64,000 nucleotides of DNA. It comes from Cyanophyceae cyanobacterium (lineage in GTDB: Bacteria > Cyanobacteriota > Cyanobacteriia > Cyanobacteriales > JBHJGN01). How positions within the stretch are numbered: position 1 is the stretch's first letter; each line of letters opens with the position of its first letter. The position numbers and the translations under genes were made by a program. This document shows positions 1-64,000 of the stretch, in pieces. The notes under the pieces are model-generated. The model saw only the letters and a list, made by a program, of their open reading frames with translations, did not search any database and was not told the DNA's origin. Location: NCBI GenBank assembly GCA_050331735.1, contig JBHJGN010000077.1, positions 5,062 through 69,061 on the forward strand. Direction: 5' to 3'.

Positions 1-871
1 GAAGTAGTGCGATGGTTGGTCCACTCCACAGCAGATAGTAAGCATTCTTGGCAAAGTCGCCCAGGAAGTATCCTTGGCTCAGCCACTCTTGAAGGCCATC
101 GTCCCAGAGCCAGTTCCCGGCTCCCGCAAAGTGATAGGGGGGATAATTCATCGCTAAATGTCTAGCCCAGAGGTAGTAAGCCACGACTGGAAGCAGCACC
201 AGTCCGGCGGTGATGCCAATCGGAATCAGCCGCTTAGCGGTGAGCTGCTGTTTGCGGTGCAGAATCGCAAAGAGGGCATAGAGCATCGGAATCCCGATCG
301 CTAAGCCAGGAAGCTTGGTCAATACCCCCCACGTACACACCAGAGCAGCCAATACCAGGTAGCGCCAGCGATCGCTTTGCAGATAAACCACGAACAGCCA
401 GAGATTGGTGGTGACGAGGGAAACCATCGCCGGGTCGGGCAGAAACGAGCGCTCGATGAAGATTCCACCCGGGAGTAAGGCCATTACCGCAGCGCTGGCT
501 AAGGCTCGTTCTACGTCCCAGACGCGGCGAGCGAGCTGGTAGAGGGCAAAAATTCCCCAGACTCCAAACACGGCAGCCACAGAGCGTCCGACCCAGTCGT
601 GTTGACCGACAACGGTGTACAGAAGAGCCGCGAGATAGCTAACGGTTTGGAATTCGCGTCCGTTATAGCTTGGTCCCGGTCCATCCCAGCTAATCTCTGG
701 GTAAAAGATATTCCAGCTATGGCGATAGAAATTATCCGCCATCATCGCCGTGCTGGTTTGCCGCCAGCTAAAGACATCAACGAAGGGCTGATCGATGCGG
801 TAAAATCTCAGCGCGGCGGCTAAGGCGAGAATGGCGAGCAAAAGATAGGGGGTGGAAGACTTAAATTTCAT
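1..871 (-). CDS. Glycosyltransferase family 39 (ArnT/PMT-like) integral membrane protein; N-terminal part only, gene runs off the window start
   Basis: Absent from the ORF track because it is open at the window edge. My reverse-strand translation from ATG 871..869 reads MKFKSSTPYLLLAILALAAALRFYRIDQPFVDVFSWRQTSTAMMADNFY... and stays hydrophobic and multi-pass, like ArnT/PMT_2 N-termini. GAGGAG lies just upstream. The ATG overlaps the TGA of the upstream ABC ATPase (ATGA). Confidence 0.65.
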   Translation of the reverse strand, partial: MKFKSSTPYLLLAILALAAALRFYRIDQPFVDVFSWRQTSTAMMADNFYRHSWNIFYPEISWDGPGPSYNGREFQTVSYLAALLYTVVGQHDWVGRSVAAVFGVWGIFALYQLARRVWDVERALASAAVMALLPGGIFIERSFLPDPAMVSLVTTNLWLFVVYLQSDRWRYLVLAALVCTWGVLTKLPGLAIGIPMLYALFAILHRKQQLTAKRLIPIGITAGLVLLPVVAYYLWARHLAMNYPPYHFAGAGNWLWDDGLQEWLSQGYFLGDFAKNAYYLLWSGPTIALL

Positions 872-2109
872 CGACTCCTCTCGTGTCCGTGCAATACGTT
901 GTTCATCCGCCACCGCAGCGGCGGACTCAACACTCCTTGAGCAGATGCTGGTGAGTTAACCTGCAACGAGTACACGTGCCAGTGGTAGTCGTAGGCATAA
1001 GCCCAATCAGTGCGGTACACTCCCACATCTACAAAGTATTGTCCGCCGTTTAGGTCTAGGCGCTCGAGGTGAAGCTGGAGCTGTCCAGTCTCTTGGAGGG
1101 GTGGAAGCGGTGTTTCCTCTGTATGGGTGTCAAAGCAAACCTGAGCGTCTGCACGGCTGATCGAGACGCTGAACCTTGCTGATTCGACTCGTTGAGCCGT
1201 TCGGTACTCAATTTCGATGCTCAGCGGAGCCCCGCTTGGCATGGCTGAAGGCAGCAGCCGCACATCCGTAATTTCGACTTCTAACGAGCCGAAGCGGTTA
1301 TCGTTGACGCGTAGTTCTACCCCAGAGCGAGTGAGCTGAGGTGGTCGGTTGGGGGTACGCTGTTGGGTTTGCGATCGCATTTCGCTCGCGTACTGCCCCA
1401 CCACTACCCGCGGTTCCCCCGAGGCGACGACCTGTCCCTGCTTGAGCCACAGAGCACGATCGCATAGCTTCTCGATTTGCCCGGTGTCGTGAGAAATCAA
1501 GACAATCGCACAGCCTTGTTCTTTGAGTTGGGAAATTCTGTCTAAGCACTTTGCCTGGAACGACAAATCTCCCACTGATAGAAACTCATCCACTAATAGG
1601 ACATCAGGTTCGGTGTGGACAGCAACCGAGAAAGCCAACCTCATCTGCATCCCGGTGCTATAAGTCCGCACTGGGTTATCAATAAACTGCTCTAATTCGG
1701 CAAACTCAACAATTGCTTCAAAGCGTCGCGCGACCTCTCGACGGTCCAACCCGGAAACGATAGCTGTCACAAACAGGTTTTCTCGTCCTGTCAGGTCGGG
1801 GTGAAAGCCAGCTCCCAAATCTAGCAGTGCTCCGATCCGTCCGCGAACCCTCACTCTCCCTACATCAGGACGACCAACGCCACCGATAAGCTGGAGTAGG
1901 GTGGATTTACCAGCTCCGTTGTGACCGATAATTCCTAGCATTTCGCCCGGAAAAACAGTCAAGCTAACATCGCGCAATGCCCAAAAACGTTCAACTGGTC
2001 TTAAGCGCTGAAACCCTGATAGAACTGTCTCCATAATCGTGCGCGGTTGCTCTGTCTGATAGCGGTTAAAGCGCTTGCCTAGTCCCTGGACAACAATAGC
2101 TTCGCGCAT
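868..2109 (-). CDS. Polysaccharide/O-antigen ABC exporter ATP-binding protein (Wzt/TagH-like) with C-terminal beta-rich extension
   Basis: ORF 868..2322 trimmed to ATG 2109 (MREAIVVQGLGKRF), 1 nt after the permease stop. Walker A GHNGAGKST, signature YSTGMQMRLAF, Walker B LLVDEFLSVGD. A roughly 150-aa C-terminal domain follows, as in Wzt proteins that bind the polymer terminus. Confidence 0.85.
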   Translation of the reverse strand: MREAIVVQGLGKRFNRYQTEQPRTIMETVLSGFQRLRPVERFWALRDVSLTVFPGEMLGIIGHNGAGKSTLLQLIGGVGRPDVGRVRVRGRIGALLDLGAGFHPDLTGRENLFVTAIVSGLDRREVARRFEAIVEFAELEQFIDNPVRTYSTGMQMRLAFSVAVHTEPDVLLVDEFLSVGDLSFQAKCLDRISQLKEQGCAIVLISHDTGQIEKLCDRALWLKQGQVVASGEPRVVVGQYASEMRSQTQQRTPNRPPQLTRSGVELRVNDNRFGSLEVEITDVRLLPSAMPSGAPLSIEIEYRTAQRVESARFSVSISRADAQVCFDTHTEETPLPPLQETGQLQLHLERLDLNGGQYFVDVGVYRTDWAYAYDYHWHVYSLQVNSPASAQGVLSPPLRWRMNNVLHGHERSR

Positions 2110-2110
2110 T

Positions 2111-2893
2111 CTACAGTTCCTCCACAAAGCGATCGCTCTGTTGCCGAAAAATATGCAGACCAACCGGAAGAAAGAGAGCGGTGAACCCGCTAATGATGAG
2201 CAGCGGCAGCCACTGGGGTTGGGTGCCACCGAGCAGAACATCTCGATAAGCGGTGACGATATGGACCATTGGGTTGAGAAAATAGAGAGACTGGTAGCCG
2301 CTGGGGACGTTACTGACGGCATAGAAAATGGGGGTGAGATAGAAAAATAGCTGTAGGAGTACCCCTAGAGTGTGCTGCGTATCGCGGAAGGTGACATTTA
2401 AAGCGGCCAGGATATAGGCGAGACTAACGGTAAAGGCGAATTGCAGGGCTTGCAGAATGGGCAGCAACAAGACCGTTGGCTTGAGGGGAATGCCGTCAAT
2501 CAGTAAGAAGACGATTAAAACGGGAAGTGCGAGCAGAAAGTGAATTAACCCGGTCGTGGTAATGACGATTGGCAAAATTTCGTTGGGAAACCCAGGCTGG
2601 CGAATCAAAGGGCGATTGGCAATAATCACTCCAGTAGCCTGAAAGAGTGAGTTTTGAAACCAAGTCCAGACTAGCAACCCCGTAAAGACAAAGGACGCGT
2701 ATTGTGGAATTTCTACCTTCAGCACCAACTGGAAGACAAACGCAAACACGGCCAACTGCAACAGCGGATTAATCAAAGTCCAGGCAACGCCAAGAACGGA
2801 GCGCTTATACAGCAGCTTCATGTCGCGGGCAACTAGTTCCCGCAGCAGATCGGTTAGATAGGGAAAACGCCACCGAGAGCGAGTGTGAACCAT
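2111..2893 (-). CDS. ABC-2 type polysaccharide exporter permease (Wzm-like)
   Basis: 260 aa with about 6 hydrophobic helices and an ABC-2 permease N-terminal pattern (LLRELVARDMKLLYKRSVLGVAWTLINPLL). Sits directly upstream of the ATPase. Confidence 0.85.
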   Translation of the reverse strand: MVHTRSRWRFPYLTDLLRELVARDMKLLYKRSVLGVAWTLINPLLQLAVFAFVFQLVLKVEIPQYASFVFTGLLVWTWFQNSLFQATGVIIANRPLIRQPGFPNEILPIVITTTGLIHFLLALPVLIVFLLIDGIPLKPTVLLLPILQALQFAFTVSLAYILAALNVTFRDTQHTLGVLLQLFFYLTPIFYAVSNVPSGYQSLYFLNPMVHIVTAYRDVLLGGTQPQWLPLLIISGFTALFLPVGLHIFRQQSDRFVEEL

Positions 2894-2906
2894 AGAGAAT
2901 TCTGAA

Positions 2907-5570
2907 CTAGTTGCTAGTTGCTAGATGGTCAACAGTCTGGCGAGCTTGACTTTCCTCTCCGGAGCGTTCCGCCACTGGAAGATAGGGGCGGCTCCGTCCT
3001 TCCCGTTTGACTCGTTGATAGGACTGCCACAGCGACCAAGGACCAGCCAAATTCCCGGTTATTTCTAGCCCCACCAGTGAGAGAGGATAGGTGCTCTGCC
3101 CCAGCAAGCGGTTTTTGATTTGCTCGGCATGGTAGATGGGCAACGCGACTAAAATCTGCACCAGTCCACGCCAGTCACCATCCAGAAGCCAAGTTGTTAG
3201 GTTATAGGAAACGTGTCCTTTGCTGTAGCCGTAGATCTGGCGGCGGAGGGATTCAAGTTGGCGACGGTGTTTGTGCCACACATAGGCCCGTGGCTCATAG
3301 ATAAGCGTGTAGCCAGCTTTGAGCACCTTGTAAAACAAATAGGTATCTTCGCCAACCCCAGACGGCATCCCCGGACCGAGGGTTTCTTCCATCAAACCAA
3401 TCTGGGGATGATGCAGCATACTAGCCCGAAAAGCGGCGTTAGCGGTCGCTCCTAAGCTCCAGGTTGGGATTGCTATTCGGGGGGAAGATTCGAGCCACTC
3501 TCCGTCTACTTCTTTCGGGTCAAAGCCACGCCCCAAACCGCCGTAGGTCTCGAAGAACTGCTGGGGAGAGGTTTCCAACTCAATCGGCAAGACGTGTCCG
3601 GTGACTACCATGACGTCTGGTCTGGCAAAGGGAGCGAGTAACTTTTCTAGCCAGTCGGGAGGCACCGTTACATCATCGTCAGTGGCAACGACAATATCGC
3701 CTGTACTGGCCACAAAGCCAGCATTTCGGGCATAGGCGAGTCCCTGACGTTCTTCGCTCACTAGCTTGACACCGGGAAATTCGGCGACCACGGGTGGCGT
3801 TAAGCCGGAGGCTGGATGGTTATCCACCACAATAATTTCCACCGGGCGAGAGGTGATTTGGGCCATCAGACAGCGCAGACAGTTCCGCAAATCGTCCGGT
3901 CGATCGAAGGTTGCTAAGTTAATCGTGATAGCAACGGGGTCAGGCAGTCGAGACGATGTCGCTGCTTGAGACTGAACGGAGAGTCGGTTTTGCAGCGCAG
4001 TCTGAGCCTGGGACCAACAAACAGCGGTGCTGAGGTCGCTATCCCGATAGAGTAATTGTGGGGCTACTGCGTTGACAAGCGCTTCCCGCAGACGGGCCGC
4101 GCTCACGGGTTGATATTGATGAACAATATCGGCACTTCCGAGAGGCTCGTCATTGCAAGTGATAAAAATTCTGACCTGGAGAGAGTCTGTTACGTCGGTT
4201 AGGGGGTGTATCGGCTGATTTAGCTCAACTCGGCGGACAGCCATCCCACTAGAACCACCTTCAGCGGGGCTTTGAGCGGAGACTGACGTGCCTGGTTCGA
4301 CCGGAGTCAGAAGACCAAAGGTTGTCGCAATGTGAGCCGCGTTGCGGCGGGCTTTGGGATAGCGTGTTAGCCCGATGAAGACACCTTTTAATTCAGCAAC
4401 GACTAAATCCCGTGGCAGTTGAGTGGGATGCTTGAGGGTGATCCACAGGCGGCGGAGATGCCAATACAGCAGCCACCACAGCCCTATTTTGACAAAGGAC
4501 AGGCGCTCCTCCCGGTAGGCTAAAGCTCCGCAGACGAAGTAAGCATACAGGCCAATCCCGTTGTTGGTAATCTGCGATCGCAGCCGAGTATACTCCCGTC
4601 GGTGGCGGTGGCGGATCACGGCCCTTGGTTCGTAAACGAGGGTATGCCCTCCTTTAAGAACTCGCAGGAACATCTCTAAATCTCCGCAGCCGTTGGTAAC
4701 GGTGCCAACATCTAGAGCCGGGTCAAAGACTCCAATCTCAGTAAAGACGCAGCGACGGTAAGCCATATTCGCCCCCGTCCCGAACTGTCCAGTCCCCAAG
4801 AGCTGCCAGGGCATCTGGCCTCGACCCACTCGATACCACTGCCGTTCAAAGCCGCGCCCAAAGCCGCCATACTTTTCAAAGAGAACCTGCGCTTCGGTTT
4901 CTAGCTCGTAGGGCACAACCAGCCCGGTGACGGCCATTACTTCAGGATTTTCGGCAAAAATCTGAGCAAGCGCCTTGACCCAGCCAGGATCGACTACGAC
5001 ATCATCATCGGTGTAGGCAATGATGTCGCCTTTAGCCTCTAGGATGGCGCGATTTCTGGCCCAGTTCAAACCCGGACGCGGTTCGCAAACGTAGCGCACT
5101 GCGGGGAAATTCGGCACCAGCTTCTTCGTAGCGTCGTTCGTTGGGGCGTTATCGACAACCAGGATGTCGAGATGCGGGTAATCTAATTGCTCTAGAGACT
5201 CCAAGCAGAGGGCCAAGTCTGAAGAGCGATCGCGAGTACAAACGGCAACGGTTACCAGCGGATAGTCCTCGGTGTATTCAGGAGGCGGAACCGTCCATAG
5301 ATTCTCCAGGCGCAGTTCTTCCGGCTTGAGTGCTGCCCCCAAACCGTTTTCCAAAAGTTGCTTAATAATGGTCCAGCTATGCTCGGCAAGAATCAGCTTT
5401 TTTAAAGTAGTGGCGAGGCAGCAACCATTCACAATGGGAGCTTTAACAGTGCCGACCGGAACGTTGTGGAGACGAACGAGACCCTGTACACCCATATATC
5501 CGTCTAGATTCTCAATCGTCACCAGCGGACGGCTCAGTTCAATATCAACAATTTTGAGCGGATAAAGCAT
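2907..5570 (-). CDS. Bifunctional glycosyltransferase with two GT2 (GT-A) modules
   Basis: 887 aa. Module 1: VTVAVCTRDRSSDL, ILVVDNAPTND, AYTDDDVVVDPGW. Module 2: AITINLATFDRPDDL, IIVVDNHPASG, VATDDDVTVPPDW. Confidence 0.8.
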   Translation of the reverse strand: MLYPLKIVDIELSRPLVTIENLDGYMGVQGLVRLHNVPVGTVKAPIVNGCCLATTLKKLILAEHSWTIIKQLLENGLGAALKPEELRLENLWTVPPPEYTEDYPLVTVAVCTRDRSSDLALCLESLEQLDYPHLDILVVDNAPTNDATKKLVPNFPAVRYVCEPRPGLNWARNRAILEAKGDIIAYTDDDVVVDPGWVKALAQIFAENPEVMAVTGLVVPYELETEAQVLFEKYGGFGRGFERQWYRVGRGQMPWQLLGTGQFGTGANMAYRRCVFTEIGVFDPALDVGTVTNGCGDLEMFLRVLKGGHTLVYEPRAVIRHRHRREYTRLRSQITNNGIGLYAYFVCGALAYREERLSFVKIGLWWLLYWHLRRLWITLKHPTQLPRDLVVAELKGVFIGLTRYPKARRNAAHIATTFGLLTPVEPGTSVSAQSPAEGGSSGMAVRRVELNQPIHPLTDVTDSLQVRIFITCNDEPLGSADIVHQYQPVSAARLREALVNAVAPQLLYRDSDLSTAVCWSQAQTALQNRLSVQSQAATSSRLPDPVAITINLATFDRPDDLRNCLRCLMAQITSRPVEIIVVDNHPASGLTPPVVAEFPGVKLVSEERQGLAYARNAGFVASTGDIVVATDDDVTVPPDWLEKLLAPFARPDVMVVTGHVLPIELETSPQQFFETYGGLGRGFDPKEVDGEWLESSPRIAIPTWSLGATANAAFRASMLHHPQIGLMEETLGPGMPSGVGEDTYLFYKVLKAGYTLIYEPRAYVWHKHRRQLESLRRQIYGYSKGHVSYNLTTWLLDGDWRGLVQILVALPIYHAEQIKNRLLGQSTYPLSLVGLEITGNLAGPWSLWQSYQRVKREGRSRPYLPVAERSGEESQARQTVDHLATSN

Positions 5571-5589
5571 CGGAATAACCTTTCTAGAT

Positions 5590-7656
5590 CTAGACGAGCA
5601 GTAACAAGCGGTGGAGTAAGTTTCCGACTAGCAGTTTGAAGCCAATGATGGTTTTTCGCTGACTAAAATCCGTCAGGCTGATGTCGTTAACTTGAACAGG
5701 ATACTCGCGCTGATTCGCGAGCGCTAAAGTATTTCCCCCAGTTTGCTGCCGGAGCAACCCTAACAAGCTTTTGGCTGACAGCGTATACAGACCGTACCGC
5801 CAAACAGGAGTTACCCAGTCCGATTTTAGGGCTTGATACAGCCAAAAGAGCGTTTCTTGATGCTTGCCTTGGAGGTGACTTTGACGCGCCAGGTATATAT
5901 AAAAACTACTACAGGACAGACGAAACAGAGCCGAGTTGATTTCTGGATGTTTGTGTCGAATATCCTGCAACATCAGCGAGTGAGATTTTGCCATTGTAGT
6001 GTAGTCTTTGGACATGCTGCCGGATATCTTTCGATAGCCGACGAGGAACTCCGGCACGACACCAAATTGATAATGCTCGGCAATGCGGAGATAAAGCTCC
6101 CAGTCTTCACAGCCTTGAGCCTGCTGTGCTTTTAGCTGGCCGTTATAAGCGCCAAGGCGCTCAATACAGGCGCGTCGGAATAAAGAGGCGCTGGAATTCC
6201 CGATAAAATTATGGCAGATCAGGGTTTTATAAACATTGCCTTCGATGGCGGCAGCTCGGAATTCTCCGGTGAGGACATCGTCCTCATCAATGTCTACTGA
6301 CCAGGAATAAACTAATCCAATAGACGAATCTTGCCTGAGGCGCTGGACCTGTTTTTCCAGGTTCTGGGGATACCAAATATCATCGGCATCGATGGGCGCA
6401 ATCAATTCTCCCCGTGATTTTTCAATGCCTAAATTGCGGGCAGCGGCGACTCCGGCATTGGGCTGCTGAACGAGAACGAGGCGCTGGTCTTGCTGAGCAA
6501 GGGATAAAATGATGTTGGCTGTTTGATCTTCTGAACCATCATCGACCACGATCACTTCTATGTTGCTGTAGGTTTGATTTAGAATAGAATAGAGCGTCTT
6601 TTCAATAAAGCCTTCAGCATTGTAGGCTGGCACAATCACTGAAACGAGAGGCTCGGTTGTGCCGTGACGCTGTTGATGCCAAGCCCAGGCGTGAGCGAGA
6701 ATATCTTCTAGGTCTGGATACTGAGGTTGCCAACCTAACACTTTTCTCGCTTTCTCACTGCTTGCCACTAGAATAGGCGGGTCTCCGGGTCGGCGATCGC
6801 ATTCTTTGACTTCAATATCTTTCCCGGTTATGCCTCTGGCCACCTCGATCAGTTGTCTAACTGAAAAGCCATTGCCGTTGCCCAGGTTAAATACGTCGCT
6901 GCGTCCTTCTCTGAGCAAGTACTCCAGCCCCAACACATGGGCTTGGGCTAGATCGCAGACGTGAATATAGTCCCGAATACAGGTTCCGTCGGCTGTCGGA
7001 TAATCCGTACCGAAGAGAGAAAGACTGTCTCGTTGACCTAAAGCCGCGAGCAAGACGAGGGGAATCAGATGGGGCTCGGGATCGTGATCTTCCCCTAGTC
7101 TGCCTGTTGGGTCTGCCCCAGCAGCATTAAAAAAGCGAAAGATGACTGATTTTAAGCTGTAAGCCTGCTCAAAATCGGCGAGCATTCTTTCGACCGCTAG
7201 CTTGCTGGTTCCGTAGGGATTAATCGGATTTTGCGGATCGTCTTCCCGGATCGGAATGGCGGGCGGCACTCCGTAGGTGGCGCAGGTTGAGGAGAACACC
7301 AGATACTGGACCGAAGCAGCGACCATCGCTTCTAGTAGGGTGAGCGTGGTAGCAACGTTGTTGCGGTAATACTTGGCTGGCTGGGTAAACGACTCGCCGA
7401 CGTAGGCAGAGGCGGCAAAATGGATGACGGCGGAGATCGGGTGGGTTTTAAAGATGCGCTCGAGTAGAGAGCGATCGCCAACGTCCCCAATGACTAGTTC
7501 GGTTTGCCAGTCTTGAGCAACAAAGTCTGGATGCCCGCAGGTTAAGTTATCAAGAACAACCATCCGATAGCCTTTACTGCGTAAGACCTGTACAGCATGA
7601 GAGCCAATGTATCCAGCTCCGCCTGTTACCAGCAACGTTGACTGATTGTGAAACAC
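5590..7656 (-). CDS. Fusion protein: UDP-glucose 4-epimerase (GalE-like, N-terminal ~335 aa) + GT2 glycosyltransferase (C-terminal ~350 aa)
   Basis: GTG start. Rossmann motif TGGAGYIGSH and catalytic YGTSK in the first third. This continues in frame into VSVIVPAYNAEGFIEKTL, VVDDGSED and DADD, which are typical of GT2. Confidence 0.8.
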   Translation of the reverse strand: MFHNQSTLLVTGGAGYIGSHAVQVLRSKGYRMVVLDNLTCGHPDFVAQDWQTELVIGDVGDRSLLERIFKTHPISAVIHFAASAYVGESFTQPAKYYRNNVATTLTLLEAMVAASVQYLVFSSTCATYGVPPAIPIREDDPQNPINPYGTSKLAVERMLADFEQAYSLKSVIFRFFNAAGADPTGRLGEDHDPEPHLIPLVLLAALGQRDSLSLFGTDYPTADGTCIRDYIHVCDLAQAHVLGLEYLLREGRSDVFNLGNGNGFSVRQLIEVARGITGKDIEVKECDRRPGDPPILVASSEKARKVLGWQPQYPDLEDILAHAWAWHQQRHGTTEPLVSVIVPAYNAEGFIEKTLYSILNQTYSNIEVIVVDDGSEDQTANIILSLAQQDQRLVLVQQPNAGVAAARNLGIEKSRGELIAPIDADDIWYPQNLEKQVQRLRQDSSIGLVYSWSVDIDEDDVLTGEFRAAAIEGNVYKTLICHNFIGNSSASLFRRACIERLGAYNGQLKAQQAQGCEDWELYLRIAEHYQFGVVPEFLVGYRKISGSMSKDYTTMAKSHSLMLQDIRHKHPEINSALFRLSCSSFYIYLARQSHLQGKHQETLFWLYQALKSDWVTPVWRYGLYTLSAKSLLGLLRQQTGGNTLALANQREYPVQVNDISLTDFSQRKTIIGFKLLVGNLLHRLLLLV

Positions 7657-8284
7657 TGAATACCTGCTCTTAAGACTTGCTCAAAATCATTTCAGAGTCT
7701 TAGACAGGCGATGGCAGCAATAGATGGGCAATTCCATACTTTTGTCTAATCAGCTTGTGACTTTTTTCGATCTTTCAAAGAGTATCAAATTTGGCATGTT
7801 TTTGAAGCATTTAAGTAATTACGATAACTAATCAGTTATTGGTTTATTCATGTGAAATGTGACTATTGACTGGCAAATCAGTATCTAAAGCGACAGAGGC
7901 AGAAATTTCAAGGTTTCTTCTGAATTAAAAAGTGAGTTAATTAGATGCTTTATTGATGATTAAGTGTGGTAAAAGATTAGCTTGCTGAACGCAGCCCCCG
8001 GAAGTGATTCCGGGTGAACGTTTAGAACCAGTTAGCAAACCAACGTCTCGATACCACAAGTCTTCTTGCCCGTATCCTTTGAACATTGCTAACTACAGGT
8101 ATTTGCTATTAGTAAATTATCTGCGCCTCTAGATCAAACTTCAGGGTTCATGCTGAGCTAACCTTAAACGTTAGTTAATCAAGGAATCATCGATAATTTG
8201 AAGGCGTAAGCTCGACGGACGGTTCGAGTGCTGAAGCTTCTGACCGCTGAACGTTGAGAAACTAACCCAGTAAGGAGAAACGGC

Positions 8285-9652
8285 ATGACCACTCTGCTAG
8301 TCAAAAACATTCGGACGCTAGTCACAATGGATGAGTCGCGACGGGAAATTGAACAGGGAGCTTTGTTCATTCGGGATAACGTTATCGAGCAGGTGGGTAA
8401 GACGGCAGAGCTACCGCCAACGGCGGATGAAGTTTTAGACTTACAGAATCGTTACGTTGTCTTGCCGGGTTTAGTCAATACGCACCATCATTTTTTCCAA
8501 ACCCTCACTCGCGCCGTTCCCAACACCCAAAACAAAGAACTGTTTGGCTGGCTCCAAGGTCTTTATCCCCTGTGGTCGAATCTGACCGCAGAAGGGGTTT
8601 ACGTCAGTGCTCAAATGGCGGCGGCGGAACTCATTCTCTCTGGCTGCACGACAGCGAGCGATCACCTCTACCTGTATCCCAACGGCGCTCGCTTAGACGA
8701 CGAAATCCAGGCCATTCAGGAGATTGGCCTGCGCTTTCATGCTAGTCGGGGCAGCATGAGCGTGGGTGAAAGTCAAGGCGGACTCCCCCCCGATTCTTTA
8801 ACTGAATCAGAAGCCGACATTCTCAAAGATTCCCAGCGACTTATTGAACAGTATCACGACAACAGCCGACACTCGATGCTGCGAATGGTGCTGGCTCCGT
8901 GTTCTCCTTTTTCGGTATCTCAAGACCTGATGCGAGAATCGGCTCAGCTTGCTCGCGCCTATCCGGGGGTGAGACTGCACACCCATTTGGCAGAAACTCA
9001 GCCGGATGTCGCCTACAGCTTAGAAAAATTCGGCACGATCCCCGGCGATTACGCCGAAGCGGTCGGCTGGCTAGGGAACGATGTGTGGCACGCTCACTGC
9101 GTTCACCTCAGTGACGAGTCGATTGGTAAATTTGCCCGCACTGGTACAGGAGTCGCTCACTGTCCGGGGAGCAACATGCGTCTGGCTAGCGGCATCGCTC
9201 CGGTCAGGAAAATGCTCAATCGGGGAGTTCCAGTGGGTCTAGGAGCAGATGGTGCCGCTTCTAACGATGCGACTAATCTGCTCAACGAAGCGCGGCTGGC
9301 CATGCTGTTGGCTCGCGTTGGCAGCGGCGATCCCCTGGCGCTGACGGCTCGCCAAGTCCTGGAACTGGCCACTCGTGGAGGCGCTCGCGTTTTAGGGCGA
9401 GACGATGTTGGCTATCTGGCTCCCGGCATGTCTGCCGACTTTATTGCCTTTAACTGCGATCGCCCTCACTTTGCCGGTGCTCTCCATGATTTGGTAGCCG
9501 CGCTGGTGTTCTGCCACTCCGACAGCGTTGACTACAGCTTCATCAACGGCAAAAAGATTGTCGAGCGGGGACGATTGACCACCGTTGAACTAGAGCCGCT
9601 AGTCGAAAAAAACAACCAACTCGCTCAGAAACTAGCTAATGGGGAAAGGTAA
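8285..9652 (+). CDS. Amidohydrolase-superfamily deaminase, 8-oxoguanine deaminase-like
   Basis: LPGLVNTHHHFFQTLTR, LSGCTTASDH, LAPCSPFSVS, RLHTHLAET, HCPGSNMRLASG, GADGAASND. Collinear, from memory, with characterised 8-oxoguanine deaminase. GGAG RBS before the ATG. Confidence 0.75.
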   Translation: MTTLLVKNIRTLVTMDESRREIEQGALFIRDNVIEQVGKTAELPPTADEVLDLQNRYVVLPGLVNTHHHFFQTLTRAVPNTQNKELFGWLQGLYPLWSNLTAEGVYVSAQMAAAELILSGCTTASDHLYLYPNGARLDDEIQAIQEIGLRFHASRGSMSVGESQGGLPPDSLTESEADILKDSQRLIEQYHDNSRHSMLRMVLAPCSPFSVSQDLMRESAQLARAYPGVRLHTHLAETQPDVAYSLEKFGTIPGDYAEAVGWLGNDVWHAHCVHLSDESIGKFARTGTGVAHCPGSNMRLASGIAPVRKMLNRGVPVGLGADGAASNDATNLLNEARLAMLLARVGSGDPLALTARQVLELATRGGARVLGRDDVGYLAPGMSADFIAFNCDRPHFAGALHDLVAALVFCHSDSVDYSFINGKKIVERGRLTTVELEPLVEKNNQLAQKLANGER

Positions 9653-9880
9653 AGCGCCGCAGGCGCGGGGAAAGCAGCGAAGCTGCTGGGAAAGGGGGAA
9701 AGGGGAAGGGGAAAAGGGGTGAATGAATCAGCTTGCTCCTTAGCTCTGTGTTCTTTTCCCGTCGCGAACGCGACAATTTACCCCTTCCCCGTTCTGGAGG
9801 AACAGATTTCCCTTTCCCCTTTTCCCGCCGCGACAGCGGCTTTCCCCTGCGCCTGCGGCGCTTCCCCGTTCCGGAGGGAC
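9641..9880 (+). repeat. Mosaic intergenic repeat R1: GGGGAAA tracts, complementary TTTCCCC tracts and GC-rich 13-14 nt mini-hairpins
   Basis: The left arm is G-rich (gggaaagggggaaaggggaaggggaaaagggg) and the right arm is C-rich. Mini-hairpins are GCGCCGCAGGCGC, GCAGCGAAGCTGC (9674-9686), GTCGCGAACGCGAC (9761-9774), GCCGCGACAGCGGC and GCGCCTGCGGCGC. Related copies lie at 27005, 31631 and 33071. Confidence 0.85.
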
Positions 9881-11695
9881 TTAGAAAGTAAACTGAGTCC
9901 GCACATGCCCCACAAAAATGTTGGCATTGTCGTCGAAGTTGTTGGGGTTGGCGATAAAGTAAAAGGCGGGATAAAGCCCGATGTTGTCGGTTAAGGGGAA
10001 GAAGTAAGCTCCTTCGAGCTCGTACTGGACTCCGCCATCGCCGCCGCCAGAGACGAAGAATTCCCGACCATCGCGGATCGAGTAGGGAATCAGATAGGAA
10101 ACCGTGGCGATCGCTCCTTCTTTGAATAGGTCGGGGAACGCGACTCCTAGCTGGAGCGACTGCACCTCTACTTCTTCAGATTCGCGTCCTTCAATATCGA
10201 GATTAGAGATGCTGTAGCCGTAGCGACCAAAAACGCCGATGCGCTCGGTAATCAGCCAGTCGAAATTGACGCTAAAGACGTCAGCCGCGAGATCGTCGAG
10301 TTCTCCGCCTTCTGGTCCCGCATCAACGAAGCCGCCAATCGGTTCTCCGGCTGCTCCGCCGATTTGCCCGTCGATGGCCTCGCGGCGAGCGCGGTTGTAC
10401 AGAAACCGGAGGTTGATGCGATCGCTCGGAGAAAAGGTGACTTCGGCAGTGATGGAATTGGTACCGTCGAATAAACCTTCTTCGGGATCGGAGGCGGTAT
10501 TAAAGCCCGGAGTAAAGGCGAGAAATTCGGTATTTTCCCCGAGGTAGGCCGCTCCAAATCTAAACTGCTCAGAAATATCCCAAATGGCTGCTGCTCCCGA
10601 ACCGCGGTCGATCATGTTGAGTAAGGTACTGCCGCTAGAGTTGAAGCTGCCGGCCCCGTTAAGAATAAAGGTAAAGCGATTATTGTCGAAGTAGCGATAC
10701 CAGTTGATGCGGGGTCCAACCACTACCTGAAGACTATCGGTGGCCGCAAAGCTGTAGAACAGTTCCCGGATTAGGGTGTTATTGTCTCCCCCTCCAGCAG
10801 ACTGGTCGAGGAAGGGAACCCCATAGGTATTAAATAAGCCTGCCGAGACAAATTGATTAGCGGGAGAGTTACTGTTACCAGAGGCAAGCTGAATGGTTAA
10901 GTTATCTCTTCCCGTAAAGGACGTGTTTAAATTCAGCCACACCAGATCGCTTAAGACAATCTCCGGGTCGTCATCGACGACTCGCGTGACGGGTTCGCTG
11001 GCGGTTCGTTCGGCGCGAAACGCATCTCTGCCCTCGGCGAGAATATCGCCATCGGAAAATGCACCAGTTAAGTTGAAAAACGCTTGTCCAATCAGTTTAG
11101 TTGTTGTGGAAAACTGATTGTCTTCTAGGAACGCTACGCGACCCTCCAGATTATCAATCCGTCCGCCAATCGTTGCCAGTTCTGCTTCAAACTCCTGCGC
11201 TAACCTTTGGAGCTGCTCAAGATCTTCTGGCGCAATGCCGCCGCCGCTGGAAGCGATCAGGCTTTCAACGGCGTTTAAGCAGGAGTTCAACCCCGCCGCA
11301 AATTCATAGCGAGTCAGGGCGCGGTTTCCGCGATAGGTTTGGTCGGGGTAGCCTTCGATGCACCCGTAGCGCTCGACTAAACTCCGCAGCGCCTCAAAGG
11401 CCCAGTCTCCCGGAGAAATGTCCCGCAACTGCTCGACGGTGGTAACTTGCTGCATTGGGGTTGCTTCTAGCTCCCCTAGGTCGTTGTAGCTGTCCATGCG
11501 GTCGAGGGCGGGATTGTAGGGAAGCTGGGCGACTTGAGCCTCCCGCTCAGTTACCGTCTCCTCCGCAAAGGGCATTTCCACCGCGGTTGGGTCTAGCCCA
11601 GCACCGGAATGGGCGATCGCCGGAAGCGGCAAACCGGTAATTATTGCGGCTGGCAACGTCCATTGCCAAATTTCAGTCCATCGCTTGCTCATCAA
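9881..11695 (-). CDS. Outer-membrane porin, SLH domain + OprB-type beta-barrel
   Basis: Signal peptide, then an SLH motif (WAFEALRSLVERYGCIEGYPDQTYRGNRALTRYEFA), a coiled-coil linker and a long beta-strand-rich region ending in ...HVRTQFTF. This is the usual cyanobacterial SLH-OprB architecture. Confidence 0.8.
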   Translation of the reverse strand: MMSKRWTEIWQWTLPAAIITGLPLPAIAHSGAGLDPTAVEMPFAEETVTEREAQVAQLPYNPALDRMDSYNDLGELEATPMQQVTTVEQLRDISPGDWAFEALRSLVERYGCIEGYPDQTYRGNRALTRYEFAAGLNSCLNAVESLIASSGGGIAPEDLEQLQRLAQEFEAELATIGGRIDNLEGRVAFLEDNQFSTTTKLIGQAFFNLTGAFSDGDILAEGRDAFRAERTASEPVTRVVDDDPEIVLSDLVWLNLNTSFTGRDNLTIQLASGNSNSPANQFVSAGLFNTYGVPFLDQSAGGGDNNTLIRELFYSFAATDSLQVVVGPRINWYRYFDNNRFTFILNGAGSFNSSGSTLLNMIDRGSGAAAIWDISEQFRFGAAYLGENTEFLAFTPGFNTASDPEEGLFDGTNSITAEVTFSPSDRINLRFLYNRARREAIDGQIGGAAGEPIGGFVDAGPEGGELDDLAADVFSVNFDWLITERIGVFGRYGYSISNLDIEGRESEEVEVQSLQLGVAFPDLFKEGAIATVSYLIPYSIRDGREFFVSGGGDGGVQYELEGAYFFPLTDNIGLYPAFYFIANPNNFDDNANIFVGHVRTQFTF

Positions 11696-11746
11696 TACCT
11701 CACACCTAAATTAATCGAACTTTTAGCGAATAACGCGTTATTTTGC

Positions 11747-11763
11747 TGCATACGGCATACAAG
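11747..11763. promoter_or_regulatory. Candidate GntR-type operator S1 (TGCATACGGCATACAAG)
   Basis: Two direct GCATAC hexamers 1 nt apart. Its core is the reverse complement of site S2 at 11929. Lies in the divergent porin/gntR intergenic region. Confidence 0.3.
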
Positions 11764-11921
11764 CTAGAACAAAATTTAGGGGGCAATTGTTAAGCAGGCT
11801 ACAATTATGGACAAACGTGTAGGGATTCGATTACATTCCAAAAAGAGTTCCTTGGGGCTGAAACAGCTTCAGTTTCTAAGAATTCCGATGCGAGAGAGTT
11901 TGCTCCCTCCCCTTGGCTCGC

Positions 11922-11945
11922 TATAATGTGTATGCTGTATGCAAG
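11922..11945 (+). promoter_or_regulatory. Putative gntR promoter -10 box (TATAAT 11922-11927; TTGCTC 16 nt upstream) abutting candidate operator S2 (TGTATGCTGTATGCAAG 11929-11945)
   Basis: A sigma70-like TTGCTC-N16-TATAAT lies about 65 nt upstream of the gntR ATG. The operator-like double hexamer GTATGC-t-GTATGC begins 2 nt after the -10 box. Confidence 0.35.
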
Positions 11946-11990
11946 AGAAACAGCCTGTTTTCTAGTTTAAAGTGGTTTTCGGCTTGACCT

Positions 11991-12689
11991 ATGGTTGCTA
12001 TTCAACGAAGTAAATCCCTACGAGAGCAAGTCTATCAAGCCCTGCGTAAAATTATTTTGGCAGGAGATTTAGCATCAGGAGAACGCATTGTCGAAACCCA
12101 GTTAGCTCAACGGTTGAAGGTGAGCCGGACACCGATTCGTGAAGCGATCGGGCAACTCCAGCGAGAGAAGCTAATTGTTTCCAACCTCAACGGCGGTTTT
12201 AAGGTCGCGACGCTCTCGACAGAAGATGCTATTCAGCTCTACGACTGTCGGATTGCGCTAGAGCAGCTCGCGATCGCGAGCGCTTGCGAACAGGCGACTC
12301 CTCAGCAGTTAAAACAATTAGAAAACTACGTGCTGTCAGCAGAATTAGCCGAATCGGAGCTGAATCAACGAGACAGCCTAGAGCGATTGGAATTAGACTA
12401 TCAGTTTCATCGCCTGATCGCCGAAATTTCGGGGAACCAATGGTTGCTCACTCTGCTCGATCAGGTATTTGACAAGATGGCCCTGCTTAGGATTCAGACT
12501 ACCAAACATAATCCGCAGGTGTTGGAAATCCGGTTGGAGCATCGGCAAATCTACGAGGCGATCGCCACCAGAAACCCGGAGTACGCCCGAAAAACGATTA
12601 AAGAGCATCTGAGCGCGAGTAAAGTCAGAGTGGTGCGGGAACTAGAAAACTTGCAGCAACAAACGCAGAATATTACCGAAGGAGAATAA
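11991..12689 (+). CDS. GntR-family transcriptional regulator (FadR/FCD subfamily)
   Basis: N-terminal winged HTH (LAQRLKVSRTPIREAIGQLQREKLI) followed by an all-helical, FCD-type C-terminal domain. Confidence 0.85.
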   Translation: MVAIQRSKSLREQVYQALRKIILAGDLASGERIVETQLAQRLKVSRTPIREAIGQLQREKLIVSNLNGGFKVATLSTEDAIQLYDCRIALEQLAIASACEQATPQQLKQLENYVLSAELAESELNQRDSLERLELDYQFHRLIAEISGNQWLLTLLDQVFDKMALLRIQTTKHNPQVLEIRLEHRQIYEAIATRNPEYARKTIKEHLSASKVRVVRELENLQQQTQNITEGE

Positions 12690-12695
12690 CGTTCA

Positions 12696-13100
12696 ATGAC
12701 AGCAGCGATGGCGACCAAGCGAGTGTTTATCTGTGGTTCGGCGCTCAGAGGTCAGCCCGATCATCAAAATCTTCAGTCAGCAAAATTTATTAAGCCAACT
12801 AAAACGCTGCCGCAGTATCGCCTCCACGCCGCCGAAAACGGGTGGCATCCAGCCATTTATGCTGTAGCAGAGGGCGGCGTTAGTATTCCGGGCGAAATTT
12901 ATGAAATGACCGACGAGCAGTACGACTACCTGCTTGCCAACGAGCCTCCTCATATGTACCCCGACACCGTTAATCTGGAGTCAGGAGAACAGGCGATCGC
13001 CATGCTCTACCCCCAAGAACTAGTCGAAAAACATCGCTGGCCCGATATTTCCGATATTGGTGGCTGGGCAGCCTATAAACTTTCACAGCAGGAAGAGTAA
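12696..13100 (+). CDS. Gamma-glutamylcyclotransferase-fold protein resembling the allophanate hydrolase C-terminal domain
   Basis: 134 aa. RVFICGSALRGQPDHQNL...YRLHA...EGGVSIPGEIYEM follows the pattern I recall for AH C-terminal/GGCT-like proteins. Starts 6 nt after the gntR stop, so it is probably co-transcribed. Confidence 0.45.
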   Translation: MTAAMATKRVFICGSALRGQPDHQNLQSAKFIKPTKTLPQYRLHAAENGWHPAIYAVAEGGVSIPGEIYEMTDEQYDYLLANEPPHMYPDTVNLESGEQAIAMLYPQELVEKHRWPDISDIGGWAAYKLSQQEE

Positions 13101-13214
13101 AATTATGTTCCTAGTTAACTCAAAGTTCTGCCGAACTCAGGTTCCGGCGGCTGCTTTGAGCAAGCTCGATGGTTTCAGTTCGCCGTCTACTACATTTCCT
13201 ATTTACTTGAAAAA

Positions 13215-14525
13215 TTACAGAGCTTCTACCAACTTTTCTTGAGATTTCTTGACTTTTGAACACCAGTTTTTGTATCTATGCAAAATTTCTGCGTAGGAAA
13301 CAGTGGACTCATAGAGAGCCTCAAATAGTGGTGGGAAAAAACGTTTGGGAAAGAATCGATGCAGAACTGTAGCGACACGCTCTTTAATAATAAACTCAAT
13401 AAACAATGGTTTAGATAAAGGAAGAGTATTACTACTAAGCTCGCTCGCCGCGTGAGTATCAGCCAAACGGCAAGTCGTAAATTGTTCTAGCACCAGCTTT
13501 AAGTCGTCGGCATATTGATTCAAAAGCTGGTTGAGAACAACCACATCCTCAAGAGCGCAATTGCACCCTTGACCAAGAGCGGGGGATACAGCATGAGCAG
13601 CATCGCCAATGAGTAAGGCGCTATCGGAATAGTGATAGTGGCTACAGCGAATGGTTAACGTAGTGGCAATAGGTCTTTTGAGAAAAGCTGCCGCTTCTGA
13701 TTCAGGCATGAGTTGACCGACTTGGGGAAAATTTTGCTCAAAGAATTGCAGAACTTCTGCTTCGCTCTTAAGAGCAGTGACTCGTTGATCTCCTCTGGGA
13801 AAGCGAATAATCCCGCTCATTGTGCCGTCAGCTTGATGCAGCAGAATGACTCCGATGCTGCCATCTAATCTCCAGGCATGAATCTTACTCGGTTCAAGGG
13901 CAATCTGGAGTTTTTCATTGCTCCCAGAGGGCAGGAAAACTGATTTGTAGTCATCAGAAACGTATTTTTGTTCCAATTCAAATAACTTAGTATTTAAAAA
14001 ATGTCTTCTCACAACAGAACGTGCTCCATCTGCTCCCACTAAGAGGTCATAAGCAATAGATAAATATTCTGGTTCTGTTGAGGCTAGATTTTGAAAATTT
14101 GCTGTCTTCGCGTCTAAGTCTATATGGGTACAGGAGCATTGAAAATATAAATTTAAGCGGGAATTGGCAAACTTTTGTAGGGTATTTAATAAGACTTTTG
14201 TAAAGTCAGTGCGATCGAGGGCGAATAAGGGCTTATTTCTGATAACAACTATCTGCTTCCCATTTTGCTGATGAACAATATTCCCCCACATCTCTACACT
14301 GATCGCTAAAACGGCTTCTTCTAAACCTGGTATTTTCCGTAAGGCGTTCATTCCTCTGCCGCTTAAACTAATCGGAAAAGTTCGAGACTTAGAAACGGAT
14401 ACAGTTCTCGGATCGGGGCGACGCTCGTATATATCTATCTGATATTTGTTATCGCGGGCCAGTAAATAGTGAGCGAGAAGAAGGCCGCTTGGTCCGGCAC
14501 CAACAATGACAACTTTTTTAGACAT
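13215..14525 (-). CDS. Class A FAD-dependent monooxygenase (kynurenine 3-monooxygenase/UbiH-like)
   Basis: Start moved to ATG 14525 (MSKKVVIVGAGPSGL dinucleotide fold); the track offers TTG at 14552. FAD fingerprint GDAAHAVSPALGQGCNCALED. Confidence 0.75.
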   Translation of the reverse strand: MSKKVVIVGAGPSGLLLAHYLLARDNKYQIDIYERRPDPRTVSVSKSRTFPISLSGRGMNALRKIPGLEEAVLAISVEMWGNIVHQQNGKQIVVIRNKPLFALDRTDFTKVLLNTLQKFANSRLNLYFQCSCTHIDLDAKTANFQNLASTEPEYLSIAYDLLVGADGARSVVRRHFLNTKLFELEQKYVSDDYKSVFLPSGSNEKLQIALEPSKIHAWRLDGSIGVILLHQADGTMSGIIRFPRGDQRVTALKSEAEVLQFFEQNFPQVGQLMPESEAAAFLKRPIATTLTIRCSHYHYSDSALLIGDAAHAVSPALGQGCNCALEDVVVLNQLLNQYADDLKLVLEQFTTCRLADTHAASELSSNTLPLSKPLFIEFIIKERVATVLHRFFPKRFFPPLFEALYESTVSYAEILHRYKNWCSKVKKSQEKLVEAL

Positions 14526-14565
14526 ATCCAGCGTTTCTAATGGTTTAAGCAAAATATTTTATTGT

Positions 14566-14597
14566 TAGTGGTTAAGCTTGTTTTTAACTAACCACTA
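14566..14597 (-). terminator. Stem-loop TAGTGGTTA-N14-TAACCACTA between the DUF4278 gene and the monooxygenase gene
   Basis: Perfect 9-bp inverted repeat in an AT-rich context, but with no clean U-run. It could be a terminator or a regulatory hairpin. Confidence 0.3.
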
Positions 14598-14706
14598 CCC
14601 CAAGCTCAACTTCTCAAAGTGCAACTAATGAAGTAGATTGGATTTTACTTGGGTTTTCTTGAGTTAGAACAATGTATGTGATTGATTGTCATAAGGTATA
14701 CAGGAT

Positions 14707-14889
14707 TCATGGTAATAATTTGATGTACTCTCTTCCTCGATACTTAAGAGTAAAACCGTTTTTAAGCGTTGCATTCCTCGTCTTTCCAATCTGATAAGAG
14801 ACTCCCCGATACTTGCCATTAATCGTTTTATCGGTTGCTGAGCGGGTTAAGTTAGATTGGTAAGAAATACCGCGATAAATGAGCTGCAT
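14707..14889 (-). CDS. Small DUF4278-type protein
   Basis: Start moved to ATG 14889, preceded by AAGGAGAAAAAG. MQLIYRGISYQ...KYRGVSYQ...KYRGREY has the repeated YRG-x-SY pattern of cyanobacterial DUF4278 proteins. Confidence 0.65.
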   Translation of the reverse strand: MQLIYRGISYQSNLTRSATDKTINGKYRGVSYQIGKTRNATLKNGFTLKYRGREYIKLLP

Positions 14890-14983
14890 CTTTTTCTCCT
14901 TAAATTTTCGTGTTGTTTTTTTAATGGCTACCAAGCGAACTAACTGATGCACTTATAGCTAAAACGATGGCAGGTTAAAGAGT

Positions 14984-17014
14984 TCATCTAAAGGTTGTCG
15001 GAACAGAAACAGTAGACACCCGATTTTGAGCAAAATGTTCTAATAACATGCGGTGATAAAATACATAGCTACCACCCACTTTTTTCATCAACAGTCGTTC
15101 TGAGGCGTAGTCAAGAAAGTGAGCTAGATTCCTAGGAATTAAACCCTTAGCCCATAATATAAGTCGTAGGTTGACGTGTTGAATGCAGGCCATTCCGCCT
15201 CCAAAAAGTAGCCCTAAAATCAGTCCCCAACTGATTACAGAAGTGATTGACTTTAATCCTTTAGGAAATAAACTAATCGGAAAAGGAAACAAAATGATTG
15301 GGATCAAAATTAGCCAACTAGCTAATGCGACGATCGCGGCATTCGTGACCGATTTCCGAATACCTTGGTTAGGGATAGTTTTTGTCTCTATTTCTGAGCC
15401 TCTTAGCCCACGGATTAATCCGATAATTAGTCCTAAAATTACTCCTAAAAATAGTCCAAATACTATTATTGTTAAGCCATTGCTTGGCTCTTTCCAAGTC
15501 AGGTAACACCACACTACACTAATCGGGGACAAAATTCGACTCCAGCTTAGTCCATCCCTTAAACCATTAAGCAGATCTTTTCGCGTTTTTTTCCAAGGCC
15601 ACGTCAAAGTTTCAAAGGTTTTTATTTCTGCTTTATCGCTTCCAAACCATAACAAAACAAGTCCCCATGTTACTCCGTTGATCGCTAATACTTTAAAAAG
15701 GTTAATTTTTTCGTTATGCAAGTCTAAAACATAGCCTAGTAACAAGATTAATAGAACAACCAGCATCCCCATCAGTATACTTCCCACTCGATAAAGTCTT
15801 CTTTGGAGATTAGGCTCCAACCAATAGGGCTGCATTCTCTCAATTAAAAAGACAGATTGAGCTCCCTGAGACATCCGCTGTGCCAGCCAAGTTAGCCAGT
15901 ATATTGACCTATCTTTCTGGTATTGCTGAACTCCTTTACGCTTGAACATCCGATCAATATAAGTATCGAACAGGTGATGACGGCGTTCTTCACTTGAGCA
16001 AAACTGCTGTAATAGATCTTCTACTGACCAATCTTGATAAGCAACACTCATAATACTGAGAATTAGAGGAGTTTGGGCAAAACGTTCTAATTCTCGATCT
16101 TGCTGTAATAGCGTTCTTAAGCCAGCGAGGGAATCACCTGCTTCTGCTAAAAAACGATCTACTTGTTTTTTTGAAAGAGGTTTAATACAGATAGCACTGC
16201 TAAGTTGCAAACGCGCTGTCAGTGCCTCATAATCCTCGACTCGGCTACAAATCACCATCTCAGTAATATTATGAGTTGTGATAAATTGATTTAAAGCTCT
16301 AACGCAAGCGTTGCGCTTTCCAGCTTGTACTTCATCTAATCCATCAAGAAATAGAATTAGCTGTTCCTGTTCAATCCAAGGTTCGCTTAGCGTTTTGGGA
16401 ACTTGATATTTATCTTTTAGTTCTTCAATTAGCCATTTTTCTATGGGTTGCTGCTTGTATTCCCAAGAAGATAAGTTAAACACTACGGGGATAGGCTTCG
16501 TTAAATCTTTTTCGGTTTGAGCGATCGCTTTTTTGGCTAGCTGTAATAAAGCAATCGTTTTTCCTGAACCAGGCTCTCCTAAAATTAATAGGGTTTTACC
16601 TTGTCCGGTTTGATTCAAAATATCTGTTGATTTAAGTTGGTCAAAAGACTTATCCAAGTCTATTGCTATATCTTCAACGCCTGTAAAAGGTCTAATTACC
16701 GCACTTGAATTTTTTTCCCAGTCGAGGTTAATGACATTATTTCTATAGAGAGAAGAGTTGAGAAAACCCTCGATCCAAGACTCTTTAACTTTGCGCAATA
16801 AGGTGATTCGCTGTCTATATTCGTGTTGAGTTAATACTTGGCGCACTACTGGAGTTTGACCTAACCAGTCCAGATCATTCGTGACGCGATCGCGATATTG
16901 CTCGCGACTGAGAATGGTAATGTTGTGATTGTGAACAGTGTTATTGTCACCAACCGCAAAGCCTTTTGCTGAAGCTTCAAACCTTTGATTGTATTTAGCA
17001 CTACGTTCAACCAT
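14984..17014 (-). CDS. NACHT-family STAND NTPase (NLR-like) with N-terminal short signalling motif and about 6 transmembrane helices
   Basis: Start moved to ATG 17014 (MVERSAKYN) with GGAG 8 nt upstream. Walker A LILGEPGSGKT, Walker B LILFLDGLDE. Hydrophobic helices span ORF residues ~417-620. C-terminal YVFYHRMLLEHFAQ resembles the NACHT-associated YxFxHxxxQEYFAA helix. No TPR/WD40/LRR repeats. Confidence 0.8.
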   Translation of the reverse strand: MVERSAKYNQRFEASAKGFAVGDNNTVHNHNITILSREQYRDRVTNDLDWLGQTPVVRQVLTQHEYRQRITLLRKVKESWIEGFLNSSLYRNNVINLDWEKNSSAVIRPFTGVEDIAIDLDKSFDQLKSTDILNQTGQGKTLLILGEPGSGKTIALLQLAKKAIAQTEKDLTKPIPVVFNLSSWEYKQQPIEKWLIEELKDKYQVPKTLSEPWIEQEQLILFLDGLDEVQAGKRNACVRALNQFITTHNITEMVICSRVEDYEALTARLQLSSAICIKPLSKKQVDRFLAEAGDSLAGLRTLLQQDRELERFAQTPLILSIMSVAYQDWSVEDLLQQFCSSEERRHHLFDTYIDRMFKRKGVQQYQKDRSIYWLTWLAQRMSQGAQSVFLIERMQPYWLEPNLQRRLYRVGSILMGMLVVLLILLLGYVLDLHNEKINLFKVLAINGVTWGLVLLWFGSDKAEIKTFETLTWPWKKTRKDLLNGLRDGLSWSRILSPISVVWCYLTWKEPSNGLTIIVFGLFLGVILGLIIGLIRGLRGSEIETKTIPNQGIRKSVTNAAIVALASWLILIPIILFPFPISLFPKGLKSITSVISWGLILGLLFGGGMACIQHVNLRLILWAKGLIPRNLAHFLDYASERLLMKKVGGSYVFYHRMLLEHFAQNRVSTVSVPTTFR

Positions 17015-17030
17015 TTTAAGTCTCCAGCAG

Positions 17031-17402
17031 CTAAGAGCCAAATGTATTTGTTTGAGTGTTGCGATCGCCGAATTGACCCCCTTTAACTTCCCCTTGAAAC
17101 AGCATGTTATATTTACCTGCTGCTGTTTCTTTAGGATCTAACTGTTTTAGTATTTCCTGAGCTTTTTCAACAATTTTCTCGTCTCGATCGGCACCAACCT
17201 CAGTTAATTTCTTTTTGAGTGGAGCTTCATAGGTGTCAGGGTCTTTTTCGTATTCTTCTAAAACCATTTCTGCTTTTGGTTCGCCATCAAATTTATGCTT
17301 AATTAAAGTTTTTAAGCCTTGATAAGCATCTGGAGCAACATCTCTAGCCGCTTTTACTGCTCCAGCAACCAGTGCAGCAAGAATTAAAGAAATTGGTTCC
17401 AT
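17031..17402 (-). CDS. Small Bell-like protein with N-terminal hydrophobic helix and C-terminal amyloid-signalling-type motif
   Basis: 123 aa with a GAGGA RBS. The N-terminus MEPISLILAALVAGAVKAARDVAPDAYQGLKTL is followed by a charged helical middle. The last ~26 aa (GKYNMLFQGEVKGGQFGDRNTQTNTF) match the N-terminus of the next gene. Confidence 0.6.
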   Translation of the reverse strand: MEPISLILAALVAGAVKAARDVAPDAYQGLKTLIKHKFDGEPKAEMVLEEYEKDPDTYEAPLKKKLTEVGADRDEKIVEKAQEILKQLDPKETAAGKYNMLFQGEVKGGQFGDRNTQTNTFGS

Positions 17403-17584
17403 TACTCATTATTCCTCTGTTAGTTCAATTTTTGGAGTTGAATTATTCGCTAGATTCAACCCGAACGATAATTTTAAATCTGCAACAAATTTAAAGAAGT
17501 AAAGGAATAGGAGGTTTTCTGATTTAATTACACGCCATATCTGCTATCTGCGTTTAATATTAATTTGATTCTTTATCCCTCGAT

Positions 17585-17640
17585 CTCATAAAGCTCATTC
17601 CGAAGCTCTTGAGAAATCTCATCTAAAAACTCATAGAAAA
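17585..17640 (-). promoter_or_regulatory. CTCAT (ATGAG on the coding strand) array, copy 1, upstream of the Bell/NACHT pair
   Basis: CTCAT at 17585, 17594, 17618 and 17630 (spacings 9, 24, 12). The block AATCTCATCTAAAAACTCATAGAAAAG is nearly identical to one at 24929-24951. Confidence 0.4.
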
Positions 17641-17647
17641 GTTGGTC

Positions 17648-20600
17648 TTAAACAAAGATCGATTTATAAATGCGGTTCTGAACTTTTAAAGTTCCCTGTT
17701 GCTTAACGACTAGCCCCGATAACAGCAGTTCTCTTTCCTCGGGGCTATTATCTGAAACTATTGCACCTCGGTGTAAAATTTGTCGATAGAGTTCTAGTAG
17801 TCGGACGGACTGTTTGCTCTTGAGCAGGCGATCGCGGATCGTTCTCAAATGCTCGGGTTCATCCTGATATTCCCAATTCTCGACGATCTTGGTTCGCACC
17901 AAGTTTTCGAGCCACTCGGCTTCTTGGTTAGCAGGGATTGAAGAGGAAGCATCGCGGATAAGTTTGCAGAGCTTTTGGGTTAAAAAGGGCTGTCCGTTCG
18001 TCCAGGCAAACACTTCTTTGAGCAGCGTTTGTGGATTATTCACTTTGTCCATTAATCCTTGCAGCAACGGTTGCGCTTCATGCTGTTTAAAGCCCTCTAG
18101 TTGAATCGCCTGACCGATGTTAAAGGGGGTTCTTTGATAGTCGGTTGCTAAATCGCTCGGAGTAGCGACACCAAAAAAAGCAAAGGTTAGGCGTCGATAC
18201 TCTGGATCGATACTGCGCTGATTGTAGCAGGAGCGTATCAGCGCCAAAAAGTCATTAACGGGAAAATTCAGGCTTAAGAGGCTATCAAGTTCATCGATAA
18301 AAATAACTAGATTGGGAAGAGCATTATCTTGGCACTCGACTTCAACTAACAAAATTTCTCGAATAAACTGACTCAATTTTTGTACTGGAGAAAGATCTTC
18401 TTGCTCTCGCCACCAGGTTTTTAAATCGACTGTCCTCAGCAAACCAAAGCCATACCATAGCTCTACGGCTAATCCCTTATACCATTGTTCGGGCGTAACG
18501 CTTTCGCTGCCAATCCGAGTCAGATCGATCGCTCCGCAGCTAAACCCTTCGTGCTGGAGGTGACGCATCATGCGCACCATCAAGCTTGACTTGCCCATCT
18601 GCCGAGGATTGAGAACATGACAAAACTCTCCTCGTTTTAACGCTTTATAAAGACAGCGATCCGCCGAGCGTACCACATAAGTCGGGGCATCCATCGGCAA
18701 ACTTCCCCCCACTTGATAGTCAAACTCAGAGGATTGTTCGGCACTTCTGAGCAGTTCATTTTCAAACATGAGTTCTGCTTGAGTCGCTTGGAGAATTTCC
18801 AAGGTTTGCGATAGCTCTTGAGTGCGTTCTGAAACTCGTTGTTCGAGGGTGCGATTGTAGCCTGCTAGCTGTTTGTAGAGACGGGCATTTTCGATAGAGA
18901 TAGCGGCTTGAGCGGAAAGAATCTTTAAAACTTCTACGCGATCGCTAGTAAAGGCACCGCTGGTTAAATTATTTTCTAAATAGAGAATCCCGATCAGTTG
19001 ATCTTGATGAAGCAAAGGAGTACAAAGAATCGATTTGGGGTGAGTCGCCACTATGTAAGGATCGCCGCTAAACTGTTTTGCCTCAGTCGCGTTGTTTAGC
19101 ACAACGTTTTTGTGGGTGCGGGCAACATAGTGAACGATGGCAACGGATAGAATTGGTGCTTGGCAATCGTCTACAGAGTCAATGGCAATTGATTGCAGAA
19201 CAGCCACCTCATCAGCCTCTACTGCTCCTCCCGCTTCAATTGTTAAGTGATCCTCGTTTGCTAGAATCAGAAAGCTTTTTTGAGCGCCAGCATTCTCAAT
19301 GACAGTTTTCATCAAATTTTTGAGCAATTGGCTCAGCGCGATCTCCCGCGAAATTGTCTGCGAAGCTTTGATAACGCTGGCTACATCTAATCCTGCCTGG
19401 GTCAAGGTTGAAGATAAGCGGTTGGTCGATTCTGAGGCTAAATGTGGGTATCGTTGCTCTAGGTGCTTCACCTTGGCGTGTGCGCCCCATCTTTGGTAGG
19501 CATAATGAGCATCCTGTATGTAGTGGCGAGCAACATGATTCTCCTGAGCTAGGTAAAATTGACCAGCCAGTTCGCAGGCAAGAGCTTCTTCATTAAGATA
19601 GTTGTTTTCCTGAGCCAGCATAATAGCCTGGTCATACTGCTCTCGGGCTTCTTGAACTTGCCCCAACACTCGGCAACGTTCTGCCTCGACTAAATGAAGC
19701 TTGTGTAAAAAATTCATGGGAGCACTTCGCGCCCACGTTCGTATCTGCTTTTGATTACTGGCTACTTTTGCTAAAATTTGTTTCTGTTCAACGGCTAAAG
19801 ACTGAGGGTAGACCGCCAGTCGTGCTAAAGAGTCATAAAAGTAGAAGAGGGGACAAAGCAGCGTTCCTGTAGAGGTGTCTACATAGGGTTCAGCACAAAC
19901 AGCATTTTCAAACGCTTCCTGATACTGATTAAACAGGTAGCAGAGAATTAGTTTGTTGAGATACAGATAGTAAATAGTTGAGCGTTGATTTCTTTGCACA
20001 TAGAGAGGAAGTTCCTGTTCTTCGTTATAAACCTCCCCGACTAGACGGTAGGGTTCGTCTTCTCCAATCAGGTTCAGAACAATTTGATGGATCAGAGTGT
20101 CGTTTCTGAGCTGATTAATGGTACTGCTATAGGTAGTGATTTCCTGCTCTAATTCAGGTAGGGGACGAGCAGCGCTGAAATAGGAAAGATAACAATAGAT
20201 TTGGATAGATAGAGCGGCATGTTCAAGATCTCCCGTGGCTAAACCACTGTGATAGGCAGCTAATAAGGCGCTAAACGTCTGGCTAATGTGGAATTTCCCA
20301 GGAATTGTAAAATAGGTGGTCACAAAGAGGGTCATCGCTTTGAGTTCTTTCGCGTTTAACCGCTCTAACAGACGCAAAGCAAGCTGACCGAATTGGTAGC
20401 CAAGCTCAAAGTTTGCGGCTCTACAGAGAATCAATCCGTAATTCGCATAGGCATGGGTATGAGCAACAGCGTTGCCATAGTGAAGAGCCAAATTAATTTG
20501 GGCAAAGATAATGAGCGGCAACAGGTGAGGACGGGCTATATAGGCGGCAGGGCAGAGAGTGAGTAGGATACGGGTAGCGGCAATTTTGGTCGGATCGCTC

Positions 20601-23269
20601 ATCAAAGGCGCATCCAGTAAGTCTTGAGGCTGTTTTTGTGCCAAGGATTGTTGCAGCGTCTCGAACCCCAAGCTCACGTCAGATTCAGAAGGCTGCGTCG
20701 GTAAATTCACGCCGAGGATTTTCAGCACCGAGATGCCAAGCTGGAGGGCTTCGGTAAATTTTTTCTGGGCTTTGAGCGCTTGGATTTCGATTTCGTGAAC
20801 TTTCACCTGCTCTAAGTCAGATTGAGCCTGTTGCCGTACCGCCTGAACTAACTGCTCCATCCGCCTAAAATCGTGGTTGAGATAGGCTGCCTCTGCGGCG
20901 GCGGTGTGTAGAGCTAGCGATAGGTCGTATTGCTGCCAGTTTGCTTCAAGTAGTTCTAAGCCGACGGTAAAGTAGGTGAAGGCAGATTGATGGGCGGCTG
21001 ATGCTTTCGCGATCGCTCCTGCCTGGAGATTTAAGCGGGCGAGTTGCTCTCGCTCTGGACGGTGGGAGAGCAGTGACCGTCCCTGGTTGAGCTGATTAAC
21101 AATCGTAAAGGGGTCCGATTCTAGGGGGGTGTGTTTGAGCAACCGTTGACCAATCTGCCAATGCACAGCCTGGGTTTCTGCCTGGGGAATGAGGCCATAG
21201 ACCACCTGCTGGATGCGATCGTGGGCAAACTTGTATCCGGCTGATTTTGATAAACCGTTTACCTCCAGCGACCTTAGCGTGTAGCTGTCGTTCAGGGGTA
21301 GAATATATCCCTCGGCGATCGCTGCCTCTAAATCTACTGCTACTTCCCGAGCCGTTTTTTCAGAGATAATCGCTAATCGGTCTAAAGTAAATCGGTTCCC
21401 CAGGCAGGCGGCTAATTTCAACGCGGCCTGAGTTGGTGGCGTTAGCTGTTTGACCTTCTCCGCCATCAATTGGGCGACATTATCCGCAATCGGCTGGGTT
21501 TGAATCTGCTTCAAATCCCACCGCCATTGCCCTCGTTCGTCATCAAATTCGATCAGCGATCGCTCGTGTAGAGATTTCAAAAACTCGCTGACAAAAAAAG
21601 GATTGCCCCCCGTTTTTGCCTGTAACATCGTTGCCAGCGGACTGGCGGTGGTGGAGTCAACCCGAAAAGTATCGCTGAGCAGTTGGCGAGTATGGGTTTG
21701 GGTTAGGGGCAACAGCGAAATTTGATTAACGGTGATAGAAGACTCGATTTCCCTTAAAGTGAGCAGGAGCGAACTCTCGCTTACTTCGTTGTCTCGATAG
21801 GCTCCAATCAGCAGCAAGTATTGGCTATTTCCAGCCGTGAATAACCGTTGAATAATTTCAAGCGTGGCTCGATCTGCCCACTGCAAATCGTCTAAGAAGA
21901 TGACGAGGGGATGTTCCGGTTGAGTAAAAACTTTAACAAAATCTTGCCATACCCGATGAAAACGATTTTGCGCCTCTGTCGGCGCAAGGTTTGGGAGGGC
22001 TGCTTGGGAACCGATAATCAATTCTAAGTCGGGCAGAACATCGAGCATCACCTGTCCATTTGCCCCCAAAGCCACCAACAGTTTTTCCCGCCATTCTGCA
22101 ATCTTGGGTTTACTTTCAGTCAGTAGCTGTTGGATTAATGACTGAAACGCTTGAATTAGGGGAGCATAGGGAATGTTGCGCTGTAGCCGCTCAGATTTCC
22201 CAGAGATAAAGTAGCCTCGCTGACGGGTCAGGGGCTGATACACCTCCTGCACCAGAGCGGATTTACCCACCCCTGAATGTCCGCAAATCACCATCATTTC
22301 GCTAGCGCCTTGGCTCACGCGATCGCAGGCAGCTAATAAGCGAGCCAACTCTGCTTCTCTTCCGTAGAGCTTTGGGGAAATTTGAAACCGATCGGAAATA
22401 TCCACTTGACCTAATGGAAAGGAAGCAATTTGCCCTTGGGTTTGCCACTGATGCCAACAGTGTTCCAAATCTGCCTTGAGTCCAAAAGCCGATTGATAGC
22501 GATCTTCGGCGTTTTTGGCCATCAGCTTGAGCACAATGTCTGAAATTGCCGGGGGAAGGTTGGCATTATGTTGATGGGGAGGAAGCGGAGATTTGGCAAT
22601 ATGGCCGTGAATTAATTCCAGAACATCCTCTGTAGGAAAGGGCAACCGACCAGTGAGCAGTTCATAAAAGGTTACCCCGAGAGAGTAAAAATCCGTTCGC
22701 TCATCGATTGCCCGATTCATCCGCCCCGTCTGCTCTGGGGAAATATACGTTAATGTTCCCCTTAATACCTTTGGATGACGAGTTGAGTTTTTCGGGGTCA
22801 GTAGGAGCGAGCTACCGAAGTCGATCAGTTTGACCTGCTCAGTCGCGGGACTCCAAACAATATTGGACGGGTTGATATCGTTGTGGACAACGTGCTGTTG
22901 ATGCACTTGGGCAAGAATACGAGCAAGTTGAATGGCAAGCGGGAGAAACTCCGTGACAGAGAGAGGGCGCTCTTCAATCACCCGATCGAGAGCTTGCCCC
23001 CCAAAATCCTCTAAAACCAAGAGCCAGCGGTCCTGCTCATTCTCTAAACCATAGACTTGTACTACCCCTGGCAAGTTAAGTTGATTGAGTTTTTTGGTGG
23101 TTTCATACTCCTGTCTAAACCAAGCAATTTCCTCGGGTGTCGGGTAAGGCTGTTTGAGAAATTTGAGAATGACGGGTTGACAATCTGCTAATCGTCGTCC
23201 GCGATAGACTTGCGAGCTAGCGCTTTCGTGAAGCTGTTCGATAATTTGGTAGTCTAAAACACAAATCAC
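17648..23269 (-). CDS. Multidomain signalling NTPase: Ser/Thr protein kinase + AAA_16-type STAND ATPase + TPR-like helical array + GAF + coiled coil + C-terminal AAA-like (AAA_35-type) NTPase
   Basis: GTG start with GGAG 6 nt upstream. Kinase motifs [18 protein letters not shown] (aa ~6-270). P-loop GHSGVGKS with [12 protein letters not shown]. Long helical repeat region. GAF ([19 protein letters not shown]...ILYLENN...ISIENARLY). Coiled coil. Last 359 aa: [34 protein letters not shown]. Confidence 0.8.
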
Positions 23270-23287
23270 GACGCTCTCCGTTTGCTT

Positions 23288-24817
23288 CTAGAACCAGGTC
23301 AGATGTCTAGGCTGCCGTTGTTGCCGTTCAGCAGATCGCTTTTGCAGTGCTTCTACCAAGGCTTTCTCACTTGTGTCTTCTGGGGAGGGACCGTACAAAA
23401 TCCCGACAACCTTTTTCATCTTCTCCACGTCGTAGTGATGTTCGCCATGTTCGTGTTCGTGACTAGGACCAGCCCAAGGGGAATCGGTGTGAACCCACTG
23501 CCCTTTCTCGAACCAATCTACGCCTTGAATAACCGTCTTCACCACCTCACCGGGATGAGCCGCTTCATGGGCGCTGAACCAGTCATTGATGCGGTCATCC
23601 ACCCAGCCGTGCAGCCGCCAGAACACCGGGTTGACGTGAGAGGAATAGAACTCGCCCAAAAAATCGTATTCGGGGCGATCCCAAAAGTCACGGATGTCGT
23701 TGTCTTCCCGTCCAGATGGCAGTACGCCGAGCGCGGGATGATAGGGGGCTGATGTCCAACGCATGTGCATATCGTTATGAACCGAGTACTCAAGCAGTGC
23801 ACCAAGTTCTCCGAGCGAGAGGGTACTGAGGTACTGTTTGTTCTTAAACTCCCGGTCCCACCACGCCATCCGCGACCAGTAGTGTCCGTCTGTCTTTAAT
23901 AGAGCAATGCGGCGGTTGGTGATTTCGTCGGTCGGATCGATCCAGGCTGGAGGAATAGCAAATCCGTCTGGGTTGCCGGGGGTGGGGAGAACTGGCGGGT
24001 CTTCCTCGTAGTCTGGTTCGGCTCCCACAGAACCGGGACGGGGAATCGTCGGCCATCCGGCGATCGGCTCCTGTCCAGCTTCCTTGATCTTGCGATTCAC
24101 TTCTTGAATCATCTGTCGGTGCATGAAGAGAAAGTCCTCACCGGAGCCATTGCGAATTAGGGGAGCACCTGTCGCATCGACTGACGGACGTTCTTCTTCG
24201 CCGCCTGGTTGCCATCCAAGTTCTCGAATTGCCTGTTTTTTCTCTTCGTTGATCATCGGATTAAGCCACAATCCGCGCACACTGTGCCAAACGGTATGGT
24301 GGAGCCGATGGTGTTTCGATGCCAGCATCTTGAGAACTTCCTGTGGAAGCGGAATGACCGTTCTTGGCTCAGGGAAATCCCGTTGAACAGCAACGAAAGA
24401 GGCTACTACGCCAGCCGGACTATCCTCGCCATGCTCCACAGTTCGGATTACCGTTCCTACCAACGCAGGTCGCTGATTCTTTCCGTTCGGCCACTCAGGG
24501 ACAAAATAGGCGACGTAATCGTACACCCACCCCTGGGCAAATGTTCCCAACACGCCAGTCCCTTGAAATCTTAGGGAAAATGGGTTGCCTGTCTGGAGCG
24601 AGCCTTGGAGTGAGAGTCGGGCGTCATTCATCTTCGGCGGGTCACTCCTAAAGGCAAGCTGTCCGCGAATCGTCCCAGGCTCGGCAGCCGCCTCAAATAC
24701 CATCTCACCTTCCCCAAAGATGAGGTTTTTGAGCTTGTCACAATCATCGCTGACTGGCTCAGTAATGTTGTTATAGCTGCGGTAGGTCCAAGCCCCGCTC
24801 AGAAATTCGTTGGTCAT
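23288..24817 (-). CDS. Divergent tyrosinase-like (type-3 copper-like) protein with N-terminal beta-rich domain
   Basis: FLFMHRQMIQEV resembles FLPWHRxxLxxFE. HNDMHMRW resembles HNxVHxWxGG. NPVFWRLHGWVDDRI resembles DPxFWLHHAxVDRLW. There is also a His cluster, HHRLHHTVWH. The canonical CuA His at -9 is missing and the CuB spacing is longer than usual. No signal peptide. Confidence 0.4.
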   Translation of the reverse strand: MTNEFLSGAWTYRSYNNITEPVSDDCDKLKNLIFGEGEMVFEAAAEPGTIRGQLAFRSDPPKMNDARLSLQGSLQTGNPFSLRFQGTGVLGTFAQGWVYDYVAYFVPEWPNGKNQRPALVGTVIRTVEHGEDSPAGVVASFVAVQRDFPEPRTVIPLPQEVLKMLASKHHRLHHTVWHSVRGLWLNPMINEEKKQAIRELGWQPGGEEERPSVDATGAPLIRNGSGEDFLFMHRQMIQEVNRKIKEAGQEPIAGWPTIPRPGSVGAEPDYEEDPPVLPTPGNPDGFAIPPAWIDPTDEITNRRIALLKTDGHYWSRMAWWDREFKNKQYLSTLSLGELGALLEYSVHNDMHMRWTSAPYHPALGVLPSGREDNDIRDFWDRPEYDFLGEFYSSHVNPVFWRLHGWVDDRINDWFSAHEAAHPGEVVKTVIQGVDWFEKGQWVHTDSPWAGPSHEHEHGEHHYDVEKMKKVVGILYGPSPEDTSEKALVEALQKRSAERQQRQPRHLTWF

Positions 24818-24930
24818 GATGTTCTCCTTGGTTCGCGGTCGGTTATCAGCTTGCGGCTATATACTCTACAGGCATGAGCATGGCGGCTTTAAGCTGTGCT
24901 TCATAGTATTCTTGCTCTGAGCCTTTTAAT

Positions 24931-24956
24931 CTCATAAAACTCATAGAAAAGCTCAT
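24931..24956 (-). promoter_or_regulatory. CTCAT array, copy 2, upstream of the tyrosinase-like/kinase genes
   Basis: CTCAT at 24931, 24940 and 24952 (spacings 9, 12). AATCTCATAAAACTCATAGAAAAG matches copy 1. Lies 115-140 nt upstream of the ATG at 24817. Confidence 0.4.
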
Positions 24957-24978
24957 AAAAAACTTAGGCGATCGCCCT

Positions 24979-26358
24979 CTAGCTCTCAAAAACCGATGTG
25001 ATGGACAGATGTTGTCCCTTGGTAAAATACTGCCGATACAGTTCGCACCCGGCGATCGCGCGATTGCCGCAAAGTTTAATTAACCCCATACTGCATAGCT
25101 TGTGGGTTTGAATCGGATCTAAGGAAACAGGTTCAGCGGCATTTAGAACCTGATGAAGAGCCTGCATCAACTCAGGCTGTTGTTCTAGGGTGGCCCAATG
25201 ACGCTGCAGGTGATGAGCATATATTCCTGTCGCCGTGAACGCCGTTTTTAGCAGTTGCGATAGCGTTATTTCTCCCCGATTCAGATGATAGAGTGCCAGA
25301 TTCACCAGTGCAGGATGACCCCCGACTAGAGACATCAGTTGCTGGGCTTCTTTGTCATCCGTCCAGTCCAGTCCGTAACGTTGGGCTAGGAGCTGTACTT
25401 CCTCTGGAGTAAAATCCTCTAACTGAATGGGTAGCCCGACATTGAATGGGGATTGGTTACAGTCGAGAGGAACGTAAATTTCTGTTGAGTGAACCACAAT
25501 CAGACGCAGCTTTCGCCAAATCGGTAATCTTTTTGTTTCTTCGTACCACGACCGCAACAGCGGTAAAAAATCCTGCGCCACCTGCGGATGCTCGAAAATC
25601 TGGTTCACTTCATCTAGCGCCAAGACGAGGGGAGCGTCGATTGACTCTAATAAATAGTCTCGAAAGTAAAGGGTGCAGCTCAGATTACTGCCCAAATCTT
25701 TGTCCCAATACTCGTCTAGCATCGGTTTAAGCTCAAGCTGGCGAGAGATACTCGTACACAGCCAGCGCAAAAATTGATTCAAATTACCCAAAATTGATTG
25801 CTCGACTTGCTCTAGGTTCAGGCTGACGGTATGGTATCCCAGGTGAGAGGCGTAGTTAAGGCTCCTCAGCAGCAGTGAGGTTTTCCCCATTTCTCTCGGA
25901 GCCTTAATCCGAATTAACGCTCCTGATTTTCTCACTTCTCGCTCGACTTGTTCCTTAACAGAAGAGCGTTCGAGGTAAAAGGGAGAGTCAAGCGGAACTG
26001 AGCCGCTGGGGTAGCAAGGTGACGGATCCTGGTTGACATGGGGGAACGCTTCCGCCAGAGGTGACCTTAAAGGTCTTGTTTGAGGGTCGGGTCTGGTGGT
26101 GACGTAAGACTCCAGTAATCCCCGACAGTTCTTTTTGGTCACGCGCTGACCGACGACCTTAGAAAGTCGCTGATACAGCTCTGGGGCAGCAACGTTGGTA
26201 AAGTAGCCAGGACTATAGCCTGCCTCGATTGCAATCTGGTTGTAGGTTTTATACTGCCAAATACCCTGTAGGATCAGCATTTCTGCGGGATTGAGGGGTC
26301 GATTTTGGCTCTCAATGAGCTGGCGGTCAACAATTTTACAGAGATTATCTAAATTCAT
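24979..26358 (-). CDS. AAA-like (AAA_35-type) NTPase with N-terminal HTH-like module of the type labelled vWA-MoxR-associated N-terminal domain
   Basis: The N-terminus LNPAEMLILQGIWQYKTYNQIAIEAGYSPGYFTNVAAPELYQRLSKVVGQRVTKKNCRGLLE fits a cyanobacterial N-terminal module I recall. Then YPSGSVPLDSPFYLER, Walker A REMGKTSLL and Walker B LVLALDEVN. This part is paralogous to the C-terminal 359 aa of the 1873-aa protein. Confidence 0.7.
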   Translation of the reverse strand: MNLDNLCKIVDRQLIESQNRPLNPAEMLILQGIWQYKTYNQIAIEAGYSPGYFTNVAAPELYQRLSKVVGQRVTKKNCRGLLESYVTTRPDPQTRPLRSPLAEAFPHVNQDPSPCYPSGSVPLDSPFYLERSSVKEQVEREVRKSGALIRIKAPREMGKTSLLLRSLNYASHLGYHTVSLNLEQVEQSILGNLNQFLRWLCTSISRQLELKPMLDEYWDKDLGSNLSCTLYFRDYLLESIDAPLVLALDEVNQIFEHPQVAQDFLPLLRSWYEETKRLPIWRKLRLIVVHSTEIYVPLDCNQSPFNVGLPIQLEDFTPEEVQLLAQRYGLDWTDDKEAQQLMSLVGGHPALVNLALYHLNRGEITLSQLLKTAFTATGIYAHHLQRHWATLEQQPELMQALHQVLNAAEPVSLDPIQTHKLCSMGLIKLCGNRAIAGCELYRQYFTKGQHLSITSVFES

Positions 26359-26466
26359 AAGCCAATCTCCATCGAGTTTTACAGAGCGTTTCAGACTATG
26401 TAATTGAGCTGGCAGCTCCGGCGGAACGTTGAGCGTCGAGAAGAGGGCAAACTAACTGCTAATTAG

Positions 26467-26622
26467 CTAATACCATTTACCGAAAGTAGTCAGATAGTTC
26501 CCAAACTAACCAACAATTGGAGGTTCAAGGGGAAAGAGCTGCTGTGCTTCCCTTTCCCCTTGACCCCTTCCCCTTTCCCCCAACTCATCAAGTCTCCTAT
26601 TACTTTTTCTAATTGGTATAAG
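26467..26622. mobile_element. MITE-like element, copy A (~156 bp)
   Basis: Terminal inverted repeats CTAATACCATTTACCGAAAGTAGT ... ATTACTTTTTCTAATTGGTATAAG. Internal GGGGAAAG/CTTTCCCC hairpin core. Two more copies lie at 43991 and 44197. No coding capacity. Confidence 0.75.
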
Positions 26623-26738
26623 ATGCCCGCTCATTTTTGTTCCATTGCGTCCTCCTTATTGTCTACTGATTTGAGTTTTACTTCTGTCTTCTGGTTTATC
26701 TTTATTGATTAATCATTGACACAGTTTTTGCTAGAGGT

Positions 26739-27004
26739 GTGCTCATGTGGTCTCTTAAAGCTTCGCGCCAGGGATTAACCCAAATCAAACGAGCGATCGC
26801 CTTCACGCCAAATGGGCAAGTGCTAGCCAGCAGCAGCACCGATGGAACGATCCGACCCTGGGATATGAAAATCGGACAAACTGTGAAGCGGCTGCGCCCG
26901 CCAAGACCCTATGAGGGGATAAATATTGCTGACGTTGGGGGTTAACGGCAGCCCAGGAAAACGCCCTGATTGCCCTAGGAGCAACTCGATCTAGGGGCAA
27001 TTAA
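26739..27004 (+). pseudogene. Collapsed remnant of a WD40-repeat STAND/signalling gene
   Basis: The 68-aa ORF joins an N-terminal SLKASRQGLTQIKRA motif to one WD40 blade (IAFTPNGQVLASSSTDGTIRPWD) and the usual C-terminal tail RPYEGINIADVGG. The rest of the tail (GLTAAQENALIALGA) continues in the +1 frame. Confidence 0.55.
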
Positions 27005-27162
27005 GGGATGGGGAAATGTCCGGTGCGGAACGGGGAAAGGGAAAAATATTGCTGTGCGACGGCAAAGAAATACAGGGTCAAGGAGCAAACTGATTGATGT
27101 CTCCCTTTCCCCCTTACCCTTACCCTTTTCCCTTTTCCCGCAGCTTCGCTGCTTCCCGGTCC
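27005..27162 (-). repeat. Mosaic GGGGAAA/mini-hairpin repeat R2
   Basis: Contains GTCCGGTGCGGAAC, the exact reverse complement of the R3 hairpin at 31775. Also has C-rich tracts and GCAGCTTCGCTGC (27140-27152). Overlaps the 3' end of the AllC-like ORF. Confidence 0.85.
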
Positions 27163-28391
27163 AACTTCAATAAAGTCAGCAGTAGAACGTTAGCCCCCTG
27201 GGTACACTGTTCGGGGGAGGTATATTCGCTTTTGTCGTGGGAAACTCCTTGCTCGCTGGGAACAAAGATCATGCCCATGTCGGTAATCAGAGCCATTTCT
27301 TGAGCATCGTGACTGGCGCGACTGGGTAGATGGGTATAGCTCAAATTTAGCTCTTGGCAGCTCTGGGCGATCGCCTCTTGCAAGCTGGGTTCGGCTAGGG
27401 CGGGTTCGTTGTGCAGACAGGGATGGAGGCGAATTTGGGTATGGGTGGCGACGGCAATTTCTTCGAGGTGAACGCGCAACTGATCCAGCAGGCGATCGAT
27501 ATGCAGACTAGATAGGTCGCGGATGTCTAAGCTCATTTCTACCCAACCGGGAACGACATTTGCCGCATTAGGCCGAACATTCATTTGACCGACTGTGGCG
27601 ACCTGCTGCCCCGGAGTATGGGCAATTTGGTTGACGGCTAAAACAACCTGCGCCGCAGCCACTAAAGCATCGCAGCGCATCTGCATTGGGGTTGTCCCAG
27701 CGTGGTTTGCCCGACCTCGAACGGTAATCGTAAAGCGTCGTTGTCCGACAATCCCTTCCACAACGCCAATTTGTTTGCCCATCGTTTCCAGGACTGGTCC
27801 CTGCTCAACATGCAGTTCGACGAAAGCGGCGATCTCTTGAGCACTCCGGCGAGCGTGAGGAATCTGGTTCCAGCGACCGCCAACTCTTTCTAAACAGGTA
27901 TAAATATCAGTGCCGTCGGGACGGCGGTAGTAGCCCGGATCGTTAACCACTCTGCCAGAAATGGCTTTAGAACCAATCATGCTGCCTTCTTCGTCGGTAA
28001 AGACGATCACTTCTACAGACCGATTGAGCACAATTTGCTGTTCTTGAAGTACGCGCACCACTTCTAGTCCGGCCAAGACTCCGTAGGCTCCATCGTAGTG
28101 ACCGCCGCAGGGAACGGTGTCGATGTGAGACCCGGTTGCCCAAGCGGGGGCATCGGGAGATTTTCCAGGATATCTACCAATAATATTGCCTGCTGCATCA
28201 ATGCGGACCTGCATGTGGGCTTCGTGCATCCAGTGCTGAATCAAACGGCGGGCTTCAACATCTTCGCTGCTGTAGGCAATCCGCTTCACGCCGCCATCGG
28301 GCAGTTGACCAATTTGAGCCAGACGAGCAATGCTGTGATTGAGGCGATCGCCATTCACTAATACCTGTTCTTTGTTTGGGCTAATAGTCAT
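27120..28391 (-). CDS. allC: Allantoate amidohydrolase / M20-family carbamoyl-amidohydrolase
   Basis: GSHIDTVPCGGHYDG, FVELHVEQGPVLE, GIVGQRRFTITVRGRANHAGTTPM and SRASHDAQ are collinear with AllC as I recall it. The last 11 codons (EAAKLREKGKG) are encoded by repeat R2. Confidence 0.75.
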   Translation of the reverse strand: MTISPNKEQVLVNGDRLNHSIARLAQIGQLPDGGVKRIAYSSEDVEARRLIQHWMHEAHMQVRIDAAGNIIGRYPGKSPDAPAWATGSHIDTVPCGGHYDGAYGVLAGLEVVRVLQEQQIVLNRSVEVIVFTDEEGSMIGSKAISGRVVNDPGYYRRPDGTDIYTCLERVGGRWNQIPHARRSAQEIAAFVELHVEQGPVLETMGKQIGVVEGIVGQRRFTITVRGRANHAGTTPMQMRCDALVAAAQVVLAVNQIAHTPGQQVATVGQMNVRPNAANVVPGWVEMSLDIRDLSSLHIDRLLDQLRVHLEEIAVATHTQIRLHPCLHNEPALAEPSLQEAIAQSCQELNLSYTHLPSRASHDAQEMALITDMGMIFVPSEQGVSHDKSEYTSPEQCTQGANVLLLTLLKLDREAAKLREKGKG

Positions 28392-28487
28392 CGTTCCCTG
28401 CCAATGCGACTAAAGAATGCTTTCTGCTGCATTGAAGCTCTCATTTAGAAAAATAAATATTATATGGACTAACAAGCAAGCAGAATC

Positions 28488-28505
28488 CTGTATACAGTGT
28501 ACAAG
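28488..28505. promoter_or_regulatory. Candidate GntR-type operator S3 (palindrome CTGTATACAG; TGTATACAGTGTACAAG)
   Basis: Lies about 100 nt upstream of the allC start in the allC/permease divergent region. Shares 11 invariant positions with S1 and S2 (TG.AT.C.G..T.CAAG). Confidence 0.35.
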
Positions 28506-28649
28506 CAAATTAAGTTCCTGTCCGCCAACTGAGATACCAAATGCTCTGTCGTACAGCGACGAAGCCCGGGAGCATCGCTCGTCGATTTGCTGTTTTTTCG
28601 ATAAACTGTGCGATTTGATACACTGAGTGATTTAAAAATCTGTAATTCT

Positions 28650-28667
28650 CTGTATACAGAATGCAGT
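28650..28667. promoter_or_regulatory. Candidate GntR-type operator S4 (second CTGTATACAG palindrome; TGTATACAGAATGCAGT)
   Basis: The same perfect 10-bp palindrome as S3, located 150-200 nt upstream of the permease start. Confidence 0.3.
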
Positions 28668-28817
28668 AGCAGGCAAGTGATGGTAGGTTGGTCAGTCTTA
28701 CATGAACTGAGTATTCGGACATACCGCGATGGCATGAGTAAATAGCCCTGAAGGGTTCCAGTCCCGTTAGCCGTAAGCTGTTTCAGTGTTACCCACACCC
28801 TCCTCGTCTCTTTCCTA

Positions 28818-30245
28818 TTGGCTCCATCAATTACAACACCGCTCAAAATTATGGTACAGCCCAATCGAGAATTAGCCTTAGAAGAAGTTCAGTCTGAAGC
28901 CTCCTCTACCATCGAATCGGATCTAATTTACGGGTTAGAATCCCGCCCGCCATTTGTCGAATCGGTGTTCGTTGCCCTACAGCACGTTTTTGCCTGTTTT
29001 GTCGGCATTATTACACCGGGTTTAATTATTTGCTCGGCGCTACAGGTACCGCCAGCCGATACAACCTTTATTCTCAGTATGTCCTTGGTTGTTTCCGGAA
29101 TTGCGACCTTTATCCAGGCCAAAAGAATTGGACCAGTTGGTTCGGGACTGTTAAGTGTGCAAGGAACGAGCTTTGCTTTCCTCGGACCGATTATTGCCAC
29201 CGGATCAGCCGTGACGGGGGCGGGGGGAACTCCTCAAGAAGCACTGGGGCTAATTTTTGGCCTCTGCTTTTTTGGGGCTTTTGTTGAAATTTTTATCAGT
29301 CGCTTTCTGCATCTGGCTAACAAAGTCATTACCCCATTAGTAACGGGAGTCGTTGTCACCCTGATTGGCTTGACCTTAATTCGGGTCGGAATTACCAGCA
29401 TTGGCGGTGGCGTACCGGCCCAAAATAACGAAACTTTTGGTAGCCCAACCTATTTAGGGGTAGCGTTTTTAGTGTTAGCGGTCATTGTTGTGCTCAATAG
29501 CCTCAACAACAGCTTTTTGCGGATGTCGTCGATTGTGATTGGTTTAGCAGTAGGCTATTTGGTTTCTATTCCCCTGGGACTGGTAGACTTTAGCAACCTG
29601 GCAAATTTACCAATAGTGGCCTTTCCGATTCCCTTCCGCTATGGCTTTGGATTTGACTGGGGAGCGTTTATTCCCTTTGCTTTTCTGTATTTGATTACGG
29701 CCATTGAATCTATCGGCGACCTAACGGCAACGTCGGCCATTTCTGGCGAACCGATTGAAGGGGGCACCTATTTCCGCAGACTCAAAGGAGGGGTATTGGG
29801 CGATGGCGTGAACTCAATGATTGCGGCTTGTTTGAATACGTTTCCTAACACAACCTTTAGCCAAAATAACGGCGTGATTCAGCTAACTGGAGTAGGCAGT
29901 CGCTACGTCGGCTACTTTATTTCTGCGATTTTTATCATTCTCGGTTTGTTTCCGCTGGTGGCAGGAGTTTTTCAGGCATTACCTCAGCCGGTGTTAGGCG
30001 GTGCTACTATCGTTATGTTTGGAACAGTCGCCGTGGCGGGAATTAAGATTCTCTCCTGCGTTAATCTAACCAAGCGTAATTCCATCATTCTCGCCCTGGC
30101 GTTGGGCTTGGGCTTAGGCGTAACCTTCGTGCCGGAAATTCTTGATACTTCGCCCCCGCTGGTGAAGAATATTTTTTCTTCTGGGATTTCCACAGGAGGA
30201 ATTACTGCTTTGTTGCTGAACCTGGTTTTACCCGGTCGAGAGTAA
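28818..30245 (+). CDS. Nucleobase:cation symporter-2 (NCS2) family permease, xanthine/uric acid type
   Basis: About 13-14 TM helices with the NCS2 pattern (QHVFACFVGIITPGLI, SVQGTSFAF, TAIESIGD, FSQNNGVIQLTGV). The track start is TTG 28818; ATG 28851 (MVQPN) is an equally plausible start. Confidence 0.85.
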   Translation: MAPSITTPLKIMVQPNRELALEEVQSEASSTIESDLIYGLESRPPFVESVFVALQHVFACFVGIITPGLIICSALQVPPADTTFILSMSLVVSGIATFIQAKRIGPVGSGLLSVQGTSFAFLGPIIATGSAVTGAGGTPQEALGLIFGLCFFGAFVEIFISRFLHLANKVITPLVTGVVVTLIGLTLIRVGITSIGGGVPAQNNETFGSPTYLGVAFLVLAVIVVLNSLNNSFLRMSSIVIGLAVGYLVSIPLGLVDFSNLANLPIVAFPIPFRYGFGFDWGAFIPFAFLYLITAIESIGDLTATSAISGEPIEGGTYFRRLKGGVLGDGVNSMIAACLNTFPNTTFSQNNGVIQLTGVGSRYVGYFISAIFIILGLFPLVAGVFQALPQPVLGGATIVMFGTVAVAGIKILSCVNLTKRNSIILALALGLGLGVTFVPEILDTSPPLVKNIFSSGISTGGITALLLNLVLPGRE

Positions 30246-30465
30246 TGGGGAGTAGTTGATGGTTGATTGTTCCTCAATCATCACGCTTGTATTCCTGACT
30301 TTACTGGTTTGAAGAGCGTGTCTGGTGGAAAAATTGCTTGGACGCAAATTAGATTACAGACACAGAAGATTTAACAGTAGATGATTAAAGCAATCAGTCA
30401 CCTGATGAAGCAAAGAATATGTACTATCCACCTACTGCTGTTACTTATACCTAATTTATAAAGCA

Positions 30466-31629
30466 ATGTACGAACTTAAAGCAGTAATCATCGGCGCGGG
30501 CATGGCAGGATTAGCCGCAGGAATTGCGCTGCGTCAATCGGGCTACAGCGTCGAAGTTTACGAAAAAACCAGGAAGCTGCGCCCTGCGGGGGCGGGGATT
30601 TCTTTGTGGTCGAACGGCATCAAAGTACTCAACAAACTCGGACTGGGCAAGGAAGTTGCGGCCATCGGCGGACAGATGAACCGCATGGCCTACCGCACCC
30701 ATACCGGTGAATTGCTCAACGATGTCAACCTTCTTCCTCTCGTTGAACAAGTGGGTCAAAGACCCTATCCCGTCTCGCGAACTGACTTACAGCACATCAT
30801 GCTCTCGGCCTTTGGCGAAGGAGACGTGCGCTTAGGAATGCGCTGCGTTGAGGTCAAGCAGGACCAAGACAGCGCCACAGCAATTTTTGAAGACGGCAGT
30901 ACAGCAACCGGAGATGTTATCATCGGCGCAGACGGCATTCACTCGGTTGTCCGAACCTATCTGGCGGGTCAGAAAATTGAGCCGCGCTACGCGGATTACG
31001 TCAACTGGAACGGCTTGGTAGAAGCCAGTCCCGATTTAGTCGATAAAGACGCTTGGATAATCTACGTTGGCGAGGGCAAACGCGCTTCGATGATGCCAGT
31101 GGGGAATAACCGCTTTTATTTCTTCTTTGGCTGTCCTAAACCCAAGGGAACAGAAATTCCCCCCGGTGGCATTCGTGCGGAGTTGGAAGCCACCTTTAAA
31201 GGCTGGGCGCAACCCGTCCAAAACCTGATTCAGCAACTCGACCCCGAAGACACGAATCGCTTAGAAATTAGCGACCTCGATCCGCTTCCTCATATCGTCA
31301 AAGGCAGAATTGCCCTCGTCGGAGACTCCGCCCATGCTACGACCCCGACCCTGGGACAGGGAGGCTGTCAGGCGATGGAAGATGCCGAAGTCCTCTGTCG
31401 CTACTTAGTAACAACCAACATCAGCGTTGAAGATGCCCTAAAGCGCTATGAAGCCGAACGCAAGGAACGAGTCTACAACCTGACTCTAAAAGCTCGCAAG
31501 CGCACCGATACGATTTACAACAAAGACCCAGAAGCCACTCAGCAGTGGTACGAGCAACTCAAGCACGAACAGGCTCAAGATGTCACTGATGCGCTTGCTA
31601 AAGTGATTTTAGCAGGGCCGTTTCATTGA
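30466..31629 (+). CDS. hpxO: FAD-dependent urate hydroxylase
   Basis: Near full-length collinearity with Klebsiella HpxO as I recall it: IIGAGMAGLAAG, YVNWNGLVE, VGEGKRASMMPV..RFYFFF, GDSAHATTPTLGQGGCQAMEDA. Confidence 0.85.
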   Translation: MYELKAVIIGAGMAGLAAGIALRQSGYSVEVYEKTRKLRPAGAGISLWSNGIKVLNKLGLGKEVAAIGGQMNRMAYRTHTGELLNDVNLLPLVEQVGQRPYPVSRTDLQHIMLSAFGEGDVRLGMRCVEVKQDQDSATAIFEDGSTATGDVIIGADGIHSVVRTYLAGQKIEPRYADYVNWNGLVEASPDLVDKDAWIIYVGEGKRASMMPVGNNRFYFFFGCPKPKGTEIPPGGIRAELEATFKGWAQPVQNLIQQLDPEDTNRLEISDLDPLPHIVKGRIALVGDSAHATTPTLGQGGCQAMEDAEVLCRYLVTTNISVEDALKRYEAERKERVYNLTLKARKRTDTIYNKDPEATQQWYEQLKHEQAQDVTDALAKVILAGPFH

Positions 31630-31630
31630 A

Positions 31631-31788
31631 GTCGCTCCGCGACGGGGAAAGGGAAAAGCAGCGAAGCTGCTGGGGAAAAGGGCAAAGGGGAAGGGGAAAA
31701 GGGGAGATGAATTAGCTGGTTCCTAAACCCGATGTTCTTTCCCCGTCGCGAACGCGACAGTTTTCCCTTTCCCCGTTCCGCACCGGAC
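31631..31788 (+). repeat. Mosaic GGGGAAA/mini-hairpin repeat R3
   Basis: GTCGCTCCGCGAC, GCAGCGAAGCTGC (31658-31670), a G4-type tract at 31672-31704, GTCGCGAACGCGAC (31745-31758) and GTTCCGCACCGGAC (31775-31788). Closely matches R1. Confidence 0.85.
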
Positions 31789-31796
31789 ATTAATTG

Positions 31797-32306
31797 ATGC
31801 AGCACTATACCCTCTCACAGTTAAACAGCATGACCCAAGAAGCGTTTACGGCTGCTTTAGGGGAAATTTGGGAAGAGACTCCAGAAATCGCTTGTAGAGC
31901 CTGGAATGAAATACCGTTTTCGGATGTAGATGCTTTACATCAAAGTATGGTGCGAATAGTCGAGGAAATGAGCGACTCTGAACAGCTAGCCCTGATTAAA
32001 GCCCATCCAGATTTAGGCAGTAAAGCCAAGATGGCAGATGCTTCAGTTCGAGAACAAGCAGGAGCCGGTTTAGACCGCTTAGATGCTCAAGAGTATGAAC
32101 GGTTTCAAGAACTGAATCAGGCTTATAAAAATAAGTTTGGGATGCCCTTTATTATTGCCGTGAAGGAGCATACCAAGGCAAGTATTTTGGCCGCTTTTGA
32201 AGCTCGATTACGAAATGCGATCGCCCCAGAAAAACAGCAAGCTTTACAAGAAATTAGTAAGATCGCCCGCTTCCGTTTAGAAGCAGCCATTCACTCACCC
32301 CGCTGA
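31797..32306 (+). CDS. uraD: 2-oxo-4-hydroxy-4-carboxy-5-ureidoimidazoline (OHCU) decarboxylase
   Basis: LNSMTQEAFTAALGEIWEETPEIA, LIKAHPDLGSK, SVREQAGAGLD and YKNKFGMPFIIAVK are the family's hallmark motifs. Confidence 0.85.
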   Translation: MQHYTLSQLNSMTQEAFTAALGEIWEETPEIACRAWNEIPFSDVDALHQSMVRIVEEMSDSEQLALIKAHPDLGSKAKMADASVREQAGAGLDRLDAQEYERFQELNQAYKNKFGMPFIIAVKEHTKASILAAFEARLRNAIAPEKQQALQEISKIARFRLEAAIHSPR

Positions 32307-32348
32307 AGGATAACAGCATTAGTGAACGCCGAGTCAGGCTAGCGTTGT

Positions 32349-33062
32349 CTAGGTAAATAGCATCCCCGCTCTAAGACAGACGTAAACACAGACTCCTGCC
32401 AAAAACCAGCCAAAACTCGAAGACTTTGGCGAAGGCAACTCCTCATAAAAAACATTGAACATAATAGAGCCTGCCAAAATGGCAATCAGAAAATCAGAAA
32501 CGACTTCATTGGCCGGTTCAGTAAAAACATCAATGAAAAAAGCCATAAAAATGACGCTGACCAAACAATAGCGTCCCCAAGAACTAAATAAGGAGCGATG
32601 CTTTTTGGTCAGACCATAATCATTGTGGAGAATATGGAAACTAATAGAAATTAGATACAGTAAAGTAAAGGGGAAAAGCTGCTTAAATTGCTCAGGAATA
32701 GCGTAGATCAGCAAACCATTATATAAACTATAAAAGCCAAGCTCAATCGCAAAAATTAAGCGAGACTGAGATAGTCTCTGGCCATTGTTCTGCCAAACGA
32801 GACTCTGCATCCCGTAGAAAATGAGAAAGCCCAGTAAAACAACCAGGTAAATAGAGGTTCCGAGAAGGTGTTCCCCCTGGTCTAATTCTGGGAGCAAGTG
32901 GATAAAGACGTAGGTAATCGCCATGCCACCACTAAAAGAAGCGGCCATTTCTTCTTCGCGGAAGAGAAGACGGTGAAGAGGCTGGGCCCAAATATGAATC
33001 GCCGATAGCGCGACCGCCACCAGTAAGGTGAGTCCAATGACTTCTGGGTTGGCAGTGAACAT
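32349..33062 (-). CDS. Integral membrane protein of unknown function (7-8 TM)
   Basis: Hydrophobic throughout; contains HLLPELDQGEH. No family assignment that I can support. Confidence 0.5.
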   Translation of the reverse strand: MFTANPEVIGLTLLVAVALSAIHIWAQPLHRLLFREEEMAASFSGGMAITYVFIHLLPELDQGEHLLGTSIYLVVLLGFLIFYGMQSLVWQNNGQRLSQSRLIFAIELGFYSLYNGLLIYAIPEQFKQLFPFTLLYLISISFHILHNDYGLTKKHRSLFSSWGRYCLVSVIFMAFFIDVFTEPANEVVSDFLIAILAGSIMFNVFYEELPSPKSSSFGWFLAGVCVYVCLRAGMLFT

Positions 33063-33070
33063 GGCAGAAA

Positions 33071-33329
33071 GTCCCTGCGGGACGGGAAAACTGTCGCTTT
33101 GCGACGGGGAAAGGGGAAATTGTCCCTGACGGGACGGGGAAGGGGTAAGGGGAAAACTGTTCCTCCGGAACGGGGAAAGGGGTAAGGGGAAAGGGGCAAG
33201 GAAAATTTGTCCAGTGCGGGACGAGGGAAAAACGCAGGGTCTCAGGAACTAGCTATCAGTCCTTCCTTTTCCCCTTCCCCTTTACCCTTTACCCCAGCAG
33301 CTTCGCTGCTTTGCCCGCGCCGTCGGTGC
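33071..33329 (-). repeat. Mosaic GGGGAAA/mini-hairpin repeat R4 (longest copy)
   Basis: Five GTCC/GTCG-type mini-hairpins alternate with GGGGAAAGGGG tracts, followed by a C-rich arm and GCAGCTTCGCTGC (33297-33309). Fills the whole gap between two minus-strand genes. Confidence 0.85.
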
Positions 33330-35473
33330 TAGACTAGAGTGATTTCTTCATTTAATTCACTCTCTTGGATGCCTTGCATAACCTGACCCTTAGCGCCAGC
33401 AACGGTGATTTTGAACTCGCTGCCGGCTCTTTGTTTGTAGAAGAGCAAGTAGCGTAACGCCTCAGTTGAGATCGAGTTGAGCTCTTCCATGTTGAGAACA
33501 AGCCCCTGAATGCCGTGGATTTTCTCTAACTGTTCCTTGAGATATTTCAAGCTACTTGGCTCTAGAGCCCCCGATAAGTTAAGCTTGGCTACTCCCTCGT
33601 TGACTTCCATCAGATCGGCATCAAAATCAATTCCGGCAGGAACGAGGCGAACTCGGACTTTCATCTCGGTTTTGTCAGCAGGGAGTTTAACCGTTAGCGC
33701 CATCGGGTCGAAATCTGTATAAGGGCGCTCGTTGAGCCACACTTCCCCAATGTGTACACTTCCTTGGGGTAATAGATCGGGCGCGACCCGCAAGAGGTTG
33801 TCTGGGAACGCGCTTGCTGTCGGCTTGAAGAAGAAATCCATCGGTTCCTTCTTGATCAAAAGGTTGGTATATACCGCCGCTAGGTAGCACAGTTCAAAGG
33901 AATGATAGCCCGCCATCGAGTGACTGCCCTTGCCGCGCTCGGTGCCTAAAGAATAGGGCTGGCCGTTGGCTAATACGTTGAAGTAAACGCCGCCAGACTC
34001 GGTATCGAGGAACCAGCTATTGTAGAAGGACGTGCCTTCGCGGGCGAAGCGCAGAAAGTCGGGGTTGTCGCGGTAGACTCCGGCCATGATGTAATAGGCG
34101 AGGATGCCCTGCTCCTGCTGCCACCAAGCTTTGCGGTCGTGCCAGACACAGCGATGGAACTTCTCTCCTGGAGCCAGCACCCGTTCGAGCACGTCATACC
34201 AGCCGCCCCGCTGGCGATCGCATCCAGCATCGGGAATGATCTGGCCAATTTTCTCGGCAAACTCCTTGTACTCCGCCTTGGGCTTGAGGCTATACATCCG
34301 GGTGAGGTTCCAGGCAATTTTGAGGTTATGACCCACCACCGCTCGGTTCTGCTGCCATCCCCAGTGCTGATCTTTGGTCCAGTCATCAAAAAACTTTTCT
34401 TGCACAAAGGGGCTTTCGCCATAGTCTGGGAAGTGGGCGGTAATGGTGTCAAAGGTGTATTCAAGAAAGTCTGCGTATTCCTGAGCGCCTGTTGCTAGCC
34501 ACAGATTGATTAAGTAAGCCGGCGCATGATCGCCCACTGAGTTCCAATTCTTTCGCGCTCGATTCTGCTTGAGAGACTCGCTGTAGGGGCTGAGCGTAAT
34601 CGGATCGATGTGGGAATAATAGCCGCCTTTGTCGCTTTTATCTTTAAAGAAGCGGTGAAAGAAGGAGACCGTGGCTTTGATATCCTCCATAATTTGCGAA
34701 TCGCCCGTAATCCGATAGGTCTGAGTCGGACCCGCCAAAGCATAGATCTGTTCGTAGCACGGAATGGCATCGTAGTCGTCGCCAAACTCTGAAGCAAAGA
34801 TTTTCTCTTCGGTGCCGTCTTCTTTGAGGTCAACAGCATGATACCAGTAGCAGATGCCCTCGCCGCGATCTTGAAAGCGCAGGTGTTCGCGCAGGTAATC
34901 GGTTCCTTTTTGAGCCGCTTCTAGGTAGCGGTCATCGCCAGTGAGGAGATAGGCAGAGGCAAAGCCGTAGACCAGGCGAGAAATTGTGTCCGTTTCCTGA
35001 CGACCCGCTTTTTGCTTTTGCCCCGTAATCGTTAAACTAGTGCGGTACTCCGAATAGTCAATGTCGCCCCCTTCTAGGGTTCCAAACTCGGCTTCCAGGT
35101 AGAAGTCTGCGAGCTGCTTAATCTGCTTAATCCACCAGTCTTGCGCCTCAAAGCGGTACTCGTGCTCTTTACGACCGAGAAAGACAATGTGCTTGGCTTC
35201 AAACTTGTACTCTCCATTCAATCCATCGGGGTAGAAAATGCCGTAAACAAACAGATAGCGATCGCGGGTGAGCATTTCCTTCAGTTGTCCGCTCGCATCC
35301 TGATAGGGTTCGCCCAAATTACGCACCAGTTCGGCATACAGGGTAGGAGTTAGATAGACAAGAAACTCGCGCTCGTCGGAGGTTTTTAAGCCGAAGGCAT
35401 TTTTATCGGCATCGTATTGCGTGACGTAGCCAGCAATGAGATCTGAAAACGGAAATTCGATTCTCTTAGTCAT
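33329..35473 (-). CDS. (alpha/alpha)6-barrel AGE/glycoside-hydrolase-like protein with C-terminal STAS domain
   Basis: The central region shows patterns I associate with the N-acylglucosamine 2-epimerase superfamily (ICYWYHAVD, YEQIYALAG, VGHNLKIAWNL). The last ~100 aa (LNLSGALE...LVLNMEELNSISTEALRYLLF) look like a STAS/anti-sigma-antagonist fold. Confidence 0.5.
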   Translation of the reverse strand: MTKRIEFPFSDLIAGYVTQYDADKNAFGLKTSDEREFLVYLTPTLYAELVRNLGEPYQDASGQLKEMLTRDRYLFVYGIFYPDGLNGEYKFEAKHIVFLGRKEHEYRFEAQDWWIKQIKQLADFYLEAEFGTLEGGDIDYSEYRTSLTITGQKQKAGRQETDTISRLVYGFASAYLLTGDDRYLEAAQKGTDYLREHLRFQDRGEGICYWYHAVDLKEDGTEEKIFASEFGDDYDAIPCYEQIYALAGPTQTYRITGDSQIMEDIKATVSFFHRFFKDKSDKGGYYSHIDPITLSPYSESLKQNRARKNWNSVGDHAPAYLINLWLATGAQEYADFLEYTFDTITAHFPDYGESPFVQEKFFDDWTKDQHWGWQQNRAVVGHNLKIAWNLTRMYSLKPKAEYKEFAEKIGQIIPDAGCDRQRGGWYDVLERVLAPGEKFHRCVWHDRKAWWQQEQGILAYYIMAGVYRDNPDFLRFAREGTSFYNSWFLDTESGGVYFNVLANGQPYSLGTERGKGSHSMAGYHSFELCYLAAVYTNLLIKKEPMDFFFKPTASAFPDNLLRVAPDLLPQGSVHIGEVWLNERPYTDFDPMALTVKLPADKTEMKVRVRLVPAGIDFDADLMEVNEGVAKLNLSGALEPSSLKYLKEQLEKIHGIQGLVLNMEELNSISTEALRYLLFYKQRAGSEFKITVAGAKGQVMQGIQESELNEEITLV

Positions 35474-35500
35474 TGGAGTTAATCCTTCGCTTGATAACAG

Positions 35501-37606
<2,106 letters not shown>

Positions 37607-37645
37607 ACAATGAGCGGCGATCGGTTGTTGACCGCCAGGTGTTGG

Positions 37646-39187
37646 TTAGCAGATATCTTCTGCTAGAATCTTGTCCAGACAGCGTTCTGCAAAGGCGGCG
37701 ATGGTCAGCGCCGGATTGCACGCGGCGGCTCCTCGGGGAATAAGAGCGCCATCTACGACGTACAGACCGGAATACCCGTGGACGCGACCGTAAAAATCGC
37801 AGGCTTTCCCCATCACTGCCCCGCCCAGAGGATGAGCCGTGACCCCACTATTGGCAGTCGTTTTGAGATTAGCTGACACCGTGGTGGCTTTTTCTGGAAA
37901 TCCATGCACGGGAGATTGATAGTGTCCCGAAAACTCCTGCATCGACTCTGGCGAAGGCTCCTGCTCTCGGGCCTCATCGAGGAGAGAGAGGGTGTAATTA
38001 ACCGTTTCTAGAAGCTTCTGAGCACCGGGCGTTTCCTGGGGCCAGTGGAGCTTTACCGAGTCTGTCGCCGCATCATAGCGGAACTCGCCCGTATCTTGAG
38101 GAATGCTCATTCCCAAGAAAGTCAGAGTTTGCTCTGGAGAATCCCATTCAGGGAATACAATAATCGTTTGCGGTCCGTGGGGGTTATCTTCGTGGCGAAT
38201 GGCAACCGAGGCGGGTCCGCCCTGACCGCCGTTGGTCGGCTTCCCAACGCTATGCACTGCAAAGGTATCGCCGTTATTGCCCCACTCCTTGCCAATGTAC
38301 TCGTTAAGTTGGGGAAGAGTCCCTGTGGCTTTGGCGCGAGTCAGGAGCTTTGCGGTTCCCATAGAGCCTGCCCCCATAAACAGATAAGAACAGAGGATTT
38401 CGCTCGCCTCCAGTACCTGACCAGACTCATCGATTTTATTGTAGGTGACGCGAAATCCGGCTTCGTCCTCATAGATGCCAGTGACGACATGCAGCGGACG
38501 CACATCCACAAACCCGGTTTCCTCCGCCTCTTTGAGATAGTTTTGATCCAGGCTATTTTTGCAGCCACTGTTAATGCCGTACCAAATTTCTCCCGCAATA
38601 GCGGCTGGTTTTTTCTCCCCACGAATTTCTTGGCGAATCACCTCCCAGTCACTGCCAATATTGAGGCGCATGGTCGGTAGGCTTGCTTTGTCTGCCTGTT
38701 CGAGGAAAACCTGCGACGAAAGATAGTAGTCGGTTTCTAAAACGTCATCCGGAATTGAATCTGCCTTGAGCTTCTCAATCACTCGCGGATAATAGACGGT
38801 ATCCATTTCTTCGTAGCTGATGGACTGGGGAAAGATTTTGGAGAAGCTGGCTTCGGTCGGCTGAAGCAGCACCGTGTTATAAACCAAAGACCCGCCGCCC
38901 ACGCCAGAAGCCGCCCATACGGTAATTCCGTCTTCTATCAGTTGCTCAACAATTCCGGTATAAACATCAATGGGTTCCGGGGTAAACAACACGGTTTTCT
39001 CGCTGAGCCAAGCGGCACGTCCATCCGGGTGACGATAGGTGGCAAAGGTATCTTGAGCTTCGGTAATGTTCCAGCGTCTGCCGCGCTCTAACACCACGGT
39101 TTCGATTCCCGCTTTGCCAAGCCGATAAGCAGCAATCGAGCCACCGAAACCGCTACCAATCGCTAGTGCTTTTACTTTTTCACTCAT
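37646..39187 (-). CDS. GMC-family FAD oxidoreductase, cholesterol-oxidase-like
   Basis: Start moved to ATG 39187 (MSEKVKALAIGSGFGGS). C-terminal HPLGGAVMGKACDFYGRVHGYSGLYVVDGALIP is collinear with cholesterol oxidase-type GMC enzymes. Confidence 0.75.
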   Translation of the reverse strand: MSEKVKALAIGSGFGGSIAAYRLGKAGIETVVLERGRRWNITEAQDTFATYRHPDGRAAWLSEKTVLFTPEPIDVYTGIVEQLIEDGITVWAASGVGGGSLVYNTVLLQPTEASFSKIFPQSISYEEMDTVYYPRVIEKLKADSIPDDVLETDYYLSSQVFLEQADKASLPTMRLNIGSDWEVIRQEIRGEKKPAAIAGEIWYGINSGCKNSLDQNYLKEAEETGFVDVRPLHVVTGIYEDEAGFRVTYNKIDESGQVLEASEILCSYLFMGAGSMGTAKLLTRAKATGTLPQLNEYIGKEWGNNGDTFAVHSVGKPTNGGQGGPASVAIRHEDNPHGPQTIIVFPEWDSPEQTLTFLGMSIPQDTGEFRYDAATDSVKLHWPQETPGAQKLLETVNYTLSLLDEAREQEPSPESMQEFSGHYQSPVHGFPEKATTVSANLKTTANSGVTAHPLGGAVMGKACDFYGRVHGYSGLYVVDGALIPRGAAACNPALTIAAFAERCLDKILAEDIC

Positions 39188-39261
39188 GCTTTTCAATCTC
39201 AATTTAATTGATGTCCTCAGCTAACGAGCTGAGCAAAACTGCTAGTGATGTCTCTACAGGC

Positions 39262-39876
39262 TCACTGATGTTCAATTTCTTTGATAAAAATCTCCATAAA
39301 CCGCTCGGTCACGGCAGGGTGTTTACCAGAAATGAGATCGCCATCAACGTAAATATCAACGGTTCCTTCGTCGCCGAAGATAATTTCTGCCCCAGCGTTG
39401 GCAACATCGCAGATAATATTGTGGGCGCAGGTGACTTTTCTGCCCTGAAGCAGCTTCTGATCTGCACAGAGTAACCAGAGGCTGTGACAAATGGTTCCCA
39501 CCTTGATGCCTGGGGTCTTCATTACTTGGCGCAGGAATTCCACTGCCGGAGCCTGATTGGGTTGTCCAGGTTGAGGTTTGGGCTGGTAGCGGAGGCGATC
39601 GCTAGCATAAGCGCCAATGCAGATAAATCCCTGATATTCAGTTAGCTCAACATCTTTAAAATCCTTAGTAACGGTAACGTGTTCCTCAACAGTTCCGTTA
39701 TCAGGGTTACTGCCAAACTTAAGTTCAGAATTACCCCATAGGTAAGAAATATACTCAACTTCATAGCCTCGCTGAGGAAAATATTCGTTAAACAAACGGA
39801 ATTCTGTCGGATCAAAATGATCTTCAATCAGAACCCCGATTTTTCCTGCGGCTGCTCCGCTCGGCGTTATTTTCAT
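39262..39876 (-). CDS. DJ-1/PfpI (class I glutamine amidotransferase-like) family protein
   Basis: GVLIEDHFDPTEF, a nucleophile-elbow-like ICHSLWLL, and a size of 204 aa. Confidence 0.65.
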   Translation of the reverse strand: MKITPSGAAAGKIGVLIEDHFDPTEFRLFNEYFPQRGYEVEYISYLWGNSELKFGSNPDNGTVEEHVTVTKDFKDVELTEYQGFICIGAYASDRLRYQPKPQPGQPNQAPAVEFLRQVMKTPGIKVGTICHSLWLLCADQKLLQGRKVTCAHNIICDVANAGAEIIFGDEGTVDIYVDGDLISGKHPAVTERFMEIFIKEIEHQ

Positions 39877-39985
39877 GATTTTATTTTCAGTTAGTTATCT
39901 AAACTCTTTAAGCGCCAGCCTTTAAAATACAAGCCTAATCACTTTGACTTATTTATTGTTTAAAAATTCTTTTGACATTATTGTG

Positions 39986-40009
39986 TCTACAAACGATGCT
40001 GTGGGTAGA
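39986..40009. promoter_or_regulatory. Shared promoter-region motif, copy 1 (TCTAC-N14-GTAGA within ATTATTGTGTCTACAAACGAT)
   Basis: Upstream of the DJ-1/GMC genes. About 80% identical over ~35 nt to 40760-40795. Confidence 0.3.
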
Positions 40010-40117
40010 TTAATGCTTTTTTCTAGCTGATAATATATTTTGTCGATTATTATATCTCTATCCCTTTAAATTCTTGATGGACAAGCTAACTAAAATTACT
40101 CAAAGCCGGCAATCAAC

Positions 40118-40720
40118 TTAAGTTTTTATCAGCTTCAATAAATTATCGGGAGCAAAAACATCGCGGTAGAACGTCAGTTGTTCGCTCTTGAAATAGCAGC
40201 CGCCTCGATGTCCACGTCGTACCCAGCAAACGCTTCCTTTAGCCAGAGTTTCGTTGGTTTCATCATCAAAACAGTTCCACTCAAAATGAACAAACTCTCC
40301 CCAAAACATCACAATAGGCCAACACATTGTGACACCAGGTTGAGCAATTAACGCCCACCAATGTTTTTCTCGCGGCTTTTGCTCTTCTAAACCGTAGTAG
40401 GGACCGTCCTGACAGAAATAAACAAGGTCATTGCGATATTCAAGCGTTAAAATATCTCCTCTACCTTGCCTCAGTGCCTCGCAATGAGTCGGCCACCACT
40501 CTTTGTTCTCTTTTTCAATTTGGGTCAGAGGATAATTACGATCGATAGCAGGAAGCGTAGAGTCTTTAAGTTGAACAAATGTTTCAGCCTTTTCGATCAG
40601 AGTCTGCTGCATCTCTTGAGAAACTAGACCAGGCTTAGAATAGTTGGCAGCTAAATCTTGATAATAGTTGTTTCGCTTTTTCATCTGTGCCACCTTTTTT
40701 GCTGACAATAGTTTAGCCAC
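40118..40720 (-). CDS. Hypothetical protein (possibly NTF2/SnoaL-like fold)
   Basis: 200-aa ORF with coding-like composition. Trp/Cys-rich C-terminal half. The fold guess is weak. Confidence 0.4.
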   Translation of the reverse strand: MAKLLSAKKVAQMKKRNNYYQDLAANYSKPGLVSQEMQQTLIEKAETFVQLKDSTLPAIDRNYPLTQIEKENKEWWPTHCEALRQGRGDILTLEYRNDLVYFCQDGPYYGLEEQKPREKHWWALIAQPGVTMCWPIVMFWGEFVHFEWNCFDDETNETLAKGSVCWVRRGHRGGCYFKSEQLTFYRDVFAPDNLLKLIKT

Positions 40721-40769
40721 AGCTACGACTGTGCGACATCGGTGAAGACATGCAAAGAATATTGTTTTG

Positions 40770-40793
40770 TCTACAAATAATCAGTAGATCTAC
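40770..40793. promoter_or_regulatory. Shared promoter-region motif, copy 2 (TCTAC-N9-GTAGATCTAC)
   Basis: Lies in the divergent region between the hypothetical gene and the ABM gene. Includes the perfect palindrome GTAGATCTAC. Confidence 0.3.
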
Positions 40794-40969
40794 TAATTCT
40801 TAAGAAAAAATACTGTGGAAATTACTGGTTTCTTCTGCTGTTTTCGTTTTTAGTAATCTTTACTTAAAAAGTCTGTGCAACAACGCTCGCTCACACCTAG
40901 AAAAAAGACTAGGATCACCTACAGCAAAACAGTGATAGGATGCTGCCTGTAGAGTTCAGTTAACTACAG

Positions 40970-41608
40970 ATGCCGACAGTCGCTACTAACAATGACGTTG
41001 TTACAGTCATCATCATTTTTGCCGTTGAACCTCAGCGCCAGCAGGAACTCATCGACACCATTAAGGAATTTTTGGCAACGGTTAAGCAACAGCCCGGTTT
41101 TGTCTCTGCTAGCTTGCACAAAAGCATCGATGGCCAAAAAGTGGCTAACTACGCCCAGTGGCAAAGCCAGAAAGACTATCTAGCTTTTATCAATAACTCT
41201 GAGGTACAGGCGCAGGGGAAAAAACTCGGAGAATTTGGTTCGCCTGACTCTCATCTCTACCAAGTTGTCGTTTCTGAATCGAAAGCAGGCACTCCTAAAA
41301 TTACTCAGGGAGGCTACATTACCCACTTTGCTGAGTTTCGGATGTCGCCAGAAAATCAGCCTCGCATGGTGGAATTAGCGCGCATACACGTTGGTAAAGC
41401 GATGGAACTGCCGGGGCTTGTCTCAGCTAACTTTCACCGTAGCCTCGACGGAACTCGCGTGATTAACTACGGACAGTGGGAAAATGCCAACGCCATCGAA
41501 GAACTTCGCCAGCAGCCCGGTTTTGGTTCAGAAGCTCCCTATTGGGAAGGAATCGCCGAAAATGAATTTCATCTCTATGAGGTGGTGCACACTGAACCTG
41601 CGGATTAA
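40970..41608 (+). CDS. Tandem ABM (antibiotic biosynthesis monooxygenase-like) domain protein
   Basis: Two ~100-aa repeats, each with the ferredoxin-like ABM pattern (VTVIIIFAVEP...PGFVSASLHKSIDGQKVANYAQWQS, and ITHFAEFRM...PGLVSANFHRSLDGTRVINYGQWEN). Confidence 0.75.
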   Translation: MPTVATNNDVVTVIIIFAVEPQRQQELIDTIKEFLATVKQQPGFVSASLHKSIDGQKVANYAQWQSQKDYLAFINNSEVQAQGKKLGEFGSPDSHLYQVVVSESKAGTPKITQGGYITHFAEFRMSPENQPRMVELARIHVGKAMELPGLVSANFHRSLDGTRVINYGQWENANAIEELRQQPGFGSEAPYWEGIAENEFHLYEVVHTEPAD

Positions 41609-41619
41609 GCTATACCTCC

Positions 41620-42261
41620 TTAAAGGCTGTTCGGATCGATGCCCAGTTCTCTGAGCTTTTCCGCTAACCTCTGCGCTCTTTGTGCTTCTTCTTCGTGGGA
41701 TAGAAGAATCTTATCTGTGGCTGAGTCGTAAAATCTTAGCTCATCGCGAAGCTGTAACTCTAGCCCTAGCACGTCGCTCTTTAGAGAAGCTTCATCGGGA
41801 GAAATTGGCTCCATCTGCTGATAACTTCCCTTAACCAACCGTAAGCCCTGAAGCCTTGGTTTCAGGTAATCTCCAGTCGGATCGTATTGAAAGTACTCTT
41901 GCACACCCAAAGCAGCGTATAAATTCGGCTTGGCGTTTTGATCTTCTTTCTTTGTACTTTTAGAAGTAATTTCTAAAACAAAATCTGGTGTTTTTCCTTC
42001 TTCCCACACTTTATAGGAACGGCGATTTTGCTTATTTATGCCAAGAACAACAAATACATCCGGTGCGACTACGGCAGCAGGATTTCCCTGTTCGTAATAG
42101 ATAAACAAATTTCCAGAAACATAAACATCCTGCCGATTCTGAAAATAAATTCTTAAGACTTTAACAGCATAAATCAAAGAGTCTCGCGTTTGATCGCTTT
42201 CTGCCATTGGCTTTCCGTCTGAATCTGGATATTCAATTTCCGTAAGTTCAGTTGAAGCCAT
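41620..42261 (-). CDS. Uma2-family (DUF820) endonuclease-fold protein
   Basis: YPDSDGKPMAES, YVSGNLFIYYEQG, PDVFVV, PDFVLEITSKST and EYFQYDP are hallmarks of the abundant cyanobacterial Uma2 family. Confidence 0.85.
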   Translation of the reverse strand: MASTELTEIEYPDSDGKPMAESDQTRDSLIYAVKVLRIYFQNRQDVYVSGNLFIYYEQGNPAAVVAPDVFVVLGINKQNRRSYKVWEEGKTPDFVLEITSKSTKKEDQNAKPNLYAALGVQEYFQYDPTGDYLKPRLQGLRLVKGSYQQMEPISPDEASLKSDVLGLELQLRDELRFYDSATDKILLSHEEEAQRAQRLAEKLRELGIDPNSL

Positions 42262-42391
42262 GCTCGCCGCCTCCGATTTGACTTAAATTGATACTAGCAT
42301 TCCCAGAGATATCCAAGATACAGTAACGGTTTTCGGCTAACAAACTAGTAAATTTGTCAATCAGTAAATAAACTTATAATTCTGAAGAGAA

Positions 42392-43975
42392 ATGGCAAAC
42401 ATTGTTAAACAGCCGTGTGATGAAGGAGTTATTCACTCCAAGTCCTGTACCTCTCCTTGTCAAAAGAATGCCAGAGTTTGGGTGCTGGTGGCGACGATTC
42501 TTGGCTCTAGCATGGCGTTTATTAGCAGTACGGTGGTGAATGTGGCACTGCCTACTCTTCAGGAGCAGCTTGGCGCGACGGTGGCTGGTGCTCAGTGGGT
42601 AGTAGAATCCTACGCGCTATTTGTGGCGGCTTTGATGCTGGTAGGCGGCTCGCTAGGCGATCGCCTGGGACGCCGACGCATCTATGCGCTCGGCATCGGT
42701 ATCTTTGCCCTGGCTTCGGTGTGGTGCGGACTGGCTCCCGATATTACTCAGCTCATCGTAGCGCGGGGAGTCCAGGGAGTTGGCGGTGCGCTGCTCATTC
42801 CCGGGAGTTTAGCGATTATCAGTGCTGCTTTTACCAGCGAGCAGCGCGGCGGGGCGATTGGCCTGTGGTCAGGCTTTACCGCGATTACTTCGGCGGTGGG
42901 TCCGGTGTTGGGAGGCTGGCTGATCGAAAATTTCTCCTGGCGCTGGGTGTTTTGGATGAATATTCCGTTAGCCCTCATCGTCCTAGCCGTAAGTTACTGG
43001 CGCGTTCCCGAGAGCCGAGATGAGGAAGCGACAGCTCGCCTCGACTGGCAGGGAACGCTCCTTGCCGTGTTGGGATTGGGAGGCGTGGTCTTTGGACTGC
43101 TAGAGTCTGCGAGTTTAGGATTGAGTCATCCTGTTGTTTTGGGAGCGATCGCCTTTGGAGTGATAGTGTTGGCCGGGTTTGTGTTTGTAGAGGCCCGCAG
43201 TGCTTCCCCCATTATGCCCCTCAACCTGTTTCGCTCCCGAACCTTCAGCGGTGCTAATTTACTAACGCTGCTGCTGTATGCAGCTTTAGGCGGAGTCTTA
43301 TTCTTTCTGCCGTTTAACCTCATTCAGGTCCAGGGGTACTCGCCCACGGCAGCCGGAGCCGCGCTGGTGCCGTTCCCCATTATCATGTTTTTCCTCAGTC
43401 GCTGGTCTGGAGGCTTGGTCAGTCACTACGGAGCTAAGCTACCGCTTATTGTTGGTCCCACGGTAGCAGCGGCGGGATTTGGGTTAATGGCCCTTCCTGG
43501 CGTTGGTGGCAGCTACTGGACCACCTTTTTTCCCGCCGTTGTGGTGCTGGGGTTAGGAATGGCGGTATGTGTCGCCCCGCTAACAACGGCAGTAATGGAT
43601 GCGGTGATGGTGCGCTATTCAGGAGTCGCCTCGGGCATCAATAATGCTGTCTCTCGCATTGCCAGCTTACTGGCGATCGCCCTTTTGGGTATTGTCGTGC
43701 TCAGCACCTTTAACGGCAGCCTCGACCAGCGCCTTGCCCCGCTCAATCTTTCTAGCGAAGCTCAGCAGTTTCTCAACGAACAGCGCATCAACCTCGCCGC
43801 CGCCGCAGTGCCTCCGGGATCGAGCGATGAAGTCGCGGCAACAGTGAGAGAGGCGATCGCCTGGGCTTATGTAGATGGCTTTCGCGTGGTCATGTTTATT
43901 GCCGTTGGCTTGGCGCTCCTCAGCGCGATCGTCGCCGCGACGATGATTAAAAGTCAAAAGAAACAAAGGGCTTGA
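42392..43975 (+). CDS. MFS transporter, DHA2 (EmrB/QacA, 14-TM) type
   Basis: VNVALPTLQEQLG, GGSLGDRLGRRRIY and LIVARGVQGVGGALLIPGSLAII, with about 14 hydrophobic segments. Confidence 0.85.
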   Translation: MANIVKQPCDEGVIHSKSCTSPCQKNARVWVLVATILGSSMAFISSTVVNVALPTLQEQLGATVAGAQWVVESYALFVAALMLVGGSLGDRLGRRRIYALGIGIFALASVWCGLAPDITQLIVARGVQGVGGALLIPGSLAIISAAFTSEQRGGAIGLWSGFTAITSAVGPVLGGWLIENFSWRWVFWMNIPLALIVLAVSYWRVPESRDEEATARLDWQGTLLAVLGLGGVVFGLLESASLGLSHPVVLGAIAFGVIVLAGFVFVEARSASPIMPLNLFRSRTFSGANLLTLLLYAALGGVLFFLPFNLIQVQGYSPTAAGAALVPFPIIMFFLSRWSGGLVSHYGAKLPLIVGPTVAAAGFGLMALPGVGGSYWTTFFPAVVVLGLGMAVCVAPLTTAVMDAVMVRYSGVASGINNAVSRIASLLAIALLGIVVLSTFNGSLDQRLAPLNLSSEAQQFLNEQRINLAAAAVPPGSSDEVAATVREAIAWAYVDGFRVVMFIAVGLALLSAIVAATMIKSQKKQRA

Positions 43976-43990
43976 GTCGATTCATGCCTT

Positions 43991-44147
43991 CTTATACCAT
44001 TGACCGAAAGGAGTGAGATAGTTCTCCTAACTAACAAAGAGTTGGCTCTTAAAAGGGAAAGGCTGGCTGTGTTTACCTTTCCCCCTTACCCTTTCCCCTT
44101 TTTCCCAACGGATCAAGTCTCTCATGTCTTTTTCTAATTGGTATTAG
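43991..44147. mobile_element. MITE-like element, copy B
   Basis: CTTATACCATTGACCGAAAGGAGT ... TCTTTTTCTAATTGGTATTAG. Collinear with copy A. Confidence 0.75.
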
Positions 44148-44196
44148 CTTGTGATTGATCATCTGGTAATTTTTAAACTTCGTGTAACCCTGCCGA

Positions 44197-44360
44197 CTTA
44201 TACCATTTATCAAAAGTAGTCAGAGAGTTCCCCAAACTATCAAAGAGTTGGAAGTTAACTGGGAAAAACTGGTGCCCTTTTCCCCTTCCCCTTGACCCGT
44301 TCCGATAGGAACTATTTTCCCCAACCAACCAATCTCATTACTTTTTCTAATTGGTATTAG
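44197..44360. mobile_element. MITE-like element, copy C
   Basis: CTTATACCATTTATCAAAAGTAGT ... ATTACTTTTTCTAATTGGTATTAG. In tandem with copy B, separated by 49 bp. Confidence 0.75.
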
Positions 44361-44427
44361 ATATATCCTTTAATCCTGTCTGCCTGACACATCTTTTACT
44401 CTCGCCCCACCTATAGGCTTCATCCGC

Positions 44428-44940
44428 CTAGGAAGAAAGGTGAGTTTCTAGATGAAGTATGGCGATCTCAAAACCCATTGCACGATAGGCAGCGAGCGCG
44501 TCCTTGTTGGTGGCGAGCACCATTAAGTTGATGCGAGAGATACCACGCTGACGGGCGAAGCGGCGGACCGCCTCGACCAGAGATCGCCCGACACCAGCAC
44601 TGCGTGCTGTCTTCGTTACCGTAAGGTCTTGCAGGTAAATCTGCTCTGGTGGGTCATCCAGAATGTCCTCCTCCGCCACGCAAAAGGCAAACCCAACGAT
44701 GGTGTCGTCTTTTTCTGCAACGAAGAGGGACGCATCGCAGTCTGGGTCAGCAAGTTGCTCCTCAAATTCCCGGATATAGGCATTGCTAACGTCGGGTTTT
44801 GCTGAGCGGCTCACCCGCAGAGGTCGCTCATAGGCTTGAAGCTCTTCGTGCAGTGCCAGAACTGCTGGGCGATCAGGTGGCTCATAGATTCGGATAAGCA
44901 CTTCGCCCGACCTGCGCTTTCCTTCTTCAAACTGTTCCAT
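44428..44940 (-). CDS. GNAT-family N-acetyltransferase
   Basis: 170 aa. Acetyl-CoA motif A: LTVTKTARSAGVGRSLVEAV. Confidence 0.75.
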   Translation of the reverse strand: MEQFEEGKRRSGEVLIRIYEPPDRPAVLALHEELQAYERPLRVSRSAKPDVSNAYIREFEEQLADPDCDASLFVAEKDDTIVGFAFCVAEEDILDDPPEQIYLQDLTVTKTARSAGVGRSLVEAVRRFARQRGISRINLMVLATNKDALAAYRAMGFEIAILHLETHLSS

Positions 44941-44971
44941 ACTTAAGTGCCTGACACCTCTTTTTTATGAA

Positions 44972-45265
44972 CTACCAGTCATTGCTACCTTGGCGCTTCC
45001 GCCCCTTCCGTCGCCTGTTGCTACCGGGAGGCGTACGGTGAGCCCCAAAATACTTCTCACTGCGATAGCGCAACCAAACTCTCAGCACTTGAGGAATTTT
45101 TTCTTTCTGCTCCTTGGTCAACGTATTGTATAGCTGTAGCGCTCGTTCTCTTTCCCGGCGGCAGGCAGCATTATTATGAGCATCCCAGTAGCTCCGCGCT
45201 ACCCGAATCCGGCGACAAACTTCTTTAACGAGGGCTTCTCCGGTTAGCGCATCGGGATCGACCAT
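44972..45265 (-). CDS. Hypothetical small protein with strongly basic C-terminal tail
   Basis: 97-aa ORF ending 31 nt upstream of the GNAT gene. The tail is GSNRRRKGRKRQGSNDW. No family recognised. Confidence 0.4.
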   Translation of the reverse strand: MVDPDALTGEALVKEVCRRIRVARSYWDAHNNAACRRERERALQLYNTLTKEQKEKIPQVLRVWLRYRSEKYFGAHRTPPGSNRRRKGRKRQGSNDW

Positions 45266-45344
45266 GAATCAGTACCGTTTTTCTTCACCTTAGCATTCAC
45301 TTCAACAGAGACTAAACTATCCTCTCAAAGCGATCGCAATTGCC

Positions 45345-45827
45345 GTGAAACTGACATTTCAACCCTTTGAAAAAGAGTACGCCCTGGCAATTCTTCAGTG
45401 GCGCTACCCTGCCCCCTATGATTGCTACAACTTCAACGCTAGTACTTTTCAGGAGGATTTGAGCTATCTGCTTAACGAGCAAAACGCCTTTTTTGCTATT
45501 TTGAACCAACAGGGAGAACTTGAAGGCTATTGCTCTTTTGGAGCGGATGCTCAAGTACCAGGAGGTTACTACAGGGCTGAAGCTCTAGATATTGGGTTGG
45601 GGATCAGACCAGATTTAGTAGGTCGAGGGTATGGCAAACAGTATGCTCGGACGGTGACAGAGTATGGATCTATTCGATATCGCTCAAAGCAGTTACGGGT
45701 AACAATCGCAGAATTTAATCGGCGAGCACAGCGAGTCTGGCAGCAGCTAGGTTTTGAGCAGGTGGAGAAGTTTGTCAAAATCGGGACGGAAGAAGAATTT
45801 GTGGTCATGCTCAAGGCAGAAGCCTAG
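45345..45827 (+). CDS. GNAT-family N-acetyltransferase
   Basis: 160 aa. GIRPDLVGRGYGKQYA motif A-like segment, with beta-strand/helix alternation typical of GNAT. Confidence 0.65.
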   Translation: MKLTFQPFEKEYALAILQWRYPAPYDCYNFNASTFQEDLSYLLNEQNAFFAILNQQGELEGYCSFGADAQVPGGYYRAEALDIGLGIRPDLVGRGYGKQYARTVTEYGSIRYRSKQLRVTIAEFNRRAQRVWQQLGFEQVEKFVKIGTEEEFVVMLKAEA

Positions 45828-45903
45828 GCAACAGCAAAAAGGACAAGACGCTTAAATCATTTTCCTCTGTTGACTGATACTGATAACTGAATCTACTTAT
45901 TTT

Positions 45904-47127
45904 TTAATCAAAGGAAATCAGTTGCTCAGAATCTGCTCTCCCGTAAGAAACCGTATCGACGACTTCTCCTTGAGGACTAATCAACTCAACGGTATCGCCA
46001 TCGTTATTAAGCGCCATGTCCTGTCCCTCACGGAGGAGCTGCCGCTGCTCTCCTGGCTGTAGGGTTCCTAGTAGATCTAATTGCCAAGTTAGTCCAGTGC
46101 GATCGCGCAGTTGCCATCCTGCTAGGTTAACCGCCTCCTGGCTGTTATTAACAAGAGTGGCGGCTTCGCGCAAAGATTCGTCTCCCTCTGGGTTGGGCAG
46201 CAGGGCAGCGATGCCGATATTGGGGGTAGCGTCAGCACCCCCGTTAGCAGTGCTGCTGACAACATCAACCTGAATTTGCGCAGCAACCGGATAATGGTCC
46301 GAGTATCCTCGTTCTTCTTTCTCACAAACGGGTTGCTCTTGAAACAAAATTTGTGACTCTGCCCGCCACTGCTTGGCCTCTCCCGCCAGAAACACAAAGT
46401 CTAGGATGCTGTCGAACCGCGAGTCGCACTGAGTTCCCGTTGGGGGACAAGTACCGCTGCTCAAACACGGTGGTTTTAGCCAAGTAAACGTATCGTCCTG
46501 GGTAAAAATTCGGTACGCCTCATTTCCCTCTTGGGTTTGAATAGAAACGTCAAAGTTGTAGTCACCAGCAGCAATCACGGGCAGAGTTTGCTCTCGCGCC
46601 CAATTACGCAGGTTCTCGGCCTGTCGCTGTCGCTTCTGTTCGTCGCCCCGGTTAAAGTGATTAACGGTAAACAGAAATTCCTGTTTGTTAGGTAAAAATT
46701 CAAAGCGCCCGACTAACGGGGAACGAGTGCCGCCGAAGCCAGAGAGTTCTTCACTCTCAATGAGCCGGAGGCGCTGCGGGTTAAACAGAATTTGTAGGCG
46801 ATCGCTCCCTCCAGTTTCACTTATCCTCGATTCATAGTTGACTCCACTACGGGAAATAGCCTCCTGAAAGACCTGTGCATCTTCGTCACCTCTTACTTCC
46901 GATAACCCCCAGAGATCGGCTGGTTCAATCTGTTGAATATCTTCAGCAACTTGTTGCGGATTGGTATCGTTGATATCGTCGGATTCAACGTTATAGCTAA
47001 TAATCGTGAGCACATCAGTTGGTTGTGCCCAAACTGGCAGAGGCAAATTGAAGCTCACAACCAAAAAGCAAGCCATTGCTAGCACAAAGCGTTTCCAGAC
47101 CATGATTAATCCTGATACAGTCATCAA
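45904..47127 (-). CDS. Secreted endonuclease/exonuclease/phosphatase (EEP) family protein with C-terminal lamin-tail domain
   Basis: Signal peptide. EEP motifs TIISYNVE, GDYNFD and SDHYPV. The C-terminal LLPNPEGDE...VNLAGWQL...LNNDGDTVELISPQGEVVDTVSY is an LTD pattern. Confidence 0.75.
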   Translation of the reverse strand: MMTVSGLIMVWKRFVLAMACFLVVSFNLPLPVWAQPTDVLTIISYNVESDDINDTNPQQVAEDIQQIEPADLWGLSEVRGDEDAQVFQEAISRSGVNYESRISETGGSDRLQILFNPQRLRLIESEELSGFGGTRSPLVGRFEFLPNKQEFLFTVNHFNRGDEQKRQRQAENLRNWAREQTLPVIAAGDYNFDVSIQTQEGNEAYRIFTQDDTFTWLKPPCLSSGTCPPTGTQCDSRFDSILDFVFLAGEAKQWRAESQILFQEQPVCEKEERGYSDHYPVAAQIQVDVVSSTANGGADATPNIGIAALLPNPEGDESLREAATLVNNSQEAVNLAGWQLRDRTGLTWQLDLLGTLQPGEQRQLLREGQDMALNNDGDTVELISPQGEVVDTVSYGRADSEQLISFD

Positions 47128-47394
47128 TTAGATACAGCTTGCCTCAACCCAATTTCGGATGCTTTACCAACTTCTCGCCTCCGAGGGGCGCTGTCAACGA
47201 TAGGATTTAGCGATCGCGGTGTCATTACTAGCCAGTGTCAGTAAGCATCTCTGATCTGCTCTCCCAATTTGAAAATCAGCCATCCATGAGTGATGGCCTG
47301 TATGGAGAAGTGGCAAGCATTCAACGAGAGACTCCTCTGCCTAAAGACAGAGGAAAGCTTTCTGCCTCCTGCCTTTCCACTCCTGCCTCCTCAA

Positions 47395-47712
47395 CTATCC
47401 AGCAACGCTCTGAACTTTAGTCATGGTGACCGTGAGAATGCCATCTACTAATTCAGCCCTCACGCGATCGCACTCAATCGGCATCGGTAGCGAAACCACA
47501 CGCTGAAAATAACCGTGGTGCATCTCGCGGCACACCACATCGTCCGGCGCACAGTCTCTTTCGCGGTGCTCTCCAGCAATCAAAATGGCTTCTGAACCGA
47601 CTTGAACCTTCAACTCTTTTTTATTGATTCCAGGCAGTTCAGCCTTCAAAATAAGCTGAGAGTTTGTTTCTTGCAGATCAATGGCGGGGGTCCAAGAAGT
47701 GGTGCTTGTCAT
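47395..47712 (-). CDS. Small heat-shock protein (Hsp20/alpha-crystallin family), short form
   Basis: WTPAIDLQETNSQLILKAELPGINKKELKV...GYFQRVVSLP...RAELVDGILTVTMTK. Confidence 0.8.
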   Translation of the reverse strand: MTSTTSWTPAIDLQETNSQLILKAELPGINKKELKVQVGSEAILIAGEHRERDCAPDDVVCREMHHGYFQRVVSLPMPIECDRVRAELVDGILTVTMTKVQSVAG

Positions 47713-48013
47713 AGTTCCTCCGGTGCAGCTACGGGGGGCGCTGCTTTTCGTTTTACGTTCAATCTAAAAGAAAAGTGTGAGGAAACTGTGGGGATCGTCC
47801 GCTTCTAATCATCTGTATCCCGCCAATTTCTGGCCCGCTCCTGGTCTCCCACCTTCCGACCCAACCAGGTTCTCGCTCATTACACCTTCTCAGCCATCTC
47901 TACTCGTACCTCCATCGCTTCAGGAGCGAAGTCATCTAAATCGTCAATATTCAGAATTTTTTAAGACTTATTCGTTAGCCTAAGCTACAAGTTTAAAATT
48001 AGTCTCTATCAAA

Positions 48014-49450
48014 ATGACATTTTTTCGCCGTCTCTTCGGTCGCATAAAGTTGTGGCGGCAAATCGATTCATCGTCTCTGCGGGTTAATCTTACTGTCGGT
48101 ATTGCAGCGGTTTCAGCTATTGGATTAGGAAGCGTTGCTATCTGGACTAGCTTGAGAATGCAGCATATTTTGATTTCGACTCAAAAGGAAAACGTGCGCT
48201 ATATCGCCGATCGCTTTCCTCATGATGTAGAAATATACATTGAAATGGTGTCTCTAAGGGCTGCCGTCCAAAGGGCGATCGACAATCTTACCTCTGGGAA
48301 TACCGTCCTGTGGGTGAAAGCGCCAGACGGTGAAATCATTGCTCGCTCTGCGGCGTTAGCGGTGGATAGCAACGAGTCGGCTTTACTCTCAGTCAGCCAT
48401 GTTCCTCCTTATCTAGAGGTGGAAGTGGTTAACGGACGTTCTTGGCTGTTGTGTGTGGCTTCTTTAGAAGTGGATGGAGCAAACCTGGGTCGATTCTATA
48501 TCGCCAGGGACGTTACAAACGATCAAATTATGTTTTCTGATTTGATTCTTAATTTGAGCATCGCTAGTCTGATTGCCATTGTTTGTATGACCGTGGCAAT
48601 TGCTCTCTACATCCGCAAATCTCTTCAGCCGCTCCACAAAATTAGTCAATTAACACAAATGATCTCCGCAGAACGTTTAGGAGAAGCTCATATTCAGCTA
48701 GAAAATGCCCCGAGCGAAGTCAGAGAATTGGCGCAAACCGTTGACAGTATGCTCGTTCGGTTATCAGAAGCTTGGGAACATCAGCGACAGTTGGTGAGTA
48801 ACGTTTCCCACGAGTTACGCACTCCCCTCACCATTGTGTCCGGTTATTTACAGAGTACGCTGCGTCGCGGCGATAATCTCACCGAAACTCAGCGAGAATC
48901 GTTAGAGATGTCGGCTTCAGAAGCTCAGCGCACAATTCAACTGCTGCAGGATTTGCTCGACCTGGCGCGGGCCGAAAGTGGCAGAATGCACTTGACGCTG
49001 CAACCGCTAGAAATTAATCAGATTGTGGCTGAAGTAGCGCAAGCCGCTAAACAATACAGCGATCGCCCGATCAAGGTGGAAATTAGTCCTCATCCGATTT
49101 GGGTAAAGGTCGATGGCAACCGTCTCAAACAAGTCCTTCTCAATCTGGTTGATAATGCCGTCAAGTACTCGGATCTTCAGCCGATTACGGTTAAGCTGGC
49201 AGAAGCAGACAAAACAGCGATTGTACAGGTATGCGATCGCGGGGTGGGGATTGCTCTCGCGCAGCAGGCCCGAATTTTTGAGCGGTTTTATCGCGTTGAT
49301 GAAGCCCGGAACCGAGCAGGCGGGACGGGTTTAGGATTATCAATTGTCAAAGTTCTTGTCGAAGGCATGGGCGGGACAGTGGCTGTTCGCTCCCAGCTCG
49401 GTGAGGGCAGTACTTTTACCGTGACTTTTCCAACGGTTAATCGCCTGTAA
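48014..49450 (+). CDS. Sensor histidine kinase (2 TM, HAMP, HisKA, HATPase_c)
   Basis: H-box VSNVSHELRTPLT, N-box LLNLVDNAVKYS, and G-boxes DRGVGI and GGTGLGLSIV. No adjacent response regulator. Confidence 0.9.
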   Translation: MTFFRRLFGRIKLWRQIDSSSLRVNLTVGIAAVSAIGLGSVAIWTSLRMQHILISTQKENVRYIADRFPHDVEIYIEMVSLRAAVQRAIDNLTSGNTVLWVKAPDGEIIARSAALAVDSNESALLSVSHVPPYLEVEVVNGRSWLLCVASLEVDGANLGRFYIARDVTNDQIMFSDLILNLSIASLIAIVCMTVAIALYIRKSLQPLHKISQLTQMISAERLGEAHIQLENAPSEVRELAQTVDSMLVRLSEAWEHQRQLVSNVSHELRTPLTIVSGYLQSTLRRGDNLTETQRESLEMSASEAQRTIQLLQDLLDLARAESGRMHLTLQPLEINQIVAEVAQAAKQYSDRPIKVEISPHPIWVKVDGNRLKQVLLNLVDNAVKYSDLQPITVKLAEADKTAIVQVCDRGVGIALAQQARIFERFYRVDEARNRAGGTGLGLSIVKVLVEGMGGTVAVRSQLGEGSTFTVTFPTVNRL

Positions 49451-49767
49451 TCTGCTTTGACTGGCGCGCTTGCTTGTGCTGACAATGGTTAAGTAACTCA
49501 GCTCGGATTTAATTGGGCAGTTTCAGTAGCGAGTCGATGGTGATATTGCTTGCCAAAACCCGACTCCCTTTTCCCTCGGCGATAGCTGACAATCTCGGTT
49601 AAGTCGCGAACAAAGGTGCAGGTCTCAAGATTTTCTTCAGTAAAACCAATTCTGTTTTTAAAATAGGTTGTGCTGATCGTTCAGCTCAAATTTAGGGAAC
49701 TCTTGCAAAAAGAGACGTTCTTCGCGATAAAAAGCCTTACTCTTTAAACAGACTTCTAATTGACGCT

Positions 49768-50931
49768 ATGACTTCCACGACCGTAAAAGTTCCTTTTGTC
49801 GATCTCTCTCTCCAGCATCACCCGATCCATTCTCGCCTAGAACAGGCAATGCTGGAGGTCGTTCGGCAGGGAGACTTTATCTTAGGTCAGGCGTTAACCG
49901 AATTTGAAACAGCGTTTGCTCAGGCTTGTGGAGTGGAGTACGGCGTGGGAGTGGCTTCGGGAACCAGTGCGATCGCTCTCGGTCTCCAGGCCTGCGGAAT
50001 CGGAGTCGGTGATGAAGTGCTGATTCCGACGAATACCTTTATCGCCACCGTCATTGGCGCACTCCAGGCCGGAGCTACGCCCATTTTAGTTGATTGCGAC
50101 CCCCATACGGCCCTGATCGATTTAGAAGCTGCCGCTCAAGCGGTTACCTCCAGAACCAAAGCCGTGATTCCTGTGCATCTCTACGGGCAGATGGTCTCCC
50201 CGCGTCAGCTTCTCGATTTTGCCGATACCTACAATCTGCTCGTCTTTGAGGATGCGGCTCAAGCGCATTTGGCTTATCGAGAAGGGTTTCGCTCTGGCAG
50301 CGTCGGAACGGCGGCTGCTTTTAGCTTTTATCCCAGCAAAAATTTAGGGGCGTTTGGTAACGGAGGCATGTTGGTCACTGGGGATGAGGCTCTGGCTAAA
50401 AAGGTGCGCAGTCTCCGCAATTACGGCGCTCCCCAAAAATATTTTCATACCGAACCGGGAACCAACAGCCGTCTAGATACGATTCAGGCGGCTGTCCTCA
50501 AGGTGAAGCTGCCTTACCTGCCTCAGTGGAATGAAGCCCGCTATCGGGCAGCGCAGCAGTACGACCGTTCCTTGAAATTGACCCAACATTTTCTAAGCGC
50601 CATCGAGAACCAAAGCGGCAGTGGCCACGTCTATCATTTATACGTTGTTCAACTCCATCCCGAAAGAGATCGTCAAGTCATTCAAGAGCAACTCGCCTCT
50701 CGCGGTATCCAAACCGGCATTCACTATCCCGTTCCCTGCCACCTGCAGCCGGCCTACAAATATCTCGGCTATCGGCTTGGTGACTTTCCCTGCGCCGAAG
50801 CCCTGAGTAACCGAATTTTTTCCTTACCAATGTATCCTGGCATCAGCGATCACCAAATCCAGTTTGTTTGCGAGCAGCTCTCTCTCTTGAGCGACTCTTT
50901 CCTCGGTTGTCAAAATCAAACAATTGTTTAA
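49768..50931 (+). CDS. DegT/DnrJ/EryC1/StrS-family PLP-dependent sugar aminotransferase
   Basis: GDEVLIPTNTFIAT, FEDAAQAH, and FSFYPSKNLGAFGNGG with the PLP lysine. Confidence 0.85.
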   Translation: MTSTTVKVPFVDLSLQHHPIHSRLEQAMLEVVRQGDFILGQALTEFETAFAQACGVEYGVGVASGTSAIALGLQACGIGVGDEVLIPTNTFIATVIGALQAGATPILVDCDPHTALIDLEAAAQAVTSRTKAVIPVHLYGQMVSPRQLLDFADTYNLLVFEDAAQAHLAYREGFRSGSVGTAAAFSFYPSKNLGAFGNGGMLVTGDEALAKKVRSLRNYGAPQKYFHTEPGTNSRLDTIQAAVLKVKLPYLPQWNEARYRAAQQYDRSLKLTQHFLSAIENQSGSGHVYHLYVVQLHPERDRQVIQEQLASRGIQTGIHYPVPCHLQPAYKYLGYRLGDFPCAEALSNRIFSLPMYPGISDHQIQFVCEQLSLLSDSFLGCQNQTIV

Positions 50932-50969
50932 TACTCGTCAGTACAGGCTCTCTAACCCCGGTTAATATC

Positions 50970-51842
50970 GTGCAAACTCGTAAGCTATCTCTCGTCTCGC
51001 AAAACTGGCTCAACTTCCTCATTTTGGCTTGTTTGGTGTTGCTATATGCTCCAGTTCTGGTTCACTGGTACGATGGCTGGCTTAATAAAACTATCGGCAT
51101 CGAGCACGAGTACTTTAGTCACGGCATTATTGGATTACCGTTTGCTGGCTACCTGAGCTGGATCAACCGCAAGAAATGGCGACGACTTCCCAATCAGGCT
51201 CACCCTTTCGGTGCCGGATTGCTGGTGGTGGGAGCCGCCATGTACTTGACGGGAACTCCGCAGCTAGTTAACTTGTCTTTCCCCGCGCTCTTGAGCGGGT
51301 TAGTTCTGTGGCTTAAGGGAGTCCCTGGCTTGCAGATGCACAGCATTCCGCTGCTGTTGGTGCTGCTGGCTACGCCAAACGCCATTCCCTACCTGATTAC
51401 GCCCTATACGCTGCCGCTTCAGCAGTTTATTGCCGGAACTGCCGCGTTTATTTTGCTTCAGTTTGGTCTGGAGGTATCGGTACAGGAAATCTACTTAACA
51501 GTCGGTGGCCGGATTGTTGAGGTCGCTCCCTACTGTGCTGGATTAAAGATGCTGTTTACGAGCCTTTATGTCGCTTTTATGCTGCTCTGCTGGACAGACA
51601 ATCTCGGCGATCGCCATAAGATGACGCTGCTTTTGAGCGGCACTGCGATCATTGCCGTTATTTCTAACATCCTGCGCAATACTCTCTTGACGTTCTTCTA
51701 CGGAACGGGTCAAGAAGAGCTATTTCACTGGCTCCACGATAGCTGGGGCGGCGACCTCTATTTGGCTGGAACCCTCGGTTCCATTATCCTCCTGCTCAAG
51801 GTTCTAGATTCAGGCCCGCTAGACTCTCCGCGCACCCCCTAA
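50970..51842 (+). CDS. Cyanoexosortase A (exosortase/EpsH family)
   Basis: The track ORF starts at 50868, inside the aminotransferase gene. I prefer GTG 50970, giving ~290 aa. Multi-pass membrane protein with EHEYFSHG, EVAPYCAGLKML (Cys) and LRN motifs. Confidence 0.7.
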   Translation: MQTRKLSLVSQNWLNFLILACLVLLYAPVLVHWYDGWLNKTIGIEHEYFSHGIIGLPFAGYLSWINRKKWRRLPNQAHPFGAGLLVVGAAMYLTGTPQLVNLSFPALLSGLVLWLKGVPGLQMHSIPLLLVLLATPNAIPYLITPYTLPLQQFIAGTAAFILLQFGLEVSVQEIYLTVGGRIVEVAPYCAGLKMLFTSLYVAFMLLCWTDNLGDRHKMTLLLSGTAIIAVISNILRNTLLTFFYGTGQEELFHWLHDSWGGDLYLAGTLGSIILLLKVLDSGPLDSPRTP

Positions 51843-51856
51843 GCTCTTTCGGAACA

Positions 51857-52555
51857 ATGGAAACTCCCAAATCTCGCCCCTCAAGCTTTCCTCGGCTTAA
51901 AGGTCGCTCTCGCTTAGCCCTAGCACTGCTGTTAGCGCTGTTGCTGGGCATCGCCGCTGTTCCTGGCTACTTGTCGGGAAACTGGCTATGGTCAGACCTT
52001 CCCGAGACTGATTTAACGGCGGTCAGAGCCCTTAAACAAGGACTATCGCTACCGGGTTGGGAAACCATCGACCAGGCCACTGTCCGAATCGGAAGTCACC
52101 AATGGTCTGCTCAGTTAATGAGCAACGCAGAGCAACAGGCGACGCTGTTTCTCTTACCTCAGACCTACTATCGCAATCAGCCAGAAGTAGAGTGGATGGA
52201 TGTTCGGGGAGCAGAGCGCTGGAAAACAGATTCCTCCCAGACTTTGCAGTTTTCTCTACCCCAAACCAACACGGTGACGGCGCACTTTTTTCGCGCCTGG
52301 AATCAGCGAAATACCTTTGCCGTAGTACAATGGTACGCCTGGCCCAGCGGCGGGCACTACGCTCCGGCGCGCTGGTTTTGGCTCGATCAGCAGGCTCAAC
52401 TAAAGCGACAGCGCGTTCCTTGGGTGGCCGTTTATCTGAAAATACCGATTACTCCCCTGGGAGAGTTAGAGGCTGAGCGTACTCAAGCAGAATCGTTAGC
52501 CAAAACGGTGCAGTTAGCGCTGCTTGCTGGTCCGTTGCAGCCTCCCGCTCCCTAA
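51857..52555 (+). CDS. Cyanoexosortase A system-associated protein
   Basis: An N-terminal TM anchor followed by a ~190-aa periplasmic domain. Sits immediately downstream of the exosortase, as in the described cyanoexosortase A pairing. Confidence 0.6.
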   Translation: METPKSRPSSFPRLKGRSRLALALLLALLLGIAAVPGYLSGNWLWSDLPETDLTAVRALKQGLSLPGWETIDQATVRIGSHQWSAQLMSNAEQQATLFLLPQTYYRNQPEVEWMDVRGAERWKTDSSQTLQFSLPQTNTVTAHFFRAWNQRNTFAVVQWYAWPSGGHYAPARWFWLDQQAQLKRQRVPWVAVYLKIPITPLGELEAERTQAESLAKTVQLALLAGPLQPPAP

Positions 52556-52581
52556 CTGATGTTTACGCTTCCGTTGAGTAA

Positions 52582-53796
52582 ATGATGTTTAACTTACGAC
52601 AGCGAGTCGCCCTGTCTCTAGCTAGCTTCCTGGCTTCCAGTCCTGGATTAGGAGCGCTCGCGGTGATTGGGGAGCCTAGCGTGGCTCAAACGCCGCCAAC
52701 GGTTCCTACCCTAGAACCGCCTTCCTCCATCGAGCAACCGCCACAGCCCGCGCCGCTGGTGCCTCTGCCCACCGCTCCTGACTCCTCTCCTCCTGAAACC
52801 TTTAGCCCAATTAATCCTCCCCCACGGGGATTTGAGCCCGAGCCCTTTGAAGAAACTATTCTCAACGAATTTACAATTTACCGTCTGGACGTTGGCGATG
52901 CGATCGCCGTTCGCGTTGAAGACTTTCCCGAGTTTAATTTCAATAGCGTTGTCGATCTCGATGGCAACGTCATTGTCCCGGTATTGGGGGAAGTTTCGGT
53001 CCTGGGGCTCACCTTAGAAGAGGTCGAAACAAAACTTGCCTTTGAGCTGAATCGGGCTTTTTTAAGAGAAAGACCAGAAGTCATTGCAACCCTGTCCGGT
53101 GTGCGACCGGTAGAGGTGACGATTGCCGGAGAGGTTGTCAGACCCGGTTTCTATACGGTCGGTCCTGCGTCTCGGCTGAACCAGGTGCTAACAGTGGCTG
53201 GGGGCAGTACAGAGAAGGCAGATTTGCGAAGAATTATCGTCCGCCGTCCGCTGCCTGATGGCTCTACCATCGAAACCAGTGTTGACCTCTATACTCCACT
53301 ACAGTCGGCTACCAGTTTACCATTCGTCCGCCTTCAGGGAGGGGACACGATTATTGTCTCTCGATTAGAAGTAGGAGCCGATGAAGACTATGATACAACC
53401 CTCATCGCTCGCTCTAACTTACCTCAGCAGCAGATTCGAGTGCGGGTTTTAGTTCCTGCACGTACCGGAACAGCTCTGCGAAGCGTGGCTTTACAAAGCG
53501 GCAGTACTTTTCTTGATGTGGTGGCCTCTCTTCCATCGCAGGAGCCTCTGCTGGTCGATCGGGACGTCGCGCTGCTGCGCTTCGATCCTGAGAGAGGGCA
53601 AATTGTGACCCAAGAGCTAGATGCTGAGGCCGCGATCAAAGGAGATGTGTCTCAAGATGTACCGCTGCGAGACGAAGACCTGATCGTGGTCAGCCGGACC
53701 TTATTAGGCGAAATCTTCAACGCCTTTGACACGATTACTCGACCCATCCGGACCTTCTTCGGGTTTAGACGTTTCATTGAAAATATTGTTGACTAA
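52582..53796 (+). CDS. Polysaccharide export protein (Wza-like, Poly_export + SLBB domains) with Pro-rich N-terminal linker
   Basis: YRLDVGDAIAVRV...PEFNF...VDLDGNVIVPVLGEVSVLGLTLEEVE, then GEVVRPGFYTV and a repeated SLBB-like segment. Confidence 0.75.
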   Translation: MMFNLRQRVALSLASFLASSPGLGALAVIGEPSVAQTPPTVPTLEPPSSIEQPPQPAPLVPLPTAPDSSPPETFSPINPPPRGFEPEPFEETILNEFTIYRLDVGDAIAVRVEDFPEFNFNSVVDLDGNVIVPVLGEVSVLGLTLEEVETKLAFELNRAFLRERPEVIATLSGVRPVEVTIAGEVVRPGFYTVGPASRLNQVLTVAGGSTEKADLRRIIVRRPLPDGSTIETSVDLYTPLQSATSLPFVRLQGGDTIIVSRLEVGADEDYDTTLIARSNLPQQQIRVRVLVPARTGTALRSVALQSGSTFLDVVASLPSQEPLLVDRDVALLRFDPERGQIVTQELDAEAAIKGDVSQDVPLRDEDLIVVSRTLLGEIFNAFDTITRPIRTFFGFRRFIENIVD

Positions 53797-54020
53797 GGCG
53801 GGAGCAATTCGGGACAGAAATCGAGTAAATTAATCTTAATAAACCTGATTAAATTGACCACGATTAGAACCAGCAGCAGCAATCGCCCCAGCAGATTGAC
53901 CTAATATTTGTCCAAAAGCACGAAAAAATTTATAACATTAAGGATGAGCTGCATCCAATTTAGTTCATTAAGCTTTAGATTAGCTTCAAACCAAGATAAT
54001 ATTCGCTGCCCATAACTGCT

Positions 54021-56189
54021 ATGAGTCCACCGATCGTTAAGCGCTTTCTCATTGCTCTGGAAGAAAATAAGCTGCTAGGATTACTGGTCTTTCTCCTTTG
54101 TCTAGGAGTATCTGGGATTGTGGCTCTCCAGCCGCCACCCCCCGAACCCAGACCGGTCTTCCGAGCAACCGGAGCCCTGGCTCCCACGAACGCTACGCCT
54201 GCTTTTACCAGCACGGGAAATCAGCTTCAGGAACGAGGAAAGAGAATTACTCAAAGTATGCTGCTAGCCCCGCGAGTGCTGAGAGAGGTGTCTGAGCAGT
54301 TGGATATTGCTCCCCAAGAAATGAGAAGTCTGCTCCAGAACAAGCTGATTATTGACTTTCCGGCAGAAGAGTCTGAATCTAACCAAATTACTCTCAACTA
54401 CAACGATGCCAATCCAGAAGAGGCAGAAATTGTTCTGGAAACGTTTATGGACGAGATGATCGAGTATAGCCGCTGGCTCAATACTTCGCAGTTACGCACG
54501 AGAATTGAAGCCCTTGAAGAGCGCTTAACTCAGGTCCAGCAGGATCTGATTGCTGCAGAGGAAACCTTCTATCGGTATATTAGCGGAGAAGGCTCATCAC
54601 TCCTAGCGGTTCAAGACGGAAGTTTATTTAACGGAATTACCAACAGTCAGCGACGGCAGCGCGACCTCCGGGTTGCTCTTGAAGGCATCGATGGCGAAAT
54701 CAGTACCCTGGTGGCTCAGCTCGGGTTGACCCCCGAGCAAGCCTATACCTCTGCCGCTCTCAGCGCCGACCCAATTATTAGTAACCTCCGCTCTCAGCTC
54801 TTGAATTTGGAGCTACAGCTAGAGCGTTTGCGGCAGGACTACAAACCAGAAGCTCCCAGAGTGGTAGATTTACGCAAGCAGCAGCGGGTGACGGAACAAC
54901 TTCTCCAGCAGCGAGCCTCAGAAGTCATTGGCGATGATGGCATTCTCACGCCGCTTCCCAGAATTCGCCAGGAGAGTAATTTAGATCCGGCTCGGCGAGA
55001 ACTGGCAAACCGCCTAATCGCTCTTCAAAGCCAGCGCGAGAACCTTATTCAGCAACTGCAAACGGTCGAAGATACCGAATTGGGACTGCGGCAGCAGTAC
55101 GAACAGTTTCCTGATAAGCAGGTTGAGCAAGCGCGGCTAGTTCAGGCGGTAGAAAGCCAGCGCATTCTATATCAAACAATCTTGTCGGCGCTAGTAGATG
55201 CGCGTTCTGCTGAAGCAGAAACGCTGAGCTCCCTGGCGACTGCTCAGCCACCAACTGTGTCTAGGGTCAGACCCAATCCTCCCCCCGATAGGAATCCAGT
55301 TTTAATTATTGGGGCTGGCGCTGGTGTTGGCGTCCTCGCCGCTGCGGGCGTACTCTTTTTACTAGCAACGGTGGACGATCGCCTGCACACCGAACAGGAG
55401 CTCCAGCAGGTTCTCTCCGAACGAGAAGTGCTGCTTCTGGGGCAACTGCCGTTTATTCTCAGCTACGACGATTGGGGACGGGAAACTCCCATCCTGCTAG
55501 ATTCTGATTCCAACTATCTGTCTTTTTACGAACGAGTCCGCAGCAATATTCGCCGTCTTGGCGAAGAGCCAGCCAAAGTCGTCCTAGTGACGAGTGCCTC
55601 CGACGGCGAGGGCAAGAGCGTTAGCGCCTATAATCTAGCGATCGCCTCTGCCCATGCTGGTAAACGAACGCTGCTGATTGAAGCCGATTTGCGCTCGCCC
55701 TCCAAAGCGCAATCGCTGAACGTTGAACCCGACTCAGAGGCCAGAATTGAACCCCTGCGCTACTATGCGTCTCGCAGCGATTCCATTACCCTCGTTCCAG
55801 AAGTTGAAAATCTCTACGTCCTGCCTAGCTGTGGACCGCAGCGGCAGGCAGCGGCAATCATCGAATCGAGCGAACTCCAGCGCTTACTTAGAGACGCTCG
55901 CGGTCGCTTTGATATGGTCATTATTGATAGCCCCTCCCTGTCTCGCTGCAATGATGCCTTGCTGCTAGAGCCGCTCACCGATGGACTTGTGCTAGTCACT
56001 CGACCGGGAACCACTCGCAGCAGCCTGCTCGGAGAAGCGATTGAGCAGTTTATAGAAGCAGAACTCCCGCTACTCGGAGCGGTCATTAACGATGTCGATA
56101 CTCTCGTGTCTCCATCGGAGCTCGTCACTGAAGAACCGGAAACGACAGAGGAAGATTCTGTTAATCCCCCAGTCGGGACAAGAGCCTGA
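54021..56189 (+). CDS. Polysaccharide co-polymerase / BY-kinase-like protein (Wzc/GumC-like)
   Basis: TM1, a long coiled-coil periplasmic region, TM2, then a P-loop domain: TSASDGEGKSV (Walker A), LLIEADLRSP (A'), MVIIDSP (B). There is no tyrosine in the last 40 residues. Confidence 0.75.
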   Translation: MSPPIVKRFLIALEENKLLGLLVFLLCLGVSGIVALQPPPPEPRPVFRATGALAPTNATPAFTSTGNQLQERGKRITQSMLLAPRVLREVSEQLDIAPQEMRSLLQNKLIIDFPAEESESNQITLNYNDANPEEAEIVLETFMDEMIEYSRWLNTSQLRTRIEALEERLTQVQQDLIAAEETFYRYISGEGSSLLAVQDGSLFNGITNSQRRQRDLRVALEGIDGEISTLVAQLGLTPEQAYTSAALSADPIISNLRSQLLNLELQLERLRQDYKPEAPRVVDLRKQQRVTEQLLQQRASEVIGDDGILTPLPRIRQESNLDPARRELANRLIALQSQRENLIQQLQTVEDTELGLRQQYEQFPDKQVEQARLVQAVESQRILYQTILSALVDARSAEAETLSSLATAQPPTVSRVRPNPPPDRNPVLIIGAGAGVGVLAAAGVLFLLATVDDRLHTEQELQQVLSEREVLLLGQLPFILSYDDWGRETPILLDSDSNYLSFYERVRSNIRRLGEEPAKVVLVTSASDGEGKSVSAYNLAIASAHAGKRTLLIEADLRSPSKAQSLNVEPDSEARIEPLRYYASRSDSITLVPEVENLYVLPSCGPQRQAAAIIESSELQRLLRDARGRFDMVIIDSPSLSRCNDALLLEPLTDGLVLVTRPGTTRSSLLGEAIEQFIEAELPLLGAVINDVDTLVSPSELVTEEPETTEEDSVNPPVGTRA

Positions 56190-56242
56190 TGTCAGTAACC
56201 AGCAACTAGTAACCGACGTCATGACGTTACCCTGATCGCTGT

Positions 56243-56932
56243 TTACTGATCGTTGAACAAACCGAGCAAAGGGCCCAGAAGAACTCCAAACACAAATCCT
56301 CCCGCATGGGCCCAGTAAGCAATGCCGCCAGCGTCAATATCGCTGGTGGCACCGAGGCTAGCAACGCCGCTCAAAGCCTGCTGCACAAACCAAAAGCCTA
56401 GAAAAAAGACGGCTGGAATTCTCAAGGTGGTAATGAAGAAGCCTAGGGGAACAAGCGTCAGGATGCGCGCCTGCGGGAAACGAATAATGTAGGCTCCCAT
56501 GACTCCGGCGATCGCTCCACTCGCTCCGAGGGAGGGAACGCCTGACTGCATGCTGAAAAACCACTGGGCAAGGGCGGCTAACGCCCCACAGAGCAGGTAG
56601 AAAATAATATATCGGAAGTGTCCTAGCCGGTCTTCGATGTTGTTGCCAAACACCCAGAGAAACAGCATATTTCCGCCAATATGCATCAAGCCACCGTGAA
56701 GAAACTGGGAAGTAAATAGGGTCAACCATTCCGGCACGGGCTGGTTAATGTTGTCTCCTCCAAAGCTGGCGCTCAGTTCTTCGGGAACAACGGCGTAGAG
56801 CTGAAAAAAAGCGTTTAACTGCTGAGAGTTGAGGCTCAGCTCGTGAAAAAAAACCACCACGTTAATGGCTATTAGCGCATAGGTAACGTAAGGAGTGATT
56901 CTGGTGGGATTGTCGTCGTGAAGAGGAACCAA
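56243..56932 (-). CDS. Rhomboid-family intramembrane serine protease
   Basis: FLHGGLMHIGGNMLFLWVFG, GASGAIAGVMGAY (catalytic Ser) and YWAHAGGFVFG (His). TTG start. Confidence 0.85.
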   Translation of the reverse strand: MVPLHDDNPTRITPYVTYALIAINVVVFFHELSLNSQQLNAFFQLYAVVPEELSASFGGDNINQPVPEWLTLFTSQFLHGGLMHIGGNMLFLWVFGNNIEDRLGHFRYIIFYLLCGALAALAQWFFSMQSGVPSLGASGAIAGVMGAYIIRFPQARILTLVPLGFFITTLRIPAVFFLGFWFVQQALSGVASLGATSDIDAGGIAYWAHAGGFVFGVLLGPLLGLFNDQ

Positions 56933-56960
56933 AGCTGCCTTTCCTTTTTCTACAGGTCAA

Positions 56961-56986
56961 CCCCTCTAAAGCTAGTTTTAGAGGGG
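56961..56986 (-). terminator. Perfect 10-bp stem-loop (CCCCTCTAAA-gctagt-TTTAGAGGGG) downstream of petE
   Basis: Lies 31 nt after the petE stop and before the rhomboid start. Only a short U stretch follows on the transcribed strand. Confidence 0.45.
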
Positions 56987-57016
56987 TCGATTACCAAAAA
57001 TCCACGCGGAGATTAA

Positions 57017-57427
57017 TTATTCCACAGTGATTTTAGCGACCATACCAGCGCCTCGGTGAGGCTGGCAGTAGTAAACATACTCTCCAGCAGGAGCATCATC
57101 TGGGAAAGTAGATTTGTAGGAGTCCCCGCTAGAAAACAGCAGCTTATCGTGAGAAAGATTCTTGCTCAGATCTTTAGCGGCATCGGGGACTTTGGAGACA
57201 TCAAAAACGGCGTTATGAGGAGCGAGTTTATTATTGACCCACTCTACCGTGTCCCCAGGCTTAATGGTTAAATTTTCAGGGACAAACTTGAGTTGACCAT
57301 TGTCGGTCCCCATTTTAACGGTATGAGTCTCTGCGGCAGCCGGAGCAGCGGAAAAAACGAAACTGCTAACTACAAGCAGGACCGTAGACAAAAATAAGGC
57401 TAGTCTTGACATCATTGTTGCTTTCAT
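57017..57427 (-). CDS. petE: Plastocyanin precursor
   Basis: Signal peptide, then [31 protein letters not shown] and [18 protein letters not shown] (Cu ligands H, C, H, M). Confidence 0.95.
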
Positions 57428-57576
57428 TCTTTTACCTTTTGTTACAATTCTATCTTGAAATTCACTAAGAACTTAAAAAATTGCTCACGAATGAATGGCT
57501 CAGTTCAGTGCTGAGTAAGTTGACGTTTGGGAATGCGGAGGTCAGCATTGAGGACGTAGCGAATAACATCCTCGCG

Positions 57577-58065
57577 TTAGTTATAAACCTTACCGCCTCC
57601 CCACATTTTGCCGCGAACTTTGGGCTGAATCAAAATGTGTCCAGCAATCGCTTTAAGATCTTCGTCAGTCAGATTGCGCATTTCTGGATAGAGGTCAGCT
57701 CTTTCTGTATTGGGATGCAGAAGGGTAATTTCTGCTTCCCCATCGTAGGTAACAGGATGTTTCATGTAGTCTACAAGAGCCACAATGTTATCTTTCGGAG
57801 GTTCTGCCCCCGCCAGAGTTTCTAAACCCAATCCAACGTTAGGATTCGTTTTCGTTCTGCCTCCCGCATGACACTGAGAACAGGTATCGTTAAACAGGCG
57901 CTTGCCTCGCTCTACCTCTTCAACAGAAAGAACAGTTTGCTGTCCTGATTCATTCAGCGTGACTGTCCGAATCTCGGGATCAACTTCAACAGCGGCTGCA
58001 CTACCGATCCCTTGCAACGCAAAGCAGAGGGTAACTACAGCTACTAAAAGCAATCGTTTTAGCAT
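57577..58065 (-). CDS. psbV: Cytochrome c-550 (PSII extrinsic protein PsbV) precursor
   Basis: Start moved to ATG 58065 (MLKRLLLVAVV), preceded by GAGGAG. Heme motif CSQCH, and C-terminal MWGGGKVYN. Confidence 0.9.
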   Translation of the reverse strand: MLKRLLLVAVVTLCFALQGIGSAAAVEVDPEIRTVTLNESGQQTVLSVEEVERGKRLFNDTCSQCHAGGRTKTNPNVGLGLETLAGAEPPKDNIVALVDYMKHPVTYDGEAEITLLHPNTERADLYPEMRNLTDEDLKAIAGHILIQPKVRGKMWGGGKVYN

Positions 58066-58151
58066 TATTCTCCTCGAATTTGACCTAGTGATGAGCACCA
58101 AAAAACAGAGGTTTAATCTTCGCTCTTGAGGAAACTCATAATTTTCTGGCA

Positions 58152-58349
58152 TTACTGAACAGCGTTGGTTTTGTTTGACTGTACTTCAGACAAAATTTGA
58201 GCAATGACTGCTTTGGCATCTTCTAATGCTAAACAGGTCTGTTCGTTTTTATAGGTAATTCCTGAGCGATCGCAAAGATGAAAGACATCCTCGACTGCCA
58301 GATCGTACTCGGCGGCAATATCCGCAATTGACAGCTCTGCAAAACCCAT
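58152..58349 (-). CDS. Small conserved-looking protein, IF2_N-like helical domain (tentative)
   Basis: 65 aa. LSIADIAAEYDLAVEDVFHLCDRSGITYK resembles the IF-2 N-terminal-type motif. The function is unknown. Confidence 0.35.
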   Translation of the reverse strand: MGFAELSIADIAAEYDLAVEDVFHLCDRSGITYKNEQTCLALEDAKAVIAQILSEVQSNKTNAVQ

Positions 58350-58592
58350 AACTAATCGTTTGCCTAGAGGGTAAAGATTAAACGGTACTGATCAATATCA
58401 TGCCATTTTATCAACACATTTCTTCAAGAGGCTTCTAATCATTCGATTGACAGCAAGTTTCTGAGCAGACGCCCTTGAGCAAGACGTGTCGTCCGTCAAG
58501 CTTAATTTTGATAAACAAGAGCAGATGATGTTCAATAACGCTTCTCCCCAGAGCCACCCTACTCGGACCTGAAAAACTTTAGCATAGGAGTA

Positions 58593-60173
58593 ATGCCCTC
58601 TTCCTTAGCCGTTATGACTCTCACTGAACGAATCCTCTCGCCACTTCCCGGTAATGTCTTAGCCAGATTACGACAAGCTGACCAGATGTGGCACAATCTG
58701 CGCGGAGGAAATCACGAAATTCCCGAGGTAATCACAGAAAGTAAAGAATCTTTAAGCTGCGAATGGGATGTGATAATCAGTGGCGGAACCCTCGGGATTC
58801 TTCTCGCCACTGTGCTTCAAAAACAGGGCTGGCAAGTCGCTTTACTAGAGCGAGGGTTCCTCCGAGGCAGAGATCAGGAGTGGAACATTTCGCGGCAAGA
58901 ATTAACGGTGTTTCTAGAGCTAGACCTGCTTACAACGGCAGAACTAGAGCAGGCGATCGTGACCGAGTACGAGCGAGGGCGTGTTAGTTTTTATCAAGGC
59001 TGCGAGCTCTGGGTGACAGAGGTACTCAATATTGGCATCGATCCGGTGTTTCTCCTCGAAACTCTCAAGCAGAAGTTTTTGGCGGCAGGAGGCCAACTTT
59101 TAGAGCAGACACCGTTTCAATCGGCAACCGCTCATCCCAATGGCGTGGCGGTCACAGCGGGCCATACCCAGTTATCGACCCGCTTGCTGATCGATGCGAT
59201 GGGACATTTTTCTCCGATTGTGCGACAGGCTAGAGCCGGAGCCAAACCCGAAGGCGTTTGCCTCGTCGTGGGTAGCTGTGCGCAAGGCTACTCCAAAAAC
59301 GAAACCGGCGATTTAATTACGTCTTTCACTCCGATTCGCCACCAGTGTCAGTACTTCTGGGAGGCATTTCCAGCGCGAGACGGCAGAACGACCTACCTGT
59401 TTACTTATCTAGATGCCCATCCTCAACGTCCCAATCTGGAATTTTTCATGGAGGAATATTTGGGCCTGTTGCCGGAGTATCAAAATATCGCCCTTTCCCA
59501 GCTTCAGTTTCAGCGGTTTCTGTTTGGCTTTTTTCCTTCCTATCGCCGGATGCCTGTACGGATGCCCTGGCCGCGAATTTTGCCAGCCGGAGACAGCAGC
59601 GGCAATCAGTCTCCCGTCAGTTTTGGCGGCTTTGGGGCTATGGTCCGACACCTCAAGCGTCTGTCTTTAGGAGTTCAAGAAGCACTCGAAACAGATACTC
59701 TAGGGCGAGAAGCGCTCCACCTGCTGCAGCCGTATCAACCAAACATCTCTGTCACCTGGCTTTTTCAAAGAACAATGAGCGTGGATGTCGAGCGGTCAGT
59801 TCCTCCCAATCAAATTAACCAACTGATGAGCGAAGTTTTCACCGTCATGAATCGTCTTGGAGATGACGTTCTCAAGCCTTTTCTTCAGGATGTTGTGCAG
59901 TTCTCTGCTCTTTCTAAAACTCTTCCGCTAGTTGATCCCAAGTTAGTGCTGCCCATTGTGGCTCAAGTCGGCATTGCTCCTCTCGTTGACTGGAGCATTC
60001 ACTATGTCAATTTGGCCATTTACAGCGGTCTCTATCCCCTTGGAAAAGCAATTCTGCCCCTCTGTCAAGATTTACCGGCCCGTCAGCAGTATTATTATCA
60101 TCGCTGGCTAGAGGCGTGGAAGTACGGCTCTGGGGGCGACTATGGTAAGCCAGATCATTCCATTGAGCAATAG
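58593..60173 (+). CDS. FAD-dependent oxidoreductase of the lycopene-cyclase family (CruP-like)
   Basis: WDVIISGGTLGILLATVLQKQGWQVALLERGFLRGRDQEWNISRQEL matches the CruP-type N-terminus as I recall it. Confidence 0.5.
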   Translation: MPSSLAVMTLTERILSPLPGNVLARLRQADQMWHNLRGGNHEIPEVITESKESLSCEWDVIISGGTLGILLATVLQKQGWQVALLERGFLRGRDQEWNISRQELTVFLELDLLTTAELEQAIVTEYERGRVSFYQGCELWVTEVLNIGIDPVFLLETLKQKFLAAGGQLLEQTPFQSATAHPNGVAVTAGHTQLSTRLLIDAMGHFSPIVRQARAGAKPEGVCLVVGSCAQGYSKNETGDLITSFTPIRHQCQYFWEAFPARDGRTTYLFTYLDAHPQRPNLEFFMEEYLGLLPEYQNIALSQLQFQRFLFGFFPSYRRMPVRMPWPRILPAGDSSGNQSPVSFGGFGAMVRHLKRLSLGVQEALETDTLGREALHLLQPYQPNISVTWLFQRTMSVDVERSVPPNQINQLMSEVFTVMNRLGDDVLKPFLQDVVQFSALSKTLPLVDPKLVLPIVAQVGIAPLVDWSIHYVNLAIYSGLYPLGKAILPLCQDLPARQQYYYHRWLEAWKYGSGGDYGKPDHSIEQ

Positions 60174-60242
60174 ACACTGTAGACTGATGAACAGAACCCC
60201 GCCCCAAAAACGACAGGGCTGACTTTTACTGCTTCAGATCCG

Positions 60243-61100
60243 TTGGTGGCAAACGGGGGCAACTCTGATGTTGATTTGACAGTACCACCTGTGAATTTCT
60301 TTTGGCAGCAATTTGAGCAAGAATGTCAGTTGCCGGATGAGCAGATTAATCTGGCAAAAGCCGCTCTGTGTTTTGCCGGATTGGAATATCCCGACCTCGA
60401 ACTCGGCGAGTATCTCAATGCTCTAGACACAATGGCTCAAGAGCTTCAGGAACGCTTACCGGAGACTGATTATCCTTTGAAGATTCTTCAAAGTATTAAC
60501 CAGTATCTGTTTGGCAATCTCGGATTTCGTGGCAACACAGCAGACTACTACGATCCTCGCAATAGTTTTCTCAATGATGTCATTAATAGACGCGTTGGTA
60601 TTCCTATTACTCTCTGCGTCATTTACCTAGAAGTTGCTCAGCGAATCGATTTTCCGATGGTGGGGATCGGGATGCCGGGGCATTTTCTGATTCGTCCAGA
60701 TTTTGCTGAAGCGGGAATTTATGTTGATCCCTTTGAGCAAGGGGAAATTCTCTTTGAACAGGATTGTCAAGAACGGCTTCAGCAGATTTATCGTCATCCA
60801 GTACAAATTCAGCCCCATTTTTTAGCAACCGTGAGCAAGCGGCAAATTCTGGCGCGGATGCTGACTAACCTCAAGCTCATTTACTTGAACGGTCAACAGT
60901 TAACTAAAGCGATCGCTATTATTAACTTATTGCTGCTGGCGTTGCCCAGCCGTTCCCAGGAAATTAGAGATCGCGGCATTCTCTACTACCAGCTCAATCA
61001 GTGGCAACAAGCCGCTCAAGATTTAGCCGCTTATCTAGCAATGATGCCCGAAGCGGACGACGCAGACATCATTCGCCAAATCCTTTCAGAAATTAGTTGA
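60243..61100 (+). CDS. SirB1-like protein (transglutaminase-like N-domain + TPR C-domain)
   Basis: YYDPRNSFLNDVINRRVGIPITLCVIYLEVAQRIDFPMVGIGMPGHFLIR, followed by C-terminal TPR-like helices. Confidence 0.7.
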   Translation: MVANGGNSDVDLTVPPVNFFWQQFEQECQLPDEQINLAKAALCFAGLEYPDLELGEYLNALDTMAQELQERLPETDYPLKILQSINQYLFGNLGFRGNTADYYDPRNSFLNDVINRRVGIPITLCVIYLEVAQRIDFPMVGIGMPGHFLIRPDFAEAGIYVDPFEQGEILFEQDCQERLQQIYRHPVQIQPHFLATVSKRQILARMLTNLKLIYLNGQQLTKAIAIINLLLLALPSRSQEIRDRGILYYQLNQWQQAAQDLAAYLAMMPEADDADIIRQILSEIS

Positions 61101-61103
61101 GCT

Positions 61104-62066
61104 TTGGTAATGACTCAAGACGCTAGCACCTTCTGGAGCGTTGTGATTCCCACCTACAACCGCCAGCCGATCTTAGAAAAATGTTTACAGGCACTAGAAA
61201 ACCAGCAGATTACGCAGGGGATCAGCGGTTATGAAGTAGTTGTCGTTGATGATGGCTCGACTGACGGCACTCTAGAGTGGTTAACGTCCCAAACCGAGCA
61301 GTTGCCTCACGTGCGCTCACTGATCCAGCAGCACCAAGGACCAGCCGCTGCTCGTAATCGCGGGGTTGAGGCAGCTAGAGGCGATACGATCGTCTTTATC
61401 GATAGTGATTTAGTTGTGACTGCCACCTTTCTTCAGGCTCATGCCGATGCCTTAGACGCAGGCGCTAAAAAATGGGGAAGCACTCGCCTGTTCACCTATG
61501 GGCGGGTAGTTAATACCTGTAATTTTGCCGCTCCCACCTCAGAACCCTATAAAATTACCGATTTTTCTGCGGCCTATTTTGCCACGGGCAATGTAGCGAT
61601 CGCTCGTTGCTGGCTGAAGCAGTCTGGAGGCTTCGATCCCCAGTTTCAACTTTACGGCTGGGAAGATTTAGAATTAGGGGTCCGTCTCAAAAAACTAGGA
61701 CTCAAGTTAATTAAGTGTCCCGAAGCGGTCGGCTACCATTGGCATCCTCCTTTTAGTCTTGAGCAGCTTCCTCGCCTGATTGAGAAGGAAATTCAGCGGG
61801 GACGGATGGGAGTACTTTTTTATCGAAAGCATCCCACCTGGTCAGTAAAAATGATGGTTCAGATGACCTGGCTGCATCGTCTTTTGTGGGGGGGATTGAC
61901 CCTGAACGGCAGACTCAACGAGCATTCTTTAGCCCCTCTATTGCAGTGGCTGATTGCTCACAGGAAGCCTCAGCTCGCCCTAGAAGTCGCCCGTGTTTTC
62001 CTCAACTGGTACAGTGTCAAAAGTGTGTATGCGGCTTATACGGACGCTCAAAAAGTTGACACTTGA
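61104..62066 (+). CDS. GT2-family glycosyltransferase
   Basis: WSVVIPTYNRQPILEKCL, VVVVDDGSTDGT and FIDSDL. ATG 61110 is an alternative start. Confidence 0.8.
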   Translation: MVMTQDASTFWSVVIPTYNRQPILEKCLQALENQQITQGISGYEVVVVDDGSTDGTLEWLTSQTEQLPHVRSLIQQHQGPAAARNRGVEAARGDTIVFIDSDLVVTATFLQAHADALDAGAKKWGSTRLFTYGRVVNTCNFAAPTSEPYKITDFSAAYFATGNVAIARCWLKQSGGFDPQFQLYGWEDLELGVRLKKLGLKLIKCPEAVGYHWHPPFSLEQLPRLIEKEIQRGRMGVLFYRKHPTWSVKMMVQMTWLHRLLWGGLTLNGRLNEHSLAPLLQWLIAHRKPQLALEVARVFLNWYSVKSVYAAYTDAQKVDT

Positions 62067-62227
62067 AATTTTCGCTCTTAGATTTGAAGTGCCAAATAAA
62101 CCTTTGGGTTTTTTAGCATAGCTCTTTATTTGCTCTCAGAAAACTCAAAGATACAAATGTTTTCACAAGAAAAATCTTTTAAGCGGTCTCGACCGCTCCT
62201 TCAACAGTATTTAATGAGGAGATACTT

Positions 62228-63535
62228 ATGAATTTATTATTAATCGGTGTTGCTATTGGTTTGGCCGTAGCTGGCGTTCTTTACTGGCTCCAGCACAAAA
62301 AACTTGCTCAAAAGAGCCAGGACATCAAGCAGCTACGACAACAGCTAGAAAAGTCAGAGCAAGCTCATGAAGCTCGCAATCAAGAGCTGGTGCTCTCCCT
62401 GCAACAAGAGTATCAACAGCAGTCAAATCAAAAGATTCAAGATTTAGAGCATCAATATCAAAAGCGACTACAAGAACTAGAGCAGTCTTACCAGTCCCAG
62501 ATGCGTGAATTAGAAGCAAAGAGCGAATCTCACGTTCAGGAGTTGAATCGCTATCAGGCTCAGCTTCAAGAAGCTCACAGTTCTCAGCAACAGCTACAGG
62601 AGTTGGAGCAATCGTATCAAGCTCAAATGCGCGAGCTAGAAGCCGTCTGTGAGTCTCGTGTGCAGGAATTAAATCGCTCTTATCAGGCTCAGCTTCAGGA
62701 TGTTGAGGCTTATACTGCTCGGATTCAGGAGTTAGAACAGTCTCAAGCTCAGCTTCAGGATGTTGAGGCTTATACTGCTCGGATTCAGGAGTTAGAGCAG
62801 TCTCAAGCTCAGTCTCAAGCAGAAATTAGTGCCCTCAAGCAGCATCATGAGGCACAAATTCACCAGTTAAATCAACAACTACTAACTCCGGACACTCAGG
62901 AGGCGACCTGGGAGGGCGATGATACTGATATCGAAACCGATGATGAGCAATGGATTGAACCAGATGAGGATTTCAACACGCAGAGCCAACAGCTCCTCGA
63001 TTCTCAGGACGAATCAGAGCTAGTTCAATTAGAGAATGATTCTCCGAACGAGTTTGAGCTTGAGCTAGCAGAAGAGAATGCCAGTGCGCAGAGCCAACAG
63101 CTCCTCGATCCTGACGAGTTGGATCTAGTCCCGTTAGAGGACGAGCCGACGAACGAGTTTGGCTCAGATGAAGACGCTTTAGACGATCAAATTCAGCAGC
63201 TCACCGATCTTCTGGATGATGATTTTGAATCTCCAGAAGATGAAAACCTCGATGAGCAAATTGAAGAGCTATCGAGTGCTTTTAATGAGGAGGAACAATC
63301 GGAAGCAGATGTTACCATTGACGACTCCGCGCTTGAGGCAGACGAAGCGGCTCTAGACGACCAAATTCAGCAGCTTACCGAACTTCTTGATGATGATTTT
63401 GACTTTTCCAACTCGGCATCTGAGCCACTAGAAATATCAGAAGATAACCTGGACCAGGATTGGTTAGATTCCACAGATTCGGTGGCGACACCAGAAAAAA
63501 GTCACGAACAAACCGCAGAGACAAAGCCAAATTAA
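62228..63535 (+). CDS. Membrane-anchored, Gln/Glu-rich coiled-coil protein with highly acidic repetitive C-terminal half
   Basis: N-terminal TM helix (LLLIGVAIGLAVAGVLYWL). Heptad-like ELEQSYQ.QMRELEA repeats. The acidic repeat ALDDQIQQLT.LLDDDF occurs twice. AGGAG RBS. Confidence 0.7.
   Translation: MNLLLIGVAIGLAVAGVLYWLQHKKLAQKSQDIKQLRQQLEKSEQAHEARNQELVLSLQQEYQQQSNQKIQDLEHQYQKRLQELEQSYQSQMRELEAKSESHVQELNRYQAQLQEAHSSQQQLQELEQSYQAQMRELEAVCESRVQELNRSYQAQLQDVEAYTARIQELEQSQAQLQDVEAYTARIQELEQSQAQSQAEISALKQHHEAQIHQLNQQLLTPDTQEATWEGDDTDIETDDEQWIEPDEDFNTQSQQLLDSQDESELVQLENDSPNEFELELAEENASAQSQQLLDPDELDLVPLEDEPTNEFGSDEDALDDQIQQLTDLLDDDFESPEDENLDEQIEELSSAFNEEEQSEADVTIDDSALEADEAALDDQIQQLTELLDDDFDFSNSASEPLEISEDNLDQDWLDSTDSVATPEKSHEQTAETKPN
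62687..62812 (+). repeat. Tandem duplication, 2 x 60 bp (+6 bp), inside the coiled-coil gene
   Basis: Units 62687-62746 and 62747-62806 differ at one base. They encode AQLQDVEAYTARIQELEQSQ twice. Confidence 0.95.
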
Positions 63536-63571
63536 GACGGCGAGTTGACAGCTCGAGCTCTAGTGGATTAT

Positions 63572-64000
<429 letters not shown>

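Follow-up and report, generated by a model that had tools for sequence, protein, structure and literature searches.

A run of seven open reading frames between purine-catabolism genes raises the question of whether these genes form one composite conflict or immunity system, as a preliminary description of this DNA proposed, or several units with separate histories. The frames lie consecutively on the minus strand at 13215-26358 of the window (the whole 64,000-nucleotide stretch that was analysed), and the ORF calls agree with the earlier account on this point. The block is real, but it consists of at least two separately inherited units and is not one seven-gene immune system. We number the genes g1-g7 from the 26358 end down to 13215; Unit 1 comprises g1, array 1, g2, g3 and array 2, probably together with g6 and g7, and Unit 2 comprises g4-g5.

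Organization of the block

WD40 remnant, 26739..26945, plus strand: single repeat between G-rich repeats at the right edge (WD40-type matches 3.8e-07 to 4e-05, below cut-offs)
g1, 24979..26358, minus strand: HTH and AAA_35 P-loop NTPase (Pfam AAA_35, E 1.6e-151)
ATGAG array 1, 24898..24973, minus strand: begins 6 nt past the g1 stop, ends 81 nt before the g2 ATG
g2, 23288..24817, minus strand: PvdP-family type-3 copper oxidase (tyrosinase), 509 aa (NCBIfam and PDB matches)
g3, 17648..23269, minus strand: 1873 aa, kinase-like domain, AAA_16 (STAND-like), helical region, GAF and C-terminal AAA_35 (Pfam)
ATGAG array 2, 17552..17627, minus strand: about 20 nt past the g3 stop, ends 150 nt before the g4 ATG
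g4, 17031..17402, minus strand: Bell-type helical membrane-targeting domain and C-terminal BASS-like motif (translation)
g5, 14984..17014, minus strand: NACHT NTPase with C-terminal multi-TM region, start at M10 (the mechanical ORF reaches 17041)
g6, 14707..14952, minus strand: DUF4278 small protein with three Y-R-G-x-x-Y repeats (Pfam 1.6e-12)
g7, 13215..14552, minus strand: class-A flavin monooxygenase, VioC/KMO-like aromatic hydroxylase (FAD_binding_3, 6.5e-18)

Profile matches in Pfam, NCBIfam and the PDB support nearly every domain assigned earlier; the TPR repeats proposed for g3 found no Pfam match at E ≤ 0.01. The purine-catabolism flanks are likewise confirmed, with 8-oxoguanine deaminase, allantoate amidohydrolase, xanthine permease, HpxO and OHCU decarboxylase all scoring above NCBIfam curated cut-offs. 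At the right edge, the WD40 remnant is present as a single repeat and lies outside the functional units, and where a MITE had been suggested the repeats seen are only G-rich ones, direct and inverted.

All seven genes point in the same direction and are closely spaced, and read-through transcription may occur across them. This layout favours the reading in which they form one NTP-dependent conflict system, its NTPases and kinase sensing attack and its effectors being the Bell pore-former and two oxidases, the latter doing damage of, say, the quinone or melanin type, by analogy with phenoloxidase immunity. We regard this as improbable. PADLOC matches the kinase and the NACHT at domain level only, with no system-level match, and such a match is also absent from the NCBIfam search; no known defence system fits the block. 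Composition, too, breaks inside it: GC is 0.38-0.42 in g4-g7, 0.48-0.55 in g1-g3 and 0.495 over the whole window. The AT-richer stretch described earlier, with its HIP1 sites, is thus present, although the background is about 50% and not ~55%. The low GC covers g6 and g7 as well as g4-g5, which blurs the insertion boundary. The conflict systems of multicellular prokaryotes (Kaur, Burroughs, Iyer and Aravind 2020, PMC7159879) resemble the block in their NTPase 'thresholding' modules, in their variable adjacent effector or cargo genes, in their enrichment in filamentous or aggregating cyanobacteria and in the HTH type of g1, which is named for VMAP proteins. The block, on the other hand, lacks vWA, MoxR, VMAP-C and GAP1 and carries largely biosynthetic-type cargo, and no mention of a tyrosinase was found in the main text of that paper.

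The placement between purine-catabolism genes, with a degraded WD40 remnant and repeats at the edge, would also suit a variable genomic island of unrelated multi-copy cyanobacterial genes, whose neighbourhood is coincidental and in which only g4-g5 is a functional unit. The very large AAA_35 family counts 8217 representatives at E ≤ 1e-3, and NACHT and DUF4278 genes are multi-copy. We nevertheless consider coincidence very unlikely, in view of the pairing of g1 with g3, the specificity of the array and the recurrent position of the tyrosinase, to which we now turn.

A conserved pair of AAA_35 NTPases

The two AAA_35-like modules are paralogous, as had been noticed from the letters (28% identity, E 1e-19). 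In g1, the module carries a Walker A motif APREMGKT and a Walker B motif LALDE, and the N-terminus, conserved among orthologues, has a three-helix, LuxR/sigma-region-4-like HTH of the Pfam HTH_VMAP-M9 type; a full-length orthologue in locus L087 (71% identical) carries PF26355 HTH_VMAP-M9 itself. The AF2 model places helices at residues 24-34, 39-45 and 52-69, its best fold matches being the NarL/VraR DNA-binding domains and SigD region 4; fold matches are not significant for the g1 model or for that of g4, and both models are of low confidence (pLDDT about 59). In g3, AAA_35 (4.3e-33) stands at the end of a chain with Pkinase (3.5e-35), AAA_16 (1.1e-45) and GAF (1.3e-13) matches. The kinase-like domain has the catalytic loop HNDINPSN, a P-loop without glycines and no catalytic-loop lysine, motifs that are kept across the whole family; phosphotransfer is therefore uncertain, because both the lysine and the glycine loop are absent.

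More than 120 full-length homologues share the g3 architecture across cyanobacteria. Among 30 de-duplicated, independent g3-type loci with enough flank, a g1-like gene lies within 2.5 kb of the g3-type gene in 13 and somewhere in the locus in 17, with none in range in the other 13. The 43% seen within 2.5 kb compares with roughly 2% estimated for random adjacency, assuming 30 paralogues in a 7-Mb genome, and the divergence of g1 partners tracks that of their g3 partners (Spearman 0.81, n=23); both results argue against coincidence. A g1-like gene also adjoins a g3-type gene in L169 and L171, and g1-type and g3d-type genes are adjacent in an Armatimonadota locus. The two proteins thus form a conserved, uncharacterised pair that is widespread in cyanobacteria, the pairing being frequent but not universal.

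A tandem ATGAG element

The CTCAT/ATGAG array reported as common to both internal intergenic regions is recovered at nhmmer E values of about 1e-13. It is an ATGAG array of ~80 nt followed by a -10-like hexamer. Array 1 (E 1.3e-13), which we aligned with 10 instances from other loci, has boxes starting at 24956, 24944 and 24935, spaced by 12 and 9 nt, and 22 nt past the last box the hexamer TACTAT at 24908-24903. Array 2 (E 3.5e-13) has boxes starting at 17634, 17622, 17598 and 17589, followed after 22 nt by TAATAT at 17562-17557. Four matches to the array pattern are seen, against 0.17 expected. In every case the arrays are oriented toward the next gene, with a TAnnAT hexamer about 22 nt past the last box, and in L134 the array sits in the same place, 16 nt beyond the stop of the large gene. 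We read the element as a putative promoter/operator-like site, and know of no described tandem ATGAG operator of this kind.

Across the 2.69 Mb of fetched sequence scanned, matches to the array model are confined to g1/g3 loci, including out-of-sample matches in L095 (two), L096 and L171; the element might still be a general promoter element, the scan being limited to that sequence. Of eight independent loci in which the g1 HTH shares 72% or more identity with that of the window, seven have the array. It is absent where the same AAA_35 clade has an XRE-type HTH (L003, L085/86, L127, L130) and from loci with a diverged g1 HTH; L169 has an HTH of the window type, yet its 11.8-kb contig lacks the array. 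This specificity and correlation with HTH type speak against a coincidental neighbourhood, but do not prove recognition, because array and HTH both follow phylogeny. In the window, array 1 precedes g2-g3 and array 2 precedes g4-g5, a point in favour of one system. Elsewhere, arrays precede a sigma factor (L087) and a phage-tail-like contractile cluster with sheath, tube and baseplate genes (L092), the latter again in keeping with a single conflict system.

The tyrosinase and variable cargo

The g2 product has no Pfam match; it matches the NCBIfam PvdP tyrosinase model NF051454 at 2.8e-91 and the PDB entries of PvdP, the pyoverdine-maturation tyrosinase of Pseudomonas (6EYS, 6RRP), at E 2.5e-72 over residues 67-453. 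The dicopper-site histidines are shared: all of 20 homologues compared keep His174, 178, 233, 347, 351 and 403, and nearly all keep His170, 173 and 394. Unlike PvdP, g2 falls under the equivalog cut-off (306 vs 625 bits), lies outside a siderophore cluster and lacks an export signal; neither an RR motif nor a hydrophobic leader is found at its N-terminus, and the enzyme is therefore probably cytoplasmic.

The g2 clade spans Cyanobacteria, Bacilli, Planctomycetes, Actinobacteria and Nitrososphaerales, and in 77 of 80 loci across phyla the tyrosinase family has no link to other genes of the block, which argues against one immune system. Against coincidence, the tyrosinase lies immediately upstream of the large gene in three lineages that differ in g1 HTH type and g3 subtype: in the window (18 nt from g2 stop to g3 start, as stated earlier), in L003 (about 180 nt) and in L085/86 (20 nt). 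In L003 and L085/86 the array is absent and the HTH is different. In L085/86, g1 and the large protein again occur together with DUF4278, a tyrosinase and a flavin monooxygenase, which favours one system; the monooxygenase there, 39% identical to g7, has the DUF4278 gene, the tyrosinase and the large gene as neighbours. The best NCBIfam match of g7 is VioC (1.3e-55, 189 bits vs a 760-bit cut-off). Alignment with the three DUF4278 genes of L085 puts the likely start of g6 at the ATG at 14889, giving 60 aa. Both g6 and g7 are probably part of Unit 1.

Immediately upstream of g3-type genes, the cargo varies: Amidohydro_2, YcaO (as YcaO-ThiF-wHTH fusions), radical SAM/SPASM with a PqqD-like protein, RPE65, an amine oxidase and a vanadium-haloperoxidase-like gene are found there besides the PvdP-type tyrosinase. 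Where the g1 HTH is of the window type, the ATGAG array stands before these cargo genes. The commonest companions are RiPP-like or aromatic-tailoring enzymes and not typical effectors, which indicates regulated secondary metabolism at least as much as immunity. STAND NTPases also recur beside g3-type genes (nSTAND1 in L085/86, NACHT-NCH2 in L134), as one conflict system would have it.

Such cargo raises the alternative of a pathway-specific role, with Unit 1 regulating a small cassette for a secondary metabolite or pigment and having no part in immunity. The tyrosinase, alone or together with the flavin monooxygenase, might then act on a Tyr-rich DUF4278 peptide or on a phenolic compound. MalT, AfsR and LAL regulators are STAND-type and LAL-type ATP-dependent transcription activators. 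Like these and the 'TOMM system kinase/cyclase' proteins found beside RiPP clusters, g1/g3 combine a large P-loop NTPase, helical repeats and a sensor domain with HTH coupling, next to secondary-metabolite-type enzymes; unlike them, g1/g3 divide the HTH and the sensing NTPase between two proteins that both contain an AAA_35 module. The three YRG repeats of g6 fit a cassette, and so does PvdP, the nearest characterised relative of g2, which matures a peptide-derived chromophore. The AAA_16 region of g3 matches TIGR03903 TOMM_kin_cyc at 5.5e-47, but at 160 bits, far under the cut-off of 705, and g3 has no cyclase. Moreover, a search for a precursor-peptide gene between the arrays and the cargo genes found none, tyrosinase and monooxygenase are both split in the two independent assemblies of L085/86, and the arrays also stand before non-metabolic cargo (the sigma factor, the phage-tail-like cluster and, in the window, the Bell-NACHT pair). 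We thus hold the cassette to be possible but doubtful.

A predicted amyloid-signalling pair

The g4-g5 genes belong, on their motifs, to a known type, the mobile Bell/BASS-NLR amyloid-signalling pair, in a new architecture. The g4 product has the N-terminus MEPISLILAALVAGAV, with a MEPIS start (a motif named in 10.1101/2024.11.07.622273), and the C-terminal BASS-like motif KYNMLFQGEVKGGQFGDRNTQTN. In its low-confidence AF2 model, residues 6-87 form five helices and the tail is disordered; its orthologues carry Pfam HetE-N, which g4 itself matches only at E 0.18. The g5 product from M10 is 676 aa, as on record (P0121, 676 aa), with the N-terminal BASS-like motif KYNQRFEASAKGFAVGDNNTVHN, a NACHT (E 2.1e-10, 41 bits vs a 26.7-bit cut-off) with Walker A GEPGSGKT and Walker B FLDGLDE, and at least five hydrophobic segments in residues 415-621. 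The motif of ~25 residues common to both co-varies between partners in four other cyanobacteria. The window pair scores 56, against 18±3.6 for shuffled sequences (0 of 2000 reach it; 0-1 of 2000 in the pairs examined), and within-pair scores of 56, 46 and 86 compare with cross-scores of 38-60 between the window and L082, both of one motif type, and of 16-22 between that type and L084.

Two described systems come closest: the Bell/BASS-NLR pairs (Dyrka et al. 2020, bioRxiv 10.1101/2020.01.06.895854) and, in E. coli, the abortive-infection system Bab/Agp (Ibarlosa et al. 2024, bioRxiv 10.1101/2024.11.07.622273). They share with g4-g5 a small helical protein with a MEPIS N-terminal hydrophobic helix, a ~25-residue C-terminal motif that recurs at the N-terminal end of the collinear NTPase encoded next to it, the 16-nt intergenic gap, occurrence in cyanobacteria and the co-variation of partner motifs across species. 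The g5 receptor differs in joining NACHT to a C-terminal multi-TM region in place of NB-ARC or NACHT with TPR/WD repeats, Agp being TPR-GreA/B-C-PIN, and the motif is not assigned to BASS1-11; the amyloid and defence role here is a predicted one. Members of a NACHT-multiTM family of cyanobacteria that bear CHAT, DUF3365 or zinc-ribbon modules at the N-terminus share the NACHT core and C-terminal TM region (45-77% identity), whereas in g5 a short amyloid-type adaptor motif replaces the N-terminal effector domain, and the effector, g4, is separate.

A Bell-like small gene lies 16-24 nt upstream of the NACHT-TM orthologue in four other cyanobacteria (Pleurocapsales LEGE 10410, Crocosphaera UHCC 0190, Snowella and Microcystis wesenbergii), where the pair stands alone among unrelated neighbours; homologues occur on cyanobacterial plasmids as well. 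No g4 or g5 homologue is found in 54 independent g3-type loci. Together with a GC of about 0.39, this separates the pair from the rest. What survives of the composite system proposed earlier is its gene content, the g1-g3 pairing, the tyrosinase that directly precedes g3-type genes in two further lineages and the shared array, which links g2-g3 and g4-g5 to one type of control; membership of all seven in one immune system does not.

Proposed mechanism

We therefore favour, at somewhat better than even odds, a mosaic in which a death module has been inserted behind one promoter of an NTPase-driven transcriptional switch that has oxidase cargo. Unit 1 would be the local version of a widespread cyanobacterial module, with two paralogous AAA_35 NTPases as its core, g1 carrying the presumed DNA-binding HTH and g3 fused to sensing and signalling domains. 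First, g3 would sense a signal, through a GAF ligand and/or phosphorylation, leading to nucleotide-dependent assembly of the g3 and g1 AAA_35 modules. Second, oligomeric g1 would bind the tandem ATGAG boxes in the -35 region, upstream of the TAnnAT -10 hexamer, and turn on the downstream genes, a variable oxidative or peptide-modifying cargo that in the window would be the cytoplasmic PvdP-type tyrosinase, co-transcribed with g3. In Unit 2, a self-contained pair, the membrane-anchored NACHT would oligomerise on activation, and the N-terminal motif of g5 would template its counterpart at the C-terminus of the Bell protein, whose N-terminal hydrophobic helix would then attack the membrane, resulting in regulated cell death or abortive infection. 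The low-GC segment with g4-g5 lies directly behind array 2, and the pair may therefore be expressed in this genome from a Unit-1 promoter.

Gene content and composition of the block

Seven open reading frames, all on the minus strand, occupy positions 13215-26358 of the window. Listed from the right-hand end of the block, they are:

24979-26358, minus strand: g1, HTH-AAA_35 protein, near-perfect AAA_35 match (E 1.6e-151)
23288-24817, minus strand: g2, tyrosinase of the PvdP family (NCBIfam PvdP tyrosinase 2.8e-91; solved PvdP structures 2.5e-72; no match in Pfam)
17648-23269, minus strand: g3, 1873 aa, with Pkinase, AAA_16, GAF and C-terminal AAA_35 domains (Pfam)
minus strand: g4, Bell-like protein
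minus strand: g5, NACHT NTPase; five or more hydrophobic segments within residues 415-621
14707-14952, minus strand: g6, DUF4278 protein
minus strand: g7, class-A flavin monooxygenase, nearest VioC

The domain assignments of the preliminary description were borne out almost throughout by profile searches, and the purine and urate catabolism genes that it placed on both sides of the block do exceed the curated NCBIfam cut-offs. Its AT-rich stretch is real, with a GC content of 0.38-0.42 in g4-g7 and 0.48-0.55 in g1-g3; the background, put at ~55%, measures 0.495 over the whole window. The flavin monooxygenase g7 scores 65.5 bits with FAD_binding_3 (cut-off 22) and 189 bits with the VioC equivalog (cut-off 760), and thus falls below the threshold for a VioC- or kynurenine-3-monooxygenase-type equivalog. 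An Rfam scan of 12-28 kb gave nothing relevant, and a scan for consensus promoters and terminators gave counts not above those of shuffled sequence and did not define operons.

At the right edge (window 26300-27200) lie G-rich repeats of the GGGGAAAGGG type, with direct copies at 26549 and 27102 and inverted pairs, which bracket a single WD40-repeat remnant at 26739-26945. This remnant is the part that stood of a supposed collapsed WD40-STAND gene, and no MITE, also placed here, was demonstrable among the repeats. Beyond the urate genes, minus-strand ORFs of 237 aa (32349-33062) and 714 aa (33329-35473) gave no NCBIfam match, and the former also no significant Pfam match.

The AAA_35 pair

Both g1 and the C-terminus of g3 qualify as AAA_35 (PF14516), with 504 and 115 bits, respectively, against a gathering cut-off of 27, and both carry Walker A and B motifs (GKT/GKS and DE). 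The paralogy proposed for the two modules is distant (28% identity, E 1e-19). A g1 orthologue from another genome, 71% identical, has a Pfam HTH_VMAP-M9 domain at its N-terminus. The N-terminus of g1 itself had no match in a profile search of PDB sequences, and its AF2 model returned LuxR/sigma-4-type matches only in Foldseek, all of them non-significant. g3 begins with a kinase-like domain (window 22400-23269, residues 1-290; Pkinase 122 bits), which keeps the beta-3 Lys (VILK), the catalytic Asp and DFG and has HNDINPSN in place of HRDxKxxN, with no Lys (family consensus HKDINPSN), and a P-loop free of glycines. These atypical motifs are conserved in nine of nine aligned orthologues, and proteins built like g3 (about 1900-2070 aa, PAS present or absent) form a large cyanobacterial family.

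Homologous loci from other genomes and metagenomes (numbered with the prefix L) were collected by a metagenome scan anchored on the GAF+AAA_35 end of g3, followed by tblastn with all seven proteins. Loci were de-duplicated at 90% identity, several metagenome loci stemming from one population were collapsed before counting, and only loci flanked by 2 kb or more on either side were counted. This neighbourhood comparison upheld a co-location of g1 and g3, as a g1-like gene lies within 2.5 kb of the g3-type gene in 13 of 30 loci and within the locus in 17. It can lie upstream, downstream in the same orientation, or convergently; in two further Nostocales loci g1 follows the large gene at 160-175 nt. 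g1-like genes also stand directly upstream of non-kinase proteins ending in a g3-type AAA_35 module, and an Armatimonadota locus has such a protein adjacent to a g1-like gene. The closer the anchor is to g3, the closer its neighbour is to g1 in identity (Spearman 0.81, n=23); the two have therefore been inherited together. On this comparative pattern, g1 and g3 are a conserved pair.

Two loci (L156:1303-14728 and L158) carry up to four tandem genes ending in g3-type AAA_35, without a kinase, behind one g1-like gene. STAND genes recur near the module, since a NACHT protein with an NCH2 domain (L134:12965-15268, minus strand) and an nSTAND1 protein (L085:17222-18643) each adjoin a g3/g1 locus.

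The ATGAG array

The CTCAT array described in both internal intergenic regions was found there. On the coding strand it is a T-rich stretch holding three to five ATGAG boxes, at spacings of 12, 12 and 9 nt; array 1 precedes g2-g3 and array 2 precedes g4-g5. It ends in ATGAGTTTTATGAG[A/T]TT, with a TAnnAT hexamer 22 nt further on in both window copies and at about that distance elsewhere. In the window the hexamers are TACTAT at 24908-24903 (array 1) and TAATAT at 17562-17557 (array 2), and minus-strand transcription starts are predicted some 7 nt beyond them, near 24896 and 17550. This layout suggests an activator-dependent promoter in which the last ATGAG box would occupy the -35 region.

All 2.69 Mb of fetched sequence, a set of individual loci, was searched with an nhmmer model of 11 copies, and within it matches at E<1e-5 are confined to g1/g3 loci; copies outside the model were found in L095 (two), L096 and L171. 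The 80 tyrosinase loci gave no match to the model, and neither did the NACHT loci. Arrays are always oriented toward the next gene, and in L134, as in the window, one directly follows the stop of the large gene. The genes behind arrays are:

Amidohydro_2 operons that continue into the large gene
an amine oxidase
g1 itself
a sigma-70-type gene (L087)
a TP_methylase-TPR operon (L171)
a phage-tail-like sheath/tube/baseplate cluster (L092)
g2-g3 and g4-g5 in the window

The L092 locus (9478-16202) has a g1 orthologue followed by two arrays, one before a ferric-reductase-like TM gene and a WD40 gene, the other before the phage-tail-like cluster of sheath, gp19-type tube and T4-type baseplate genes.

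Whether a locus has an array goes with the HTH type of its g1-like gene, as expected if g1 recognises the array. First, arrays occur in seven of eight independent loci whose g1 HTH is at least 72% identical to that of the window, with the helix AGYSPGYFTNVVAPEL nearly invariant. Second, loci with a more diverged HTH (32-53% identity) have no array. Third, none is found in L003, L085/86, L127 and L130, in which an AAA_35 of the g1 clade (67-69% identical) is joined to an unrelated HTH of XRE type. The XRE-type domains are:

L003:2476-2695
L085:16825-17043
L127:2284-2502 and 3865-4083
L130:13318-13536

The pattern fits the predicted recognition by g1; shared ancestry of arrays and HTH could give the same pattern. 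The replacement of the LuxR/sigma-4-like HTH by an XRE-type one amounts to a natural domain swap that coincides with array absence. A different tandem repeat (CTGACTT…) lies upstream of both XRE-HTH AAA_35 copies in L127, and a search for further tandem operators in loci of the remaining HTH types gave a few candidates (L127, L113, L088) and nothing systematic.

Cargo genes and the tyrosinase

The genes immediately upstream of g3-type genes, which we call cargo, are almost always co-directional and tightly spaced.

Cargo upstream of g3-type genes
Amidohydro_2: 17 loci
YcaO-ThiF-wHTH fusion: 10 loci
Unknown protein of about 350 aa: 9 loci
Radical SAM/SPASM with a weakly PqqD-like protein: 6 loci
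TPR-TPR-small: 4 loci, three with TP_methylase and YcaO
RPE65-type dioxygenase: 3 loci
PvdP-type tyrosinase: 3 lineages

Small ORFs between arrays and cargo genes gave no conserved precursor-peptide candidate. As for the tyrosinase, its three lineages comprise the window, Leptolyngbyaceae SM1_4_3 (L003) and the closest orthologue of g3 (L085/L086); L085/L086 also contains DUF4278 genes, a g1-like gene in convergent orientation and a g7-like monooxygenase (39% identity). In the window the tyrosinase stop and the g3 start are 18 nt apart, as had been reported.

g2 scores 306.6 bits with the PvdP equivalog NF051454 (cut-off 625) and is thus a PvdP homologue, not PvdP itself; the Pfam Tyrosinase model does not match it. 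Six histidines (H174, 178, 233, 347, 351 and 403) do not vary among 20 homologues and three more (H170, 173 and 394) hardly vary, a pattern consistent with a dicopper site, the CuA/CuB assignment being taken from the alignment with PvdP. The family spans many phyla, and in 77 of 80 loci, two of the three closest relatives among them, it shows no linkage to g1 or g3; the tyrosinase is therefore occasional cyanobacterial cargo, recurrent and in constant position, rather than a core component. The combination of a dicopper-oxidase-like enzyme, STAND and kinase that had drawn attention is real and recurrent, and best read as one cargo choice among many. The proposal of one composite seven-gene system is not supported, given the tyrosinase family's lack of linkage and the lack of g4 or g5 in the g3-type loci examined.

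The nearest tyrosinase relative outside the source genome (74% identity; L001:2160-9743) has two subtilisin-type peptidase genes and a ThiF/JAB (Bil-like) gene set behind it, in place of a g3-type gene. In L085 (5603-6979, 8377-9980) and likewise in L086, two independent assemblies, the g7-like monooxygenase and the g2-like tyrosinase are each split into two ORFs beside an intact large protein and g1-like gene; the split genes could be decaying cargo or two-subunit forms. DUF4278 proteins have three Y-R-G-x-x-Y repeats (window 14707-14952; L085:10-192, 4892-5086, 18782-18976), and their genes number three within 20 kb in L085 and one in the window, adjoining the flavin monooxygenase; that the DUF4278 protein serves as an oxidase substrate is pure speculation.

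The Bell/NACHT pair

The N-terminus of g4 (MEPISLILAALVAGAV) has MEPIS followed by a hydrophobic helix, and the MEPIS motif is common to Bell, Hell and Bab cell-death domains (Ibarlosa et al., 10.1101/2024.11.07.622273). A low-confidence AF2 model (single-sequence, pLDDT 58.6) has five helices within residues 6-87. The Bell fold is a putative one, as neither Foldseek with this model nor phmmer gave a significant match in the PDB. Against HetE-N (PF20701) g4 reaches E 0.18 and 12.6 bits (cut-off 25 bits), and its orthologues in L082, L084, L172 and L173 have recorded matches. g5 is a NACHT (STAND) NTPase, with 41.1 bits against a gathering cut-off of 26.7 and intact Walker A (GEPGSGKT) and Walker B (FLDGLDE) motifs; no repeat domain (TPR/WD) was matched, and the hydrophobic segments follow the NACHT.

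The two genes are collinear with a gap of 16 nt, and the last 25 residues of g4 (KYNMLFQGEVKGGQFGDRNTQTN) resemble the N-terminus of g5 (KYNQRFEASAKGFAVGDNNTVHN), with a local alignment score of 56 compared with 18+/-3.6 in shuffles and reached by none of 2000. In four other cyanobacteria (Pleurocapsales LEGE 10410, Crocosphaera UHCC 0190, Snowella and Microcystis wesenbergii) a gene of 122-137 aa with recorded HetE-N Pfam matches lies 16-24 nt upstream of a NACHT-TM orthologue, and all remaining neighbours differ from locus to locus. Three of these four pairs have a distinct motif sequence (…ISGGTVQGLTQQNTGTITQNF / …ISGGKVQGFIQENNGTVTQNF), again matching within the pair, and the …ISGGTVQGLTQQNTGTITQNF-type motifs score 16-22, or background, against the window/L082 type. 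Such partner-specific co-variation is the signature of BASS pairs (Dyrka et al., 10.1101/2020.01.06.895854), in which effector C-terminus and adjacent NTPase N-terminus share a short amyloid-type motif. Other members of the NACHT-TM family have CHAT, DUF3365 or zinc-ribbon N-termini instead of the motif. By these features, g4-g5 is a self-contained putative amyloid-signalling pair of Bell/BASS type, for which amyloid formation and cell death are predicted.

Homologues of the g4/g5 family are present on cyanobacterial plasmids, and tblastn with all seven proteins found zero g4 or g5 homologues in the g3-type loci examined. When the upstream regions of five Bell genes were aligned, conservation ended at the start codon. 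Because these regions share nothing, array 2 belongs to the g3 locus, and the low-GC g4-g5 pair probably landed behind it, giving a putative wiring. In L083 (1-564), a NACHT-TM orthologue 77% identical to g5 has no Bell gene; the last 13 codons (GDRNTQTNTFSS*) alone remain just upstream, in a frame full of stops.

Comparison with known systems

First of all, g4-g5 resembles Bell/BASS-NLR pairs in its MEPIS-type helix, the motif shared by effector and NTPase, collinearity and the small gap. The described receptors have TPR or WD repeats, whereas g5 joins NACHT to a multi-TM C-terminus, and the pair thus looks to be a new architectural variant. Second, the vWA-MoxR-VMAP ternary conflict system shares the HTH type alone, and no vWA, MoxR or VMAP-C domains were found in the seven genes or their flanks. 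Third, g3 is not a TIGR03903 TOMM kinase/cyclase fusion, scoring 160 bits against a cut-off of 705.75 with the match restricted to the AAA_16 region. Finally, no known anti-phage system emerged from PADLOC-DB v2, in which g3 residues 6-280 match kinase domains only (PD-T4-6, mad6), g5 has weak NACHT matches, g1, g2, g4, g6 and g7 have none, and no system is matched over its full length.

The main text of Kaur et al. 2020 (PMC7159879) makes no mention of a tyrosinase. In the literature searched, no mention of PF14516 was found, and searches for AAA_35, PF14516 and TIGR03903 gave nothing usable; the g1/g3 pair and its array are undescribed as far as we could find, and the pair is in line with how NTPase-gated regulators with changing neighbours work in general.

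Proposed mechanism and implications

We consider the block as two units, one of g1, g2, g3 and the two arrays, probably with g6 and g7, and the other of g4-g5. The first would be a two-protein version of the STAND-/LAL-type ATP-dependent activators, in which g3 would sense via its GAF, AAA_16 and atypical kinase-like domains, its AAA_35 end would assemble with that of g1, and oligomeric g1 would bind the ATGAG boxes and switch on the cargo. The second would act as in HET-S/NWD2 or Bab/Agp, with NACHT oligomerisation templating the Bell tail and so releasing the membrane-attacking helix. It is a long shot that the AAA_35 pair represents an undescribed class of NTPase-gated transcriptional switch, with the array as its operator and, in cyanobacteria, exchangeable cargo under one danger- or signal-sensing controller; oxidases and RiPP-type enzymes would count as such cargo, as would a phage-tail-like injection system, and this genome would add an amyloid-triggered Bell/NACHT death module. 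If that unlikely reading were true, the window would show a phenoloxidase-like enzyme coupled through its regulation to an NLR death pathway, which would be the bacterial counterpart of melanisation combined with cell death in the immunity of animals.

Co-directional NTPase-rich cyanobacterial blocks can be mosaics, and synteny dissection is therefore needed before calling a system. With the g4-g5 pair, amyloid signalling would reach beyond repeat-bearing NLRs to NACHT receptors embedded in the membrane, and this suggests that the membrane can be a site of signal sensing. For AAA_35, a family of 8217 representatives at 50% clustering for which we found no described function, the comparative pattern, in which one partner bears an HTH, the other a sensor, and a specific tandem operator precedes swappable enzyme cassettes, offers a concrete, testable model for one large branch.

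Follow-up and report, generated by a model that had tools for sequence, protein, structure and literature searches.

Background

Gene pairs in which a Bell-domain protein and an NLR share a BASS3 motif were described by Dyrka et al. 2020 (bioRxiv 10.1101/2020.01.06.895854; J Mol Biol 432:6005; datasets PMC8086366), and in published Bell/NLR pairs a short collinear spacing of the two genes is typical. A relationship of BASS3 to RHIM and to the fungal PP motif has been reported. Fibrils and prions are formed in experiments by BASS3 motifs from other pairs, one of them from Nostoc punctiforme, and in published experiments NLR-side motifs of this class convert Bell-side motifs at pair identities of 43-56%. 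It has been proposed that Bell/NLR pairs correspond in bacteria to fungal HET-S/NWD2 and, by way of BASS3, to animal necroptosis signalling; according to the 2024 preprint on Bab/Agp, their biological function "remains to be elucidated" (10.1101/2024.11.07.622273). In the Bab/Agp system of E. coli ECOR25, experiments show that activation of a Bell-like effector by way of a shared amyloid motif leads to abortive infection (bioRxiv 10.1101/2024.11.07.622273). Membrane targeting and cell killing have been demonstrated for Bab and HET-S, not for cyanobacterial Bell proteins.

The pair analyzed here resides in a 64 kb stretch of cyanobacterial DNA (the window), and is a further example of the amyloid-signalling pairs described in 2020, neither a new type of system nor the source of a new principle. 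Its interest lies in being a clean, intact case, formed by a receptor which lacks a repeat sensor and features a predicted membrane region inside the NACHT module.

Layout of the gene pair

The effector and receptor genes follow each other on the same strand (Table 1). The effector ORF ends in AAGKYNMLFQGEVKGGQFGDRNTQTNTFGS, immediately followed by the stop codon, and a GGAG found at 17022-17025 is located 7 nt 5' of the NACHT ATG. From the ATG at 17014 the NACHT ORF reads MVERSAKYNQRFEASAKGFAVGDNNTVHNHN. Although the ORF lister prolongs this frame to a TTG at 17041, homologues begin with MVE, MS or MVK, which points to ATG 17014 as the likely start. No terminator-like site was detected between the two genes in a promoter and terminator scan, otherwise uninformative, and co-transcription of the pair is probable from its arrangement. 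Neighbouring genes encode a FAD monooxygenase, a DUF4278 protein, a GntR regulator, a porin, a large kinase/AAA_16/GAF/AAA_35 protein, and an AAA_35 protein.

Table 1. Features of the effector-receptor pair and their positions in the window
Feature	Position	Strand	Basis
Bell effector gene, 123 aa	17031..17402 (incl. stop codon)	minus	ORF call
Bell domain, predicted five-helix bundle, aa 1-94	17121..17402	minus	homology, AF2
Helix 1, aa 1-19, MEPISLILAALVAGAVKAA, 'MEPIS' motif, acidic residue 2	17346..17402	minus	hydropathy, AF2
Effector-side motif assigned to BASS3 (RHIM-like), aa 96-121, GKYNMLFQGEVKGGQFGDRNTQTNTF	17040..17117	minus	profiles, AF2, orthologue tails
Intergenic spacer, 16 nt	17015..17030	minus	between effector stop and NACHT ATG
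NACHT receptor gene, 676 aa	14984..17014 (incl. stop codon)	minus	ORF call
Receptor-side motif assigned to BASS3, aa 6-31, AKYNQRFEASAKGFAVGDNNTVHNHN	16922..16999	minus	profiles, AF2, relatives' N-termini
NACHT NTPase core, aa 141-291	16142..16594	minus	Pfam NACHT, Walker motifs
Predicted membrane region, six long helices, aa 402-622	15149..15811	minus	hydropathy, AF2
C-terminal winged-helix-like element, aa 630-663, ending in GGSYVFYHRMLLEHF	15026..15127	minus	AF2, conservation

The facing termini share a BASS3 motif

Aligned without gaps, effector residues G96-F121 and receptor residues A6-N31 are identical at 11 of 26 positions (42%), a count given by the initial annotation for the facing termini and reproduced exactly. 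The similarity is well above the shuffled background, a comparison that the initial annotation had proposed. The two termini reach a local score of 56 (BLOSUM62), compared to a mean of 18.1 (sd 3.7, maximum 44) for shuffled sequences, and none of 20,000 shuffles, in which both 40-residue termini were randomized keeping their composition, attained the same value. The best local alignment of the whole effector to the whole receptor is again this terminal segment. The DNA stretches encoding the two motifs are only 47% identical, which argues for the absence of a recent duplication, and DNA duplication as the origin of the shared motif was thus ruled out.

The motif is short and rich in G, N and Q residues, and is disordered in both AF2 monomers, at pLDDT 43-54 in the effector (aa 96-121) and about 30 in the receptor (aa 1-33). 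A motif profile derived from 25 other loci, the window being excluded from the build, was searched against the six-frame translation of all 64 kb, and retrieved the two termini at E 8e-16 (effector) and 1e-11 (receptor). Further copies, such as extra receptors or decoys, were absent from the same translation, the next best segment having an E value of 2. The receptor N-terminus is also present in three relatives (P0122, P0123, P0124).

The initial annotation had been unable to assign the motif to a named BASS family. This has to be corrected, since sequence comparison places the motif in BASS3, which is the RHIM-like class in Dyrka et al. 2020. The assignment rests on orthologue tails and on profile matches. 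Tails of two effector orthologues (P0034, 71% identical; P0092, 64% identical) are found in the published C03 set, which corresponds to BASS3 according to the README of the PMC8086366 datasets. As a proxy for the original BASS pHMMs, 40 actinobacterial Bell-side sequences published as BASS3 were used to derive an HMM; this matches the effector terminus at E 1.6e-7 and the receptor terminus at E 0.0038, ranking them first and second among 1,150 six-frame segments of the window (next, 0.31). The core tetrad of RHIM (I/V-Q-I/V-G) is imperfect, being G-Q-F-G in the effector and F-A-V-G in the receptor, where the family consensus has [AIVG]-Q-[VI]-G. The Pfam model of RHIM gives no match to the window effector at E≤1, and one match among 56 effector family members (E 0.0054). 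The 42% identity of the pair is close to that of the published cross-seeding BASS3 pairs.

The Bell effector

Residues 1-94 of the small protein alone match published Bell proteins at E 2e-11 to 1e-9, and its AF2 model features five helices (pLDDT 78-90) followed by a disordered tail. By homology and model the protein is a Bell-domain effector, in line with the organization recognized in the initial annotation. The hydrophobic N-terminal helix noticed at that stage is present (mean hydropathy 1.94); in the model it spans residues 3-19 at a pLDDT of about 84, and is buried, with its 'MEPIS' motif, in the five-helix bundle. Residues M1, P3, A10, L11 and A15 are invariant or nearly so across the family, and the region of the 'MEPIS' motif is conserved in Bell, Hell, Bab and Avast2 (10.1101/2024.11.07.622273). 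A role of helix 1 as secretion signal was considered and rejected, as the helix has an acidic residue 2 and no basic n-region, is packed in the bundle, and carries the conserved 'MEPIS' motif.

Homologues of the effector (n=360) are nearly all cyanobacterial where the organism is named by the source, and one of them (P0001), identical to the effector, is from a Cyanophyceae MAG. Nothing above threshold was found for the effector in Pfam, NCBIfam and PADLOC. Matches of 56 family members to Pfam HetE-N, EAD10 and RHIM were all sub-threshold, and the family profile retrieved nothing meaningful from PDB chain sequences (best E 0.2).

The NACHT receptor

The partner had been described as a NACHT NLR. 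The NACHT part of this description holds: the protein matches Pfam NACHT at E 2e-10 (41.2 bits, cut-off 26.7), has intact Walker A (GEPGSGKT, 146-153) and Walker B (LILFLDGLDE, 219-228) motifs, and finds its best fold matches by Foldseek in NOD2 (5irn), NLRC4 (8fw2) and NLRP9, at E values of about 1e-5. An identical protein (P0121) is annotated as 'NACHT domain-containing protein'. The tripartite NLR architecture does not hold, as no LRR, WD40 or TPR repeat domains were detected by Pfam, hydropathy or AF2, and membrane helices are predicted in the interior of the protein.

The six modelled helices of this region (402-430, 439-459, 478-506, 513-537, 550-575 and 590-622) correspond to hydropathy segments at 412-430, 437-455, 516-534, 560-578 and 587-605, five of the six helices being strongly hydrophobic. 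The region is conserved in the receptor family, with residues W472, W474, N549, G551 and GGG605-607 invariant or nearly so. Downstream, the AF2 model features a helix (630-640), a hairpin (643-646/649-652) and a second helix (655-663), in which G647, H654 and R655 are again invariant or nearly so. This element is presumably the winged-helix His motif of NACHT proteins. The location of the winged-helix-like element at aa 630-663 places the predicted membrane region inside the NACHT module, not after it. Judged by sequence and model, the receptor is a NACHT protein with an inserted multi-helix membrane region, and not a classical repeat-bearing NLR.

In relatives that share this core, BASS3 is replaced by a BASS9 motif or by an N-terminal CHAT domain, about 210 aa long. 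The BASS3 N-terminus of the NACHT-TM family takes the effector position, which a fused CHAT protease holds in relatives.

Motif pairing in related loci

The match to the Bell tail was sought in 75 loci anywhere within ±4 kb, in all six frames. In 58 loci the N-terminus of the next ORF on the same strand matches best, and in 54 of these the partner ORF has a P-loop motif. The 58 paired loci span cyanobacteria, Ktedonobacteria and an actinomycete, and feature about nine distinct motif types, effector and receptor sides switching class together. Cognate Bell and receptor motifs score on average 64, non-cognate motifs 35, and none of 10,000 permutations reached the summed cognate score. Homologous pairs keep a shared terminal motif, the two sides of which co-vary by class; this was one of the tests proposed by the initial annotation, and its in-silico tests all turned out in its favour. 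The class of the partner NTPase varies from locus to locus (nSTAND1-WD40, NB-ARC-TPR, NACHT-TM) while the motif pairing persists, which argues for selection acting on the motif match itself. Among the other Bell loci, a receptor of the window receptor's family is found at L024 only, and the receptor was therefore studied separately.

Cyanobacterial BASS3 Bell proteins are mostly paired with nSTAND1-WD40 receptors. The N-termini of the latter (…NIIYNYF…) were not found in the published NLR-side sets, and the published catalogue of pairs covers Pfam NACHT and NB-ARC only, so that pairs may have been under-counted. This suggests that partners of the nSTAND1 type were missed by earlier catalogues.

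Proposed mechanism and alternative readings

The locus quite probably is a two-gene Bell/BASS3-NACHT amyloid-signalling module of the kind described by Dyrka et al. 2020, and operates by the mechanism outlined here, the steps of which are drawn from HET-S/NWD2, from BASS3 experiments in Podospora and in vitro, and from E. coli Bab/Agp. On a signal which the inserted helices probably perceive in or at the membrane, the NACHT protein would oligomerize. Oligomerization would gather the N-terminal motifs into a cross-beta fold, and this may in turn template the same fold on the tail of the Bell protein. The converted tail would free helix 1, leading to membrane insertion and cell death, and for a colonial cyanobacterium this might amount to regulated cell death or abortive infection. 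Counted against the amyloid-signalling reading are the imperfect RHIM tetrad together with the missing Pfam RHIM match, the statement of the 2024 preprint on the function of Bell/NLR pairs, and the finding that the genes neighbouring the pair do not form a recognizable defence island. It is a tentative and rather doubtful extension of this scheme that the inserted membrane helices are themselves the sensor, and that the pair is an alarm for membrane or envelope perturbation, connected by a RHIM-like amyloid to a pore-former. If true, this would be a circuit that follows the logic of necroptosis in a prokaryote, but is set off from inside the membrane.

The motif may alternatively be a homotypic adaptor, recruiting the effector stoichiometrically, for instance by beta-strand pairing, in the manner of EADs and with no self-propagating amyloid or prion-like templating. 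The EADs of Kaur et al. 2020 are small non-enzymatic domains, duplicated on adjacent genes, which recruit effectors; six of 56 effector family members have sub-threshold matches to Pfam EAD10 (best E 0.0026), and the Gln of the RHIM tetrad is lost from the receptor-side motif. EAD10 is a mixed alpha+beta domain (Kaur et al. 2020). Against the adaptor reading, the motif of the pair is short, G/N/Q-rich and disordered in both monomer models; it belongs to BASS3, members of which form fibrils and prions and cross-seed, at pair identities similar to that found here. Stoichiometric recruitment is accordingly an unlikely explanation.

The pair could also be a decaying or inactive copy, which retains the architecture of amyloid signalling but no function. 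The receptor ends 49-57 residues short of its three closest homologues, a feature counted against the main reading, and related loci do decay. At L009, an in-frame deletion has joined Bell-BASS3 to the WD40 portion of the receptor; at L022 and L033, Bell tails depart from the family motif and have aberrant, probably frameshifted ends; at L078, only the last 12 or so Bell codons are left. The C-terminal tail, however, which ends in a Cys-rich, zinc-ribbon-like stretch in L024, is missing also from many members of the receptor family. Both ORFs of the window pair are full length, with the ribosome-binding site and the spacing kept, and no damage is seen in the Walker A and B motifs, in the family-invariant residues that were examined or in any part of the motif; all of this makes decay very improbable.

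That short, compositionally biased G/N/Q-rich termini match by chance, or are functionless remnants of a local DNA duplication, is refuted by the composition-preserving shuffles and by the conserved pairing with coordinated class switches in 58 loci, the low DNA identity also speaking against it. Amyloid signalling remains the preferred reading.

Comparison with known systems

The pair resembles those of Dyrka et al. 2020 in most respects. Their Bell proteins are 120-140 aa long, and feature a hydrophobic N-terminal helix with an acidic residue 2, and a C-terminal motif of about 25 residues which recurs at the N-terminus of the adjacent, collinear STAND NTPase. The BASS3 pattern, (A/G)KY..(x)..KG.Q.GD.NTQTNTF, and the cyanobacterial host are also common to both, and tails of orthologues of the window effector are included in the published BASS3 Bell-side set. 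Unlike those pairs, the window receptor has no WD or TPR repeats and features a predicted membrane-helix region inserted in the NACHT module; its N-terminus (AKYNQ...GFAVGD) is absent from the published NLR-side sets, and the effector tetrad is GQFG, versus VQVG or VQIG.

A BASS9 pair from Microcystis wesenbergii (L076) has a receptor of the same family, NACHT with inserted TM helices, 49% identical to the window receptor, with a Bell gene directly upstream and a matched terminal motif. The published BASS9 set includes N-termini such as MTGDNRVNISGGNVQGFIQENHGTVTQN. The motif of these pairs is BASS9-like (ISGG.VQG..QEN.GT..QNF), whereas that of the window pair is BASS3.

Like HET-S/NWD2 of Podospora anserina, the window genes form an adjacent pair, the NACHT receptor carrying a putative N-terminal amyloid motif, and activation would similarly proceed by templating. 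In contrast, no sequence relationship could be detected between the window proteins and the fungal HeLo domain or HRAM motif, Pfam HeLo, HeLo-like and HET-s models finding no match at E≤1 in the window pair or the effector family. HET-S has two pseudo-repeats and the window effector one motif, and NWD2 carries WD repeats. The window pair is thus analogous to HET-S/NWD2 in organization only. Bab/Agp differs in having a BASS11 motif and a shorter Babybell domain of about 80 aa.

In necroptosis (RIPK1/RIPK3 to MLKL), as in the scheme proposed here, a RHIM-like amyloid motif acts upstream of a helical-bundle, membrane-disrupting executioner. Animal RHIM, however, joins kinases, MLKL is activated by phosphorylation and not by templating, and, as noted above, Pfam RHIM does not match the window protein.

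Among bacterial NACHT proteins, the window receptor falls into the 'TM regions' class (Kibby et al., bioRxiv 10.1101/2022.07.19.500537, supplementary discussion), the description of which makes no mention of amyloid motifs or Bell partners. The effector position of the window receptor family is held alternatively by CHAT, BASS9 or BASS3. Such interchangeability within one receptor family amounts to natural module swapping, and offers a compact test bed for receptor sensing, and for the extent to which an amyloid relay and a direct effector fusion can replace each other.

Shared motif at the facing termini

The C-terminus of the small protein (G96-F121, GKYNMLFQGEVKGGQFGDRNTQTNTF) and the N-terminus of the NACHT receptor (A6-N31, AKYNQRFEASAKGFAVGDNNTVHNHN) align without gaps, and the 11 identities over 26 residues reported in the initial annotation were reproduced. 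Aligned locally under BLOSUM62, the two 40-residue termini score 56; shuffling both of them 20,000 times, the control proposed at that stage, gave a mean of 18.1 (sd 3.7) and a maximum of 44, with no shuffle reaching the observed value. When the whole proteins are compared, the best local alignment falls on the same terminal segment. The DNA coding for the motif is only 47% identical between the two sides, which rules out recent duplication as the source of the likeness. A profile made from effector- and receptor-side motifs of 25 other loci, the window being left out, matched only these two termini in the six frames of the 64-kb window (E 8e-16 and 1e-11; next match, E 2). No second copy of the motif was found in the window, in six frames, either with this profile or with the actinobacterial model described below.

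The motif, left without a family name in the initial annotation, can be assigned to BASS3, one of the bacterial amyloid signalling sequences. The datasets of PMC8086366 use internal names, and their README equates C03 with BASS3. The Bell-side BASS3 set includes ESAAGKYNTVFQGEVKGVQVGDSNTQTNTFS (A0A1Z4HAF8_9CYAN), which is the tail of a Calothrix sp. NIES-2100 homologue (P0034) 71% identical to the window effector, IVSQKYQVQFEGEVKGGQVGDHNTQTNNFN, the tail of a Phormidium willei homologue (P0092), and several Nostoc entries. In an independent test, an HMM built from 40 published actinobacterial BASS3 sequences only placed the effector tail at the top of 1,150 six-frame segments (E 1.6e-7, KGGQFGDRNTQTNTFG aligned to kGVQvGDhNTQtNtFg) and the receptor N-terminus in second place (E 0.0038); the third-best segment had E 0.31. 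Judged by sequence, the shared motif is BASS3. BASS3 is reported to be akin to RHIM and to the fungal PP motif; the RHIM-type tetrad is degenerate in the window pair (effector, GQFG; receptor, FAVG), and Pfam RHIM does not match the window effector. A non-amyloid adaptor role of the shared motif, in line with the EAD view of Kaur et al., is less likely, as published BASS3 data weigh against it: fibril formation in vitro and prion formation in Podospora have been shown for BASS3 motifs, one from Nostoc punctiforme among them, and NLR-side BASS3 motifs convert Bell-side motifs at 43-56% identity.

The small protein

The effector has 360 homologues at E≤1e-3, one of them identical and from a Cyanophyceae MAG; among the 120 matches listed, those with a named source are almost all cyanobacterial. 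Within the family, identity is 60-80% over the first ~94 residues, and the last ~28 form discrete alternative motifs. Searches of the effector against Pfam, NCBIfam and PADLOC gave nothing above threshold, and some family members have sub-threshold Pfam matches to HetE-N, EAD10 and RHIM. The AlphaFold2 model (mean pLDDT 74.8; 78-90 across residues 1-90) predicts helices at 3-19, 24-38, 42-53, 55-68 and 75-94, and a tail disordered from about residue 95. Bell has been described as a bundle of five helices in which the N-terminal helix is hydrophobic and position 2-3 is acidic, and the model fits this; on this predicted fold, the small protein is a Bell-domain effector. Its N-terminus reads MEPIS; a conserved region at the N-terminus of Bell, Hell, Bab and Avast2 goes by this very name (10.1101/2024.11.07.622273).

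Pairing and co-variation among related loci

With one genome taken per species, relatives of the small protein were found to be encoded at 75 loci, most of them cyanobacterial, four from Ktedonobacteria and two actinobacterial (Solwaraspora and an Actinomycetota MAG). The best match of the last 38 Bell residues was sought, independently of annotation, within ±4 kb in six frames. In 58 of the 75 loci it falls on the N-terminus of the following same-strand ORF, 1-450 nt downstream, and 54 of these 58 partners carry a P-loop motif; the remaining loci are mostly truncated contigs or visibly damaged.

Motif types switch jointly on both sides, as in the Bell/receptor combinations …GKYNTVFQGEVKGIQVGDRNTQ.N.F with …SKY.STFQNEVKGAVVGEGNIIYNYFY, …DVYGVAGRNEGTVNQTF with …DVYGVAGDNRGTIIQNF, …INIGQGAKGIIGQNVTGATI with …INIGHGAKGIIGQTITNATY, …GDVKGIVGEISGGEINQ with …GDVKGIIGDIKGGVVNQ, and …KYAATSGSGNASI with …YAATSATGNATI. 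The mean score is 64 for cognate and 35 for non-cognate pairs, and none of 10,000 partner permutations reached the observed sum, so that the co-variation suggested in the initial annotation as a check on homologous pairs is borne out. Shuffles and permutations together exclude chance likeness of the termini.

The receptor is not conserved between Bell loci: an NB-ARC-TPR protein is the partner in Ktedonobacter (L067), a NACHT protein in L024, and nSTAND1-WD40 proteins in L010, L048 and the locus of an 80% identical Hyella homologue (L001). Selection on the motif match predicts just this picture, in which the effector is conserved, the receptor can be exchanged and the motif always matches. Partners of the nSTAND1(-WD40) type (Pfam nSTAND1, E 1e-120), found in these three and most other loci, are the commonest in this cyanobacterial BASS3 Bell family. 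The published NLR-side sets contain none of their NIIYNYF-type N-termini (...NIIYNYFY...), plausibly because the 2020 survey (Dyrka et al.) took Pfam NACHT and NB-ARC neighbours only; such partners were probably missed by catalogues restricted in this way.

Decay is seen at several of these loci. In Nostoc sp. CHAB 5715 (L009, 4001 onward) an in-frame deletion fuses Bell-BASS3 (...GDRNTQ) to the receptor's post-NTPase, TM and WD40 portion. Bell tails are aberrant, frameshifted in appearance, in L033 and L022. In L078 (1-564) a BASS3-NACHT-TM gene has only about 12 Bell codons (...GDRNTQTNTFSS*) left in front of it, beside a fragment resembling an adenylation domain.

The receptor and its neighbourhood

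Features of the gene pair and of the adjoining region
Feature	Position	Strand	Remarks
Effector ORF	17031-17402	minus	123 aa + stop
Receptor ORF	14984-17014	minus	676 aa; ATG at 17014, 16 nt past effector stop
DUF4278 small protein	14707-14952	minus	E 1.6e-12; repeated YRG..Y; directly downstream of receptor gene
Ser/Thr kinase + AAA_16 + GAF + C-terminal AAA_35 protein	17648-23269	minus	1,873 aa; domain matches
509-aa ORF	23288-24817	minus	no Pfam match at E≤1e-5
Separate AAA_35 protein	24979-26358	minus	459 aa; a little beyond the 1,873-aa protein

The receptor ATG is preceded by GGAG (17022-17025), and a longer ORF, from TTG at 17041, is given by the ORF lister. Since the closest listed homologues open with MVEHSAKYNQ…, MVKYSQTF… and MSEYNQRF…, the ATG is the likely start. 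The Pfam NACHT model matches residues 141-291 with E 2e-10, exceeding its curated cut-off. Both Walker motifs are intact (A, GEPGSGKT; B, LILFLDGLDE), and no repeat domain was found in the protein. Five strongly hydrophobic segments lie between 412 and 605. In the AlphaFold2 model (mean pLDDT 76.5) residues 1-33 are disordered and followed by the NACHT fold, six long helices span 402 to 622, and residues 630-663, bearing the family-invariant GG.Y.F.HR motif, form a helix, a beta-hairpin and a helix. This last element is presumably the winged-helix part of the NACHT module, as in NACHT proteins generally; if so, the predicted membrane region would interrupt the module, and its flanks, separated by an even number of helices, would both lie on one side of the membrane. 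The best PDB matches found by Foldseek are NOD2, NLRC4 and NLRP proteins (E about 1e-5). NACHT plus a membrane region is an already recognised class, the 'TM regions' class of bacterial NACHT proteins (Kibby et al., 10.1101/2022.07.19.500537).

The receptor ends (14984-15030, minus strand) at ...EHFAQNRVSTVSVPTTFR, without the C-terminal tail of 49-57 residues seen in its three closest listed homologues (P0122-P0124). The tail has a Cys-rich, zinc-ribbon-like end in L024, and in other relatives this position is taken by a Tll0287-like (DUF3365) domain, about 244 aa long. The missing tail, and the fact that related loci do decay, would fit an inactive copy; against this, all diagnostic features are intact at the window locus.

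Genes around the pair are ordinary or unrelated (FAD monooxygenase, DUF4278, GntR regulator, OprB/SLH porin, kinase/AAA protein). The kinase/AAA gene lies upstream of the Bell gene across a 245-nt gap; the kinase part of its product matches the PADLOC PD-T4-6/mad6 models, probably a mere generic kinase match. Nothing in the window annotation ties this protein, or the separate AAA_35 protein, to the pair.

Module swapping at the receptor N-terminus

The receptor family includes at least 1,235 proteins at E≤1e-3 (8,000 candidates scored), source-named matches being cyanobacterial. Most have about 210 residues of CHAT protease at the N-terminus (in P0125, CHAT at 12-160 and NACHT at 359-499), many carry short motifs such as MT..N.VNISGGNVQGFIQENHGTVTQNF, and BASS3 is found, among the best 120, in the window protein and P0122-P0124 only. 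Other G/N/Q-rich N-termini on the NACHT-TM core (P0125-P0240) include MSEASLPNNVQIFGGVKGWVHENRGVVNQN and ...GDNLQGNIQGNQGNIRDINNYF. The NISGGNVQGFIQEN-type N-terminus is present in the published BASS9 set; in Microcystis wesenbergii, a BASS9-type receptor follows a Bell protein of 137 aa whose C-terminus is …ISGGTVQGLTQQNTGTINQNFS. This locus (L076, 214-2475) has a DDE transposase downstream and may sit in mobile or defence surroundings. The NACHT-TM family allows fused effectors to be compared with amyloid-recruited ones in a naturally occurring series.

Proposed mechanism and relation to known systems

The amyloid-signalling-type pairing proposed in the initial annotation is supported by the anatomy of both proteins, the motif class, the conserved pairing and co-variation, and the motif occupying the receptor position where relatives carry a fused effector. 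The receptor would sense a signal, possibly through its membrane helices, and oligomerise through the NACHT module in an NTP-dependent manner; the clustered N-terminal motifs would take up a cross-beta fold and template the effector tail, freeing helix 1 for membrane attack and cell death. Candidate roles are phage defence and, for a colonial cyanobacterium, regulated cell death. The locus offers a clean setting in which to ask what NACHT receptors with inserted TM regions sense, and whether amyloid relay is equivalent to direct effector fusion.

HET-S is activated via templating from NWD2. The Bell-like Bab of E. coli is activated by its neighbour via a shared amyloid motif, moves to the cell periphery and causes abortive infection (10.1101/2024.11.07.622273). 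The Bell/BASS class, and the window's own effector family, were already published in 2020-21; receptor-side AKYNQ…GFAVGD and this effector-receptor combination are absent from the published sets. Effector and motif being known, as is the receptor family, the window pair is therefore a combination of two known parts, and belongs to an established class of systems with a less common type of receptor.

Follow-up and report, generated by a model that had tools for sequence, protein, structure and literature searches.

In the usual picture, NLRs are soluble receptors of the cytosol that sense through an array of repeats at the C terminus. A gene in the window analyzed here, a 64,000-nucleotide stretch of contig JBHJGN010000077.1 from a Cyanophyceae cyanobacterium, raises the question of how such a receptor is organized when about six transmembrane (TM) helices seem to take the place of the repeats. 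A sequence-only reading of the locus had put forward the membrane segment itself as the possible sensor or localization module. The NACHT-TM gene occupies positions 14984 to 17014 on the minus strand, the strand of all features described below; it starts with an ATG at residue 10 of the open reading frame (ORF) and encodes a 676-amino-acid protein identical to a deposited one (P0001). A longer form of the frame (14984 to 17041) starts with a TTG at 17041 and encodes 685 amino acids; residues are numbered according to this longer form.

[quoted passage not shown] Its nucleotide-binding domain (residues 150 to 300; positions 16142 to 16594) matches Pfam PF05729 with an E value of 2e-10 (41.1 bits; cut-off, 26.7) and contains both a Walker A motif, GEPGSGKT (residues 155 to 162; 16556 to 16579), and a Walker B motif, LILFLDGLDE (residues 228 to 237; 16331 to 16360). 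Upstream of this domain lies a pre-NACHT helical region (residues 46 to 99; 16745 to 16906) that is kept in the family and in Streptomyces relatives. Downstream, helical domain 1 and the first half of the winged-helix domain, delimited from the structure model and BLASTP, span residues 301 to 410 (15812 to 16141) and contain the strings QTPLILSIM and WLTWLAQRM...VFLIERMQP. No NLR was returned when the PDB was searched by sequence, whether the query was the whole protein or a profile of the family, of its TM-deleted form or of the winged-helix domain only. An NLR-like fold was found by structure comparison: the best PDB matches obtained with Foldseek are NLRP5, NLRC4, NOD2, NLRP9 and NLRP3, with E values of 1e-5 to 1e-4, and the AlphaFold2 model of the protein has a pLDDT of 84.8 and a pTM of 0.80. 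The Pfam and Foldseek matches bear out the NACHT NTPase recognized in the sequence-only reading, and all the strings quoted there (motifs, four helices, two loops and the C-terminal helix) are located in the ORF.

The hydrophobic region had been placed at 15182 to 15793, corresponding to residues 417 to 620 of the 685-amino-acid ORF. A Kyte-Doolittle scan with a 19-residue window and a strict cut-off of 1.6 detects five segments, at residues 421 to 439 (2.78), 446 to 466 (1.7), 525 to 543 (3.07), 569 to 587 (2.53) and 601 to 620 (2.0), and a weaker sixth segment near residues 498 to 512. The AlphaFold2 model likewise contains six long helices, at residues 411 to 439, 448 to 469, 487 to 515, 522 to 546, 559 to 584 and 599 to 631, in agreement with the predicted number of about six; past the TM block, it has a helix (639 to 648), a beta-hairpin (652 to 661) and a second helix (664 to 672). 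Since the six modeled helices fall within residues 411 to 631, the block spans approximately this interval and is therefore a little broader than originally delimited. Searches of the block against Pfam, NCBIfam and PADLOC returned only DUF5337 (E = 0.9) and a pyrophosphatase (E = 0.98). The same layout, namely, Walker A, about 265 amino acids, hydrophobic segments and [FYW]x[FY]xH, is shared by almost all of the 120 best homologs, the few without it being truncated entries; the hydrophobic block is therefore not a product of chance.

The position of the block is indicated by sequence alignment. When the TM block was deleted from the query, BLASTP yielded a single HSP that crosses the junction and aligns continuously to TM-less NACHT proteins (E = 6e-14 and 1e-18), which places the block within the NACHT winged-helix domain and not, as had been assumed, in place of a C-terminal sensor; the protein stops right after that domain. 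Within the same HSP, the C-terminal winged-helix element YVFYHRMLLEHFAQ (residues 659 to 672) aligns with YQFAHLTLQEFFAA and YSFSHLTFHEYFTA of the TM-less proteins, in line with its initial interpretation as the conserved NACHT winged-helix element, and the HSPs of the TM-deleted protein end on the GLL..Y.F.H...QEFFAA of ordinary cyanobacterial NACHT proteins. In tblastn searches against plasmids, matches of the TM family come in two pieces over ∼1650 nt and TM-less matches in one piece of ∼990 nt; a TM-less comparator from these plasmid matches, WP_155539558.1, is listed in clade 5 by Kibby et al. The second half of the winged-helix domain (IPRNLAHFLDYASERLLMKKVGGSYVFYHRMLLEHFAQ; residues 632 to 672; 15026 to 15148) is defined by BLASTP continuity, the model and near-invariant columns and includes the conserved His663. 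The insertion point is located between the first helices of the winged-helix domain and the strand-helix bearing H663. The nucleotide-binding domain, helical domain 1, the winged-helix fold and the YxFxH...E.FA motif are common to this protein, to NLRC4, NOD2 and NLRP3 and to the cyanobacterial NACHT-HEAT and NACHT-NCH2 proteins. In NACHT-HEAT, NACHT-NCH2 and canonical NLRs, however, the winged-helix domain is unbroken and leads into helical domain 2 and repeats, whereas in the NACHT-TM protein, ∼220 membrane residues interrupt this domain and the chain stops ∼13 residues past it.

The absence of TPR, WD40 and LRR repeats, already noted from the sequence, is borne out by Pfam, which detects no such array at the C terminus (the protein ends 13 residues past the winged-helix helix), and by a scan of the downstream frames. 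A frameshift or truncation could in principle conceal a repeat domain, or the hydrophobic stretch could be fortuitous or come from a mis-translated frame. The closest relatives (P0002 to P0007) are indeed ∼50 amino acids longer and end in a C-terminal zinc ribbon that the studied protein does not have, but the absent piece would then be a zinc ribbon and not a repeat array; furthermore, many relatives likewise stop right after the winged-helix motif, an identical protein has been deposited, and the block is kept across hundreds of genomes. A repeat domain hidden by a frameshift was rejected: no repeat or zinc-ribbon remnant is present in any downstream frame. We regard an artifact of this kind as extremely improbable.

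Profile comparisons indicate that the insert is composed of three tandem transmembrane hairpins of ∼72 residues each. The first (residues 411 to 486; 15584 to 15811) ends in the conserved inner loop EIKTFETLTWPWKK, the second (residues 487 to 558; 15368 to 15583) in the inner loop EIETKTIPNQG and the third (residues 559 to 631; 15149 to 15367) in GGGMACIQHVNLRLIL. Alignment of hairpin against hairpin with hhalign gave probabilities of 92 to 96% (scores of 35 to 44), compared with 6 to 24% (scores of 17 to 20) for reversed-profile controls, and with a hidden Markov model (HMM) of the unit, 107 of 120 relatives were found to contain three copies. Hydropathy, the positive-inside rule and the AlphaFold model point to six helices in an N-in/C-in topology, in which the inner loops would be cytoplasmic. 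These putative inner loops are rich in K and R, are fixed in length (17 to 19, 12 and 14 residues) and bear the residues that are invariant in the family alignment (P557, N558, Q559 and G560 in the loop after the second hairpin; H622, L625 and R626 in the segment that closes the third). The outer loops vary in length across relatives, from 1 to 23, 1 to 91 and 3 to 79 residues, a variability that could stem from relaxed constraint and not from diversification. In the studied protein, the outer loops are short (6 to 14 residues), so there is scant surface for an external ligand.

This architecture is already present in the literature. Kibby et al. catalogued “6-8TM-wHTH” NACHT proteins in clade 5 and classed TM regions as sensors. 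Judged by layout and homology, the studied gene belongs to this type: like the catalogued proteins, it combines a NACHT NTPase, multiple TM helices and a terminal winged helix, with the six helices (411 to 631) directly followed by the winged-helix tail (632 to 672). The four catalogued examples are actinobacterial and carry ACYC, REase and HTH N-terminal domains; unlike these, the studied protein is part of a large radiation within cyanobacteria, the members of which begin with CHAT or an amyloid motif, and its three-hairpin repeat and conserved inner-loop motifs are absent from the description of Kibby et al. Two Streptomyces plasmid proteins of the same layout, other than the exact Table S1 accessions, were compared. 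For one of these (L087), BLASTP aligned query residues 81 to 466 with residues 75 to 493 (E = 4e-22), a match running from the pre-NACHT helices into TM1-TM2, and query residues 632 to 670 with residues 701 to 739 (E = 2e-5), covering the “PW..-FL...GYxFxH” tail; the other (L086) is laid out in the same way. According to these alignments, the Streptomyces proteins bear the block at the same insertion site.

The TM block followed by the winged-helix tail was found at no fewer than 521 loci in species-representative genomes; the best 80 of these at least 521 loci come from cyanobacteria or unclassified MAGs. The N-terminal module varies and comes in two versions, namely, a fused CHAT protease and a short amyloid-like motif with a counterpart in an adjacent gene. 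A CHAT domain is present in 64 of the 120 top homologs, with others having short motif N termini, and among the short-N-terminus loci examined, 22 of 31 have a neighbor with a matching motif. Such numbers are at odds with the earlier suggestion that the architecture is atypical for BASS-paired NLRs, and the gene in the studied window is an ordinary member of the family. In some relatives, a CHAT domain and an obvious partner are both missing. A search of 1.84 billion representative proteins for an ancestral TM module that stands alone was without success: each short match examined either has the winged-helix tail at its end or is truncated, and such matches are thus probably pieces of NACHT-TM genes.

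The candidate partner in the window is a Bell/HetE-N-like gene of 123 amino acids (17031 to 17402, minus strand), which lies upstream of the NACHT-TM gene, collinear with it and separated by ∼16 to 19 nt. Its product has an N-terminal hydrophobic helix (MEPISLILAALVAGAV) and a C-terminal motif (KYNMLFQGEVKGGQFGDRNTQTNTF; ∼17034 to 17120) that matches the amyloid-signaling-like (BASS-like) motif at the N terminus of the NLR (KYNQRFEASAKGFAVGDNNTVHNHN; residues 10 to 44; 16910 to 17014). The two motifs have the pattern KYN..F....KG...GD.NT..N in common, with a local alignment score of 56 (z = 9.5 relative to 200 shuffles). Residues 1 to 39 of the AlphaFold2 model have a pLDDT below 50, as expected for a disordered region. 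The Pfam HetE-N match of the partner is weak (E = 0.18), and the partner is 67% identical to its counterpart at another locus (L003), which carries PF20701 HetE-N; Bell/HetE-N genes are found upstream at L001, L003 and in the studied window. The shared terminal motif and the adjacent, collinear gene substantiate the pairing with a Bell-like gene that had been proposed for this locus. Gene order and motif together suggest a pair of the Bell/BASS type, with a putative amyloid role. Dyrka et al. (2020) described Bell/BASS pairs, and in E. coli, phage defense by abortive infection is conferred by Bab/Agp, a system in which a Bell-type protein is paired with a partner that carries an amyloid motif (Ibarlosa et al., 2024). 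The present locus resembles both in its small, collinear, upstream Bell/HetE-N-like gene, the C-terminal motif of which matches the NACHT N terminus. As defined by Dyrka et al. (2020), however, NLRs combine an NB-ARC or NACHT domain with repeats of the TPR or WD type, and transmembrane segments are never mentioned there; unlike those, the studied NLR is predicted to be membrane integral and has no repeats.

Taken as a whole, the interpretation we favor is that of a membrane-integral “6-8TM-wHTH” NLR in which the TM bundle gates the switch and the output is amyloid-templated killing by the Bell-like protein, a proposal that we consider reasonably likely to be right. The histidine at the corresponding winged-helix position of other NLRs touches the bound ADP and holds the protein in its off state; any shift within the membrane bundle could consequently act directly on the H663-type lock. 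As a trigger, we envisage a cue that is associated with the membrane or comes from outside the cytoplasm, for instance, damage done to the membrane by a phage or the binding of a ligand to the variable outer loops. The freed NACHT would then oligomerize within the plane of the membrane and bring the N-terminal motifs together, which would seed an amyloid-like fold. By templating, the fold would spread to the matching motif of the Bell-like protein, and the N-terminal domain of the latter would act against the membrane, so that the infected cell would die by abortive infection. A sensory role of the membrane segment is plausible. A more specific version, which we put forward only tentatively, is that the three-hairpin repeat is a pattern-recognition module in which the state of the membrane, or a ligand on the outer loops, mechanically moves the ADP-locking histidine and fires either CHAT proteases or amyloid-templated killers.

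The TM block might instead be an anchor that keeps the NLR at the plasma or thylakoid membrane, such that templating occurs where the membrane-targeting partner acts and sensing takes place elsewhere, for example, in NACHT and the flanking helical regions or through a guarded host factor. The short outer loops, the lack of a recognizable ligand-binding domain and the partner of the membrane-acting Bell type, with its N-terminal hydrophobic helix, would all suit an anchor. A tether, however, could be a terminal helix and does not require insertion into a regulatory winged-helix domain, and six helices exceed what it needs; the invariant inner-loop motifs (PNQG and CIQH..LR) and the strictly fixed inner-loop lengths would be superfluous. 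Against an anchor speak also the same insertion site in the Streptomyces relatives and the fact that, among the representative-protein matches examined, the block was never seen without the winged-helix tail. A purely anchoring role is thus rather unlikely in our estimation. We give still less credence to the possibility that the insert itself kills, with NACHT oligomerization bringing together at least 18 TM helices of adjoining subunits into a pore. Glycine-rich GLxxGL helices, which are frequent in the TM block, and the relatives that have no CHAT domain or obvious partner would be compatible with such an effector, but the family already possesses variable N-terminal effector or adaptor modules (CHAT or a motif plus partner), and the constant part of NLRs is normally the sensor or switch. 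The sensor classification of the TM regions by Kibby et al. likewise argues against it.

A switch domain that is itself threaded through the membrane, as predicted here, would represent a common cyanobacterial alternative (at least 521 loci) to the soluble receptor, with a protease or an amyloid-templated killer protein as its proposed output. The present analysis shows where exactly the block is inserted in the winged-helix domain, that its hairpin is triplicated and which inner-loop motifs are invariant, three additional details that provide handles for mutagenesis and structural work on the control of NACHT from within the membrane. If the three hairpins do act as a recognition module that moves the ADP-locking histidine, this would be an activation route without a counterpart in characterized NLRs, and the family would constitute a cyanobacterial “membrane-integrity” or envelope-surveillance receptor.

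The NACHT-TM ORF of the window (14984..17041, minus strand, 685 codons) corresponds to an identical deposited protein of 676 aa from a "Cyanophyceae cyanobacterium" MAG (P0001), whose ATG lies nine codons inside the ORF start. Its NACHT domain, at residues 150 to 300, passes the curated Pfam cutoff (E = 2e-10); NCBIfam and PADLOC returned only weak NACHT/STAND-type matches. A 19-residue Kyte-Doolittle scan identified five hydrophobic segments above 1.6, with peaks to 3.07, plus a weaker sixth. The AlphaFold2 model, for which 85 family sequences were used, is of high confidence (mean pLDDT, 84.8; pTM, 0.80) and contains six long helices (411-439, 448-469, 487-515, 522-546, 559-584, and 599-631), after which come a short helix, a beta-hairpin (652-661), and a last helix (664-672). 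The best Foldseek matches in the PDB are NLRP5, NLRC4, NOD2, NLRP9, and NLRP3 (E ∼1e-5). Pfam, hydropathy, and the model thus bear out the sequence-only reading of this gene as a NACHT protein with about six hydrophobic helices, assigned to residues 417 to 620 (coordinates 15182-15793), and all the strings quoted in that reading are present in the ORF.

The position of the helices was examined with a spliced protein from which residues 413 to 629 had been removed. In tblastn searches of plasmid records, genes of the TM family match the spliced protein in two pieces across ∼1650 nt, and genes for ordinary cyanobacterial NACHT proteins match 92 to 98% of it in one piece of ∼990 nt. By BLASTP, two ordinary NACHT proteins, one from Tolypothrix with weak HEAT-repeat hits and a NACHT-NCH2 protein from Calothrix, each gave a single alignment through the junction (E = 6e-14 and 1e-18). 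One of these ends with LLMKKVGGS-YVFYHRMLLEHFAQ over LLLAIDGGERYQFAHLTLQEFFAA, and the other ends with LLIERARGIYSFSHLTFHEYFTA. The guess made about the C-terminal helix was thus right: this helix forms the conserved terminus of the winged-helix domain of NACHT. By the same alignments, the helices do not occupy the C-terminal position of a repeat sensor, as initially thought, but lie inside the winged-helix domain. Because the C-terminal helix is the conserved winged-helix end, the ∼220-residue membrane block is an insertion within that domain. The protein ends 13 residues past the domain and lacks both repeats and a second helical domain.

The closest relatives (P0002-P0007; 69 to 77% identical) run ∼55 residues further into a zinc ribbon (CPNC...FC..CG) that is missing from the window protein, the C-terminus of which (14984-15050) ends in ...VPTTFR. 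No repeat array or zinc ribbon remnant was found in any frame downstream of the ORF, and many relatives terminate at the same point. An artefact or frameshift hiding a repeat domain, a concern raised by the sequence-only reading, is therefore excluded.

The insert itself is repetitive. Profile-profile comparison of its three helix pairs (411-486, 487-558, and 559-635) showed mutual similarity with a probability of 92 to 96% over 51 to 54 columns, far from the reversed-profile controls of the same composition (6 to 24% over 1 to 18 columns), which indicates three copies of a transmembrane hairpin of ∼72 residues per unit. An HMM of the unit, derived from the same family, recognizes all three copies in 107 of 120 relatives. 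In a comparison of 85 family members, the inner loops, which follow helices 2, 4, and 6, keep a constant length (17 to 19, 12, and 14 residues), are K/R-rich, and carry the motifs EIxxFExLxWxW, EIExKTxPNQGIxxS, and CIQHxxLR, with P557, N558, Q559, G560, I561, S564, H622, L625, and R626 invariant; the three outer loops range from 1 to 91 residues and lack conservation. Because the NACHT domain must be cytoplasmic and the helices are even in number, the positive-inside rule leads us to infer an N-in/C-in topology, in which the conserved loops would be cytoplasmic and the variable ones would face the exterior.

Homologs of the whole protein number 2306 at E <1e-5, and the best 120 mostly cover 83 to 99% of it. 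Apart from a few truncated entries, these 120 share the order of Walker A, ∼265 residues, hydrophobic segments, and histidine motif; the insert varies from 182 to 384 residues across the family. The TM block alone has 709 matches among 1.84 billion cluster representatives, and no free-standing TM module was seen among them: every short match examined is truncated or ends in the winged-helix tail, so that these seem to be fragments of genes. When one genome was scanned for each species, the insert plus tail was located at no fewer than 521 loci, the best 80 of which are cyanobacterial (Nostocales, Chroococcales, Pleurocapsales, and Oscillatoriales- and Leptolyngbya-type lineages), except for a few MAGs labeled "uncultured bacterium." The N-terminus is variable, with a CHAT protease domain in 64 of the top 120 homologs and short Gly/Asn/Gln-rich motifs, e.g., NISGGNVQGFIQENHGTVTQNFI, in ∼40 of the remainder. 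Twelve Nostocales-type members carry DUF3365 (PF11845) after the winged helix between two extra hydrophobic segments. This addition, seen in P0012-P0025 (Sphaerospermopsis, Dolichospermum, and others) and at L006, L007, L010, and L011, would put the putative sensor domain outside the cytoplasm.

The architecture is large and already catalogued, and the window protein is one member of it. Kibby et al. (bioRxiv 10.1101/2022.07.19.500537) divide the sensors of bacterial NACHT proteins into five types. Their Table S1 assigns a "68TM-wHTH" module to four actinobacterial proteins of clade 5 and lists WP_155539558.1, used here as a TM-less comparator, in that clade as well. In two Streptomyces plasmid proteins (L087:2602-6072, from Streptomyces goshikiensis, and L086:2710-4488), the block interrupts the winged helix at the same point and is followed by the same tail. 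The L087 protein aligns with the window protein over two stretches, one running from residue 81 into TM1-TM2 (E = 4e-22) and the other at 632-670 (E = 2e-5). Beyond the tail it also has a seventh hydrophobic helix and C-terminal WD40-like repeats, so that one protein can have both the TM insertion and a repeat array. In defining Bell/BASS pairs, Dyrka et al. cover NB-ARC or NACHT proteins with TPR or WD repeats and nowhere mention transmembrane segments, whereas the window protein has a TM insert and no repeats. The literature search retrieved no experimental study of a NACHT protein with a TM insertion.

A partner gene of 123 codons (17031..17402) lies ∼16 to 19 nt upstream of the NACHT-TM gene and collinear with it. 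The encoded protein begins with a hydrophobic helix, its C-terminal KYNMLFQGEVKGGQFGDRNTQTNTF matches KYNQRFEASAKGFAVGDNNTVHNHN of the NLR (score, 56; z = 9.5 versus shuffles), and it shares 67% identity with the partner of P0004, a close relative, which carries Pfam HetE-N. The same arrangement is found for the Microcystis relative P0066. The species-representative loci whose gene is complete number 74 (long N-terminus, n = 43; short, n = 31), and a neighbor with a matching motif was detected at 22 of the 31 short-N-terminus loci. Such pairing is therefore routine for this membrane NACHT type in cyanobacteria and not atypical, as had been supposed. The partners are diverse. Bell-like proteins with a C-terminal match account for 8 of the 22 (z, 7 to 12.6). 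At five loci the partner is a CHAT-domain protease, not a Bell domain: at L013, L016, and L017 (about 1-3000), the C-terminal motif IQIHGGVKGFVQDNSGTVNQNI of the upstream protein matches the NACHT-TM N-terminus (z, 12 to 13), and at L019 and L023 the motif is internal. The other nine (L021, L022, L043, L046, L060, L062, L066, L075, and L084) encode a type distinct from Bell, of ∼145 to 150 aa, with an N-terminal match (z, 4.8 to 20) and a hydrophobic tail, ...PWLGVAVKSLLLLT; the upstream gene ends ∼12 to 16 nt before the NLR. One Bell-type protein, together with an amyloid-motif partner, has been shown to provide abortive-infection phage defense in E. coli.

The pair is located in a low-GC island (13100-17900; 0.36 to 0.42 versus ∼0.47 to 0.52 on either side) that also includes an FAD-monooxygenase gene and, directly downstream of the NACHT-TM gene, a DUF4278 ORF (14707-14952, minus strand, 81 aa; E = 1.6e-12); its composition suggests a horizontally acquired block. 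Adjoining the Bell-like gene is a 1873-aa protein (17648-23269, minus strand) with Ser/Thr kinase, AAA_16, GAF, and C-terminal AAA_35 domains. As this is a further large STAND-like signaling protein, the region may hold a cluster of conflict systems. On the Microcystis wesenbergii chromosome (L001, 1554-2960 and 9886-10076), the Bell and NACHT-TM pair adjoins a PIN gene, a phage-lysozyme-domain gene, a transposase, and a CHAT-nSTAND1 gene, a defense island-like context.

In NLRs, the winged-helix histidine touches bound ADP and stabilizes the off state, and on activation the winged helix rotates off the nucleotide-binding domain. A bundle spliced into the winged-helix domain would be well placed to relay a membrane or extracytoplasmic signal to this lock; oligomerization would then cluster the N-terminal motifs, which could template the partner, and the partner would damage the membrane. 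This membrane-bundle switch, offered for the demonstrated architecture, insertion site, repeat, conservation pattern, variable effector end, and matched partner, is as a whole fairly probable; its architectural part is nearly certain, and the chances that the bundle senses are roughly even. The main rival, that the TM block is only a tether, is unlikely though worth weighing, because a tether accounts poorly for six helices, invariant inner loops of fixed length, and a conserved insertion site. That the block is itself a pore-forming effector seems improbable, as this is hard to square with the separate effectors of varying type at the N-terminus.

What is new here is descriptive, namely, precisely where the block is inserted, its makeup of three hairpin repeats, the motifs of its inner loops, and the frequency of matched-motif partners. 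As an experimental target, the family is of greater interest than the copy in the window.

Follow-up and report, generated by a model that had tools for sequence, protein, structure and literature searches.

Few signalling proteins of filamentous cyanobacteria are as large, or as poorly understood, as their multi-domain Ser/Thr kinase–STAND proteins. The closest described systems belong to the HstK family, in which an N-terminal Pkinase domain, an AAA_16 NTPase, a long helical region, a GAF domain and a signalling helix (S-helix) precede a C-terminal transmitter made of HisKA and HATPase_c. An exchange of output on this scaffold is known from Arthrospira, where an adenylate cyclase stands in place of the histidine kinase (PMC2853384). 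The S-helix is a helix of ~40 residues that lies between two signalling domains and carries a central ERT signature, and in regulators that couple a sensor through an ERT-type S-helix to an NtrC-like AAA+ NTPase, the oligomeric state of the NTPase is the output (PMC1592074).

The window analysed here, a stretch of 64,000 nucleotides from a cyanobacterial contig, encodes on its minus strand (17648..23269) a protein of 1873 residues with the order Ser/Thr kinase, AAA_16 STAND NTPase, helical region, GAF, S-helix and S-type AAA_35. It shares with the HstK family everything up to the S-helix, at 46–49% identity over ~1500 residues to members terminated by HisKA/HATPase. The N-terminal Ser/Thr kinase is present with its catalytic residues, whereas the C-terminal HisKA and HATPase_c transmitter is absent and the S-helix continues into AAA_35; no His-Asp phosphotransfer step is therefore possible within this protein. 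We consider it fairly probable that this protein, an HstK-like scaffold carrying an S-type AAA_35 module, represents the fused form of a multi-gene relay and works with an H-type AAA_35 partner.

Architecture and conservation of the 1873-residue protein

The open reading frame starts with GTG, preceded by GGAGAG 6–7 nt upstream, and its database self-match (P0121) carries no annotation beyond 'AAA family ATPase'. A Pfam scan bore out the succession of kinase, AAA_16, GAF and AAA_35 given in the preliminary description. The protein kinase domain (residues 7–259, 22493..23251, minus strand as for all parts of this gene; PF00069, E = 3.5e-35) is of the non-RD type, with HND where the consensus has HKD; among 57 aligned orthologues, K36, E54, H129, N136 and DFG 150–152 are invariant and D131 is found in at least 90% of the sequences. 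The AAA_16 domain (residues 300–488, 21806..22372; PF13191, E = 1.1e-45) holds a Walker A motif GHSGVGKS (330–337) and a DD pair (460–461), of which G330, G333, G335, K336, D460 and D461 are invariant in the same alignment. This GxxGxGKS P-loop with its DD pair, followed by a long helical/repeat region, is what characterizes a STAND NTPase of the AAA_16 type. The region in question (~820 residues, 19337..21805) is kept in orthologues and aligns to the HisKA-terminated kinases of the split loci presented below; it had been taken for a TPR-like array, but no Pfam TPR model matches between AAA_16 and GAF.

The GAF domain (residues 1312–1459, 18893..19336) is recognized by PF01590 (E = 1.3e-13) and GAF_2 (E = 3.9e-12). 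Residues 1466–1507 (18749..18874) display the position, the ERT signature (as RVSERTQEL) and the predicted helix of an S-helix; the AF2 model has a single helix at module residues 2–42 that matches it, and residue 1482, T1483, E1485 and L1486 are invariant in the 57 orthologues. The S-type AAA_35 module (residues 1522–1872; PF14516, E = 4.3e-33) scores 114.9 bits (cut-off 27) and covers profile positions 4–329 of 331, which establishes its membership of the family. A complete NTPase had been proposed at 17651–18727, where relatives have HisKA/HATPase, and the Pfam envelope (17654..18706) agrees closely; neither HisKA nor HATPase was detected in the protein at E < 0.01 (Pfam scan). The Walker A motif NPRQMGKSS (1554–1562, 18584..18610) and the Walker B residues DE (1659–1660, 18290..18295) are also invariant in the 57 orthologues. 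The Walker motifs of both NTPases are intact, and the chain unites, as anticipated, two P-loop modules with a kinase and a GAF domain.

Other assignments were less productive. The protein has no Pfam match to Sigma54_activat, and the NCBIfam models NifA (over the GAF region only) and RtcR (over the AAA_16 Walker A region only, residues 302–355) stay far below their cut-offs. The TOMM system kinase/cyclase fusion model (TIGR03903) was rejected, since the protein scores 160.3 bits where 705.75 are required and matches over the AAA_16 region only.

The architecture had been presented as if it were rare, but Pkinase, AAA_16, GAF and AAA_35 occur together in all 120 of the best full-length relatives (43–68% identity, 1785–2118 residues, many cyanobacterial genera) and in ~30 GTDB genomes among 80 fetched loci. 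In the literature searched, no functional description was found for any of these 120 relatives. The AAA_35 module alone matches 9320 clusters at 50% identity, and at least 598 S-type stretches are present in GTDB genomes. The GC content of the 5' part is ~0.50–0.53 and drops to 0.42–0.44 over the AAA_35 module, as might be expected of an artefact, be it an assembly chimera at the junction or the fusion to the kinase of a recently and locally duplicated stand-alone AAA_35 gene (24979–26358), both of which the preliminary description proposed to check. Such an origin is refuted by the colinearity of the 57 full-length orthologues over their whole length, their junction residues being invariant, by the identical protein found in two independent sources (an NCBI MAG contig and a Logan assembly), and by the identity of the module to the stand-alone protein, only 28% over 223 residues versus 70–83% to the AAA_35 modules that different sensor proteins carry in other genomes; we give it practically no credence. 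The reading frame encodes a genuine, conserved and widespread cyanobacterial signalling protein.

Split loci and the S-helix junction

In four genomes (loci L017, L028, L041 and L042), a Pkinase-AAA_16-GAF-HisKA-HATPase kinase is followed by a single REC protein and then by a REC-PAS-S-helix-AAA_35 regulator, with an H-type gene upstream. In BLAST alignments, residues 1–1506 of the window protein are 46–49% identical to the kinases of these split loci, and residues 1468–1872 are 70–73% identical to the regulators; the common S-helix NRTLE..V..RTQEL is the only stretch that both alignments cover. At the sequence level, the junction at which similarity passes from HstK-type kinases to REC-PAS-AAA_35 regulators thus sits inside the S-helix, and the split and fused forms are homologous by the same alignments. 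Since the window protein matches the kinase up to the S-helix and the regulator from the S-helix onward, it has the appearance of a phosphorelay that has been short-circuited, with the AAA_35 module as its likely output. That AAA_35 appears to be the terminal output of a split phosphorelay on the same scaffold had escaped the preliminary description, as had the probable standing of the neighbouring gene as a conserved partner.

The S-helix and AAA_35 together act like a reusable output cassette, the unit being found behind GAF, PAS, REC, cNMP, HAMP, dCache-HK-REC and Amt-HK-REC at 59–83% identity. On the HstK-like scaffold of the window protein, the S-helix after GAF is joined directly to S-type AAA_35, and in the reading that we prefer this module would be the pathway output in both split and fused forms. 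The ligand state of GAF, possibly with that of the kinase or AAA_16, could then be transmitted through a dimeric S-helix to the nucleotide switch of AAA_35. A whole branch of kinase-STAND proteins ends in a conserved ORC/Cdc6-like NTPase cassette, with no histidine kinase, and the response regulators that the histidine-kinase branch feeds terminate in the same cassette, a clear example of output-cassette exchange through S-helices.

S-type and H-type AAA_35 proteins

The AAA_35 family splits into old subfamilies, an S-type fused to sensors and an H-type with an HTH. The H-type protein of the window (459 residues, 24979..26358, minus strand) consists of an N-terminal HTH (HTH_VMAP-M9) and a canonical AAA_35 at residues 116–446 (Pfam, E = 1.6e-151); the HTH assignment (PF26355) is a precomputed Pfam match that was not reproduced with a local Pfam copy, and for VMAP-M regions a sensory role has been proposed instead of DNA binding (PMC7159879). 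Its gene lies 1.7 kb upstream of the kinase gene, on the same strand, with one other gene between. The view that it is a paralogue of the C-terminal module holds for the Pfam family and fails for local duplication at so low an identity; it appears to be a conserved partner gene, not a by-product of duplication. S- and H-type proteins are also found with WD40, CHAT, caspase and cyclase domains, and these extra domains fit a conflict system as well as a transcriptional one.

H genes crowd around S genes, at 25.5 per 100 kb for distances up to 1 kb versus 1.3–2.0 at 1–7.5 kb (~13–20 times denser), with 30 same-strand S/H pairs less than 500 bp apart and four that abut or overlap. For kinase-type genes, an H gene was found within 10 kb in 20 of 28 cases and none in the available flank in the other eight; counted by kinase loci, 23 of 31 have an H gene near the kinase. 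Single-chain S-H fusions form ~35 or more clusters at 90% identity, in both orders and some with inserts. S and H divergences are correlated in a mirror-tree comparison (r = 0.81; none of 2000 Mantel permutations as high), a signal partly expected from gene-pair duplication and common species phylogeny. Because of this proximity, these fusions and this co-variation, the sequences suggest that S-type and H-type AAA_35 are cognate partners. H orthologues adjoining the kinase gene in Halotia and Moorena are 72–76% identical, compared with 52–60% for the kinase.

Homo-oligomerisation is common among AAA+ and STAND modules, and AAA_35 could equally be a self-contained second switch that homo-oligomerises on nucleotide binding and gathers kinase domains for trans-phosphorylation or scaffolds substrates, the H gene being functionally unrelated. 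Consistent with this are the S-S doubles and the chains with up to six AAA_35-like stretches, the eight kinase-type genes with no H gene in their flank, and the AF2 model of a natural S-H fusion, in which both modules are folded (pLDDT 83, pTM 0.50) with no confident S-H interface. We nevertheless find it quite unlikely in view of the enrichment of H genes beside S genes, the abundance of fusions, the co-variation, and the stronger conservation of kinase-adjacent H proteins than of the kinase itself.

In the partnership that we favour, the AAA_35 switch would assemble with its cognate HTH-bearing H-type protein as a nucleotide-dependent hetero-oligomer, which would control DNA binding and transcription, plausibly of the variable enzyme genes located between the two genes; we infer both partner binding and transcriptional output from sequence. 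In the window, the plausible target is a gene for a PvdP-like tyrosinase (509 residues, 23288..24817, minus strand; PDB PvdP 6eys/6rrp, E = 2.5e-72) that separates the H gene from the kinase gene and whose stop codon ends 18 nt before the kinase start. As none of the other fetched loci has this gene, it counts as variable 'cargo' and does not belong to the conserved system. Of 31 loci, 13 have YcaO genes upstream of the orthologue; the window has none.

Predicted fold and comparison with known systems

The AF2 model of the module (pLDDT 83, pTM 0.75) comprises an AAA+ core, a helical lid and a C-terminal winged helix, in that order. The predicted fold is closest to archaeal ATPase_2 and ORC/Cdc6, the top Foldseek matches in the PDB being 2qen (1.7e-09, TMt 0.56), 2fna (5.9e-09) and 1w5t (3.2e-07), along with archaeal ORC/Cdc6 entries that include the DNA-bound heterodimer 2qby. 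At the sequence level, the Pfam models ATPase_2, Cdc6 and ORC gave no match on residues 1466–1873, and a profile search of the module against the PDB returned no relative, only RecA matches local to Walker A.

Foldseek also matches the module to Apaf-1, CED-4 and the plant NLRs Roq1 and RPP1. This raises the possibility of an NLR-like conflict or defence system, in which S and H would form a STAND-like immune sensor/executor pair with the kinase-GAF protein as one regulated member, and the output would be effector activation (protease, cyclase or kinase) or cell suicide, not transcription. Several contexts are in line with it: S-type modules precede TM and WD40 arrays, as many as four of them standing in tandem behind a single H gene (L053, L056); fusions join H-type modules to CHAT (L041), caspase (P0317) or Pkinase (L064); the H N-terminal domain is homologous to the middle region of VMAP from vWA-MoxR conflict systems; a NACHT gene lies downstream in the window; and the family is concentrated in multicellular cyanobacteria. 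However, the PADLOC matches listed for the 1873-residue protein (PD-T4-6, mad6 and MkoA) are all confined to residues 5–321, over the kinase domain, and the stand-alone AAA_35 protein has no match. Besides, in the window's clade the S cassette follows classical housekeeping sensors (GAF, PAS, REC, HAMP, Amt-HK), to which the S-helix connects it, the window surroundings are those of ordinary chromosomal metabolism, and kinase-linked H proteins have an HTH-like N-terminus only, with no effector. Such a defence role for the locus is, in our view, rather unlikely.

More broadly, S-type and H-type AAA_35 may constitute a previously undescribed two-partner AAA+ switch, widespread in cyanobacteria (thousands of clusters), in which S receives almost any input and H gives the output, the window protein being a natural short circuit of a phosphorelay by a join from S-helix to S-helix; we regard the chances of this wider proposal as evenly balanced. 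If it is true, inputs to the S subunit would range over GAF, PAS, REC of His-Asp relays, HAMP, Cache or Amt histidine kinases, Ser/Thr kinase-STAND scaffolds and WD40, and the output borne by the H subunit would be an HTH or, alternatively, a protease, a cyclase or a kinase. The cassette with its dedicated, genetically linked, HTH-bearing partner makes for a testable proposal, and provides a wiring diagram open to experiment for AAA_35, a family of thousands of members whose function is so far undescribed.

Three known systems help to situate this putative switch. Paired sensor/helper NLR (STAND) proteins and S-H pairs alike involve two diverged, genetically linked NTPase paralogues, one with sensor and the other with output or effector domains; the NTPase family differs and S-type modules lie behind bacterial one- and two-component sensors, and the immune likeness is an analogy. 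Archaeal ATPase_2 and ORC/Cdc6 proteins (2qen, 2fna, 1w5t, 2qby) share with the modelled module the order of AAA+ core, lid and winged helix, a likeness in fold only (TM 0.36–0.56, 11–16% identity), and act in replication whereas AAA_35 occurs in signalling; by analogy, the Orc1/Cdc6 paralogues that form heterodimers on DNA, according to the entry title of 2qby, offer a parallel to the proposed S-H pairing. Finally, NtrC-like regulators resemble the window protein in coupling a sensor to an AAA+ NTPase through an ERT-type S-helix, but AAA_35 is not a sigma-54 activator domain: it has a predicted ATPase_2/ORC/Cdc6-like fold and appears to need a distinct second AAA_35 partner.

Domain architecture and authenticity of the 1873-residue protein

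The ORF at 17648-23269 on the minus strand runs uninterrupted from a GTG start codon over 1873 aa, and Pfam assigns to its product a Pkinase domain (residues 7-259), AAA_16 (300-488), GAF (1312-1459) and AAA_35 (1522-1872), the last as a full-length match (E 4.3e-33, profile positions 4-329 of 331). Pfam matched neither HisKA nor HATPase on this protein, which confirms the preliminary description of a kinase-STAND-GAF chain ending in a second NTPase instead of the usual histidine-kinase output. An NCBIfam scan returned sub-threshold, domain-level matches only. A TPR-like array had also been proposed between AAA_16 and GAF; this region is conserved, yet no TPR model matches it.

Conservation was judged on an alignment of 57 full-length orthologues, in which the kinase domain keeps K36, E54, H129, D131, N136 and the DFG motif (150-152), AAA_16 keeps GxxGxGKS (330-337) and DD (460-461), and AAA_35 keeps RQMGKSS (1556-1562) and DE (1659-1660). 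Since catalytic residues are conserved in all three enzymatic modules, an active kinase and two active P-loop NTPases probably coexist with a GAF domain in one chain, as had been proposed from the sequence. The residues joining GAF, the signalling helix (S-helix, residues 1466-1507) and AAA_35 are invariant in the same alignment, which rules out the chimeric assembly join that had been considered. Besides, an identical protein is present in an NCBI MAG (annotated 'AAA family ATPase', 72-kb contig) and in a Logan assembly that preserves the gene order.

The architecture is not a one-off, as it had seemed, but common, conserved and uncharacterised. The combination Pkinase+AAA_16+GAF+AAA_35 was found in 120/120 of the best database relatives (43-68% identical, 1785-2118 aa), where a length class of ∼1900 aa matches the window protein in architecture and a class of ∼2050-2080 aa carries a PAS domain inserted between GAF and AAA_35. 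These relatives are spread over Nostoc, Moorena, Calothrix, Symploca, Pleurocapsa, Microcoleus, Oscillatoria, Chamaesiphon, Hyella, Roseofilum, Scytonema, Tolypothrix and Halotia, to which a genome scan added Microcystis, Halothece and Spirulina. In the literature searched, AAA_35 (PF14516) and the four-domain architecture are not the subject of any functional study and appear only in one genome table, and a paper on vWA-MoxR conflict systems mentions neither AAA_35 nor ORC. A kinase-type gene also occurs in an Actinomycetota MAG (L009), a related AAA_16-GAF-AAA_35 gene in which no kinase domain was detected in an Acidobacteriota MAG (L035), and other proteins with the same type of AAA_35 module in bins labelled Candidatus Gracilibacteria (P0070) and Sericytochromatia (L072); mis-binning of cyanobacterial contigs or rare horizontal transfer could account for them.

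The S-helix-AAA_35 cassette in fused and split systems

An AF2 model of residues 1466-1873, computed with 50 homologues (pLDDT 83, pTM 0.75), shows from N- to C-terminus a 41-residue helix, a low-confidence linker containing a conserved 15-residue motif, an AAA+ alpha/beta core, a helical lid and a C-terminal winged helix. In a Foldseek comparison of this module with the PDB, the archaeal Walker ATPases 2qen and 2fna come out on top, followed by archaeal Orc/Cdc6 (1w5t, 2qby, 2v1u), eukaryotic ORC/Cdc6 subunits, Apaf-1, CED-4 and plant NLRs. A profile search of the PDB gave no sequence relative, its RecA matches being local to Walker A. The helix bears the 'ERT' signature of the signalling helix, an element known to join sensors to histidine kinases, cyclases, PP2C and NtrC-like AAA+ domains (PMC1592074).

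The S-helix and AAA_35 together are a common output cassette. With residues 1466-1873 as query, 4223 proteins were retrieved, and in the top 120 (52-83% identical) the cassette sits behind GAF, PAS, REC, cNMP-binding, HAMP, DUF3365 or dCache domains. Among the fetched loci, it also ends hybrid histidine kinases of the types dCache-HAMP-HisKA-HATPase-REC-PAS and ammonium transporter-HisKA-HATPase-REC. We named the subfamily of this C-terminal module S-type; an exhaustive HMMER search for it gave 9320 representative clusters at E<=1e-3, of which 4272 also pass E<=1e-30. Across the family, the module either closes the chain (C-terminal, following sensors) or opens it (N-terminal, ahead of TM segments and WD40 arrays or of CHASE2 with or without a cyclase). 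In some of the proteins P0361, P0362, P0363 and P0366, a ∼130-aa sub-segment is repeated three to five times after a single full S-type AAA_35; one protein of this group carries three complete modules in tandem.

A split counterpart of the window protein was found in four genomes (L017, L028, L041, L042), with the gene order H-type AAA_35, variable genes, a ∼1820-aa kinase (Pkinase-AAA_16-GAF-HisKA-HATPase), a ∼122-aa REC protein and a ∼730-aa regulator (REC-PAS-S-helix-AAA_35). Window residues 1-1506 are 46-49% identical to the split-locus kinases, the alignment running through GAF and the S-helix, and residues 1468-1872 align with the regulator at 70-73% identity from the S-helix onward. Since the two alignments meet only in the S-helix (NRTLE..V..RTQEL), which is common to both parents, the window protein appears to correspond to the split system minus HisKA, HATPase, REC and PAS, after a join within the S-helix, unless the split system arose by the reverse event. 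A ∼2090-aa class (L018) aligns to the split kinase and then to the regulator from PAS onward. Whichever the direction, these alignments point to the AAA_35 cassette as the downstream output of the scaffold in split and fused forms alike.

The H-type AAA_35 protein as a putative cognate partner

The stand-alone 459-aa protein at 24979-26358 (minus strand) combines a canonical AAA_35 (E 1.6e-151) with an HTH_VMAP-M9 domain at its N-terminus, and we refer to such proteins as H-type; a PDB search with this one gave no relative. It had been described as paralogous to the C-terminal module, with local duplication and fusion as an origin to be tested. This origin is ruled out by the identity between the two modules, which is just 28% over 223 aa. 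In Halotia and Moorena, the kinase orthologues have H orthologues close by that are 72-76% identical to this H protein, and an H-type gene is a neighbour in 23/31 kinase loci.

Pairing between S and H genes was quantified over 80 genome loci and three of the context loci. The density of H genes is 25.5 per 100 kb at <=1 kb from an S gene, falls to 1.3-2.0 between 1 and 7.5 kb and reaches 0 between 7.5 and 10 kb. An H gene lies within 10 kb of 20/28 kinase-type genes (within 1 kb for 10 of those 20) and within 500 bp of 28/65 other S genes. Same-strand pairs less than 500 bp apart (n=30) are mostly ordered H then S, and four abut or overlap. Both modules can also share one chain, as in a 734-aa S-H protein of L026; such proteins form ∼35 or more 90%-identity clusters, and the fusion variants include S-cyclase-H, caspase-H-S and S-S. 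Finally, S-S and H-H identities over 58 neighbouring pairs co-vary (r = 0.81, reached in 0/2000 Mantel permutations), and the S-helix-linked S clade, to which the window protein belongs, pairs with one H clade while the N-terminal S clade pairs with another. Proximity, single-chain fusions and co-varying identities argue for S and H as cognate, co-inherited partners, the window H protein being a likely partner, not a duplicate. An AF2 model of a natural S-H fusion has both halves folded, but at a pTM of 0.50 it does not define an interface with confidence.

Gene neighbourhood and relation to known systems

Between the H-type and kinase genes of the window, a minus-strand ORF (23288-24817, 509 aa) encodes a clear homologue of the pyoverdine-maturation tyrosinase PvdP (PDB 6eys/6rrp, E 2.5e-72). 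It has no Pfam match and no obvious signal peptide, and its stop codon lies 18 nt ahead of the kinase start, which is closely preceded by GGAGAG. None of the other fetched loci has a detected PvdP-like gene. This position is taken by variable 'cargo' genes of oxidative or tailoring type, which is compatible with a role, so far speculative, of such genes as regulatory targets. Over the 31 kinase loci, recurrent neighbours are a ∼770-aa YcaO protein (13/31), a ∼365-aa Amidohydro_2 (12/31), a ∼360-aa protein without assigned family ending in PYPYIPL[ST]C[ST] (7/31), TP_methylase plus TPR (4/31), RPE65-like oxygenases (4/31) and amine oxidases. The YcaO, Amidohydro_2 and ∼360-aa genes cluster upstream of the kinase orthologue in 13/31 loci (e.g. 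L002 1957-7884, L005 187-7892, L024, L026, L031), with small ORFs and an amine oxidase close by, and may form a RiPP-like pathway; tblastn found none of the three in the window. A promoter/terminator scan of 16.9-27.3 kb gave counts no higher than shuffled sequence.

Downstream of the kinase gene, the minus-strand stretch 14984-17402 comprises a 123-aa ORF and the gene of a 685-aa NACHT protein, whose start the ORF overlaps by 11 nt. In its C-terminal half, this NACHT protein has several apparent transmembrane helices. The GC content of this region is 0.37-0.41 versus 0.48-0.53 upstream; within the kinase gene it falls from ∼0.50-0.53 over the kinase/STAND part (20.5-23 kb) to 0.42-0.44 over the AAA_35 module (17.5-18.5 kb), a drop that runs on into the NACHT region. 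L023 likewise has a NACHT gene, 44% identical to that of the window, downstream of its kinase orthologue. PADLOC gave only weak PDC-S60 and PDC-M54A matches on 14984-17402, and its matches on the large protein are confined to the kinase domain. The remainder of the window is ordinary metabolism.

To conclude, the best-supported reading is a short-circuited pathway of the HstK type, the cyanobacterial family of hybrid Ser/Thr kinase-histidine kinases (name from PMC2853384), in which the output would be the S-type AAA_35 switch working with the upstream H-type HTH-AAA_35 partner. The main rival casts the S/H pair in an NLR-like conflict role and is supported by the WD40, CHAT and caspase fusions found elsewhere in the family. 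As for gene arrays, L021 (9008-20434) has two tandem kinase-AAA_16-GAF-AAA_35 genes (1897 aa each) after one H-type gene and an RPE65-like gene. In three other loci (L056 4646-20593, L053 9680-18290, L081), one H-type gene precedes two to four tandem proteins of ∼1160-1240 aa, each with an S-type AAA_35, a TM segment and WD40 repeats, an arrangement that, by analogy, resembles one helper with several sensors.
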